NCBI GenBank assembly: GCA_964016885.1
Contig: OZ024743.1
Coordinates: 14,880,001-14,944,000, forward strand
Source of the DNA: Eledone cirrhosa
Taxonomy: Eukaryota
DNA: 64,000 nt
Direction of reading: 5' to 3'
Made by a program: the position numbers and the translations under genes. Positions 1 to 64,000 of the stretch are shown piece by piece. Below the pieces are notes generated by a model. That model was not told the DNA's origin and did not search any database. It saw only the letters and a program-made list of their open reading frames with translations. Numbering within the stretch: the stretch's first letter is position 1; every line of letters starts with the position of its first letter.

Positions 1-242
1 ATAGGATTTCAAAATAATACATATACACATACGCATGCACACATAAAAACATACGCATGCACACACAGACACGCTATCACACACACATCTATCTACCTAT
101 CTATCTATCTGTCATTCTATCTATCAATCAATCTCTCTCTATATATATAGGGATTGTAACGTCCTGTTTCTGTAGGGTCACCAGGGGGAGCACTCGATGC
201 GTAGTTTCCAGTTAGTATAGAGGTGCAGTATTAAGAAGTGTG

Positions 243-255
243 TAATAATAATAAT

Positions 256-300
<45 letters not shown>
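243..300. repeat. (TAA)n microsatellite forming the tail/target of the adjacent Tx1-like LINE
   Basis: Direct taa run abutting the 3' end of the minus-strand LINE. Confidence 0.9.
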
Positions 301-302
<2 letters not shown>

Positions 303-2336
303 TTTCTTTATTGGCTACAGGGGCTGACATCAAGAAAAATATTACAGGCGGCACATGACGGTACAGGACGGTATGATGTGGGTTTTGTGCGTGTAAATAT
401 TTTCATTATTTATATAAGAAAAGAAAAGAAAGACATAGAAACATATATATATAAACAATAAAAATGAAAATTGAAACAATGAAAAATTCTCCAATGGTGG
501 GGAAACACCGAGGGATACTCGTGGCGAAAACCACACAAAGGAACCACGGCCACCTTGACCACCAGGGCAAGCGCCCTCTTTCAATTTTTCCATCTCTCAA
601 ACTACAGACGTAGATTCAGAGCGGTCCCGTTCGCTCGGACCATTCTCGCTACATTCACCCACCTTTCAACAAACTTGCTAGAAGGCAGCACTTGCATCTC
701 CACCCTGATTTTCCTCTTCAAGTGAAACTTGAAAAAGTTAATCGGGGATTTGCCGAACAGGAAAGTATCTGTCTTTAACCCTTTCAACCTTGTCCACCAC
801 ATAATCTCTTCGCCATGGCCACCAGACAGATGAAAACCGCCTGCCCTTCCTCCTCGAAGGAAGACGGCGAGACCATCTGCACAATGGATTCAGTCGATAA
901 CCGGATCAGTTCTACACGCGACAGCAACTGTTCGACACTGAACGAGTGCGTGCACGGCGGTTTCGTCGCTCTGCGCGCATCTCGGACAGGCCCAGCTGAA
1001 GGCACTTCCGTGCCTGTAGAGCTTATCCCGGACCGACAACGCGTCCCCGGTAGCACTGCCAGGGAAGGGATTTCTGGAAGTTGTCCATAGGCCCCGGTCT
1101 GAAAGTTCTCCGGAAGAGAACAAACAGCTGATCTTCTTCGACGCCCAGGATTTCTCCGAGAACGTCGTCGCTCTTCCCCTCCACTAGTCCTCTATAGAAC
1201 GCCGAGTTGGATGTTCGACCGATACTGGTGCCCAGCTGGCAGAGGGCAGTGAGCGCTTGGAGACATTCCAGTTTGCAATCGCTATCCCTCAGTCCATTCT
1301 GACGCAGGACTGCAGCTCCGTCAAGGAGACGAGCTGTGGGAAAACGTGCCTGGCGAACGGCGACCACACCTGTTCACCGTCAAGGAAGTACCAGAGATGT
1401 CGCCGCCTCATCGTATGTTTGCGCATCATCAGCCATGGCATGCCCAGTCCTCAACGCAACGGGTGGTGACAGCAAATGGATCGGCTGACCATGAGAGCGC
1501 GTCCCTTCCACAAAAAGCGGAACAGGAGGTCCTCCATTTTGGTGAGAGTTGGGCCGGGGCAAGGGACGACGGTGAGGCGGTAGCAGCTGACGGATGTGCG
1601 CATTCGCCACCTCCGACCGGCCTTTCAGGGACAGCTTCCTCTCGGCCAATTTCTGGGTGAGAGAGGCCACCTTGCTCGTAACCTCGCTCCAGTTTTTCTC
1701 CATCTGGAGATCCGGTCCGAACAAGACTCTGAGCAAATTTAAACGGTCCGTCCATCCAACGCCCCACGACGCTGTCAGACGGAATGGACTTGCCTCTTCA
1801 GGTGCCGAGCTGCAAGCCCATCGACTTTTCCTGGTTTATCTTTGCTCCTGTGACCGCTTCGTATTCCTTGAGAGCGGTGCAGAGCATCTGAACGTGTCTT
1901 GTGCTCGACACCACCACGGTTACGTCGTCGGCGTAAGCTGACTCGGAATTCCCGCATCCCAGTTCGCGTGGGACGCCCCTCATCACCCCCAGTTTGTGCA
2001 GTAACGGCTCGAGAGACAAAACGTACAAGAGAGGGGACAAACCTGGCGGACCGAGCGCATGATGCTGAATGGCTGCGACAGGCGACCGTTCACCCTCACA
2101 ACCGAGCAGAAGTCGCTATACATCGCAGCGGGTCCGAATCAGGCTGCCTCGAGGACCGCCGCCAGGTACCGATGGTCGACCCTATCGAATGCTTTAGATT
2201 GATCCAAGTTGATCAGGGCCCCACCCGTGCCAGGTTCCTTAACCACTCTCTCTATGATGTATCGCATGAGGTGGAGGCTGTCGTGTATGGATCTGCCCGG
2301 AATGGCGCATGTCTGCGCCTCTCCCACCAGACCCTT
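301..2336 (-). mobile_element. 5'-truncated, frameshifted Tx1/L1-clade LINE (diverged subfamily): RT C-half, C-terminal Cys domain, 3' UTR
   Basis: ORF fragments GEAQTCAIPGR, LDQSKAFDRVDH, SAYADDVTV, CPRC...HALVQC are homologous to ORF2 at 4951-8370; (TAA)n on both sides. Confidence 0.9.
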
Positions 2337-2511
2337 TAATAATAATACTTTTTTTAAAATTATAATCAATGTGCGGTATTAACTGGCTTACCAATGCACA
2401 CTGTGAATTTATTTGACCTAGGTGTCAGGAAGACACTCGACATATATCTCAGAAACAATAATGAAAGAACATAAAAAAAATAATAATGTTAAAAATAATA
2501 ATAATAATAAT

Positions 2512-3469
2512 GCTTTCTTTATTACCCACAAGGGTTTACATAAAGTAGATATTAAAGACAGTACAGGACAATACAGGACGGTACAAATCGGCATTTCTGC
2601 GTGTAAAAAAACAAAAACAGAGGATGTAACAAAAAAAGAACAATGAAAAATTCCCCAATAGGGGGAGACCTCCGAAGGCCATCGTGGAGAAATCCCATTA
2701 AAAAAAAGCCACGGTGACCCTGACCACCAGGGCAAGTGCCCTCTCCCAATTCTACACCTTCAATTTACAGGCACATACTCAGAATAGACCTATTCACACG
2801 GGCCATTCTTGCCTCCCTCACCCATCTTTCAACAAAATGCTGGGAAGAGAGCATTTCCTTCTCTACCCTGATTTTCCTTTTCAAATGAAATTTGAAAAAG
2901 TTAATCAGGGCATCACCGAAGCGGTAAGTGCTCGTCTTCAGCCCTTTCAGGCGCGTCCACCACACTATCTCTTTCGCCATGGACACCAGACAGATAAAAA
3001 CTGCCTGCCCTTCTCGGCTAAATGAAGAGGGCGGGGCAATCCTCACGATGGACTTAGCTGATAGCCGGATCCGTTCTACACGTCACAACAGGTGTTCGAC
3101 ATAAACCCACAAGTCAGCAATGCTCTGACACTGGACGAATGCATGCAGGACGGTTTCGTCGCCCTACGCGCATCTCGGACATGCCCGTCTGACGACACTT
3201 CCATGATTATAGAGTTTATCCCGAACTGGCAAAGGTCCTTGGTAGCACTGCCATAACAGGGATTTCTGGAAATTGTCCATAGGTCTCGGCCCGAAAGTTC
3301 ATCCGAATAGATTGGCTAGTTGGTTTTTCGTCGACGCCTAGACTTTCCCCAAGTACGTCGCCGCTCTTCCCCTCCACTAATGCTATATAGAATGCCAAGG
3401 TGGAGTTTTCACCGATCACATTGCCCGACTGGTCGAGTGCAGTGAGCGCATGAAGACATTCCAGTCTCC
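2512..3469 (-). mobile_element. 5'-truncated 3' fragment of the Tx1-like LINE
   Basis: Close match to the 3' end and UTR of the full-length copy (WRLECL...MARVN..LSMCL); taa runs at 2494-2511 and 3470-3483. Confidence 0.9.
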
Positions 3470-3821
3470 AATAATAGTAATAAGGACGAGCTGTTATGTG
3501 TTCATTACGATTATTGAGCAGTGACACATTCTTCGCTATTGATGAGCTCAAGATTCGATCTGTATCGATCTAGCCCGACTCGGGAATCAAACGCTCGTCG
3601 GACATACTGGCATCACCACAACAGAGATCTGGAGAGCTAGATAGGTGCATATTAAGCCTTGACTGATCAATAACGAAACGCACGGCACTACTCCATAAAT
3701 ATAATTAAGACATAACAAAGCTTCCCTTTTATTGTTATTATTATCCTTATTATACACACGTACACTCACACACACATACACATACACGCGCACACACATA
3801 CATATATATATATACATATAT

Positions 3822-3906
3822 AACGAAGGAGTTGTGGTAAGGAACCAGATGGACCATATCCCACCAGAGTACTCAATACTTAGGGTAGTAGAGTGGGTAA
3901 TAGGAA
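3822..3906 (-). repeat. Short interspersed repeat module (same family as 29571, 42031, 62781), probably a PLE pLTR end
   Basis: Reverse complement of 62838-62922 (ttcctattacccactctactaccctaagtattgagtact...ccttcgtta); abuts (TA)n. Confidence 0.7.
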
Positions 3907-3923
3907 AATGTATGGCCACCACG

Positions 3924-4628
3924 GCAGGCCCTCAAAACGAAGTGGTTGAAACACCATATTTACAAGGAGGAGGCTAGCCCACTGTGCAGGATCTGTGGAG
4001 AGAGAGCAGAGACTGGCTCACATTGTATCCGAGTGTAAACACCTAGCCCAGACCCACTATAAGGGCTGGAGACATGATGTGATGGGCAGGGTGATCCACT
4101 GGCACCTGTGCAAAGTAAACAATTTACCACATTCTGAGAAATGGTATGAGCATAGGCCAGAGGCGGTGATGGAGAACGATCAGGTGAAGGTGCTGTGGGA
4201 TTTTAGGATACAGACGGACAAGAAACTGTAACACAATAGACCTGACCTGGTGGTTGTGGACAAAGAAAAAAGAGCGTGTCTGATTGTGGATGTGGCCTGC
4301 CCATTCGACACGAGAGTGCAAGAGAAGGAGAGGGAGGAAATTAACCGATACCAGGACTTAAAGTGGGAGGTAAAAAGGATTTGGAACTGCCAAGAAGTCA
4401 AAGTGATCCCGATTGTCATAGGCGCACTGGGGACTATCTCCAAAAGTTTCCAGGGATGGTTAAAGAAAATCGGCCCCTTCACGCTTTTTGGAACGCTTCA
4501 AAAGGCATGCTTGCTGGGAACAGCAAGAACCCTCCGATACGTCCTGAATATCTGAGGCTGCAGGTAGTGGCTTGATATTCATTCCAACGGACTTTCCAGT
4601 TAACCAACATCAATGACTGAGATTCAAG

Positions 4629-4630
<2 letters not shown>
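3924..4630 (+). mobile_element. 3' fragment of R4/Dong-like RLE LINE (CCHC + restriction-like endonuclease + 3' UTR)
   Basis: AHIVSECK...RHD...WDFRIQTD...PDLVV...IVDVACPFD; nearly identical to 14165-14880; ends in (AAT)n 4630-4685. Confidence 0.92.
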
Positions 4631-4688
<58 letters not shown>

Positions 4689-4950
4689 TTTCTTTATTAA
4701 CCACAAGGGTTTACATAAAGTAGACATTAAGGACAGTGCAGGACAATGCAGGACGGTACAAATGGGCATTTCTGCGTGTAAAAAAAAACAAAAACAGAGG
4801 ATGTAACAAAAATAACAATGAAAATAACAATGAAAAATTCCCCAATAGGGGGGAGACTTCGGAGGGACATTTGTGGAGAAAGCCCAGTAAAAAGCCACAA
4901 TGACCCTGACCACCAAGGCAAGTGCCCTCTCCCAGTTTTCCACCTTTAGT

Positions 4951-7900
4951 TTACAGATATATACTCAGAGTCGGCCCATTCACTCGGGCCATTCTTGCTT
5001 CTCTCACCCATCTTTCAACAAAATGCTGGGAAGAGAGCACTTCCTTCTCTACTCTGATTTTCCTTTTCAAATGAAATTTGAAAAAGTCAATCAGAGCATC
5101 ACCGAAGAGGTAAGTGCTCGTCTTCAGCCCTTTCAAACGTGTCCACCATACTATCTCTTTCGCCATGGCCACCAGACAGATAAAAACTGCCTGCCCTTCC
5201 CGGCTAAAGGAGGAGGGCGGGGCAATCCTCACGATAGACTCAGATGATAGCTGGATCCGTCCTAAACGCGACAGCAGGTGTTCGACATAAACCCACAAGT
5301 CAGCAATTTTCGGACACTGGACGAGTGCGTGCAGGACGGTTTCGTCGCCCTGCGCGCATCTCGGACATGCCCGGCTGACGGCACCTCCATGCCTGTAGAG
5401 TTTATCCCGAACTGGCAAGGCTCCTCGGTAGCACTGCCAGGCCAGAGATTTCTGGAAGTTGTCCATAGGCCCCGGCCCGAAAGTTCTTCCGAAGAGATTG
5501 GCTAGTTGATTTTCGTCGACGCCTAGAGTTTCCCCAAGTACGTCGTCGCTCTTCCCCTCCACTAATCCTCTATAGAACGCCGAGGTGGAGTTTCCACCGA
5601 TCACATTGCCCGATTGGTCGAGGGCTGTGAGCGCCTGAAGACATTCCAGTCTCCAGGCGCTCCCTCTCGGTCTTCGCTTGACCCAGGACTGCAGCTCCGT
5701 CAAGGAAACGAGCTGGGGAAAAACGCGTCTAGCAAACGGCGACCACACCTGATCACCGTCGAGGAAGAGGTGGAGATGTCGTAGCCTGAGCGCGTGCCTG
5801 CGCATCATCAGCCACGGCATGCCCAGCCCTCCACGTAGCGGGTGTTGACAACAGATGGACCGCCTGACCATCGGAGCACGTCCCTTCCACAAAAAGCGAA
5901 AGAGCAAACGCTCCAGCGCAGTCAGGCGAGGCTTAGGACAAGGTACGACGGTTAGGCGGTAGCAGATGACAGACGCGATGTACGCGTTAGCCACCTCCGC
6001 TCGACCTTTCAGGGATAGCTTCCTCTCCGCCCATTTCTGGGTGAGAGAAGCCACCCTGCTCGTCACCTCGTCCCAGTTTTTGTCCGTCTGGAGGTCCGGA
6101 CCGAACCAGACCCCTAGCAATTTAACCGGTCCGTCCGTCCAGCGCCCGACGACGCTGTTGGACGGCATGGACCTGCCTCTCCAGGTGCCGAGCTGCAGGC
6201 CCACTGACTTTTCCTGGTTGATCATTGCTCCTGTCACCGCTTCGTATTCTCTTAGTGTAGTGCCGATCGCCTCGATGTGTTTGGCGTTCGACACCACTAC
6301 GGTGACATCGTACGCATATGCTGACACGGATCTTCCGCATCCTAGTTCGCGCGGGACTCCCCTCAACGTCTCCAGTTTGTGCAGTAATGGCTCGAGAGTC
6401 AATACGTACAAGAGGGACGAGAGGGGACATCCTTGGCGGACCGAGCGCATGATGTTGAACGGTTCCGACAGGTGACCGTTCACTCTCACCACAGAGCAGA
6501 TGTCGCTGTACATGGCAGCGATCCAGCCTCTGAAGACGGGCCCAAAGCCAGCCGCCCTCAGGACTGCCGCTAGGTAACGATGGTCGACCCTATCGAAAGC
6601 TTTCGACTGATCTAAATTGATCAAGGACCCACCCGTGCCAGGTTCCCTAGCTACCCTCTCTACGATGTATCGCATGAGGTGGAGGTTGTCGTGGATGGAT
6701 CTGTCGGGAATGGCGCATGTCTGCGCCTCTCCCACCAGACCACCAACGACAAGCGCCAACCTCTTTGCTAGCACCTTGGCCAAAATCTTAAACTCTGTGT
6801 TTAGCAGAGTTATGGGCCGGAAATTGTCTATGTTATCCCCCTTGTTCGGATCCTTTCTCAGCAGTGCCACCGCTCCTCGGCTCACAGAACTGGGAATTCT
6901 CCCGTTCTGTTGCCAGTTGCAGTAGACGTCCGCCAAGAGGCCTCCGAACAAGTCTGGCATCTGTACGTAAAGTTCATAGGGCAGACCATCCAAACCAGGC
7001 GATTTACCCCTTGTGCAGCCAGTCATTGCCTCCCTTACTTCAGCGGCTGTTATCGGCTTTTCGCAACACTTCGCCTCAGTGGCCGAGAGCCGCGGCAGTC
7101 CGTCGAGGTAGACACTAAAGTCCATCCCTCTACCCGGCCCACCGCTGCCCCCGAACAGCTGAGCGAAGTGTCGCTGAAAAGCTTCACACATTTGCCCGGG
7201 ATCGAGTAGCATGCGCCCGTCGTGGTCCACCAAAGACCGGATCGTGGCTTTGTTGCCACGACGCGCCTCCTCCACTCGGGCCCATTGCACGGCTTTCGTC
7301 CCCTCGTGTCTGAGAGCACGCACCCTTGCTCTGACAACGCAGCCTTCGTGCTTTGCATTGAAGAATTGGTCAAGGGCCAATTTCGCCGCAAGCACGTCGG
7401 TCGCAATGCCTTTGCTAAGCGCCTCGTCTAATTTTCTAACTAGTTCTCCCTCTGCTCTATTTTTCTCTATTGCTAAAGCCTTACTAAACCTAATCGATTC
7501 TATTCTAATCGCTCTTTTCAGAGCAAACCACCACTTGTTGTTGACGATGGCCCCCGTCAACGCCCGCTTAACTAGTTCGCTAATCCGGTCTCTGTAGGCC
7601 TTGCGCGCTGGTAAGGACGCGTTTAGCTTCCAGTAGCCGGGTCCTCGTCTATGAAGCCTATCTAAGTCAAGCACACAGATCACGAATTTGTGGTCCGTGT
7701 AGCTGACTATCTTGAATTGTGGACAGCCTATGCTAGACCTATCTATTTCCCTACAAAATACTCTATCTAGATATGATCTGGATGACCCTATGCGGTTTGT
7801 CCAAGTCCACATTGGCACATTCGGGAAATCCAATCGGTACCTGTCAGACAGTTCAAAACGCCTGAGCAGGTTGGTGAGGCTCTTGCACCCTCCACCCCTA

Positions 7901-8370
7901 TCCGCTAATCCCACACAGTCCCAGCGTGCATCTAAGATCCCGTTCCAGTCGCCCACTAACACTAAAGAGCGGGACGTTCCAAGAAAGGTCTCCAGACGCC
8001 GGAAGAAATCAGGCCGCCCTGCTCCTGTCGGGGCATAGACGGCCACTAGCCTGAAAGCTTGCCCGTCTCCGCTGGTCACGTCCAGCACCACCAGCTTACC
8101 CTCTGGGTCCAGGAAGATGGCCCGTATGGCGAGATCCAAACCTCTCCGAAAAAGCACAGCAACTCCTCCACCGGATCCAGGACGGCTGGGAGATGCGTAC
8201 ACATCGAAGCCGCCGAAGATCGGTGCGAAGGCCCGTGCTTCGGAGATTCTGGTCTCGCTGATGGCCACTACATCTATGTTTAGTGACCTGAGGTCGTTGA
8301 GCAGGTGACCCTGCTTCCATGACGACCCCAAGCCACGCGCATTTATGCTGCCTATTCTGAGTGAGGTCAT
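4951..8370 (-). CDS. LINE ORF2, 1139 aa: APE endonuclease, reverse transcriptase, C-terminal Cys/His domain; RT motif mutated to YAYD
   Basis: SINARG, SET, VYAP, GDWN, LDR, TDH (APE); KSPGLDG, FRPITLLN, LDQSKAFDRVD, VRQGCPLS (RT); CPRC-x8-H-x4-C. Confidence 0.95.
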   Translation of the reverse strand: MTSLRIGSINARGLGSSWKQGHLLNDLRSLNIDVVAISETRISEARAFAPIFGGFDVYASPSRPGSGGGVAVLFRRGLDLAIRAIFLDPEGKLVVLDVTSGDGQAFRLVAVYAPTGAGRPDFFRRLETFLGTSRSLVLVGDWNGILDARWDCVGLADRGGGCKSLTNLLRRFELSDRYRLDFPNVPMWTWTNRIGSSRSYLDRVFCREIDRSSIGCPQFKIVSYTDHKFVICVLDLDRLHRRGPGYWKLNASLPARKAYRDRISELVKRALTGAIVNNKWWFALKRAIRIESIRFSKALAIEKNRAEGELVRKLDEALSKGIATDVLAAKLALDQFFNAKHEGCVVRARVRALRHEGTKAVQWARVEEARRGNKATIRSLVDHDGRMLLDPGQMCEAFQRHFAQLFGGSGGPGRGMDFSVYLDGLPRLSATEAKCCEKPITAAEVREAMTGCTRGKSPGLDGLPYELYVQMPDLFGGLLADVYCNWQQNGRIPSSVSRGAVALLRKDPNKGDNIDNFRPITLLNTEFKILAKVLAKRLALVVGGLVGEAQTCAIPDRSIHDNLHLMRYIVERVAREPGTGGSLINLDQSKAFDRVDHRYLAAVLRAAGFGPVFRGWIAAMYSDICSVVRVNGHLSEPFNIMRSVRQGCPLSSLLYVLTLEPLLHKLETLRGVPRELGCGRSVSAYAYDVTVVVSNAKHIEAIGTTLREYEAVTGAMINQEKSVGLQLGTWRGRSMPSNSVVGRWTDGPVKLLGVWFGPDLQTDKNWDEVTSRVASLTQKWAERKLSLKGRAEVANAYIASVICYRLTVVPCPKPRLTALERLLFRFLWKGRAPMVRRSICCQHPLRGGLGMPWLMMRRHALRLRHLHLFLDGDQVWSPFARRVFPQLVSLTELQSWVKRRPRGSAWRLECLQALTALDQSGNVIGGNSTSAFYRGLVEGKSDDVLGETLGVDENQLANLFGRTFGPGPMDNFQKSLAWQCYRGALPVRDKLYRHGGAVSRACPRCAQGDETVLHALVQCPKIADLWVYVEHLLSRLGRIQLSSESIVRIAPPSSFSREGQAVFICLVAMAKEIVWWTRLKGLKTSTYLFGDALIDFFKFHLKRKIRVEKEVLSSQHFVERWVREARMARVNGPTLSIYL

Positions 8371-8405
8371 GTTTAAAATAGAGTGGAAAAGATGGGAAAG
8401 ACCAC

Positions 8406-10103
8406 TTACCGTACTTTTGGTAGAGGAGGGATGGTTTTTACATCCCTTTTCACTTGATCGTCTGGTGAAGGGACCGTTGAATCGTCCCTTCGGCTGGTCG
8501 TCGGCTCTTCTAAGAGAATGTCTGAGTATACTCTTCGATTGATGGTTCCTCCTAGGTCCCTGAAATCACCAACTGCGTTGGGGAATTTCGTTTTAATATT
8601 TGTGTATTGTTTCTGTGCTATTTTTAGCAGTCTTATGTTAGTTGGCGTTTTGATTGGTGCTGGTATTATGTAGTCCTGTTGTGAAATGTCTGTGTGTTCA
8701 ATTATGTAAGTCATTAGTTTCTTGTTGTGTGTATTTATTGCCGTGCATTTGTTTTTCTGGGGGTGGGGTGTGGTTCTGCTATTTTCTTGTCGTTGTTGCT
8801 GGGTGTGTGTGTTTTGTTGTTGTGTTTGCGATGTTGGTGCTTGTGGTGGTGGTGTTGAAGGTGTTGTTGGCGGTGGGGTTGTCGCCGGTGGTGATGGTGG
8901 CGCTAGTGTGGGTGGTGATGGTGTTGGTGTTGTTGCTGCTGTGGGTCTCTTTGCAGTAGACTTTACCCTTTTCTCATTTCTTTCCTCCCTTTTCAAAGGC
9001 GACGATGCGCTGCTTCTGCGTTTGTGCCTTCTTGCGACCTTTTGCCATCCCTCTCCCACCTCACACTCCATGTCTGATTCTGTAAGGTCGGGGAGGGGTA
9101 CCAGCTCCACTCTTTCACTTGTTGTTGTTGGTGATGTTTGCACTGGAGTCTCTGTTGCAGCTGCATTTGGTATTGCTGTTGTTGTTGTTAATATTTCCAC
9201 TGCTGCTGCTGTTTTTGATTTCCGTGGAGTGGGTATGGGTGCCACGGACCTATCGTTCCTGGTTGCCGCTTGTCTTGTTGCTGGTAGCCGTGGAGCCGGA
9301 TTCGGAAGGAGGGGGGTTTTCTCCTTTCTCAGGGTCTTCTCGTTGCAGAAGGCCCTGAGGTGAGTCTTCGATCCACAGCGAAAGCATTTCGGGCGTTTGC
9401 CCTCAACACTTATGGGCAGTTGAGTGCCGTTATCGAAGTCTATCACATCCGGGATAGCTTTGATGCACTCCTGGTTGGTTTGGATTAGCATCTCAATGGA
9501 GGAGCCCACCCAATCTTCTCTTACTTTTTTCTGTACTTGCAGTACAGTTGTTTTGTCCTCGATTCCGACGAGGACAGACGCGGCCAGCCAAGAAGGGGTC
9601 ATTCCGGGGGGGAAGTGGGTCAGTTTGACCTTCACAATTTTTTGCCCACAGTAGGAGGGCACCAACACCATTTCCTCGCTCCTTAGGGTCACTACTGATT
9701 GGGCCTTTGCCTCCTGGGGTGTGGCAAAAAGTACGTCTACGGTGGCATATTTTTTGCCTCGGGTGATGTGCGTTTTCCGCTGCCACACAGACCCCAAGGC
9801 TTTTTGTATTTGGGCCTCTGTGGCTCTTTCCACCCTACGGGATTTTGTACTTACTGTACGGTACGTGACCGTACAGTGCTCTTGGGTTTCGAAAAATTTT
9901 TCCGCTGCCTTGCAGATTGCTCGGTGTCCGTTCTTTGTCACCATTATTATTCCTGACGTCAGACGAATGAACTGGGTTTTCGTATTTCCCGCACACCTGT
10001 TTCGTCGCTGTCGTCGTCGTCGTGGAGAAACCTTGCACGCTTTGCACGAGACTTTTCTTTTCTTTCGTCGCTTGCGAAAGAGAAGGGAGGGAGAGAGACA
10101 CAT
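8406..10103 (-). CDS. LINE ORF1 (Gag-like): probable RRM-type N-domain, CCHC zinc knuckle, long T/P/Q-rich linker; true start uncertain
   Basis: CFRCGSKTHLRAFC knuckle; directly upstream of ORF2; homologous to 47487-48942. Confidence 0.85.
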   Translation of the reverse strand: MCLSPSLLFRKRRKKRKVSCKACKVSPRRRRQRRNRCAGNTKTQFIRLTSGIIMVTKNGHRAICKAAEKFFETQEHCTVTYRTVSTKSRRVERATEAQIQKALGSVWQRKTHITRGKKYATVDVLFATPQEAKAQSVVTLRSEEMVLVPSYCGQKIVKVKLTHFPPGMTPSWLAASVLVGIEDKTTVLQVQKKVREDWVGSSIEMLIQTNQECIKAIPDVIDFDNGTQLPISVEGKRPKCFRCGSKTHLRAFCNEKTLRKEKTPLLPNPAPRLPATRQAATRNDRSVAPIPTPRKSKTAAAVEILTTTTAIPNAAATETPVQTSPTTTSERVELVPLPDLTESDMECEVGEGWQKVARRHKRRSSASSPLKREERNEKRVKSTAKRPTAATTPTPSPPTLAPPSPPATTPPPTTPSTPPPQAPTSQTQQQNTHTQQQRQENSRTTPHPQKNKCTAINTHNKKLMTYIIEHTDISQQDYIIPAPIKTPTNIRLLKIAQKQYTNIKTKFPNAVGDFRDLGGTINRRVYSDILLEEPTTSRRDDSTVPSPDDQVKRDVKTIPPLPKVR

Positions 10104-10447
10104 TTAAAGAAGGGAGGGAGAGAGACAATCTTCTCTCTGCTGTAGTGATGATTGAGGAAGAAGAAGACGGAATGAGTGGGAGTGACGTATGAAATTTCTT
10201 TTTCGTAGCCATGTTTTTTTGTTTAAAATGAAATTTTGGGTACAAAACCCCAATAACTGGTTATTTAACCCCGAAGGGCCAAATAACGGACAGAAAGACC
10301 CCTCTCACGAGGAGGAGGGTGTCTTTATCAACAATTTGGTTCAAGTTTTAAACAATTTACAATTGTTTTAACGGTTAAAAATTACTATACCTTACAGAGC
10401 CGAGCCTCCGTCAACCATGGCATTCAATAATAATAATAATAATAATA

Positions 10448-13400
10448 AAGAAAATATATTGTTATAAGGCTCAAAACGTAAAGAAAATATATTGTTATAA
10501 GGCTCAAATATTCAAATATTCAACTTTGTATTGTACACTGTATATCCAAAAAAAAAAAAAATGGCTATAAATGGAAGAAGAACCCCTCCCCTCCTCTCCT
10601 CTGGCTACACTATATAGGACAGCTAAACTCACCAACACCAGAAACTAGATACACCACCCACCCCATCATCTGTGTACACTAAACACAACAGCCAGATAAC
10701 GACACATTTTCACCTTCACCGCCACCGCTCACTACGGCCATCATTACCACCACTATCCCAGCACCGCCGCCACCACCCCTTGACTCCGCTACAGCACCAT
10801 CACTACAGTAATACGGTCACATCACCGCCACCACTGCCTCGGTATCGACATCACCACCACCACTGTCTCAGTATCGCTAACGCCGCCAGTCTCCCACTTC
10901 CCTGCTGGCTGCTACTTCCACACTATAGAATTCCTACTACTAACAAAGAGGAAGGCATAAAAATATATAGATAGACCCAAAAGAAAAAAGAAAAAAACAA
11001 ACAACAAAACCAAAGCAGCACAGCAACAACAGCAAAAAAACGAGAAAAACAAACAGAGAAAAACAAAAACAAAAAAAAGAAACCCCCAAAACGTAAAGAA
11101 AATAAGAATGAAGAGAGAAGCAGGCGGACGGACAGAGAAGAGGGGGGAAAAAGTAAAACTTAAAAAACTAAAACTAAGTCAGACATTCGAACACTACATT
11201 ACAATGAAACTTATGCTTATTCATTTCTGGGGCCCTTTCTGCCTGTGTGTTTGTTTGTTTATGTGTGTTCGTATACAGCGTGGTGATAATGCCACACAAG
11301 GGCCAAGTGGGATGGCGGATCCACAGATGGCTATGTAAACATACATTCGCCAATCCTCGATAAGAGTGTTTAAATATCGAACATAAACAGTTCGAATAAC
11401 GGTGAAATGGAGACTAGAACGTCATGTGACAGGCTCTCACCCAACAGGTGCCCCCTGGCTCAGCAGCAGGAACCTGACTGTCAACCAAATACTGCTGATG
11501 TTGGAGGAAGGAGAAGAAGGAAGGGGGCCAGAACCAACTGGACGAAAGAATTGAATAGAACTGTTATGCAATGCTACCTGAAAAGTAACCCCAAGGAGAG
11601 GGGCTACAGGAGACGGATGCATAACATCTGGAACGAGATTGGTTTATTTAAATTAGATGAACAAAAATTGGCCGGGCAGGCTCGGGTAATAAGAACTAAT
11701 GGGTGGATAAGCGAGCTGGAACTGGAGGAACTGAGCAGAGAGAATGGCTTGGAGATGGCGGGTGTAGTATGCCAGACAAGCGAGCCGGTGGGAAATGAAG
11801 GTGAGGAGGTCCTGAGAACGGAGGAACCACCCGAAGCAGACAATGATCTGAGTACTGAGAAAATAATACCTGGAACAGAGATACGGCCACTGAGGAGATG
11901 AATGCTGACGGGCTAGGACAAGATTCGGTTGACATCCTAAATTTAGTGGTAGATGAATTGAACAATGATAGTGGGAGACCTATGAACCTAAGATTTGTAG
12001 ACAGGAAAAAGTTAAAAGAAACAACAGCTAAGGTAAACAAAGTCATCCCATACCTTGAGGCGAGGAGCCTTCACCAGTGCAACAATATCCTCAGAGCAAC
12101 AGCAAATACGGTGAGGAAACTACTTGGTATAAAAGCGAGAGGAAACAACAGACAAGAAAGAGCAGAGCCGTGGTGGAAGAAGCGACTGAGTGGACAAATC
12201 GGGGAAATGAGAAATGACATAGGAAAGCTTGAGTCACTACTGAATGGGACACTAAAAAACATAGGCACTAAAAATAGACTGGAAATAAAATGCAAAACTA
12301 GGAGTAAAAAGCTAAATATTATCATAGAGGAATTGAAGCAACGCATTGTAGCAAAGAGTGCAAAAATCAGGCGATACGAGAACAGAGTCAGTCAGTATAA
12401 ACAGAACCGCATGTTCGACAACAACCAGAAGATGCTGTTTGGACAGCTTGAGGGCAAAGAAAGAGGCAACGACTTGATCCCTGGGGCGGAGCAAACTAAA
12501 ACATTCTGGAGAGGAATATGGGAGCAGGATGTTAGACACAATGCCCAGGCAGGGTGGATATAGACAGTACAGAGGGAGATCGGTGAGCAGGCACAGCAAC
12601 AGACTGATTTGAGTATCACAGTTGAAACTCTTAAGGGACAAGCCAAAAAACTAACCAACTGGAAATCGCCAGGCCCAGATGGTGTGCAGGGGTATTGGAT
12701 TAAACATCTAACATCCCTCCACCCGAAGCTGACGGCCATGTTCAATGACTGCTTGGTGTCGGGTGAGGTGCCAGAGTGGTTGACAAAAGGTACCACAGTT
12801 CTGATAAAGAAAGACCGAATCAAGGGTAATGATGCTACCAACTATAGACCTATCACATGTTTGCCCGTAATGTGGAAACTGTTGACGAGCATTGTGTCTG
12901 AGGAAGTCTACCATCACCTCCACACAAACAACTTGTTACCGGACGAACAGAAAGGATGCCGAAAGAAGTCACGTGTTACAAAGGACCAGTTGCTTATTGA
13001 TAAGATGGTAATGGGGAATTGCAGGAGGAGACACACTGATCTTGCCATGGGATGGATAGACTACAGAAAGGCATTTGACATGGTGCCTCATTCCTGGATC
13101 ACCAAAAGCCTGGAGATCTTCAGGGTGGCGGATAACATCAGACAGTTGCTAGGCAGGAGTATGGGGTCCTGGGAGACAGAGTTGACATCAACTGGAGTAT
13201 CCTTGGGAAGCGTGAAGATCAAGAGAGGTATCTTCCAGGGAGATAGCCTGTCCCCTCTGTTGTTTGTCCTTGCCCTGATGCCCTTGACCATTATGCTGCG
13301 AAAAGTGAGAGCAGGATACAAGTTGGGAAGGGGAGAGCTTACCATCAATCACCTCCTCTTCATGGACGATCTTAAGCTCTTCGGGAAAAGTGAGAAGGAG

Positions 13401-14880
13401 TTGGATGTGCTTGTTGACACTGTCCGTATTTTCAGCAGTGATATATGTATGCAGTTTGGTATTGGTAAATGTGGAGTCATTGTGATGAAGAGGGGTAGGT
13501 TGAGCAGAAGTAACGGGATCCAGATACCAACAGGTGAGATGATAGAGGAAATTGACTCTGAGGAAGGATACAAGTATTTGGGCGTTCTGGAGGCTGATGG
13601 CATAAAGAACAAAGAAATGAAGGAATTGTTAAGAACTGAATACATTCGGAGAGTAAGGAGCGTATTGAAGTCACATCTGAACAGCAGAAATGCCATAAGC
13701 GCAGTAAATTCCCGAGCTGTGTCTATTATTAGGTACAGTGCGGGAATTCTGAGATGGAATGTTGCTGAACAGAAAGAAATGGATAGGAAGACTAGGAAGC
13801 TATTGACTATCTACAACATGTTCCACAAGAGGAGTGATGTCGATAGACTCTACCTAAGGAGATCTGAGGGTGGAAGATGTCTTATCAGCATAGAGGACTG
13901 TGTTCAGATGGAGAAAAACAACCTATACAAATACGTGACCTATAGTAAGGAGCCAATGCTCAGAGTTGTACTGAAGGAGGGGACAGTAGGCCAGGGGATG
14001 TCCAAGGAGGAAATAACATCAAGGAGGAAGAACAGCCTTAAGGGAAAACCCCTTCATAGTACCTTCTTTGAGAAAACTGAATTTAGAGATCCACAGACAT
14101 GGAACTGGTTGAGAAGAGGAGACCTCAAAAAGGCTACAGAAGGAATGCTAATGGCTGCGCAGGAGCAGGCCCTCAAAACGAAGTGGTTGAAGCACCATAT
14201 CTACAAGGAGGAGGCCAGCCCACTGTGCAGGATCTGTGGAGAGAGAGAGGAAGAGGAGACTGTGGCTCACATTGTGTCCGAGTGTAAACACCTAGCCCAG
14301 ACCCACTATAAGGGCTGGAGACACGATGTGATGGGCAGGGTGATCCACTGGCACCTGTGCAAAGTAAACAATCTACCACATTCTGAGAAATGGTATGAGC
14401 ATAGGCCAGAGGCGGTGATGGAGAACAATCAGGTGAAGGTGCTGTGGGATTTTAGGATACAGACGGACAAAAAACTGGAACACAATAGACCTGACCTGGT
14501 GGTTGTGGACAAAGAAAAAAGATCGTGCCTGATTGTGGATGTGGCCTGCCCGTTCGACACGAGAGTGCAAGAGAAGGAGAGGGAGAAAATTAACCGATAC
14601 CAGGACCTAAAGTGGGAGGTGAAAAGGATTTGGAACTGCCATGAAGTCAAAGTGATCCCGATTGTCATAGGCGCACTAGGGACGATCTCCAAAAGTTTCC
14701 AGGGATGGTTAAAGAAAATCGGCCCCTTCACGCTTTTTGGAACGCTTCAAAAGGCATGCTTGCTTGGAACAGCAAGAACCCTCCGATACGTCCTGAATAT
14801 CTGAGGCTGCAGGTAGTGGCTTGATATTCAATCCAACGGACTTTTCAGTTAACCAACATCAATGACTGAGATTCAAGGAA
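10448..14880 (+). mobile_element. Near full-length R4/Dong-clade RLE non-LTR retrotransposon
   Basis: Bounded by (TAA)n at both ends; single RT-CCHC-RLE reading frame; 5' boundary inferred from the taa run. Confidence 0.85.
11374..14804 (+). pseudogene. R4/Dong ORF (N-terminal domain, RT, CCHC, RLE) broken by ATG>ATA, one frameshift (~11880-11900) and one stop (12561-12563)
   Basis: WTKELN..MQCY..S.P..RGYRRRM; WKSPGPDG, YRPITCL, WIDYRKAFD, GIFQGDSLSP, LFMDDLK; CRICG..ETVAHIVSEC; RHD, RPD, DVACP. Confidence 0.92.
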
Positions 14881-14919
14881 TAACAATAACAATAATAATA
14901 ATAATAATAATAATAATAA

Positions 14920-15588
14920 GGACGAGGCTAGCCCACTGTGCGGGATCTGTGGAGAGAGAGAGGAGACTGTGGCTCACATTGTATCCGAGTGCAAACACCT
15001 AGCCCAGACTCACTATAAAGGCTGGAGACATGATGTGATGGGCAGGGTGATCCACTGGCACCTATGCAAAGTAAACAATTTACCACATTCTGAGAAGTGG
15101 CATGAGTATAAACCAGAGGCGGCGATAGAAAACGATCAGGTGAAGGTGCTGTGGTATTTTAGGATACAGACGGACAAGAAACTGGAACACAATAGACATG
15201 ACCTGGTGGTTTTGGACAATGAAAAAAAATCGTGCCTGATTGTGGATGTGGCCTGCCCATTCGACACGAGAGTGCAGGAAAAGGAGAGGGAGAAAATTAA
15301 CCGATACCAGGACTTAAAGTGGGATGTAAAAAGGATTTGGAACTGCCATGAAGTCAAAGTGGACCCGATTGTCATAGGCGCACTAGGTACTATCTCAAAC
15401 AGTTTCCAGGGATAATTAAAGAAAATTGGCTCCGCACCGCTTTTTAGAACACTTCAAAAGGCATGCTTGCTGGGAACAGCAAGAACCCTCCCATACATCC
15501 TGTATATCTGACGCTGCAGGTAGTGGCTTGATATTCATTTCAACAAACTTTCCAATTAACTAACATCAATGACTGAGACTCAAAGAAC
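14920..15588 (+). mobile_element. 3' fragment of R4/Dong-like LINE
   Basis: Homologous to 14210-14880; taa runs on both sides. Confidence 0.9.
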
Positions 15589-15607
15589 AATAATAATAAT
15601 AATAATG

Positions 15608-18600
15608 ATATAAATAGACTGATTTGATGACCTGGTCAAAAATAAAAAAAAATAAAAAAAATAAAAAAAATAAAAAAAATAAAAATAAAAACAGCACAGC
15701 AGCAACGAAAAACGTAAAGAAAAGAAAACAGAAAAGAAAAACAAACAGACAGACAGACAAGAAAAAAAACTAAGTTAGACATTCAAACATTACATTACAA
15801 TGAAACTTATGCTTATTTTCTTTGGTGTGTGTGTGTTTGTGGGGGGTACTTATTTGTTTCTTTGTTTATATATGTTCGTCTACAGCGTGATAGTGCCACA
15901 CTAAAATCACCAGGGGTGATGAAATCACCGGTGGGTATGTAACGATACATTCACCAATCTTCGATAAGAGTGTTTAAATGTCGAATCCAAACAGTTCGAA
16001 TAACGGTGAAGTGGAGACTGGAATGTATGTGACAGACTCTCACCCAACAGGTGCTCCCTGGCTCAGCAGAAGGGACCTGGCTGTCAACCAAGTACTGCTG
16101 GTGTCGGAGGAAGAAGAAGAAGAAGGAAAGGGACCGGAACCAACTGGACGAAAGAATTGAATAGAACTGTTATGCAAAGTTACCTGAAGAGTAACCCCAA
16201 GGAAAAAGGCTATAGAAAACGGATGCATAACATCTGGAACGAGATTGGTCTATTTAAATTAGATGAAGAAAAATTGGCCGGGCAGGCTTGGGTAATAAGA
16301 ACTAATGGATGGATAAGCTAGCTGGAACTGGAGCAACTGAGCGGAGAGATGCGGTTGGAAATGGAAAGTGGAGTATACCAGGCAAACGAGCCAGTGGGAA
16401 ATGAAGGTGAAGATGCTGAGGGAACGGAGGAACCATCCGAAGCAGACACTGATCTGAATGGTGAAATAAATAATACCTGGAACAAAGATACGGCCATTGA
16501 AGAGATGAATGCTGACGGGCTGGGACAAGAGTTGGTTAATATCCTAAACTTAGTGGTAGATGAATTGAACAATGATAGTGGGAGACCTATGAAGCTAAGA
16601 TTTGTAGACAGGAAAAAGTTAAAAGAAACAACAGCTAAGGTAAACAAAGTCATCCCATACCTTGAAGCGAGGAGCCTTCGCCAGTGCAACAATATCCTCA
16701 AAGCAACAGTAAATGCGGTGAGGAAATTACTTGGCATAAAAGCGGGAGGTAACAACAAACAAGAAAGTTCAGAACCTTGGTGGAAGAAACGACTGAATGG
16801 TCAAATCAGGGAAATGAGAAATGACGTTGGAAAGCTTGAGTCCCTACTGAATGGGAGACCAAAGAACATAGACACTAAAAATAGACTGGAAATAAAGTAC
16901 AAAACTAGGAGGAAAAAGCTAAATATTATCATAGAGGAACTGAAGCAACGCATTGTAGCAAAGAGTGCAGAAATTAGGCGATACGAGAGCAAATCCAGTC
17001 AGTATAGACAGAACCGCATGTTTGACAACAACCAGAAGATGTTGTTTGGACAACTTGAAGGGAAAGAAAGAGGCAACGACCTAATCCCTGAGGCGGAAGA
17101 AACTAAAACATTCTGGAGCGGAATATGGGAGCAAGATGTTAAACATAATGACCAGGCAGTGTGGATTGAAACAGTACAAAAGGAGATTAGTGAACAGGCA
17201 CACCAACAAACTGATTTGAGTATCACAGTTGAAACTCTTAAGGGGCAGGCCAAAAAACTAACCAACTGGAAATCACCTGGCCCAGATGGTGTGCAGGGGT
17301 ATTGGATTAAAATCATAACATCCCTCCACCCGAAAATGACAACCATGTTCAATGACTGCTTGATGTTAGGTGAGGTACCAGATTGGTTGACAGAAGGTAC
17401 CACAGTTGTGATAATGAAAGTCCGAATCAAGAGTAATGATGTTACCAACAATAGACCTATTACATGTCTGTCCGTAATGTGGAAACTGTTGACAAGCATT
17501 GTGTCTGAGGAAATCTACCATCACCTCCACACAAACAACTTGTTACCGGACGAACAGAAAGGATGCCGAAAGAAGTCCCGTGGTACAAAGGACCAGTTAG
17601 TTATTGATAAGATGGTAATGAGGTATTGCAAGAGGAGACACATTGGTCTTGCGATGGGATTGATAGACTACAAACAGGCATTTGACATGGTGCCTCATTC
17701 TTGATCACTAAAAGCCTATAGATCCTCAGGGTGGCAGATGACATCAGACTGTTGTTGAACAAAAGTATGGAGTCCTGGAATATAGAGTTAACATCGGGTG
17801 GAGAATACTTGGGAGGCGTGAAGATCAAGAGAAGTATCGTCCACAGAGGGAGTTTGTCCCCTCTGTTGTTTGTCCTTGCCCTGATACCCCAGACCATTAT
17901 ACTGCTAATAGTGAGAGCAGGATAGAAGTTGGGAAAGGGAGAGGTTACCATCAATCACCTCCTCTTCATGGACGATCTTAAGCTCTTCGGGAAGAGTGAG
18001 AAGGAGCTGGATGTGCTTGTTGACACTGTCCGTATTTTCAGCAATGATATATGTATGCAATTTGGTATTAGTAACTGTGGAGTCCTCGTGATCAAGACGG
18101 GTAAATTTGAACAGAAACAACGGAATCCAGGTACCAACAGATCAGATGATATAGGAAATTGACACTGAAGAAGGATACAAGTATTTGGGTGTTCTGGAGG
18201 CCGATGACATCAAGAACAACAAAATGAAGGAATTGATAAGATCTGAATACATTCGGAGTGTAAGGAGCGTATTAAAGTCACATCTGAACAGTAGGAATGT
18301 CATAAGTGCAGTAAATTCCCGAGCTGTGTCTATTATTAGGTACAGTGCAGGAATTCTGAAATGGAATGTTGCTGAACAAAAATAAATGGATAGGAAGACT
18401 AGGAAGCTATTGACTATCTACAACATGTTCCACAAGAGGAGTGATGTCGATAGACTCTACCCAAGGAGATCTGAATGTGGAAGAGGTATAATCAGCATAG
18501 AGGACTGTGTTCAGATGGAGAAAAACAACCTACACAAATATGGGACTGACAGTAGGGAGCCAATGCTCAGAATTGTACTGAAGGAGGGGACAATAGAACA

Positions 18601-19651
18601 GGGGATGTCCAAGGAGGAAATAACAAGGAGGAAGTGCAACCTTCATGAAAAATCACTTCATAGTACCTTCTATGAGAATACTGAATTCAGAGAACCACAG
18701 ACATGGAACTGGTTGAAAAGAGGAGACCTTAAAAAGGCTACAGAAGGAATGCTTATGGCTGCACAAGAGCAGGCCCTCAAAAAGAAGTGGCTGAAACACC
18801 ATATTAACAAGGAGGAGGCTAGCCCACTGTGTAGGATCTGTGGAGAGAGAGATGAGACTGTGGTTCACATTGTATCCGAGTGTAAACATCTAGCCCAGAC
18901 TCACTGTAAAGGCTGAAGACATAATGTGACAGGGTGATCCACTGGCACCTATGCAAAGTAAACAAGTTACCACATTATGAGAAGTTGTATGAGCATAAGC
19001 CAGAGTCGGTGATAGAAAACGATCAGGTGAAGGTGCTGTGGGAATTTAGGATACAGACGTACAAGAAACTGGTGGTTTGGGACAAGGAAAAAATATTGTG
19101 TTGATTGTAGATGTAGCCTGCCCATTCGACACGATAGTGCAAGAGAAGGAGAGGGAGAAAATTAACCGATACCAGGACCTATAGTGGGAGGTAAAAAGGA
19201 TTAGAACTGCCATGAAGTCAAAGTGGTCCCGATTGTCATAGGCGCACTAGGTACTATCTCAAAGAGTTTTCAAGGATGGTTAAAGAAAATTAGTCCAGTC
19301 CCGCTTTTAGGAACACTTCAAAAGTCATGCTTGCTGGGAAGAGCAAGAATGCTCCGATACGTCCTGAGGCTGCAGGTAGTGGCTTGATATTAATTTCAAC
19401 AAACTTTCCAGTTAAATAACTGTTTCTACTTTAGGAACAAGGCCAGCAATTACCCAGTGCATTACTAGCAATTTATTTTTATCGACCCCGTAAGGATGAA
19501 AGGCAAAGTCAACCTGGGCGGGATTTGAACTCAGATCGTAAAGGGACGTAACTATGCTGGAAAGCGTGGCGTCCGACCCTCCACCGATACTGCCAATCCA
19601 CCGCCCTTTAACTTTCCAGTTAAATAACATCAATGACTGAGACACAAAGAA
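15608..19651 (+). mobile_element. Second long, degenerate R4/Dong-like copy (ORF from ATG 15978, many stops and frameshifts)
   Basis: Colinear with 10960-14880; taa runs on both sides; SINE inserted in 3' UTR. Confidence 0.9.
19421..19609 (-). mobile_element. tRNA-derived CORE-type SINE (octopus OR-like) with 19-bp target-site duplication
   Basis: A box tggcagtatcggt, B box gagttcaaatcc, core gcctttcatcc..ggggtcgataaaa; TSD aactttccagttaaataac at 19402-19420 and 19610-19628. Confidence 0.88.
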
Positions 19652-21439
19652 CAATAATAATAATAAAATTAGGATGATTAAATAAAAAGAAAACTCAAAA
19701 CAAGACGCCCCAAATGAAGGCAGAAAGAAAAAAATTCTTTAAAGAAGAAACTTTAAAGAATTACTTTTTTTAAATAAAAACAATGCCAAACATGTTGAAC
19801 TTAGACCTCCAATATCTTCCGCGTTCTGATGGACTTTGGCAGGTTCGACCAATACCAATGCTACTGCTGCTCCAGCCCGTGTCGCAATGCCTGACAAACA
19901 AGCTGTTTGTCAGGCATTGGGGAAATTTCACGGTATATGTAAATATAGATGAAATTAATGGCGTACATATTGCAATAAGAGGTGAAATGAACCCAGAAAT
20001 GAAACTAGATAGTGTTTGATAAACAGAGAAACGAACCCAGAAATGTAAACAGTGTTTGATAAAACGTATAGATATAACCTGTAGCAGAATGAGGGTTAGT
20101 TAAAAATCATTGTATTTCGTGTATCCGAACCTAACTGTGCTCATGGTGGAGTCACATCCTGAGATCGTTTAAACCAATGCCAACATTTTCATGTGTGTAT
20201 GTGTATGTGAGTATGTGCATGTGTATGTGTGAACGTGTCTCTGTCTAAGTGAACGTGGGTGCTTGTTTATGGGTGATAATCGAAAGCAACACAACATATC
20301 CACACCGTACCAACATCAGCCTTGGAAACTGTAACTAATGTACTATTTAAAAAAATAAAAAAATGTTTATATAATTGTTTAAAGGTCGGCAGGAATAGTT
20401 TTAAACAAAGATATAATCATGCGAACATTTTATACGTATCAACACAGATTTTAACTTTGATGGGAATATTAAAAAGGTATTAAAAATACATTTTCGCATG
20501 TCAGTCGTTTTCTAAACCGAGATACAAACAACACAGTTGCAGTGGAAGTAGCAGAGAGAATATATTGATTTTAATTTCCTATATTCAACATGCATGTCTA
20601 GCAAGGAAAATGTAACAACACTGATGAGTATTACATTTTGATAAGTAATACACATTTGAAAACTTTTTCTGTGAATCAGGTTATTGATATGGATGGTGTC
20701 AACTACAATTAGAATGATTCTTACATATTCACGAATCAACACATCTGAAGGGAATCTGCTCACAGAAACGTTAAATAACTATGTCTGGCTGATTCAGTAA
20801 CGTTGTAGCGTTCACGCATGTGTAGTAAAAAAAAAAATATTATCAGCGGGACTTTATTGTTATCAATGTGACGTCGAACCACATCTCAGCATTAATGACA
20901 AGCAATTAAATATAGATAATAAGAGTTGTCATGTCAGCAAGGCATTTTAAACCACTTAGATTTGGTATCTCAATTGAATGGTTTAGATGCACATGTAAAC
21001 ATTTGACAAAGCTATGAAAGTATGTAATTAATTAACACATGAGAGAAAGTTGCAGAGCTTATATAATAGGTTTCGGTATTTACGTGACGCCATGCAATTG
21101 TTAATGTTAGTAGCAACAAAGTTGACATTGGTTTTGATATTATAGCAACTAAATTGATAAATAAAAAATAAAAAATGATATACGTGAAAGTCAATAAAAC
21201 ATTCGGTAAATTATAATAATTCCATCAATACCATTTTATATAAAGGACTGCTTCACGGTGTCTACTTTATACTGTTTTTAGACGATAACCTAATTCTCAG
21301 CATCGGCAGTGTCAATGTCACAGAATGAGTATAAATGTGCTCAACTTCTAGATCGACGAGGAATATATCACTGAAATACAAATGAAGCAGCATCGTTCGA
21401 ATCCCAACATACATAAATAAATAATATCTAATTACACAT

Positions 21440-21472
<33 letters not shown>

Positions 21473-21558
21473 CGGTTCTTATATATTTCATATATATTTA
21501 TCCTTATCGAACCCTCTTTGGATTTTAGTCTTCAAATTTATTATTATTACTATATATA

Positions 21559-21747
21559 GGCGGTGGTTTGGCAGTATCGGTAGAGGGTCGGACGCCATGC
21601 TTTGACGCATTGAGTTACGACCCTTGCCATTCTGAGTTCAAATCCCGCCGAGGTTAACTTTGCCTTTCATCCTACGGGGTCGATAAAATAAAGTACCAGT
21701 AATACACTGGGTAATTGCTGGCCTTGTGCCAAAAGTAGAAACAATTA
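21559..21747 (+). mobile_element. tRNA-derived CORE-type SINE, second copy
   Basis: Same A/B boxes and core as 19421-19609; flanked by ta runs. Confidence 0.85.
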
Positions 21748-21765
21748 CTATATATATATATATGT

Positions 21766-21843
<78 letters not shown>

Positions 21844-22388
21844 GTGTGTATGTGTGTGTGTGTGTGTGTAATTAGATATTATTTATTTTTATGTATGTTG
21901 GGATTGGAACGATGCTGCTTCAGAAATATACATATTTTACCAAAACTAGCGTTATTTATATGCAAATTAGTACATTGATTTCAGAATAATACTAAGAGCG
22001 CACTGGTATATATAACCATCAATTTCATTTTGGGTGATTGGTTGATATACACAGCTATTGATGAGGCTCCAATTGCTACATCTCCCCTAATTTTGTGTCT
22101 CTATTGATCGGATTTGGTTATTCATCAGACCAGGAGCTCGCTCCTATTGCTACAGAGCCATCACATCTAGTGGTCGTATGGCTATCGGCCACTTGCGATA
22201 CGTTCTCTAGCCGAACATCTCAAGTTGTTCCATTTTACTTAGCTGAAAATGAGCAACAGCAGTAGCTGCAGATTTATCCATGCGATGGACAGACCAGCTC
22301 TTCAGTGGGGGCGATCTTTGTATTCTCAGTCACTTTACTCAATGGGGTCTGAGATAAACACCGAGCTTGCAATAGACTTGAAACCTAT

Positions 22389-22452
22389 TGTGCATGTGTA
22401 TACCAAAATGTCCTAGGTAATGTGCATGTGTATACCAAAATGTCCTAGGTAA
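22389..22452. repeat. Exact 32-bp tandem duplication
   Basis: tgtgcatgtgtataccaaaatgtcctaggtaa x2. Confidence 0.9.
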
Positions 22453-22802
22453 TTCTATGCAGTGTACATCCAAGAGTAAGATTATTCTAAATTCATACAA
22501 CGTCATACATGAATATTCTCGAAAAGATCAAAATTCTTGTTGAACATGTGCTCTCTTTCACGTCTTTCTCTAAATCGAAAACTGACATCGAATGGAACAA
22601 TAGACTTCGACTTGAAACACTCTATGATCAAGCTTCCAAGTTTTTCTATGTCCCTGTGTTTATAACTCGACCCCACATCATTCTATGAATCCATTTATCT
22701 TCCTTTGTGTCTATTTTTCGCTAGATTTCTCTACCCTCTCTTTCTGTTTATGGCTCTCTTTTTCAGTTACATACGGCCTATCTCTCTCTCTCCCACTCTC
22801 TC

Positions 22803-22862
<60 letters not shown>

Positions 22863-23295
22863 TCTTTCTGACGCACATAACCCCCCCCCCCCCACACACA
22901 CACACACATACACACATATACACGAATGGTATCTATTTTACTCTAGGGAGTGGAGAACTGGCTAGAGTAACTTTATAGGAAAACATCAATGATATATGAT
23001 AGGTGCTTTTTATTCCAAATAAGCTATATATATATATATATGAATAACACATTAAACACGGAGTTAAAGACTCATGTTAATCCCCTCTAATTCAATGTGC
23101 TCGAGAAAAAGATTCTGGGCTGTTTATGAGATAGTATATTGAGAAAAATACACAAAGAGCTGTGTGTTCAATTATAGGGTATAGAACACCAATAGAGAGA
23201 AGAACATATTGTCTATGAAAGGAATGGAGAATATAGATCAATTAAAATGTACAAACCATCCGTTAATAACTAAAGCACCTGGACATGTTCTATAG

Positions 23296-23587
23296 CAGTC
23301 GTGGGCAACCTGCGGCCCGCGAAGCTTTCTGAATGGCTCTCCTATATCACCTAAGTGAAACCTTTCTGATGTTTTTACCCCAACTTTTCAGTCGTAACTT
23401 ATCTTTCCGTCATTTTTACGATCGGTGAAAACAATGTGTACGAATTCTAAAGAATCAAATGAAAATAACCTGAGTTAACGCCCTTCCTTTTTAATGTGGG
23501 CATGAATTTAAATTAGCGCTTGCGGCCCACCTGATAATGAGCCATATCTCATGCGGCACGCTTCTAGAAAAAGGTTGCCCATGCCTG
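23296..23587. mobile_element. Non-autonomous hAT (Charlie-like) MITE
   Basis: TIRs CAGTCGTGGGCAACCT / AGGTTGCCCATGCCTG, subterminal gcggccc motifs, 8-bp TSD ttctatag/ctctatag. Confidence 0.85.
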
Positions 23588-23942
23588 CTCTATAGCATGT
23601 TCCGTCACAAATAATGTGTAAATTGATACCCTGGAAGGCTTATCAACAGGTGGACTAAACATATAACCTACACTTCTAAAGATGTAGCAGATAACTAGTA
23701 TACGCACATGGTGGAAAGAAAAAAAACGCGCACACTATATACCCCATGTTGTTGTTAATGGACAAAAATATCGATAAAAACACCAGCTGAGAGCCATTCA
23801 ACTTAAGAAGTTCTCCTTACCTTACATATAGAAATTAATCAGGAGTCAATATACCAAATTAAAAAAATGGAGTTAAAGTCTCATATTAAACTCCTATAAT
23901 TTGATGCGATCAAGGGATATATTTCGAGCTCTTTATAACACC

Positions 23943-24088
<146 letters not shown>

Positions 24089-24446
24089 ACATATATATAT
24101 ATTTATATGGGTGTGAGTGTTGTGTGTATGTATGTGTGTTTTCAGAGTATAATTGCCATCTTGCAATAAAGTTTCCGTATTAAATCACGAATACTTTTCT
24201 TTATAAAGACTTGTTTTGCAGTTCTCTATAATTTCTGTCAAAAAGTAATACTATAACCTATTCATGTGATGCACCACGAATAAATGAGGTGAATATAATA
24301 GATGCCAGAAATAAAACAAATATGTAGTAGGTTCAAATAATGAACCAATGTTCTCTAGAAATATTCTTGTCTATGATATCAATTTCCACTGGAATTGCGA
24401 CGCTTCCTCACAGACACACGCGTGTATATGTAAGTATGTATGTATG

Positions 24447-24557
<111 letters not shown>

Positions 24558-24598
24558 ATATATAGTTATATATGCATATCTATATAGATGTAGATATC

Positions 24599-24645
<47 letters not shown>

Positions 24646-25465
24646 ATGTGTGTGTTTATGCGAGTATGGATGTTAGAGTGCCACTTGTATACTTGACTGT
24701 GTTTGTATTTACAAAGTGGTAGGGATAAATTTGATGATGAGGTAGACAGCGTGGATGGAGAAACAATAGGAAAATAACGAATGTCATATATCGTATGATT
24801 GGAAAAAAGAAGATATATGATATATTAGATCTACAAATAATACGGAAGCAATGTGTATTTTTAGTTGTTGTTATTATTTGTAATGGCATTTATAGAGTCG
24901 TTATGATTTCGTTATTATGTTTCATGTTGGTTTTGTTGTTTGTTTGGTGTGCTTGGTATTACTTATGAGAGAAGTATGTATGTGTGGGGGTGGGGGTAGT
25001 ATGACGGTGATGGCACTGTTTGCTTCATGTGTATGGAGATGGTAACACATGTGTGTGTTTTTATGTGAACGCGTTTCTATCCGGGAATGCACACAATTTA
25101 GAGAGGATAACTTAAATGACAAGGTTTTATTTTTCCTTTCAGTGGCTATAAATATACATTTATAGGAATATAATTATATTGTACATAAAAGACTTACGCA
25201 GACATATTTATACTGCACAGAGAGTAAATAAAATCAAGGTAAATTATACACTCAGATTTTGATGTAGTACACAAAATACAACCAAAACCAAAATGAACTG
25301 TGTAGTCAGACATCTGTATTGTATAAAGCTAAATAGTAAACACACATATTTATATATTCATTTCGGACAAAACATAAAGTAAAAATAAGTTATCTGGTAC
25401 AATGGACCATTCGTATTTAGCAAACAATAAAATAGCTAAATTGTGAAGCCATTTATTTATATATT

Positions 25466-25515
<50 letters not shown>

Positions 25516-26049
25516 TTGACCGAAAAAGTATTGTCTATAAAATATGAACAAATCTTGCATTGAACTACCAGCCTCACTATATTTAGTATCTACCGTTAGG
25601 TTCTTGAAATTAACCACACAAAGCAAGAACCTGACAAAACCAATTATACATTTTATATGTGTGCTATAGATTCCTGACGCAAGCATTTTACATACCTAGC
25701 CCTCCACTCTGATCCCAGGGATGTAAAATGTGTCATTTAGACAAGAATAATTTCCTATCCTGCCTTTTGCCACGTGAAAAACACATTACTTGTAGTAAAT
25801 TCCTGCGGCTAATGCATCATTTATTTAAACATTTCTAAATACCAAATTGCTGAAAAGAAATATCTCATTCATTGGGTTTGCCAAATCTCAAAATAAAGTC
25901 ATTGAAGTACAAAATACGCATCTAGAGTAAAATTTCGTAACTAGTAACCACTTTAGCTAATTTTGTTTGTTTTATATCCATGCTAAGGAATGCATAAATA
26001 CAACAGGATGATATATGAAAAACAAATAAAATTCTGCTATTTCACGAAT

Positions 26050-26760
26050 ACGAGTAAAATGTCAGATAATCTCAGGTTTTAGCAGTGACTTCAATAGTAA
26101 TAATTAATCATAGATTTTATAAAATCTTTAGTTAATAAATTATAGTGCTGTCGCAAATCGTATATTTGAATAACCAGCAGCGTGAAGTCAGATTTACAAT
26201 TCAATAAAGTTTATCTCCTAATGAACTATACACAAATAATCTAGATCTGTACTGAACCGATGGTCTAGCACTAATGAGTAATAAAATGGCCATGAGCACG
26301 ATCCATTTAACTACAGGCTCATAACCAATAATGTCCTAAAGATAAAAGCTACCATAAACAGCAACCTCAATAGTATCAATGTTACTTTAAATCTAAAGAT
26401 ACATTCACATAACACATACAAAAAACCCCACATAGTAATCAATAATTCAATCACTAAACTTCGATACAGCAGCCTCTACCATAATAGTACCCGAGTTAAA
26501 CGTAGCTTTAAAGATGAGATTATCTAATTCCATAACCAATATCCTCTAACTATAAATAAGGCATATAGAACAAGAAATGCTATGAATCACACGCCGTTTC
26601 TTCCTAAAATTTAAGACATACTTAGGAACACAAATTATTAGCTTTCATATACAAAAAATTCCCCGTAGGCCACAAATATTTTAAGATGTTTAATGGACAT
26701 ATAATAAAATTGGATATTCGTGTACTATATGATATCACGCAAATAAAACTCATAATCTAT
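26050..26760 (+). pseudogene. Heavily decayed Naiad-type PLE RT/thumb remnant
   Basis: Remnant peptides LDLY*TDGLA (cf. GLYRDDGL), NVTLNL...YKKP, TP.F...KTYL, FPVGHKYFKMFNGHIIK.GYSC in the order seen in 31.3-33.2 kb. Confidence 0.55.
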
Positions 26761-27565
26761 AAGTTAAATGAGTCTAGCAGTGACACATAACCAATATGTT
26801 GTTACGACGATAAAATAAATGCTTAACTTACCAGCTTCGATTGAACGGCCTTGCGGGAGGAGGAGGGATGTATGTTGGAGATAAGGGGTGAAATAAATAA
26901 GGAAATAATTAATGAAGAGAGATCATTGGAAATGAGAGGGAGAGCGAGAAGGTGGATATTAAATAACAAAAGAGAAAATTAGATAGAGAAACTCTCAAAG
27001 TATAAGCAAATATAGGTTTATCAATGATCCGTATTGAGATGGATATATAAATGTACTATCAGCAGAAAGTACACACAGATACATAAGACGAACGATGATT
27101 GTATGTGTATCTCATCATGCCCTATGCTTTCAATGCAGTTTTGCCCATTAAGTTGGTAATCCAATACTTATGCAAGTTTGCACAATAGATCAGATAACCG
27201 CTCTCAATTATGGAGAGGAATATGTGAATATGACACAAGAAAAATGGACGGTTTCTTTCAACAAAAGGAGATGAATAGATATGGAATTATGTCTAGAAAG
27301 AAATTAAAATGAACAGTGAATGTATACAAGATGCCTGAAAGAAAGAAAATTTGACAATCCACGAGAAGAAAGAAAACAGGCTAGCCCTTACCATAGCTTC
27401 AGGCTAAAAAGCTGAATGAATAACCTTGTGGTGAAACGAGGACACTGACAGGTGTGAGGTAGCGGTAAACAGGTAAATATTCAAATTATTTCTTACTCTA
27501 CAAAGCAGTGTACTTTTACATGGCATCAAACAGATTTCACATGTCTCATTTCTCATGTTTTTAAT

Positions 27566-27731
<166 letters not shown>

Positions 27732-27856
27732 AATGGAATAGAATGAAACGAAATTTCATTTCTCACTCTTAGTACGGGACTTACTTAAATGTAAGTATGT
27801 ATACATATATGTATACATATATGTATGTACGTATACATACATACATACATACTTAC

Positions 27857-27928
<72 letters not shown>

Positions 27929-27959
27929 ACATATATATACTTACATTTCTATATATATA

Positions 27960-29530
27960 CAGTGCCCCGCAAAAGTTTACAACACATTAGGAAAAATGCG
28001 GTTTTAGGTATTTTTAATAAAGTTAGGGTAATGAAAATTTAACTACCGATAGAACATATAATGAGGCATTTAATGATACAATCATAGTTTTAAAAAAATA
28101 ACAAGGAAATAACTCATGAAGAAAAATCAATATTTTTATAACGCAAAAGTTTACAACACATGTATTTAATCATCTCTTAATATTTCGTAGCGTAACCTTT
28201 GTTGCTAATTACAGCCTGTAGGGCGTTTGGAGTAGCCTCCTACAAACTTTTTGCATGTTTCTTGGCTAATATTTATCCATTCTTCACCCCAAATTTTCTT
28301 TAGTTCAGGGATATTTTGGGGTTTCCTTTTTTGAATTCTGCCCACAAATTTTCGATCGGGTTAAGATCTGGAGACTGACATGGTCATTTTAGAACATTTA
28401 TCCCATTCGTACTTAACCAAGATTGTGTTAGCTTTGCAGTATGCTTTGGATTGTTATCTTGTTGAAAAAACCAACCTGGCTTTAAGCTGAGAGAATGTGC
28501 ACTTTGATGTAAATTCCTTTGGAAAATACCTCTATAATAAGTGTCACCCATTCTTCCTTCTATTATTTCAATATTTCCTACTCCTGTGGCACTAAAACAA
28601 CCCCAGACCATGATTGATCCACCTCCAAATTTTACAGTTGGAATAGTATTCTTCAGCGAATATTCAGTACCTTTCTTTCTCCAGACTTTTGCCACAGCAT
28701 TTCGACCAAAATGTTCAATTTTTGTTTCGTCCGACCAAAATACATCTTCCCAAAATGACGCAGGTTTGATGAGATGCTCATTTGCAAAGTTTAATCGACG
28801 AAGAACGTGTTTCCTCGTAAGAAGTGGTGTTTTCCTTGGAGACATCGAGAATATATTATATCGACGAAGTGAACGACAAATTGTATCTGTGCTCACTTTT
28901 ACTCCACTTTCTTCTAGGTCATGCTGAAGATGTTTAAGAGTACACCGGGGTTCGTTGCCAACCTTTCTCGTCCATAACCGAGCTGCACGTTCCGTTATCT
29001 TTCTAGGACAACCAGAACTAATTAGAGGACAGATGGAATGATGAGATTTCCAGTGACGAATTATTGTACCAACTGAACTCAAAGGCACATTTAACTGACA
29101 AGATATCTTTCTATAACCAACACCATTTGTATGAAGGTCTACAATGCGTTTACAGAGGTCTTGATCAATCAGTATATTTTTCCCCATATTGTCCATGTTT
29201 ACAGGATGGTTGTCAGACAAATAATGATGTAATGTTTTTAATAGTCCTTAGACCTAATCTAGAACATTCTACTGAATTTTAAATCTGAAAATTTAAGAAT
29301 TTTCTGGAAAAAAAGCGATAAATATAAAATGTGTTGTAAACTTTTGCGTTATAAAAATATTGATTTTTCTTCATGTGTTATTTCCTTGTTATTTTTTTTT
29401 AAATATGATTGTATCAATAAATACCTCATTATATGTTCTATCAGTAGTTAAATTTTCATGACCCTAACTTTATTAAATATACCTAAAACTGCATCTTTCC
29501 TAATGTGTTGTAAACTTTTGCGGGGCACTG
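27960..29530 (-). mobile_element. Tc1-family DNA transposon, IR/DR type, ~200-bp TIRs, in a TA context
   Basis: Ends CAGTGCCCCGCAAAAGTTTACAACACA...TGTGTTGTAAACTTTTGCGGGGCACTG; internal DR cgcaaaagtttacaacaca repeated at ~28142 and ~29330. Confidence 0.95.
28177..29220 (-). pseudogene. Tc1 DD34E transposase with TGG>TGA stop at 28384 and a downstream indel
   Basis: paired-like HTH, GCPRK, WSDETK, VWGCF, QQDNNPKH, then *PCQSPDLNPIENLW and KGYATKY*. Confidence 0.92.
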
Positions 29531-29830
29531 TATATATATATATGTATACATACATACTTACATTTATATATTAGTCCAGAATTAGCCGTCGAAACGGCTT
29601 GAGCTCAGCCGTCGGATTCCTATCCGTTCCTATATATATATGCATATATATTAAGTATAATATTTATAGTTATGTATATGTTAAACTATAAAGAGGGAAG
29701 GTCAGTAATTTATTACTACCTTATTATTACCAGTATCATAAATAGCTCAATGTAAGAACATAACATCAGTTGTTCTACAGAGCAGATATATATAATTCAC
29801 AAGAATCAAAGCTATGTTCAAAACATTTAT

Positions 29831-29879
29831 TCACTTACAATTGTTTCTTCCAAATCCGGGCTTGGAATCTTCGGAGCAG
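29831..29879 (-). ncRNA. Minimal type I hammerhead ribozyme motif in PLE pLTR (U4>C variant)
   Basis: CCGAAGA-TTCCAA..TTGGAA-GAAA-CAATTG-TA|AGTGA. Confidence 0.6.
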
Positions 29880-31299
29880 TTTTTAATGTGTGTACATATA
29901 ATTGACTTCCCAGTCAACGCAAGAGACATACATATACATAAATATATATTGATGTACACTGTGGAGCGACATATATTATACTATACTTTATTTGTATAGT
30001 AATTCAAATTAATATCAAAGTTAAAATACATGCGACAGATAACACAGATAATGCAGGAGAATAGTTCAATAATCAGATCTAGTAGATAGTGTATGCGTTA
30101 GTCATACATGGAGCATGCAAATGTGTCTCATTTATATAAGAATATTGTGTGGCAAGGTATTGCATGTAATACAAGCACCTTAAGCGGGTAAGCAAGAGTA
30201 TTATGGTGGTTGCAGTGGGGGGCGGGGTATTTTTGTATAGATCAAATTAGTATGTGTGCAGAAGAAGAAAGTTATAGTTTTCACATCCACCACCATTTTC
30301 ACATCCAGAAAAAGGAAGTTATAGTTTTCACATTCATCACATATGTTAGGATGTATTCGTATTTAATGTTTGTTGCAGTAAAGGATTGTAACGTATTGAA
30401 GTTCAGTGTTATTTAATCCATATTTATAGAATAGGTTCTTTCGGCTGTGAGAATTTATAGCGGTTTAATATCCGGAAGTAGGTACGTAATTAAGGGGAGC
30501 TAATGCGTAAGGGGAGGTAACTATCTGATTCTCATAACTAAATTCATTGTTCTAACATACATTATATGGTGCCTCAATTGAGTCCCTTATATGAAAGGTT
30601 ATATATTTATATTTAATTTTAAATACAGTCTACTCTCTCATAATGTATTAAAGGTATCTATAGGAAGTTGTTTACTCCTTATTATATAGTGCTATAATTG
30701 AATTCCCACCCAAAGTGCTATATCTTTATATCAAATTCACTCTAAATACAGTCTACTCTCAAAACATATTAAAGGTCCAATTAGATTTTTGTTTACATAA
30801 CCTTAGGTAAGCTATGGAACAGCGTACTGCTGTTTGCATGATAACATTAGATACATCTCTTGAGTAAACAAATTCATCCCCCATATACAATGTCATTAAT
30901 CTATCCATGTAGTTATAAATGCATATATAATTCATATCTAATTCATTGTTCCATATTACATATAAGTTAGTCAAATCACTTATGTTAATAGATTAATCCT
31001 ATATATACCTATGTTGTTACTCTATACATTTAATTACAAGTGCTATATATAATTCATTGTTGTATCTAATATTTAAAGTTTATATAAACTATATTATATT
31101 TCAATCCCTATATAATTGTAAGTAATCAAAAGTAATTATATTAAAGGGTGGTGGTTATAGGGATATTTCTAGGTTCTAAATTTATAGATAGAATGATTTG
31201 TGTAGAGGAAAGGGTGGATTAGAGAGTTAGTGTAGTGGTGGAAGGCAAGCCCTTGAGGTGCTGTGCTAAAAGTGGTGATGAGTTCAAATCTGACATTGT

Positions 31300-33168
31300 T
31301 ATATACTGGGTTTAAATTTTGTCGGAAAGCGGTGTTGGCACGACGCAAACACTTCCGATTTTTTTTATTAAGGAGGTTAAGATTCGAAAAGATTATAGTA
31401 TGGGTCTCTAGTAGACATAGGTTACAGAATTTATTAGGTGGTTTATACGATGCAGCCCTTCCTACCCTTCCCATTGAAGAGTATATGATCTATTCCTAGT
31501 TTTCAGATAGTGTATGTAGCTAGATAGTGAAGTGGAGTTGACTAGAATGTGTTTTTTGAAATAATGGAGATGTGAGCTGTATCTCGTTTTGAAGCAGTTC
31601 GATGTAGAGCCTATATATGTTCCAGAAGAGTTGCTAGTGCTGACCGTGCATGAGTAAATGATGTCCTTGATTAAGCAGTTTTTACCCAAAGGGCAGGTTC
31701 TATTAGATCTACAGTTACATTTATTTTGGATGTTATCCTGTCGGTTATTATGTTGTGTAGAAGTCTGGTTGCTAGGTATTGCATTAAGGCTATGAGGGTA
31801 GACGTTCCTAATGCTATTGATTTCATTAGTGTTATTACTATTATTACTATTGATATCAGGGTTTGAAGTTATTATGTTGTTTTGAAAGTTTACCACCTGC
31901 TGTGTTTTAGTTTGTTGAAAGTAAGTATTAATCTTTCTTTTATTGCTACTAGCAATGCGGTATGCTATGTGTGGTAGAGTAGGAGATTTTAATGGTGTTT
32001 TTATTTATAAGGCTATGTTACTTGTGGCCAGATGGGAAGTTTTTTATCCAGGATTCAGAAGAAAGCCTTAGGTAGGTTGGTAGAGACGTTTAGTTTGAAA
32101 GGGGGGTTGAAAAATGTATTAGTTCTTCTTCTATTTTTGTTTTTTATATCTATTGAGGTGTTTCCGTTTACAGTATTTTGGTGTCTTCTCTGGTGCGAGT
32201 TACGTTTGATGCCACCGTTCGTTTTAGTGTGAGTGTGGTTATTACCCCTATTACTATTTTTCCTCATGGTCATATTGAGAGAAATGATGTTGAAACTATG
32301 TGTTTTTATAGGTAGGAACTCAATCTCATTATTATGGCCTGATTTAGCTAATGTCTGATTATAGTATTGGGAATTATTGCTAAATATGGTTTCGTTATTA
32401 GATAGATTAGAGATTCTATTGGATATTACTTTAGTGATAGAGTTTAATATTGATCTAGGGTGGTTAGACTTGGTATCTACATAAATTAGTTTTTCGTTAG
32501 GTTATGAAATGGTGTATATATTTTAGAGTCTAGGTAAAGGGTAGCATCAATGAAGTTAACGTTTTTAGTATTTTTGTCTATGGTGATACTTAAGTTATAG
32601 TTTGTGAACGTTTTATGTAATATTTTCCTAGTTCTTTCTATATTAAATTTGTTAAAGTCTATAAGATGTAGTACATCATCGCGGTATAAACCACCGTTGA
32701 GGTATGGTAGGTCCTTATGGATTTCATTTAGTAGGTATAGGCCCACCAAATCAGTGACCTGCGCTGTGTCACTAGATTCCATAGTTATGTCAAAGTTGTT
32801 ATGCGTATCCTTGTGGGTCCATAACTGATCTTCAAATGCAATTATGAATGTACGGGCCGGAAGTATGATATCAATCTGGGATTTAGTCAGGTTACTATTG
32901 TTCGTGGCCATAATTTGGGCCTTATTTAATAGGATAGGGGAAATAGAGGTGTAGTATGAATTGATATCAAACTGAATAATTTTTTTTATTTTTGTTCTCT
33001 TTAATATCCTTAAACCATCCCATAACTTCCTCTGTATTTCCCCACTGTTTAAGGTATATTTTGTGTTTAATTTGTGGGATGATTTTATCTAAAATGTTCT
33101 TACTGATAATGCCAATGTCAGATTTGGAAGAGGGCATTAGTCTTATCGAAGGGTTACTAATGGAATCT
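31300..33168 (-). pseudogene. PLE RT + GIY-YIG endonuclease, frameshifted
   Basis: KSDIGIISK.ILD, QFDI..YYTSI, FDITM, GGLYRDD, FFNPPF; linker CNCR-x4-CPL-x3-C; IIY...YIG, R, H; CNLC. Confidence 0.88.
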
Positions 33169-33984
33169 TCAATTATAGCACTATATAATAAGGAGTAAAC
33201 AACTTCCTATAGATACATTTAATACATTATGAGAGAGTAGACTGTATTTAAAATTAAATATAAATATATAACCTTTCATATAAGGGACTCAATTGAGGCA
33301 CCATGTGATGTATGTTAGAACAATGAATTTAGTTATGAGCATCAGATAGTTACTTCCCCTTCCGCATTAGCTCCCCTTAATTACATACCTACTTCCGGAT
33401 AATAACCCGCTATAAATTCTCACAGCCGAAAGAACCTATTCTATAAATATGGATTAACTAACACTGAGCTTCAATACGTTACACTCCTTTACTGCAACAA
33501 ACATTCAATACGAATACATCGTATCATATGTGATGAATGTGAAAATTATAACTTCCTTTTTCTGGATGTGAAAATGGTGGTGGATGTGAAAACTATAACT
33601 TTCTTCTTCTGCACACATACTAATTTGATCTATGCAAAAAATACCCCCCCCCCCCAATGCAACCACCATAATACTCTTGCTTACCCGCTTAAGGTGCTTG
33701 TATTACATGCAATACCTTGCCACACAATAATGAGACACATTTGCATGCTCCATGTATGACTAACGCATACACTATCTACTAGATCTGATTATTGACTTAT
33801 TCTTTTGCATTATCTGTGTTATCTGTCGCATGTATTTTATCTTTGATATTAATTTGAATTACTATACAAATATAGTATAGTATAATATATGTCGCTCCAC
33901 ACTTTACATCAATATATATATATATATGTATCTGTATGTCTCTTGCTTGACTGGGAAGTCAAGTATATGTACGAACATTAAAAA

Positions 33985-34033
33985 TTGCTCCGAAGACTCC
34001 AACCCCAGGTTTGGAAGAAACAGTTGTAAGTGA
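33985..34033 (+). ncRNA. Inverted copy of the pLTR hammerhead motif
   Basis: ttgct-CCGAAGA-cTCCAA..TTGGAa-GAAA-CAGTTG-TA|agtga. Confidence 0.55.
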
Positions 34034-34062
34034 ATAAATGTTTTGAACATAGCTTTGATTCT

Positions 34063-34132
<70 letters not shown>

Positions 34133-34203
34133 TAATAAAAGGAATCCCAACTTTGTCTGATTCACTCGTTTTATTTACAATCCTTTAAAATTTATAATGG
34201 TAT

Positions 34204-34444
34204 TAGAATGAAATAGTATGGTAGAAAAATTAAATGTTAAATGTTAACTGAACAAGTACTTCCATGCTTTCGCAATCTTCAGCTTCATATTGAATGGTGA
34301 CAGTCAAGTTTTCAATTTTCAACTGTGAAAATTGCAAACTTGACTGTCACCACACAAAATGAACCTGACGATTGCGAAAGCATGAAAGTACTTGTTCAAT
34401 TAACACTTAACATTTAATATTCTACCATACTATCTAATCATCTA
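34204..34444. repeat. Fold-back palindrome, ~118-bp arms, 4-nt loop, hammerhead motif on each arm
   Basis: 34204-34321 is the imperfect reverse complement of 34326-34444. Confidence 0.9.
34360..34398 (+). ncRNA. Minimal type I hammerhead ribozyme motif
   Basis: tgaac-CTGACGA-tTGCgaaaGCAt-GAAA-GTAC-TT|gttca: 5-bp stem I, GAAA-tetraloop stem II, palindromic stem III loop. Confidence 0.7.
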
Positions 34445-34472
34445 TGCACAATCATACACACCCGTGTATATT

Positions 34473-34558
<86 letters not shown>

Positions 34559-34563
34559 ATATA

Positions 34564-34599
<36 letters not shown>

Positions 34600-34602
<3 letters not shown>

Positions 34603-34925
34603 ATGTTGAATAAATGGAAACTATAGTTATAAAACCATATTTATTTTATTATATATATTTCAAGGGAACCAAGTGACATTGGTACGCTTTCATCATATAA
34701 AATAGAAAGTTTGTTTTATAAATAGAGACATACCCATTTTAATCAAACCTATCGTTTGGATATTCACTGGATAGTTGTGTGTAGTCATGGGTATATCTCT
34801 ATTTATAAAACAAACTTTGTATTTTATCTGATGAAAGCGTACAAATGTTATCTTGGTACCCTTGAAATATATATAATTAAATAAATATGGTTTTATAAAT
34901 ATCGTTTCCATTTATTTAATATCAT
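34600..34925. repeat. Inverted repeat, ~138-bp arms, 49-bp spacer, hammerhead motif on each arm
   Basis: 34600-34737 vs 34787-34925. Confidence 0.9.
34821..34882 (+). ncRNA. Minimal type I hammerhead ribozyme motif
   Basis: attttat-CTGATGA-AAGcGTAC..GTACcCTT-GAAA-TATATA-TA|attaaat; the other arm restores stem I (ataaaat) but has C3>A. Confidence 0.7.
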
Positions 34926-35017
34926 GGAATATGTACTCCAGTAAACTGTTGAGTGCTCTAAATCAGTTATAAACATTTATATTTGTGGGACTTCCAACAA
35001 ATTAAATACCCCTTCTA

Positions 35018-35097
<80 letters not shown>

Positions 35098-35100
<3 letters not shown>

Positions 35101-35692
35101 TTGGTGCTACTGGTAACATGTATCCCAGTACAACCTGTCTCATGGTCGGGTCGTTGGCGACTAAACTTCAACCCCACCAAGGTTTCTTGGTAAGGAGGGT
35201 GACACTGGACATCCTGCAGGACTAAAAACAAAACCTGTCAAAGGGTAAAGGACCTCTTAAGAGTCAATGGCCATCCAAAATCACCGAGAGAGATGACCCC
35301 TTAGCCTTTGTCAAGGCAGAATTCTAGGAGAAGGACAACTCTGATTCAACACCTGCAACCCTGATGGTATCCAATGATGTTGACTTATTCTTCTTTTTGG
35401 TAAATATTATCTTAGTTAAGATAGTGGGACTGGCTTTGTGCAGTGCCTTTGCTCACTATAAAAGCTTCACGGCACAGGCATCGCTTTATATCTGGAGATC
35501 ACTCTGCACTTGTCGTCACATGGTACCATGGGCCCAGCACTATGTGTCAATAATTGTCACAAGTGTAGTGTTTGTACCAGAGTTTTCAAGTCGCTGGCTG
35601 GACTAAAAAGACACTCTCGTTCAGCGCATCGGTAGGGGCTCTCCTACATTGATATGAAGTAGTGGCCGTACTCGACAACGAGTTGGTAGCCA

Positions 35693-35695
<3 letters not shown>
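35098..35695 (+). mobile_element. Possible 5' UTR fragment of an RTE-clade LINE
   Basis: ctaggagaaggacaactctgattcaac resembles RTE 5' UTR motifs as I recall them; more GC-rich block between (TA)n runs. Confidence 0.35.
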
Positions 35696-35763
<68 letters not shown>

Positions 35764-36345
35764 TTATGCACACCTTCGTCGCTGACGCCTCCCAGAACCA
35801 TCAGATATGCAGGAGGAAACGCTTTGTGCTTGACTGTGGTTTTCTTTCGCATTTCTACCTATACAACTGTCACTCCATCATTGGACGCTTAGGTTTTACA
35901 CATTACCATCTAAAAAGCATTCCAAGCTCTAACATGCTTTACCTTGCACAAATGGCACATTGCGTGGATCAACGGTTCCATTTTGTGTTAGCAGACACAG
36001 TTTCGTCCCTCCGCATCTCACATAACTTTTATCGACGGTCTTCAGACTCAACTCCTCCAAAAGTGTGCCTCCAAAATCTTTCACAACTAATCTTTTTACT
36101 TTTCAATAAGTGTAATTTTATTTCATTTTCTTTTATTTTTTGGGGGGATTAAATTGAATTCCACGAGTTTAAACGGAAGCACAATTTTTATATGATACAT
36201 TTTAGATCTGTATTTCATGTTCTTTTTATTTGCATGTATATCAAATAATATAGGACTGACTATGTTGTACTTCATTATGCAAACTGAATAAAATATCAAG
36301 ATTAGAATGTATACGATGTACTAGCTACCTTCATCACATCAACAA

Positions 36346-36379
<34 letters not shown>

Positions 36380-36571
36380 GTATATATATATATATGTATG
36401 TGTGTGTGTTGTATATATATATACATATATATAATTATTAGTTTGGGAATGTTTTACTCTCAAACGTGTCATACTGAAAACATGTCAATTGTTTATGCTT
36501 AATTTGGATCAGTAGCATTCGTAAATCTACGTGTGTATTAACGTTTTGAATCCTTCATGCTACATTTCCAG

Positions 36572-36606
36572 AATCCGAATGAGCATACAATTGGCGAATT
36601 GATCAG
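36572..36606 (+). CDS. Candidate small host exon (NPNEHTIGELI)
   Basis: tttccag| acceptor, ag|gtaatt donor, one open frame. Confidence 0.35.
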
Positions 36607-36808
36607 GTAATTAGCAATTTTCGTAACATATCATGGGAGTCGTAGGAAATGTTGAACGCCCGACATGAATGTTCTAAATAGTTGATGCATGGCAGTTATA
36701 CTGATTGGTTTGACGTATGCTGTAATTCGGTGTGTGATAAATGTTTGGTTTAGATTGTGATATTAGTAGATTTCTATCTACATACATAGTTACATCCACA
36801 CATAAACG

Positions 36809-36846
<38 letters not shown>

Positions 36847-37282
36847 TGTATACGTGTGTGTAGGGTGTATAAATTTAATTTTCGCTATCCCCAACACAAT
36901 AAACCATTCATTGACCCGTTTCTATCCTACAGAAAAAGAGCGCCATCCTTCACAAATATATTATATGTGGTCTTTATAATGAAATATGACAGCCCTGATA
37001 ATCAAACACCTAGATAGTAGCAGAGTTTATTTGATTCATTTATTTGCCGTTATGCATAAATAATGTCTATTTTCGGATTCGGTTTTTGGTTAAAGTGATT
37101 CAAGGAAATAGATTGATTTATCCTCAGAAGAGTTAATTACATAAATAAACATCGATGAATAGTGTACTATACTCTATCTCATATAGATAGGGGATCACTG
37201 GGTATTTATTTGAATGAAAGACATGATGTATCTTTACGTGTGAATAGAAATAATTAATGTTCATCATTATAATCTCTTGCAG

Positions 37283-37319
37283 GCAGTTGGAACTTTGTGG
37301 ATCTCATAAGAAGTCATGA
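37283..37319 (+). CDS. Candidate terminal host exon (RQLELCGSHKKS*)
   Basis: tctcttgcag| acceptor; joins the phase-2 end of 36572-36606 to read to a TGA. Confidence 0.3.
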
Positions 37320-39562
37320 AGCAAAGTCATTTTTGCACGCTAATAAAGAGAAATCATCGAAAGATAACATCTAAATAGCTTTCATATAAAATGTTTTGCT
37401 TCGCTTGTTTAAAACTGATTGCGTTTATCGCACTTACAGTTGATGCGATGCGATACAAGCACTAAACATGATTGACGGTTAGATAGAATGAATGCCTTAA
37501 GATACATTTTTCTTATCTCAAAAGAAAAAAAATATATTTCATATCGATTTCTTTTATATCCAAATTTATTTCGTATAATCGTTTTTAGTTTTAGTTTTTC
37601 TAAATTGATTTCACTTGAAGATATAACGGAAATCAATCAGGAAAGACCGTATTGGTGATTAGAACAAGGAAAAAAATCAATACTACTACGAAAAGTAACA
37701 AAATAAGGTTTAATGAAAATAACGATTTCTTGTATTTATCACTCTTGAAAGGATATTATAAACGGTGGACTTTTATGCAGAATCCATTATGTAGAAACCC
37801 GGGCACAGAAGGCAAAATACATGCCATGAGGAGACGATACAGAATTGTAAAGACAATGTACAATATACACGAAGCCATGATCATTTTGCTACTGAAAACA
37901 AATGTTGTATTTACTCTACGTTGAAAAGAGTACACATGGATACACAGTGAAGGTACATTCATCTGAAATATTCTTAAATAACAGTTTCTAAATAAACTTA
38001 AAAAGAACATTTATTTCTCTCGTCTCATCCTCCCCTCTGGAATGAAATTCAATATGGTGAGTTTGTCAATACAATCTTAAAATCTGTGGTTTTGCTGCAC
38101 CCACGATGCCTGTATGATCATCAGTAGCCATTTTATACATATTCCACTACGCGGAGGATATTGACTGCAGGTTGAGCCATTGGTTCGTAGAATACATTTG
38201 GTTTACAAGAATGGAATGAATCGACATTTCAGTCTGTTCAAACACATTCTGTCACAAATAGAAGAGCTGGAGGGCAATAAATAATGCTGGTGTATTATTT
38301 TGAAATTGCTATACGATATTCGGGATTCAATTTGCTCCGAACCCATTTATGGATGAAATACATCAATGCTTGGCCCTTCTCTTGGTTCCCGTTCGAATCT
38401 ACCTGGAGCTATGTTTCCAAAATTATTACATGAATATTAATCTTATCTTGATGTCTGCTGCTCATAAAACAGAACTGCACGGATTTTTCAGTACTTGCAA
38501 GCCTAGATATGTTAACATTTTCTACAACCTGATATCTCATCAATGTAGTACCTATCATATGCATATTCGTGGTACACGATCGCATCTGAGTGTCGGCCTC
38601 TGCGTAATTTTTGACAGACAACTCACGTTTGTGTTCGGGTGAGATGCACTTTTACGTCTCGGTGTATGTTTCAATGGGTTAAGAACAAATATGTACACAC
38701 GTTTTCGTTATTATATCTGTTCAGGTTTATCCTTCGACTAATCTTGATGTGCATTTCTAGTTTATTTTTGTTCTTTTTGAGGTGGGTGTGCGTATTGGTT
38801 GGTAAGGTTTGTTGTTGTACTTGTTTGTATTCACCTTCTTTCTGATTTCTTTGCGTATTTAGTTATTGTTATTTTTTCATATGACAAGCTTTGATACTAG
38901 AGGTGATGGAGAGATGTGATTGGATGTTTCCTCAATGTCTCAATTGTGTTTAGTGTTTTCACTGTTGCTGGCAGAATGTCACTGAGTATCGAACTGGGGG
39001 ATCTATCATTGCTATTTTCATTGATTTGCATTACAAGTGATGGTTTCTCTTAGGTAAAAGTGCTGTTTGTTCGGCTCTATTATAGAAGGATATTCTTATT
39101 GAATATAAATTTAGAAGAAAACGGATTAATGATTCACTATGAACTTAGATGTGATATTATTAAGGAGTATGGGGTAGAAGAGTTTTATGTAACATTTTTA
39201 TTTCATATGGTCTGTGATATATTACTACTGCTAATAATTCTGCCTTGGTTAAATTATTGTCTAAAGCTATTGGTAAGGAAGGAGACAGTCATTAAATAGG
39301 TTAAAAATACCCTAACTTATTTCAAAAACCTACTGTCTAATGCAATTTTGGTTAAGAAATGACGTGAAGGATATTGTGAGAATATCTATGATTATATATA
39401 TGCTTATTCAGAATGGGCTTGAAGTTAAGCAAAAACAGACAAAGGAACTGCCGCACATTGAAGGAATCCATATTGCAATTGGAACATCTTTTGTCTATCG
39501 AACAAAATTGTCGGATCGATCACAATTAATCTCAGACTACAGTATAATTATATCAGCATCAC

Positions 39563-39599
<37 letters not shown>

Positions 39600-39803
39600 G
39601 CTATCTTCATCATTATACCCAACATAGATAGGAGTTGTATTATTACAGTTATCTCCCATTCTGTTTTTTTCCTCATTTTGATTTGTAAGAGATACATCCA
39701 CCAGAGAATCAACAAGGAGAAGACGGTTATCATTGAATAGATTGAAGGAAGCACGTATATTTGTATATATCCTCCCCGCATTAATGCATTTATATTTATA
39801 AGA

Positions 39804-39967
<164 letters not shown>

Positions 39968-40176
39968 GCATGAATTCAGGTATAGGTACATAAACATAAA
40001 ATTAAAACAAAATATGGGACCATTAATATTTATCACGAATATAATTGTCACAGTGCAATAGAGAGATATATTATTTGTTTTATGAGTGATATAGTAAAAG
40101 ACGCGTCTTAACGTTTAGGACCTTCGAGCTATATCAGAAAATAGAATGGTAAATCAGAGAAGAGCTGCAAACTTAA

Positions 40177-40396
40177 CCCTTTAATGTTCACACCGGCCAA
40201 AACCGGCCAGAATTCTATACCTTTTTCTGTTGTAACTAGCTGTAACTGTTCACTCAAACTGATGTTAAGGTATTGCTCTTAAAATAAATACTTTCAAAAT
40301 CTCATAGATTCGTTATTATGTTAGATAATTATGCGAGATAAGGCATTTACCATGAAAATATAATAGTATATATAGAGTAATGTGAATGTTAAATGG
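40177..40396. mobile_element. piggyBac-like MITE
   Basis: TTAA|CCCTTTAATGTTC ... GAATGTTAAATGG|TTAA. Confidence 0.6.
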
Positions 40397-40527
40397 TTAA
40401 AAGTAGGAAAAGAATGGCAGGAAGAGAATAGTGGAGGATAAGTGTTTGTGAGTCGTGGTATACTGGTAGGAAGCAAAAACCAATGAGAAAATCCAGGTGC
40501 GAAAAGATATCCAAGTGGAAGTTCAGG

Positions 40528-40580
40528 TAGAGTCCGTGTACAAGTCCGATGTAGAAATCAAATGAATTTGAGTGAAGACG

Positions 40581-40656
<76 letters not shown>

Positions 40657-40687
40657 TTGTATATATATATATATTTATATGTATATT

Positions 40688-40766
<79 letters not shown>

Positions 40767-40835
40767 ATATATATATATATAAATATATATATAAGTATAT
40801 ATCTATATATACAAATATATCTATCTATCTATCTA

Positions 40836-40878
<43 letters not shown>

Positions 40879-41302
40879 GAGTATAGTTCACTTGAAGCAT
40901 TGTGTAATGAGGTATAAACGTTTGTTTATGTATAATAAAGCCAAAACAATGCAGGTATGGACATAGAATAAAGAATGCAAATGCAAAAGATATTGTTGAC
41001 AATTAGTCTTTTACCTTAGATTTATTTAAATGTCCTTAATTTTCGAGATAATATCTCTTCTTCAGAGCGAAGTAATGTTGTCAACCAGTGTTCTAAATAG
41101 CTTGCCAAGTCATGACTTGGTAAGCTATTTAGAACACTGGTTGACACCTTTATTTCGCTCTGAAGAAGAGATATTATTTCGAAAACTAAGGACATTTAAA
41201 TAAATCTAAGGTAACAGACTAATTGTCAACAATATCTTTCATTTGCATTCTTTATTCTATGTCCATACTTGCATTGTTTTGGCTTATTATACATTTATAA
41301 AC

Positions 41303-41364
<62 letters not shown>

Positions 41365-41416
41365 GTCTTCACTTAAATTCATTTGATTTCTACATCGGAT
41401 TTGTACACGGACTCTA
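40528..41416. repeat. Nested palindrome: loopless ~200-bp inner arms (40914-41310, centre tca|tga 41112/41113) plus outer ~55-bp arms beyond (TA)n
   Basis: Direct reverse-complement match of both arm pairs. Confidence 0.9.
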
Positions 41417-41421
41417 ATTCA

Positions 41422-41645
41422 GTCTGTTTGTTTACAAACAAACAAACCGAGCATTATAATAAAGTTCGGTAAACCGATACGTGCATATATATATCTGTGC
41501 ATGTATATATATATATATACATACTACATATATGTATGTACGTATACATACATACATACTTACATTTAAGTAAGTGCCGTACTAAGAGTGAGAAATGAAA
41601 TTTCGTTACATTCTATTCTCTCTATATATACATATAAATATCTAT

Positions 41646-41742
<97 letters not shown>

Positions 41743-41965
41743 TATATTTATATGTATATATATATAGAATAGAATGAAACGAAATTTCATTTCTCACTCT
41801 TAGTACGGCACTTACTTAATTGTAAGTATGTATGTACGTATACGTACATACATATATGTAGTAAGTATATATATACATACATGCACACATATATATATGC
41901 ACGTATCGGTTTACCGAACATTTATTATAATGCTCGGTTTGTTTGTTTGTAAACAAACAAACAGG
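41422..41965. repeat. Inverted repeat, ~200-bp arms, centred on (TA)n
   Basis: 41422-41618 vs 41767-41965; part of the right arm also occurs at 27735-27800. Confidence 0.9.
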
Positions 41966-42191
41966 CCGAATTACGCCGTACAGTGTTTAGGCAACCACGT
42001 CACCTTTTTGTTCAACACTGACACAGGAACTGGACTCCAGAAATAGCCGTCGAAACGGCTTGAGCTCTGCCGTCGGGGTCATACTTTTTCCTATTTCCCA
42101 CTCTACTACCCTAAGTATGATATATATATTATTATATATAATACTACCCTAAGTATTATATATATATTATTATATATAATACTACCCTAAG

Positions 42192-42247
<56 letters not shown>

Positions 42248-42823
42248 CTTAGGGTAGTATTATATATAATAATATATATATAATACTTAAATACGTAAAT
42301 AAAGGGGACACGAGAGTGTAAACAAACAAAGATGGTGAAGCAACGAAAAATGAGGAAGAAAGAGTCAAGTCCCAAATTTCCATGAATATAAGGAGTTCGG
42401 TGAAATCGTGAACGAGAGAGAATAAAGACCATCAAACCTGGTTGGAATGTGAGCAAGGAAGGCATTCTGTTCAGGTCTAACGGGAGGAAGAAGGAATCTA
42501 TCTATATATATATATATATATATATATGTACTTGTGTGTGTGGCCGCGTGTTCATGTACGTGTGCGTAATTGGTTTTGCCCATTAGAATCCATACCTATT
42601 AACAATAGCTTATATTGCATCTGTTTAAGAATAAATCAGACGTAATTTCCCTTGGATATTAAATATTATTTAGAACGTTATTCCATTGCAAAGAGTGCGT
42701 CGTTTCTCTCATTACATCTGTTTGTTTATACAGACACATGCACGCACACACAGAGACACACACACACGCACACACACACATATATATATATATATATGTG
42801 TGTATATATATATATGTATATGC

Positions 42824-42939
<116 letters not shown>

Positions 42940-43427
42940 CATGCATATATTTGTGTCTGCGTACCCATATTTGCTTACACGTATCTTAGCGACAGTCACT
43001 TTCTCTCTGGTTTAATTACCCCTACGTTTCACACCACAATCTCACCCGCTATATTAGTGCTAACTTATGAACAAGTATTATCATTGGTTCTGAATTATTC
43101 ATTTTGAATTTCCTGAACTATACAATACACAAAGCGTATATCTCTTTACTGAAGTAGATCTAGACATAATTCACAAGACATTAGTAATAAACGAAATGTC
43201 TTACTACTAAATTCCCGGATGATTGGTTGATGTATTCAGAAACTACAGTAAATTAGGTATGTTCCTCAACAGCTCTATTCATTTTAGAGAATAACCTGTA
43301 AAGAAAATGTTCATGAACACTTCTCTATCTTAGTTCCTTAAAGGTGCAGCAATTATATTATGAACATATTTTTGTTTCATATTTCGATATTTACATAGTG
43401 TAATGTCACATTTCTCTGAAAATTTCA

Positions 43428-43467
<40 letters not shown>

Positions 43468-43469
<2 letters not shown>

Positions 43470-44420
43470 AGTTGCATTTATCTTGCTTTATGTTCATACG
43501 AGTTATCACCAAGTCACAACCAGTGACCTCAAGAGACAACAAGGTCCGCCATGTTCAAGAAAGAACATACATACTCACACATGCATCTTTAGGTGTTTAT
43601 ATTTGTGATGTACTTATATTGACAGAATCTTCCTTAGTATATGGGCAGTTCCCATTAGTACTATCTTTTGTATTTCTCCTATACGCGGGTTTCCTGGGAT
43701 TTGCGATAAGTAATCATTAGACCCCTTAGGTATCATTCCTAGAGCGCCTACAACCACTTTTATTGTTTTAGTTCTCAATTTCCACATTTTTCCAATTTCT
43801 ATCTCCAGGTCCTTATACTTGCTCAATTTTTCAATTGTTTTTATAGATACACTCTTGTCTATTGGAACGGACATATCAATTAGCAGACATACTCTCTTTT
43901 TAAAGTCCTTCAGTATTATATCAGGTCTATTTGCATCTATTTTTCGGTCTGTTTGGATGCTAAAGTTCCACAAGATTGAGATGTGATTTTTTCAATTTTG
44001 GGAGGTGGTTGATGCTCCCACCAATTCTGTTGATGGGGCAGGTCAAAATGCTTACACATTATCCAATGTATGTATTGTGCAGCCCTGCCATGCCTGTTTA
44101 GGTATTCGGTTGGAGCTATAGGACTGCACATTGAAATTATATGGTCAATGGTCTCTGGTTGTTTTTTAGATACACGGCATAATGGGCTGCATCCATTTTT
44201 TATTGTTGGCTTGGTAATTTTTTGTTGGCAGACACTGATCTTGTGCTGATATAATCAGTCCTTCAGTCTCCGATTTCAGTCCAGAGGATGCCAACCACTG
44301 ATGGGTTAAAGTTTTTTCAACATCAGGATTGTTAGCTCATTCTGGGTATTTTCCATACAGAGGCTTTTCTTGCCATTTCTTAGCCAGTTTCTGTAGCAGT
44401 TCTTTCTTTGCAGTTTCTTT
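43468..44420 (-). mobile_element. 3' fragment of a second, distinct R4/Dong-like RLE family
   Basis: WNFSIQTDRKIDANRPDIILKD...LIDMSVP...KYKDLEIEI...VVGALG; (TTA)n on both sides. Confidence 0.88.
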
Positions 44421-44440
44421 ATTATTATTATTATTATTAT

Positions 44441-46731
44441 TGTTCTTTGAGTCTCAGTCATTGATGTTAGTTAACTGGAAAGTTTGTTGAAATGAATATA
44501 AGCAATACCTGCAGCCTCAGATATTCAGGACGTATCGGAGGGTTTTTGCTTTTCCCAGCAAACATGCCTTTTGAAGCGTTCCAAAAAGCGGGGCGGGGCG
44601 AACTTTCTTTAACCATCCCTGGAAACTGTTTGAGATAGTACCAAGTGCGCCTATGACAATCGGGACCACTTTGATTTCATGGCAGTTCCAAATCCTTTTT
44701 ATCTCCCACTGGTATCGGTTAATTTTCTCCCTCTCCTCTTCTTGCACTCTCGTGTCAAATGGGCATGCCACATCCACAATCAGGTACGATTTTTTTCCTT
44801 GTCCAAAACCACCAGGTCAGGTCTATTGTGTTCCAGTTTCTTGTCCGTCTGTATCCTAAAATCCCACAGCAACTTAACTGATCGTTTTCTATCACCGACT
44901 CTGGCTTATGCTCATACCACTTCTTAGAATGTGGTAAATGTTTTACTTTGCATAGGTGCCAGTGGATCACCCTGCCCATCACATCATGTCTCCAGCCCTT
45001 ATAGTGAGTCTGGGCTAGCTGTTTACACTCGGATACAATGTGAGACACAGTCTCCATTCTCTCTCTCCATAGATACTGCACAGTGGGCTAGCCTCTTCCT
45101 TGTAAATATGGTGTTTCAACCACTTCGTTTTGCGGGCCTGCTCTTGCGCAGCCCTTAGCATTCCTTCTGTAGCCTCTTTAAGGTCTCTTCTTTTCAACCA
45201 GTTCCATGTCTGTGGATGTCTGAATTCAGTTTTCTCAAAAAAGGTACTATGAAGGGATATGTTATGAAGGCTGCTCTTTCTCCTTGTTGTTATTTCCTCT
45301 TTGGACATCCCCTGGTCAATTGTCCTCTCCTTCAGTACAATTCTGAGCATTGGCTATCAGTCCCGTATTTGTGTAGGTTGTTTTTCTCCATCTGAACACA
45401 GTCCTCTATGCTGATAAGACCTCTTCCAACTTCAGATCTCCTTAAGTAGAGTCTATCGACATTACTCCTCTTGTGGAACATGTTGTAGATAATCAATAGC
45501 TTCCTAGTCTTCCTATCCATTTCTTTTTGTTCAGCAACATTCCATCTCAGAATTCCCGCACTGTACCTAATAATAGACACAGCTCGGGAATTTACTGCAC
45601 TTATGACATTCCTACTGTTCAGATATGACTTTAATATGCTCCTTACTCTCCGAATGTATTCAGATCTTATCAATTACTTCATTTTTTGTTCTTGATGTCA
45701 TCAGCCTCCAGAAAACCCAAATACTTGTATCCTTCTTCAGTGTCAATTTCCTTTATCATCTTACCTGTTGGAACCTGGATTCCGTTGATTCTGCTCAATT
45801 TACCCCTCTTCATCACAAGGACTCCACACTTACTAATACCAAATGTCATACATATATCATTGCTGAAAATACGGACAGTGTCAACAAGCACATCCAACTC
45901 CTTCTCACTCTTCCCGAAGAGCTTAAGATCGTGCATGAAGAGGAGGTGATTGATGGTAAGCTCTCCCTTTCCCAACTTGTATCCTGCTCTCACTTTTCGC
46001 AGTATTATGGTGAGAGACATCAGGGCACGGACAACCAACAGAGGGTACAGACTATCTCCCTGGAAGCTACCTCTCTTGATCTTCACGCCTCCCAAGAATT
46101 CTCCAGCTGATGTTAACTCTGTTTTCCAGGACTTCATACTTTTGCCTAACAACTGTCTGATGTTATCTGCCACCTTGAACATCTCTACGGTTTTGGTGAT
46201 CCAAGAATGAGGCACCATGTCAAATGCCTTTTTGTAGTGTATCCATCCCATGGCAAGACCAGTGTGTCTCTTTTTGCAATTTCTCATTACCATCTTATCA
46301 AGAAGTAACGGGTCCTTTGAACCACGGGACTTCTTTCGGCATCCTTTCTGTTCGTCCGGTAACAAGTTGTTTGTGTGGAGGTGATGGTAGATTTCGTCAG
46401 ACATAATGCTTGTCAACAGTTTCCACATTACGGACAGACATGTGATAGCTCTATAGTTGGTAACATCATTACCCTTGATTCGGTCTTTCATTATCAGAAA
46501 TGTGGTACCTTTTGTCAACCACTCTGGTACCTCACGTGGCATCAAGCAGTCATTGAACATGGTTGTCAGTTTCGGGTGAAGGGATGTTATATTTTTAATC
46601 CAATACACCTGCACACCATCTGGGCCTGGTGATTTCCAGTTGGTTAGTTTTTGGCCTGCCCCTATAAGAGTTTCAACTGTGATACTCAAATCAGTTTGTT
46701 GGTGTGGCTGTTCACTAATCTCCTTTTGTAC
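44441..46731 (-). mobile_element. 5'-truncated, degenerate copy of the first R4/Dong family
   Basis: Colinear with 12570-14880; LFMHDLK; (TTA)n on both sides. Confidence 0.92.
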
Positions 46732-46777
46732 TATTATTATTATTATTATTATTGTTATTATTATTATTTTTATTATT

Positions 46778-49700
46778 GGCGACCTACGTAGTAAATCGTA
46801 TAATCGTGAGCTCCGCAAAGGTTTGTTATTTTCAGTTGTTCAAAATTGCTATTCATGGAAAATGTTATTGTTAATTGTATATAAGTGCACATACATTGTT
46901 ATCTGAAAAGGACACCCAAAAAGATTGGGGCTTTGAGCCCAAAATTTAAACTTTTATAATTATCAAACAAAAGAATTTTTTTGAAACACCATGGCTGACT
47001 CAGAGTCACTCCTTTCTCACAAACTAACACCTCACACCGACACCACCTTTGTAAATATTACTACGTTTGCCAACACTAAAAAAAATATAAGCAGTAGCAA
47101 TATTTTAAATTTGTCTCAGGCAGACATTCATTTTCCGCCATTACCAATGACTGTAGGTGTTAAATCCGCCACCACCACCACCACCACAACCGCGACAACC
47201 ACCACCCCCACCACTACCGCGAAAACAGAAACAAAAGAAAAAAATAAATTAACTCGTGATATCGAAATGAATTCAACCAAAATGAACTCTTCCACACCGA
47301 ACACCACTGACGCCACCACCACCACAACTGAAACTAAAATTAATAATAACAAAAATAACGATAACAACAACAGCAACAATGACATTAAGAAAACCACTCT
47401 GAGTTTTGCCAGAGTAGCAAAATAGTACGAAGCATTTCAGGTAACTCAGGAGGAATTAGAAGAAGCCAAATAAATGGTAAAGAAAGATGGGTACATTGTC
47501 AGCCCCCCCCCCACCACACACATCTAATAAAATGGAGCATCGACGCCTATGCACCGTGTCTTATCGAACAATCAATATAAAATTGCGGCGAGTGGAACGG
47601 GCATCCGAGTCCCAAATCAAAAAATCTTTGGGACATGTGTGGGCAAAAAAAAACACATCAGACGTGGGCAGAAGTATGGAACCGTGGACGTGTTCTTTGA
47701 AACACCACAGGAGGCTAGACAACACTCCATGGCCCCATTAAGAAGTGACGACTTCACACTCGTCCCAATCTATTGTGGCCAGAGACACGTAAAGATCAGG
47801 GTGACCCACGTTCCACCGGCCATCGAAATTCCATGGCTAATAGCAGCCGTCCTCGCCGGCATCGTGGCCAACACCAAGATAATCGAAATAGCGAAAGAAA
47901 TTCAGGAGAACTGGTCCGGATCTGGGATGGAGCTCCTGATCCAAGCGGACCAAAAAAGCACTGAGGAGATCCCAGAGGTAATAGACCTCATTGACGGCAG
48001 CCGCCTCACCGAAATTGTCGAGAGCAGAAGGCCTAGGTGTGTCGTTTGTGGTGAAGGAACCCATCTAAGGCCTTTCTGCCCCCAGGGTAAAAGGTTGAGG
48101 CCACCTCTCCTACCCACCCAGTGACTCAACCATCAACACCACCAGCAGCAGAGTTGGCAACAACAACTGTAGCAGCAACAACAGAAGCAACTATAACAGC
48201 AACAACCCCAGCAACAGTAGCAAAACCAACACCACCACCACACAACGCGCCAGAACTAGCAGCAGCGCCTACACCATCCACCACGCCACAGCCAAAACTA
48301 ACGCCCGTGGAGGATTTTCAACTCGCCGGCCTATCACAACTGGAGACAGATTGGGACGACGAGGAGTGGGAAACGGTATCAGCAAAAAAGAAAAAAAGAA
48401 ACCAAAAAAAGAAAAACATTCTCTTCCTTCCACCTCCAAAAACAAAATACAGAGGGAAACAAATAAACTATCAGACAAAAAAGTTAGGACAGATATGCCC
48501 CATCCACACCAGCATCACCAACCCAATCACCACAAACACCAACACCATCACCATCATTAACCCCAACACCACCATCACCTACACCACAAAAGTCACCAAA
48601 AAGCGAAACAGAAACAAACCCACAACAAACACAAACAAAACAAAACAACCAAAACGATACACACTACACAGCATTAAATTTGAAAAACAACCAATTATAC
48701 ACTACATCCAACACAACACCAGCATCACAGAAAAAGACTACACAGCAACCCAAAAGTTCACACCACCTCCACACATACAAATCACTCGCATCACACAGAA
48801 AACGTACATGACACTAAAACAAAAATTCCCCAAAGACATCGGAGACTTCCGACAAGCACTCTCCAGGAGGATTTATAAGGACATCCTTCCGGAGGAGGCC
48901 ACAAGCAGTGAAAAGGATGTAGAAACCGTCCTTCCTCTATGAGAAGTAAGGTAAGTGGTCTTTCCCATCTTTTCCACTCCGTTTCAACATGACCTCACTC
49001 AGAATAGGCAGCATAAAAGCGCGTGGCTTGGGGTCGACATGGAAGCAGAGCCACCTGCTCAACGACCTCAGGTCACTAAACATAGATGTAGTGGCCATCA
49101 GCGAGACCAGAATCTCCGAAGCACGGGCCTTCGCACCGATCTTCGGTGGCTACAATGTGTACGCATCTCCCAAAAGTCCGGGATCGGGGGGAGGAATTGC
49201 TGTGCTTTTTCGGAGAGGTTTGGATCTCGCAATACGGGCCATCTTCCTGGACCCAGAAGGTAAGTTGGTGGTGCTGGACGTGACCAGCGGAGACGGGCAA
49301 GCTTTCAGGCTACTGGTCGTCTATGCCCCGACAGGAGCAGGGCGGCCTGATTTCATCCGGCGTCTGGAGACCTTTCTTGGAACGTCCCGCTCTTTAGTGT
49401 TAGTGGGCGAGTGGAACGGGATCTTAGATGCACGTAGGGACTGTGTGGGATTAGCGGATAGGGGAGGAGGATGCAAGAGTCTCACCAACCAGCTCAGGTG
49501 TTTTGAACTGTCTGACAGGTACCGATTGGATTTCCCGAATGTGCCAACATAGACTTCGACAAATCGCATAGGGTCATCCAGATCATATATAGATAGAGTA
49601 TTTTGTAGGGAAATAGATAGGTCTAGCATAGGCGGTCCACAATTCAAGATAGTCAGCTACACGGACCACAAATTCGTGATCTGTGTGCTTGACTTAGATA

Positions 49701-52658
49701 GGCTTCATAGACGAGGACCCGGCTACTGGAAGCTAAACGTGTCCTTACCAGCGCGAAAGACCTACAGAGACCGGATTAGCGAACTAGTTAAGCGGGCGTT
49801 GACGGGGTCCATTGTCAACAAGAGGTGGTGGTTTGCTCTGAAAAGAGCAATTAGAATAGAGTCCATTAGGTTTAGTAAGGCTTTAGCAATAGAGAAAAAT
49901 AGAGCAGAGGGAGAATTAGTTAGAAAATTAGACGAGGCGCTCAGCAAAGGCATCGCGATCGACGTACTTGCGGCGAAATTGGCCCTTGAACAATTGTTCA
50001 ATGCAAAGCACGAAGGCAGCGTTCTCAGAGCTAGGGTGCGTGCTCTCAGACACGAGGCGACGAAAGCCGTTTAATGGGCCAAAGTGGCGGAGGCGCGTCG
50101 TGGCAACAGAGCCACGATCCGGGCTTTGGTCGACCACGACGGGCGCATGCTACTCGATCCCGGGCAAATGTGTGAAGCTTTTCAGCGACACTTCGCACAG
50201 CTGTTCGTGGGCAGCAGCGGGCCGGATCAAGGGATGGACTTTAGTGTCTACCTCGACGGACTGCCGCGGCTCTCGGCCACAGAGCCGGAGTGTTGCGAAA
50301 AGCCGATAACAGCCGCTGAAGTACGGGAGGCAATGACTGGCTGCACAAGGGGTAAATCGCCTGGTTTGGATGGTCTGCCCTATGAACTTTACGTACAGAT
50401 GCCAGACTTGTTCGGAGGCCTCTTGGCGGACGTCTACTGCAACTGGCAACAGAACGGGAGAATTCCCAGCTCTGTGAGCCGAGGAGCTGTGGCGCTGCTG
50501 AGAAAGGATCCGAACAAAGTGGATAACATAGATAATTTCAGGCCCATAACTCTGCTAAACACAGAGTTCAAGATTTTGGCCAAGGTGATAGCAAAGAGGT
50601 TAGCGCTTGTAGTTGGCGGTCTGGTGGGAGAGGCGCAGACATGCGTCATTCTCGACAGATCCAGCCCATACAACCTCCACTTCATGCGATACATCGTAGA
50701 GAGGGTAGCTAGGGAACCTGGCACGGGTTGGTCCTTGATCAATTTAGATCAGTCTAAAGCTTTCGATAGGGTCCACCATCGTTACATAGCGGCAGTCGTG
50801 AGGGCGGCTGGCTTTGGGCCCGTCTTCAGAGGCTGGATCGCAGCCATGCACAGCGACATCTGCTCTGTGGTGAGAGTGAATGGTCACCTTTTGGAACCGT
50901 TCAATATCATGCACTTGGTCCGCCAAGGATGTCCCCTCTCGTTCCTCTTGTACATATTGACTCTCGAGCCATTACTGCACAAACTGGAAACGGTGAGGTG
51001 GTCCCGGGCAAACTAGGATGCGGAAGATCCGTGTCAGCATATTCGGACGATGTCACCGTAGTGGTGTCGAACGCCAAACACATCGAGGCGATCGGCACTA
51101 CACTAAGAGAATACGAAGCGGTGACAGGAGCAATGATAAACCATGAAAAGTCAGTTAGCCTGCAGCTCGGCACCTGGAGAGGCAGGTCCATATGGTCCAA
51201 CAGCGTCGTCGGGCGCTGGACGGACGGACCGGTTAAATTGCTAGGGGTCTGGTTCGGTCCGGACTTCCAGACGGACAAAACCTGGGACGAGGTGACGAGC
51301 AGGATGGCTTCTCTCACCCAGAATTTGGCGGAGAGCAAGCTATCCCTGAAAGGTCGAGCGGAGGTGGCTAACGCGTACATCGCGTCCGTCATCTACTACC
51401 GCCTGTCCGTCGTACCTTGTCCTAAGCCCCGCCTGACTGCGCTGGAGTGTTTGCTCTTTCGCTTTTTGTGGAAGGGACGCGCTCCGATGGTCAGGCGGTC
51501 CATCTGCTGTCAACACTCGCTACGTGGAGCGCTGGGCATGCCGTCGATGATGATGCGCAGACACGCCCTCAGGCTACGACATCTCCACCTATTCCTCGAC
51601 GGTGATCAGGTGTGGTCGCCGTTTGCTAGACACGTCTTTCCCCATCTCGTCTCCTTGACGGAGCTGCAGTCCTGGGTCAAGCGAAGACCGAGAGGGAGCG
51701 CTTGGAGACTGGAATGTCTTCAGGCGCTTGCAGCCCTCGACCAATCGGGCAATGTGATCGGTAGAAACTCCACCTTGGCGTTCTATAGGGGATTAGTGGA
51801 GGAGAAGAGAGACGACGTACTTGGAGAAACTCTAGGCGTCGACGAAAATCAACTAGCCAATCTCTTCGGAAGGACTTTCGGGCCGGGGTCTATGGACAAC
51901 TTCCAGAAATCCCTGGCCTGGCAGTGCTACCGAGGAGCTTTGCCAGTTCAGGATTAACTTCACAGGCATGGAGGTGCCGTCAGCCGGGCATGTCCGAGAT
52001 GCGTGCAGGGAGACGAAACCGTCCTGCACGCACTCGTCCAGTGTCCGAGCATTGCTGACTTGTGGGTTTATGTCGAACACCTGCTGTCGCGTGTAGGACG
52101 GATCCAGCTATCAGCTGAGTCCATCGTGAGGATTGCCCCGCCCTTTTCCTTTAGCCCGGAAAGGCAGGCAGTTTTTATCTGTCTGGTGGCCATGGCGAAA
52201 GAGCTAGTATGGTGGACACGTTTGAAAGGGCTGAAGACGAGCACTTACCTCTTCGGTGATGCCCTGATTAACTTTTTCAAATTTCATTTGAAAAGGAAAA
52301 TCAGAGTAGAAAGGGAAGTGCTCTCTTCCCAGCATTTTGTTGAAAGATGGGTGAGAGATGCAAGAATGGCCCGAGTGAATGGGCCTACTCTGAGTATGTG
52401 TCTGTAAATTGAAGGTGTAAAACTGGGAGAGGGCACTTGTCCTGGTGGTCAGGGTCACTGTGTCTTTTTAACGGGCTTTCTCCACTAATGTCCTTCGGAT
52501 TCTCCCCCCTATTGGGGAATTTTTTCATTGTTCTATTACTACATCCTCTGTTTCTTGTTTTTTACACGCAGAAATACCCATTTGTACCGCCCTGTATTGT
52601 CCTGTACTGTCCTTAATGTCTATTTTATGTAAAGCCTTGTGGTTAATAAAGAAAGCTA
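46778..52658 (+). mobile_element. Full-length but degenerate Tx1-like LINE with a different 5' UTR/ORF1 type
   Basis: Broken ORF1 46991-48942 (CVVCGEGTHLRPFC) and broken ORF2 48989-52407; (TTA)n at both ends. Confidence 0.92.
48989..52407 (+). pseudogene. Tx1-like ORF2 (APE-RT) with several stops and frameshifts
   Basis: Pieces 48989-49552, 49676-50074, 50084-51016, 50929-51957, 52003-52407 closely match 4951-8370; YSDD motif. Confidence 0.93.
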
Positions 52659-52691
52659 TATTATTATTATTATTATATATATTTTTTTTAC

Positions 52692-52756
<65 letters not shown>

Positions 52757-52841
52757 TTTTTTAATTTTATATATATATATAGCTGGGCGTCAGAGAAACG
52801 ATTGTGATATGTCTAATACATTTTAATTCTCCGTTTCCGAT

Positions 52842-52878
<37 letters not shown>

Positions 52879-52881
<3 letters not shown>

Positions 52882-54930
52882 ATCGGAAACGGAGAATTAA
52901 AATGTATTAGACATATCACAATCGTTTCTCTGACGCCCAGCTCGAGGCCCGATCGATGCAATTATCGAAACTGACTCTAAAATTGGTAGATCCTCAGATA
53001 CGTCTCGATTCTTCGGAGCAAAGTTTCAAAATGCCCAGTTACTCCCGCGGCCTTCGCTTGTTGTTGTCTGTCGATGAGTGGTCAAGAATTGTACACGTCA
53101 TCGGTATTTTTAACCACTCTTGGTCGTTATTTATCTGGTTCCTTTCATATGCCACCTGCCAATCAAAGTTGTTTCTTATATTGGAATTACTACTGTAGGG
53201 GTCAGGGTTTGTATGATTGAAATGCTTGCGCCCACTCGCAACCTTCCCGGTCGGTAGGCGGCCGCACCCATGTCCATGTTTCCCGCAGGTGTGATACATA
53301 TGGGTACGTGATACATATGGCACCCACAACAATCACATATAAACCCGCAACTGTATTATATGTGACAGTCACAGTGAATATTAAATGTACAGCGAATATT
53401 TAGAAAGAGTCTTTAAAAAATTGAAAAACATAAAAAAAAAAACGTTCAGAAAAACACACCTTCAAAATACCTTAAAAACATACACATTAAAAAAATGACA
53501 TAAATGTCATTTTTAAAAAAATGTTCCTTTGAAAGGGTTTTTTTTAATGTGTATGTTTTTAAGGTATTTTGAAGGTGTGTTATTCTGAACGTTTTTTTTA
53601 TTATGTTTTTCAAAATGCTTCAAAGAGCCTTTCAAAAAAGTTATTTCAAAAGTATTTTTGATAAATATACATACGCATATATACACACACACACTGCTCA
53701 GGAAAGCATATATACTTAAGAAGCTGAACATATATACAGATGAAAAACCGGAAAATCTGCAGATACATATGCATACACCTACACAGACATGTTCATATAT
53801 ATACATACACACAGACATGCATACACATGCATGTATATAGATACATATTCATGCATACACATACATACATGTACCCACGCATGGGCATGCATATGGGCAT
53901 TCTTATACATCTCAAAAAGCACATACTTGATGAATACCTACATATCCACAAACACACGCAACTGTGCACATAGCGCATAAAATATTATATGAGAAATTAT
54001 TCCTGAGGTGTGGAACGTAACCCATTCATGGGGCATTATAAGCATGAAAGTGCATGCACAATATGCACAAATGCAATAGCTACGTAGCAGCCACGTACTA
54101 ATGACAGCTAACATGGAGGGCACGTATATGAATGCGTGTACTTACATAAAATAAAATAAAATAAAATAAAATAAAATAAAATAAAATAAAATACTTGAAA
54201 AAGGAATATATACATGAAAAAGATGCAAAGGAGGTATCTGTTCACGCCACCCGGATATTATTGGGATGTGCATAAAGTTGCATAAAATACTTAAAGAATG
54301 TGTTGCATAGAGTTATATAAGATACAGAAGGAGTGACGATCCAAGGGACTGGGTAAGAACCTGCGCATCAACCATGCACATGAGACAGATTTCATGACAG
54401 GTGGACACAGGGGACCGTGTAGGTATACACAAACAAGTTATATATATTGTGAATGTCTAGAATATCCTTTTCATAATAGTATATATGAAATGTACATGAA
54501 ATGGATGCATAAATGTAATATATCGGGAATGTGTAGAATATGCCTTTCATAACAGTATATATGAAATGTTCATGGAATGAATGTATAAGTGGAATATACC
54601 AGCGGATTGTGCTGTAGGCATGTATATAGCAATGACTGGCAAAGTTAAAATTAACTACACCATTAACCTTAATCCAACATCAAGTCCAACATTAAAGTTG
54701 CAAATTAAACATCAAGAATCGAAAATAAAAAAATAAAAAATAAAAACTTCAAATTCAGATTCAAAACCACAGATGAGGTTGTAAACGAGATTTATCTGAA
54801 GCTCGTTAGATTTCAGAGTCACTTTCGATCATTGCATCAATCGTGCCTCGAGCTGGTCGCCAGAGAAACAATAGTAATATGTTTAATACATTTTAATTCG
54901 TCGCACCACTGATTCTCCATTTCTTATGTG
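52879..54930. mobile_element. Non-autonomous TIR element, ~2 kb, with ~130-150-bp imperfect TIRs in a TA context
   Basis: 52879-53010 (cccatcggaaacggagaattaaaatg...ctcgagg...) is the diverged reverse complement of ~54785-54930. Confidence 0.65.
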
Positions 54931-55007
54931 ATATTATACTCTCCTCTCTAAGAGCATCCAGTGCTCAAACGGCCTACCACATACGGACGCTTTAAGCATC
55001 CCACACC

Positions 55008-55056
<49 letters not shown>

Positions 55057-55649
55057 AATTATAAAGTTGACGGCCGTATGTATGTAACAAACTATTTGCC
55101 AAACGGCTGGACCAACAAGCGCCAACTTTGCACCATAGATGTAACTTTTTCCATTAAGTAAGTGAGGGTATTTTTATATTCTAACTTTCGTTAAAAGATT
55201 AAAGAAATTTTATCGTTTATTTAAATATTCACTGCTTTAACATTTTCAAATGTCACCACTTCCGGTTATACGACATTCCCTTCTCTTTCTTAGTCTGTCT
55301 TTTTAGATAGATACATAGCTATAACGTCGCGCCCTTATAATATCTCTGTATGTCTGCTGTATGCATTATATACATAGCTATAACGTCGCATGTTTATAAT
55401 ATCTGTCTGTCTTCACGAACCAAAGTATCGTATTCCTGTTTCCCTTCGGTTGCAACGTTTTCGAAATATTTATTTCTGCGTTCACAGATTGATTTTTTAA
55501 TTTCAGAAGTTCCCGTTAAGGGTGAAAGCAGTGATTTTTGTTTCAACTTTAATCTGTTATATTAATATATATTTATATATATTAAAATAACAGATTAAAA
55601 TTTAAGCAAAGAATCGCTGCTTTCACTCTTAACGGGATCTTCTGAAACT

Positions 55650-56606
55650 ATGGCGTACAATGCAGGCGGACGGCATCCCAGTGAAGATACTTCGTCCCAT
55701 ACTCGGGCTCGAGTGAGGGTCTATGGCGGGGAGACGGAGTCGTTCGATGTTGGGGCCAGTGTTCGGCAGGGGTGTGCGCTGATTTACAAGGTGCTCTCGA
55801 AAGGGTGTACACAGCAGCCGCCGCTGTTGGACTACGAATCAATGCTGCCAAAGTCATGACGTCACTGGTCTCGCCTGATGCCTGGCAGACGATATCTCTC
55901 GAGTGCGTGGAACTGGAGGATGAGGAGTCCTTCGTTTACCTGGGCTCGACAATGGTTCCAATGGGAGAGGGTGCAGGGGAGGTCAAACGTCGCATAGGTG
56001 CTGCCAGATCCGCTTTGGGTGCCTCCAACGGTGTCTGTCGGACAGAAGAGAGATCACATTGGCAACCAAAGGGCGAATCTACCAGGCCGTCGTTCGAACT
56101 ATCCTCCTCTATGACTGTGAAACATGGCCTATGAGAGTAGTCGATCAACGAGGGCTGGAGGTCTTCGACAATGACTGTCTCCGCCGCATTCTTCGCTGCC
56201 AACGCCTTGATCGGGTATCTACCACCAGTTTTCATCTTCGCCTGAATATTCGACACCTTCCGTCAGTGCTTCTGCAACGGCGCTTGAGATGGTTTGGTCA
56301 CGTAGCCCGACTCCCTGAGGGTGAGCTGATCCGCGATGTTCTCCTCCCACCTCCACTCCCTAACTGGCGCAAGCGCGTTGGCGAGAAGCTGAAGACCTGG
56401 GCAACGACGATCAAGGAGGAGCTCTCCGAACTCTCTCAGGTCCGCAGGTGGTCGGCCTGGACCGATGGAACCGTGACTGGCTCGCTAGCTCCAGTGACCT
56501 AGCCCGGGAGCGTCGTGCGTGGGCTGCCATAGTTCGGGATGCGTCAGGACAAGGGAAGAAGCCAGCTCAACCCGTCCAGAGTGAATGTCGACTCAAGTAC
56601 AACTAA

Positions 56607-56608
<2 letters not shown>
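55650..56608 (+). mobile_element. 5'-truncated RTE-clade LINE (RT C-terminal part, internal deletions)
   Basis: VRVYGGETESF..VRQGC, GLRINAAK, FVYLGS, KGRIYQAVVRTILLYDCETW, RRLRWFGHV; caagtacaactaagta tail into (TA)n. Confidence 0.88.
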
Positions 56609-56646
<38 letters not shown>

Positions 56647-56840
56647 CGTTTCTGAATTTGTTTAGCAAGATTCTTTATCTGAAAACGTGTGTTGAAGCCG
56701 ATATTGTTATACTTTGGGAGGGTCATGTTGCCAATAAGAAACACACGTACCATGCTTTCACTTCAATTTACTATAATAAATTGAAGTGAAAGCAACTGGT
56801 GCGTGTGTTTCTTATTGGCAACATGACTCTCTCAAAGTAT

Positions 56841-56900
<60 letters not shown>

Positions 56901-57089
56901 ATATAATTATATATTCGTGTACATATATTTTTGCATACACAAAATCAAACTATAAACAAAGGGATTTATTTCACGAAAGTACAGACGGCTTATCGTTATT
57001 GTTACTATCGATATGCCGCCCAAAATGTCCCAGCGTGGCCGGAATATCAGAATTTCCGGAAGAAAAAAAGGTTACTAGAGCAACAGAGA

Positions 57090-57271
57090 AACAAAGCTTC
57101 ACGATTACCATCAACAAAGCTCAAGGTCAAACCCTAATAGTGGCTGGCCCTCATCTAGGAAAACCATGCTTCTCCCAGCGTCAATGCTATGTACGATGCT
57201 CTAGGGTGAGCTCGCCAAACAATCTTCATCTCTGCTCCCGAGCGCCGAACAAAACATATTGTATACTCTGA
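57090..57271 (+). pseudogene. Helitron PIF1-type helicase C-terminal remnant
   Basis: SFTITINKAQGQTL..G..L.KPCFSQRQCYV.CSRV (helicase motifs V/VI). Confidence 0.8.
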
Positions 57272-57590
57272 GGCTCTAACAATGTAATTTATGTATTTTC
57301 TGTTACTTTGAATTTCCATTATGGTTGTACAAATTATTGTAAACTTTGTTAAACAAATTGTTCTCTGTTTACCCTTTTTTGTGTAACTGTCAATTTTCTT
57401 TAACATACTGGCTGCTGAGCTTAGGAATCCTAAAACTATTCAAACCCAACATCAAAGCATGTTAAAAACATACACACCCTCGCTGACTTGAGAGGGCGTG
57501 CGGTATCTTTGCACTGGAGGGGAGGGGCGATTACTGAAAAGATAAAATGCCGGTATAGCTAGCCGGCGGCCAGCCGGACGGGTCAGATAG

Positions 57591-57624
<34 letters not shown>

Positions 57625-57949
57625 GAGAGAAGGAGAGAGAGAAATGGAGAGAGTGTGTGTTTGTATGAGAGAAATATGTAAAATCTTGACCACAGTGCGA
57701 AACGGTTTGTGTAACCGAGACTTGCACCATCATTTATAAATAAATATACCAATATCTAATATGCAGGCATGTAAACATGCCAGTTAATATGAATCTCCAT
57801 GTAAATTGAAAAAGTAAATATAAACTTTAACAGAACTTTTATTTTGGTTGAATGTGATCATTTGGTGGTACTAAGTTAGGGAAGCGCTCATTCAATTCCA
57901 TATGATGGATAACGGGTAACAATTAGTAGTTAATAATCAACCGTAGAAT

Positions 57950-59200
57950 TCACCGGTAGGGGAGTACCAAATAGTGGGGATGTTGGAGCCCGAGAAATTC
58001 TAATGCATCCTAATCACCAAGCAGACGTTATGAAGTAATCCTCCTTGAACACTCCAGCCAAAAGGCTCATAGTCAGAGTAGGCACATTCATTCCAGACAT
58101 CCTCGCTACATTCACCCACCATTTAATAAAAGTACCTACTTCACCCGGACCATGTAGTGATGGCTTTGCCTAAGAGAAAAGTGTCCTTTTCAGTTATTTG
58201 ACTCACCTCAAATGCACAAACTCTTTTGCTACTGCCACATGGCAGAGGAAACATGCCTGCACTGCAGTGCCGATGGAGTCATCCGATAACAGGATACATC
58301 CTACACGACAAAACACCTATCTGACAAACGTCTACCAGTCAGAAATGCCCTGAAATTGGATGAGTATGTGCAGAATGATTTCGTGGCTATAGACTTTGAC
58401 TCAGATCTGCAGTGAACCCCGGTAGCACCATCAGGCTAGGCAATTCTGCTAATTATCCTACGCACGAGACCGGCTAGATGTTTTCGTCGACCACTAGTCA
58501 TTTATAGAACGCTATTGTCGCATTTTCTCTGACTACATTACCCGAATGTCAGGTTCGTAGTCTTGGACTTCACTCGATACAGGAGTGCAGCTCAATCTAT
58601 GGGGCAAGATGAGTAAAACGCGCCTTGTAAATAGCAACCATAACTGCTCCTCGTTTAGGAATATCTGTAAATATAAGCTTAGCACAGGATTGGACATAAT
58701 TAGCCACGGCATGCCAAGCTCTCTTTGCAATGTTTTTTTTGGTAGCAGATGAAACACTTCACCCCTGGGAGCTGTCCCTTCCGAAAGAAGTAAACGAATA
58801 GGTGCTTTAATATGGTTGGATGAGACGTGGGGCGAGGCACGATGCGCAGGTGGTAAGAGATGACGGATACGATGTAAGCATCTCCACTACCACCAACTTT
58901 CAGGGATAGTTTAATATCGGCACATGCCTATATGAGACAGACTACACTGCTCTTTTCCTCGTCTCAGGTCCTCTCCAGGATACCGAACTAGACACAAACA
59001 CCTCGATCTCTCCATCTATTCTGCGTCCGATGAAGTTGTTGAACGGTATGGATTTGCGTCTCCTGATGCCGGGTTGTAAACCCATTATTTATCAGGGTTG
59101 ATTTTTGATCCCATAATTGTTTCATATCCTTCTACGAATGTGCTTACCATCTCGATTCACGAGGTGTGGAACACTATCACGGTAATATCATGTGGTCATA
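57950..59200 (-). mobile_element. Old, heavily decayed Tx1-like ORF2 3' fragment
   Basis: ctcgctacattcacccacc, agccacggcatgcc (LGMPWL), ttcagggatag match the young copies in order. Confidence 0.65.
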
Positions 59201-60350
59201 TTGACACACTCTTTACTTCTCTTTTCGAACGTGATAGCCTACTACAGTTCCGGTTCCGCAGTAATGATCCTAGAGCCAGAATATATACATGTTGAATTGT
59301 TATCATACGTTCTTGATAATATTAGTGATTGCCTAAATATATATATGTGCGCATGTGACCAGGTGTGTATTTGTTAGCTTTTGGGTTTATTTGAAATTAT
59401 GCGGATATGTATGTGGAATATTTTGTATTGTTTTGTATATGTCTCTTGGTACAAGCGTGGTGTCAAGTATTGATTATTTTTTCAAACAATGTTACGTATT
59501 ATCTAAACACAAAACATTCCTTCACTACCTAATATATATGAATCGTTTAGATTGTGCTGTGCAAGCTATGCTGAACTATTTATGACAGGATTTCTTTTAA
59601 TTGAGATATAAATTCATTTTGTGGAGGTAGCTGAATGTATTTTCTGTATAGCTTTATTTTTCGTGGCACCAATATATGAGTAGTGAAGGATAAATATTAA
59701 TAATGAATTTTCTATTACATTTGTTGGGTGATCTAACGGAAGGGAGCAAGGTTTATATGTATTAGAAATCTTTGATATAGTTGAACCCCATAATATCATC
59801 ACTCATTTTGTATTCATGGTAGGCATAATTATCGCTTGGAAACATTTAACATTCAGGAGAGTGCAAGCTGTCTCTAATGTTTAGTTAGGTACAATCACAC
59901 ATGTTTTTAAAATTATATTTTTGTACGTTTTGATGTCATTTTCATGAAATGTATATCACATCAATTTTGCTTATACTTCTTGCAGTACATTGAGGCATAG
60001 ATCTGGTTTTCCATATCATAAATTATACTATAATGTAACGTGTCGTACTAAAATTCGATGTGAGTATCTATAGTTAAACAATTGAAAATATTTACATCGA
60101 TATTTAGAAATGTATTACGCCTTTAATTTAATAAAATGATTTATACTGCTAACATTCAATCACGTCAAACATTGGTAATAAATAAAGTAGCGATGTCAGA
60201 AAAGTGGAAATGATCATTTTATAAAGGAAATATATTTTCATATGTGTAAATTCCATTCATCACCAAAGAAATGATGAATAACAATCGTAGGTTCAAACAG
60301 ATATTGTACGCAAATGGTAATTACTTCGGAGTCTGCGTATGCGTGTGAAA

Positions 60351-60756
60351 AGCTGTCAACTGACGAATCCCTTGCCCACACCTAGTTCCTGAAATCAAGA
60401 ACATGGCACATAAACTCTACTAAAAAAAATCGAACACCATAGCCACAAGCACCAACAAGAGCAGACGTAATCCGAACTTGACACACATCACAGCAAAACA
60501 CCACGAACAAAAACACCCACGCTGCAAACCACAACCACACATAAATGGGAAAGAGCAAATTGACCAGGAACAAAAATACACACCACATTACACAATACAG
60601 AAGTGGTGTTTTGCTGTGCTGTGTGTCATGTTCGGATTACGTCTGTTCTTGTTGGTGCTTGTGGGTATGGTGTTCGATTTTGTTTAGTAGTGTTTACGTG
60701 TCATGTTCTTGATTTCAGGAACTAGGTGTGGGCAATGGATTCGTCAGTTGACAGCT
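60351..60756. repeat. Inverted repeat, ~154-bp arms, ~98-bp spacer (MITE-like or fold-back)
   Basis: 60351-60504 vs 60603-60756. Confidence 0.88.
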
Positions 60757-60939
60757 TAGTTTACAACAGCGTCGGGTTATAATATAAATGTGGAAGTGCG
60801 TGTCTAAGTGAGGTACCTCTAGGAACCACAAAATGCGCAAACATACAAGCCCCAACCAATGTGGAAGAGAGAAAGAGAGAGAGATAGAATGAGAGAGGTA
60901 TGAAATGAAGCTAGGGAGAGGAAAGGAAGGAGAGAGAGC

Positions 60940-61005
<66 letters not shown>

Positions 61006-62598
61006 AGTCGTTAGATCAATAACGGTAAGGAAGCTCATTTATCTACCACAGAAAAAAGGTCGATGAATACTGCGTAAAGTACAAAATCACCCAGAAAGTA
61101 GCAGTTATAACACACATCTCGCCAATCAGTATATACATGCAGCACAAGTGTAGAAAGCCAGATCAATGCCACGTTTAGGAGCATCTCTTGATGCATGCAC
61201 CTTTCTACTACCTAATTAAGTCGAATAAGAACACCAGAAATACAACCCAACTCAATGTCCATTCGATAATCCCTAACAATATATACCCTCTCCAGAACAT
61301 ATAATGGACCCTGGCATGTCTTTTGAAACTCCAATACTGGCACACGTCGAACGGAAATACCGCAACACCTCAGAAGATTATATATCATTTACACAAAGCC
61401 TCCAAGAACATTGCTTGAAAACAAATACGCATTTATCTTTATTGTATTCTCCATATACATCTCATACTAACAGCAGTATATATATGATTACTTCAAACAT
61501 GTCAGCTGGATTAAAAAGGATTGTAGGTATATCTATACTGGACATCATTACAATCACCACGTTGTTCAAGGAAAAAGCAATAAAGAGCATCAAAAAGCAT
61601 CAAAGAGCAATCTAGCGCTTGCCTTTGGAATCCATATTCAGCGGAACCCTGGCAGTCGTAGCAGTGAATTGACTTGAAAGATTTCCCTACACAATAGGGA
61701 ACACATCACTCTATATTACAGACACGTGAATCATCCTCAGGTGATGAACCTCACCAGGTTCAAGGCTATGTAGAGTAAAATTAACTTTCATAGCCACCAT
61801 CCAACAGCAAATGACCATTTAAGCCTGGTATATGTCACTATACTATTTGCGCCAGGAATGTACGCAAGCACGTTTCTTGAGATGTAAGTGAAAGACTCTA
61901 CCGCCGTATTTAAAGGTGTGATAAAAGCACGATCTATACAGAGTAAATATGGGAACTACTATCAACGAAACGATACGGTTCTGTGTGTTTTGTGCGTAAA
62001 AGGAAAGAAAGAAGACACCAGCACAGGTTACATGCACCAACGCCAACTACCTATATTGCTAACGACAAGAACAGCAGAAAGAATAGCTAGCTGAGAAAGG
62101 ACAAGTACTAAATAAACAACATTAAAAGCAACAAAAACAATATCAATATCAAACAAGGCAGCGGAAAAAGTAGCGGAAATGAATGGAATCGTACAGTGCT
62201 AAATAAAGGATAAATTAATAAATTTGAAGTTATGTGAGAGGTGAAGAGAACATTATAGGATATAATTGAAGAGGTGAAATAGTTTTAGGGAAATATAGTG
62301 AAAGAAAGGTTAGGAGGATATGATGTTGATTCAGTGATTAGTTGATCTATTGACAGTTAATAATAGACTCTAAGTAATTCAGTTTGAATAATGGGATTGT
62401 TGGATCAAATCATATTGGTTTGAAATTAGCCAATTTAGTAGCTGCTTTATGTATACAGAAAATTGACCCTTCTATGTTGCTGTTAACCAGCATTTTGTCA
62501 TAATTAAAAATATGGAGCAACACCATATTGCAAAGTCTGCAGCGGGACATTCCATCACAGTATGCCTTGGACCCCAACAGTATCGACCTGCTAATCCC

Positions 62599-62675
<77 letters not shown>

Positions 62676-62681
<6 letters not shown>

Positions 62682-62919
62682 AACGAGTAAGACACCGACG
62701 GCTGAGCTGAAGCCATTTCTACGGCTAATTCTGGACTAGAAAAAAAAAAAAAAATCATTTTTTTATTTTTTTTACTTTTATTAGTCCAAAAGTAGCCGTC
62801 GTAACGGCTTGAGCTCAGCCGTCGGGTTCCTACTCGTTCCTATTACCCACTCTACTACCCTAAGTATTGAGTACTTTGGTGCGTTATGGTCCATCTGGTT
62901 CCTTAGCACATTTCCTTCG

Positions 62920-62922
<3 letters not shown>
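62676..62922. repeat. Inverted pair of the agccgtcgaaacggct module between two (TA)n runs
   Basis: 62676-62739 vs 62781-62843; the right arm extends to 62922. Confidence 0.8.
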
Positions 62923-63010
<88 letters not shown>

Positions 63011-63677
63011 TTTTAATATAGATGAGATTCTACAGGACTAGAACTGTTTCATTCATTAGAAATCATCAGGAATCTGGGTATCGAAAAATAAAAATGGTAT
63101 TTATAGGTCTCTACAAGTGGTAGGAGAGGGTGGGGAGTGGGATGGGTGCAGGTCATTGGTTGATAGAAAAGGGAATTCATTAAAAGCTAATTCTACAAAG
63201 CTATAGTTTATTTTTATTTATTTATGTTATTAGAGTAACAAGGAGAGACAGAATTCTATAAACAGGTTCCGGATGGCATACCAATCCTTGTCATTAAGTT
63301 TCTCTTAAGCTAACAGATGTCTATAAAATCAGTGGGGCGGTCAGTCATGGTCGATAGAATTAAAGAAAAGGGAGATTCTTTAAAAGCTAAAATCATTAAG
63401 GTTCTACTAAGTGACAAAGGTCTAGAGAATTCTGCAGACAGATTCAAAATACTGAGTGCATATCTTACTATTATCTTCGAACTTCTCTTAAACTAATCAA
63501 CTATATGCCAAAAATCAACAGACACATTCACAAAAAAACAAAAAAACAAAAAAACATACTCACTCACACACTTACGCGCAACCATAAACACACACACAAA
63601 CACATATACACACATAAAAACACACACACATATATAAAAATATATATTCATATACATACACACACATACACACATAC

Positions 63678-63999
63678 ATTAAAAACACTCATCAGACGTA
63701 CCGACGAGTTCATCAAGCGAATTAGATGGAGGGCCTTCTTCCTCGACAACCCTGATGTAGCATCTACCCATGATGAGAAGTTCGGCTTCAAAACGAATAA
63801 GACACCACCCACCAACAGCCTACTCCAACCATTTGAAGAAGACCTCTTCAAGATGATCAAGGATATTAAATTCCATAGAGCCACCACACCATTCCAGGCC
63901 TACGTAAATGCCGAATTACGGAATATAAAAAAATCCCCTAATCTTTATGTCTCCTCCGATAAAACCAAAAACGTTTATGAGGTAGACCCACAGACCTAA
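63678..63999 (+). pseudogene. N-terminal region of a Naiad-type PLE ORF (TAA at 63997, window edge)
   Basis: LIRRTDEFIKRIRWRAFF...FGFKT..TPP...FEEDL..MI.DI.F...FQ...SDKTKN.Y. Confidence 0.75.
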
Positions 64000-64000
64000 A

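Follow-up and report, generated by a model that had tools for sequence, protein, structure and literature searches.

Two hammerhead-bearing palindromes of Eledone cirrhosa read as head-to-head, 5'-truncated insertions of PLE pLTR ends

Two neighbouring palindromes of the Eledone cirrhosa genome, here called A and B, are very probably independent insertions of 5'-truncated pseudo-LTRs (pLTRs), arranged head to head, into one (TA)n tract, each likely holding a capped leader that was copied twice from two internal starts. That both derive from Penelope-like elements (PLEs) is close to certain. Their layout is already in print, and A and B add two family members to an insertion pattern known before. 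What we add is that the arms of many copies stop at a single 5' base, often with an extra G, which likely marks the start of a capped RNA. The palindromes lie in a 64-kb stretch of DNA (the window: assembly GCA_964016885.1, contig OZ024743.1, positions 14,880,001-14,944,000, forward strand, from a genome of 3.0 Gb), and all coordinates below without a contig name are positions in this window.

An earlier note, made from the letters of the window alone, had described two adjacent palindromes at 34204-34444 and 34600-34925 that were unrelated in sequence and free of open reading frames. Both inverted repeats are present, with arms about 88-90% complementary; the best local score between A and B, 21-23, is at chance level, and no frame of at least 130 aa overlaps either one. 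The spans proved too short, and comparison with other copies places A at 34128-34473 and B at 34598-35019. The left arm of A (34128..34326, minus strand) matches the 3' end of a full-length copy, L122, at 88.6% and runs from a putative transcription start, placed by a pile-up of boundaries 73 nt before the predicted hammerhead cut, to the non-tail end, where its outermost few bases grade into (TA)n. The right arm (34326..34431, plus strand) begins 68 nt before the cut and has then lost about 75-80 nt relative to other copies. The left arm of B (34598..34775, minus strand) matches the copy L124 at 89.4% and runs to its non-tail end from a putative start 128 nt before the cut, a position at which other copies show a pile-up and an extra G. 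It is followed by about 9 nt of filler that matches neither arm (34776..34784) and by the right arm (34785..34927, plus strand), which begins 91 nt before the cut and matches L124 at 94.5%.

Comparison with other copies also shows that each palindrome has a tail at a single end. That of A (34432..34473, plus strand) is AC-rich, about 37-40 nt long, and ends in a 6-bp stem-loop. That of B (34928..35019, plus strand) is about 92 nt long and starts with a bulged hairpin before giving way to (TA)n. In B and the copies L031-L055 this hairpin (34936-34950) has a 3-5 nt loop that varies among copies, with flanks about 95% alike. The insertions are separated by a (TA)n target tract (34474..34597), and (TA)n borders both of them on both sides, masking any target-site duplication.

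On the plus strand of both right arms lies the layout that had been claimed for them, a minimal type I hammerhead whose helix III is palindromic. In A (34360..34398) the core is CTGACGA (34365-34371) with GAAA at 34384-34387 and a palindromic GTAC followed by TT; stem I is TGAAC/GTTCA, stem II consists of a U.U and 3 bp under a GAAA loop, and the cut is predicted after 34393. Two features of A, the U.U at the foot of its 3-bp stem II and U17, are unfavourable by hammerhead rules. In B (34820..34883) the core is CTGATGA (34828-34834) with GAAA at 34864-34867 and a palindromic TATATA followed by TA; 7 of 8 stem I pairs form, stem II is long, and the cut is predicted after 34875. Core, stems I and II and palindromic helix III are present in these right arms and in the family majority. 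Copies on the minus strand of the left arms do exist, but the description of them as slightly mutated understates their state: both are damaged in the core, and neither has the complete layout. In A (34249..34287) GGAA stands for GAAA and the closing pair of stem I is broken; in B (34642..34704) C3 is changed to A, giving ATGATGA for CTGATGA.

The hammerhead descriptor matches A, with a chance rate of 0.01 per 64 kb in 100 local-composition shuffles, and misses B here owing to a stem I mismatch private to this copy. In a 14-sequence alignment of B, 94.8% of stem cells pair; only one pair shows a two-sided change, and 82 of 500 shuffles score as high, the copies being too alike. The hammerhead span came out more conserved (0.99 against 0.96), a difference that was discarded as evidence, since the sample was partly chosen by likeness there and some outer columns were misaligned. 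An Rfam scan of 30000-39000 gave no hammerhead at E<=1 and returned only hairpin-like miRNA models below their cut-offs. The usual G10.1-C11.1 pair is absent, being U.U in A and A-U in B; in minimal hammerheads this pair is highly conserved, not invariant (PMC4209133).

Other parts of the window hold related and unrelated features. A third hammerhead-bearing head-to-head palindrome, of a different family, lies in (TA)n at 40860-41310 with cores at 41065 (minus) and 41160 (plus). An inverted repeat at 60350-60757 has hammerhead-like cores facing inward (60360 plus, 60747 minus), opposite to the usual PLE layout, and a single hammerhead-like motif with a long stem II is found at 36000-36050 on the minus strand. 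Short palindromes with no recognised hammerhead core occur at 41422-41962, 52781-52942 (perfect around a (TA)n centre), 53399-53637, 55498-55650, 56701-56848 and 62677-62843. The intervals 4951-10103, 11859-14804, 28384-29247 and 46985-52407 contain what we take, from translation alone, to be other mobile elements: APE-type LINEs (one near-intact frame of 1204 aa), pieces of restriction-like-endonuclease LINEs and a piece of a Tc1-like transposase.

One of the two origins offered in the earlier note was that of extremely truncated PLE insertions, and this one is borne out by parents with RT and GIY-YIG that carry the same ends, and by centres that vary in position. Parent A is a 4.2-kb unit with the same ends on both flanks and a 775-aa frame that contains GxKF, DKG and YLDD motifs, a CX4CxxC linker and, at the C terminus, GIY-YIG; the RVT_1 match of this frame (E 2.9e-6) is below the cut-off and the GIY-YIG match (E 3.3e-6) above it. 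The tail sequence continues in parent A toward the first ORF. Two full-length copies stand head to head in L122 (G000:C1:21871200-21881100), joined exactly at the predicted hammerhead cut. This locus sits in a 9.5-kb palindrome that includes its flanks and is possibly a product of assembly or repair, so that the identification of parent A rests on L116 too. For B, a GIY-YIG frame with a CxCX5C linker lies upstream of the end in 7 separate insertions, the RT being present in broken pieces.

Judged by their motifs, the A end fits the pLTR end of a Neptune/Nematis-type PLE and the B end is that of a Hydra-type PLE. As far as the available part of PMC8557442 describes these groups, Neptune/Nematis elements share with A the GxKF, DKG and YLDD motifs, a CX2-5CxxC linker and a C-terminal EN, and A differs in an extra upstream frame of about 450 aa. 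The Hydra clade shares with B the CxCX5C linker, the CxxC and CxH around the E/N of EN, the (TA)n target and the hammerhead. Neither RWK nor DKT was seen in the truncated B copies examined, none of which extends to the N-terminal part. Disrupted stretches of PLE coding sequence whose motifs are Hydra-like (CxCX5C; RWR and DKT) are also found in the window at 31462-33088 (minus strand) and 63415-63999, and no DNA match of these stretches to parent A or B was found.

Exact 31-mers identify 5,758 A arms and 895 B arms genome-wide. When hits are taken in chromosome order, minus and plus arms are spaced from 100 bp to 8.4 kb apart. Best BLAST hits had suggested a family of fixed length, an impression that came from best-hit bias, as samples in chromosome order show variable centres. 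Thus the recurrence check that had been proposed to tell fixed-length, MITE-like palindromes from snap-back truncation with variable centres speaks against the former and for truncation. The A sample contains 69 loci, of which 65 were classed (three long insertions and the L122 centre were excluded): a head-to-head partner adjoins in 34, there is none in 29, and 2 run off the locus. Among 66 B loci an inverted partner adjoins in 29 and is absent from 29, 6 run off and 2 have no focal arm. The two commonest A centres have 815 exact matches. A functional pairing of A with B was considered and rejected, since 7 of the 69 A loci have B pieces within about 1.5 kb and 1 of the 66 B loci has A pieces nearby; in our judgement, their adjacency here is what the common (TA)n target would give.

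The position of the tails bears on how the arms were joined. Of 54 centre-matched A copies, 53 were classed by tail: 23 have it on the arm that bears the loop and 21 on the opposite arm, none has it on both, and it went undetected in 9. Among 46 B pairs, 33 have the tail on the arm that is shorter at its 5' end and 9 on the longer arm; 2 have it on one of two equal arms, 1 on both arms and 1 on neither; the tail is missing from 50 of 61 B arms that reach the cap site. The earlier note had the cDNA snap back on itself. In plain snap-back, the arm made second cannot acquire a tail that is absent from the first, and the tail is often on the arm copied second (21/44 in A, 33/42 in B), so the simple form is insufficient. 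A fuller form, in which one cDNA extends from the tail site as far as the 5' end of the RNA and then folds over to serve as its own template, and in which an endonuclease or repair afterwards trims the tail from one arm, keeps the same PLE origin and differs in the joining step. We consider it a serious though unlikely rival. It could explain the two commonest A centres as a one-base cDNA end folding in two registers, the L122 centre as folding at the hammerhead cut through 2 nt of microhomology, and five private variants that are mirrored in both arms among 39 copies; self-priming has also been proposed for PLE palindromes (PMC3846280). However, it requires that extra trimming whenever the second-made arm has the tail, and a precise non-tail end in addition, while long unpaired spacers and filler junctions are common and non-tail ends are found on single-arm insertions too.

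The sides on which tails occur, together with the agreement of arms within copies, lead us to lean slightly toward two primings on one RNA, one per cut DNA end. In 39 of the 53 A copies, over 115 columns, arms share 1.85 variants per copy, compared with 0.45 between copies. The five mirrored variants, and the flanks of L011 and L122, which are mirrored as well, point to additional effects of fold-back copying, later conversion or faulty assembly, and identity of the arms is therefore no proof by itself of one RNA. In L128, a copy of an A subfamily, the diagnostic variants are in one arm only, the second arm being incomplete.

The 5' ends of the arms are far from evenly spread. Counting from the predicted cut, 47 of 97 A arm ends fall within -76..-71, and genome-wide the base just ahead of A(-73) is not that of the parent in 1,747 A arms, with 1,580 arms reading through. 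A TATA box (TATAAAAG or TATATAAG) begins 31 nt upstream of A(-73) in two diverged A subfamilies. The pile-up in B is weaker, with 16 of 87 ends within -132..-124 and, at A(-128), 156 arms that stop and 307 that read through; its upstream element, CATAAG at -31, is merely TATA-like. A G precedes A(-128) in 55 of the first 100 B rows counted by hand, and in 35 of 61 junctions fetched from the first 60 places (33 of 58 once 3 read-through point changes are removed). Five of these Gs abut pure (TA)n where the parent has C, so neither target nor parent supplies them. At other B junctions, a noisy control that includes sequence variants which are not junctions, G is found in 38 of 182, or 38 of 145 that are non-C. 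The extra G is weaker in A (358 of 1,747), and of 30 such junctions inspected 12 are explained by the partner arm, 3 lie on (TA)n, 1 is a read-through and 14 are of other kinds. In three read-through copies (L291, L323, L331) a G replaces the base just before the putative start; these may be point changes, or a capped cDNA end joined to an upstream copy, which would rebuild the pLTR.

In L1, an additional G at the junctions of full-length insertions is the sign of a copied cap (PMC11702581). From the TATA at -31, the single-base stop and the extra G we infer that both boundaries, A(-73) and A(-128), are probably capped transcription starts. Such a pile-up could also build up where RT stalls on longer RNAs or where microhomology creates a hot spot in them, an explanation that short self-complementarity at the A site, which favours joining, and the modest G excess in A would suit. 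We find it improbable in view of the single-base sharpness despite varied partners, pure (TA)n among them, the TATA at -31 kept in two subfamilies, and a B extra G that comes from neither parent nor target. The D. virilis Penelope promoter is internal, in the pLTR, and TATA-less (PMC2377424), which counts against a TATA start. Among the papers that our literature search listed, none reports a start-site pile-up or cap G in PLEs.

A smaller pile-up occurs near the predicted cut of A. In a hand count of the first 100 of 659 A rows with a changed base nearby, about 15 start at +1 (if 1-2 T of microhomology are allowed for), 3 at +2, 9 at +3, 2 at +4 and 10 at +5, none begin at -3 and at most 4, all ambiguous, at -4; the remainder are mostly point changes. 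L122 is likewise joined at +1. These junctions hint at occasional cleavage, and stalling at stem I could explain part of the +1 pile-up instead.

The other origin offered in the earlier note was an inverted hairpin retrozyme, that is, a palindrome which itself acts as a non-autonomous unit and passes through transcription, cleavage and re-insertion. This would agree with a centre common to many copies (the 815 matches in A), with variants mirrored in both arms, and with the proposal that retrozymes are non-autonomous PLE derivatives (bioRxiv 10.64898/2026.07.22.740005). We nevertheless regard it as very improbable. One centre occurs in different subfamilies, the tail may be on either arm, and no inherited majority difference specific to one arm was found. 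A young subfamily, with the diagnostic variants of the full-length L116 and L122, has three centre types and both tail sides, which indicates that the palindrome was made repeatedly. Forming the hammerhead in a transcript that spans the palindrome would cost 52 (A) or 71 (B) kcal/mol, against 3-7 for a single arm. With one ribozyme per strand a same-strand dimer cannot form and release of a unit is impossible; the hammerheads are passengers in A and B. No direct tandem units with two same-strand hammerheads were encountered, the direct pairs seen being full PLE units or separate insertions. Even less can be said for a MITE or a foldback DNA transposon whose hammerhead-like motifs arose by chance, which short, ORF-less, high-copy inverted repeats flanked by TA might suggest: the parent elements refute it, the ends are asymmetric (the tail), the centres vary, the arms run on into PLE 3' UTR and GIY-YIG coding sequence, the descriptor hits by chance at 0.01 per window, and a fixed length with symmetric TIRs and no RT link was not found.

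The reading as truncated PLE insertions agrees well with known systems, as far as the available parts of the cited works describe them. Dual minimal hammerheads on opposite strands, 100-700 bp apart and tied to truncated PLEs, were described by Cervera and de la Pena in 2014 (PMC4209133); these metazoan ribozymes share with A and B the short palindromic helix III and the opposite-strand pairs, and A differs in its U.U at 10.1-11.1, 3-bp stem II and U17, and B in its A-U. Inverted pLTRs, tails, junction palindromes and TATA- or initiator-like motifs have also been described (PMC3846280, PMC8557442). Insertions of EN+ PLEs (PMC3846280; PMC8557442 Fig. 2) have the head-to-head inverted pLTR, the single-end tail and the microsatellite target of A and B. 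Our families likewise combine a parent with RT and C-terminal GIY-YIG (a full frame in A, broken pieces in B), variable 5' truncation with an inverted head-to-head copy, and a tail at a single end (both tails in 0/53 for A and 1/46 for B). Most copies here differ in that they lack coding sequence and end at one base, and the B tail is about 92 nt and not 30-40.

Poseidon_Ac (Frangieh 2024, PMC11167929) resembles them in its two 3' ends separated by the tail, in an AC-rich stem-loop like that at the end of the A tail, and in its AT-rich target; both strands were cut and extended in vitro, and the available part of that report found no reads at the hammerhead cut. Unlike there, 5' ends and the cap G are counted here, and the ORF of parent A starts behind the tail and not inside the hammerhead. 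Non-LTR retrozymes are, as A and B are, ORF-less, related to PLE pLTRs and equipped with a type I hammerhead, but by definition they are tandem repeats in direct orientation, with two ribozymes on the same strand (bioRxiv 10.64898/2026.07.22.740005), whereas A and B are inverted with one per strand. L1 shares the extra G at full-length 5' junctions, the second priming by the other DNA end and joining by microhomology; its twin priming gives adjacent, nearly non-overlapping halves, whereas both arms of A and B copy the same stretch (PMC11702581). The available part of PMC13282606 mentions neither palindromes nor hammerheads.

The parents, variable centres, one-sided tail, (TA)n target, single-base 5' pile-up and extra G are observations, and the scheme that we build on them departs from observation at the pLTR promoter, which would produce a capped RNA starting at the pile-up base. 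RT would then initiate 200-270 nt inside this RNA, at a non-tail or a tail site, as for Poseidon_Ac (PMC11167929). Internal initiation on a pLTR-promoted RNA would give a short, strong-stop-like cDNA of 200-270 nt, the size of the arms. Each cut target end would prime one such cDNA, and microhomology or filler would join the two cDNA 3' ends. The source of longer copies would be read-through RNAs, with priming at the downstream pLTR. Whether a strong-stop-like copy of the capped leader, made from two RT starts, one per cut DNA end, with copying through the cap and the cDNAs joined head to head, is the commonest PLE retrotransposition product in this genome is a matter on which we are evenly divided.

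As objects, A and B are ordinary PLE debris, and their value is as a record of transposition. If the leader model is true, thousands of such stubs record the transcription start, both RT starts and a rare ribozyme cut at single-base resolution, and the origin of inverted pLTRs and tails would be explained. The junction counts predict to the exact base where the RNA starts, where the two primings occur and where the cut falls. They bear on how the inverted pseudo-LTR and the one-sided tail of PLEs are formed and on hammerhead cutting in vivo, subjects that are treated in PMC2377424, PMC3846280 and PMC11167929 as far as these are available.
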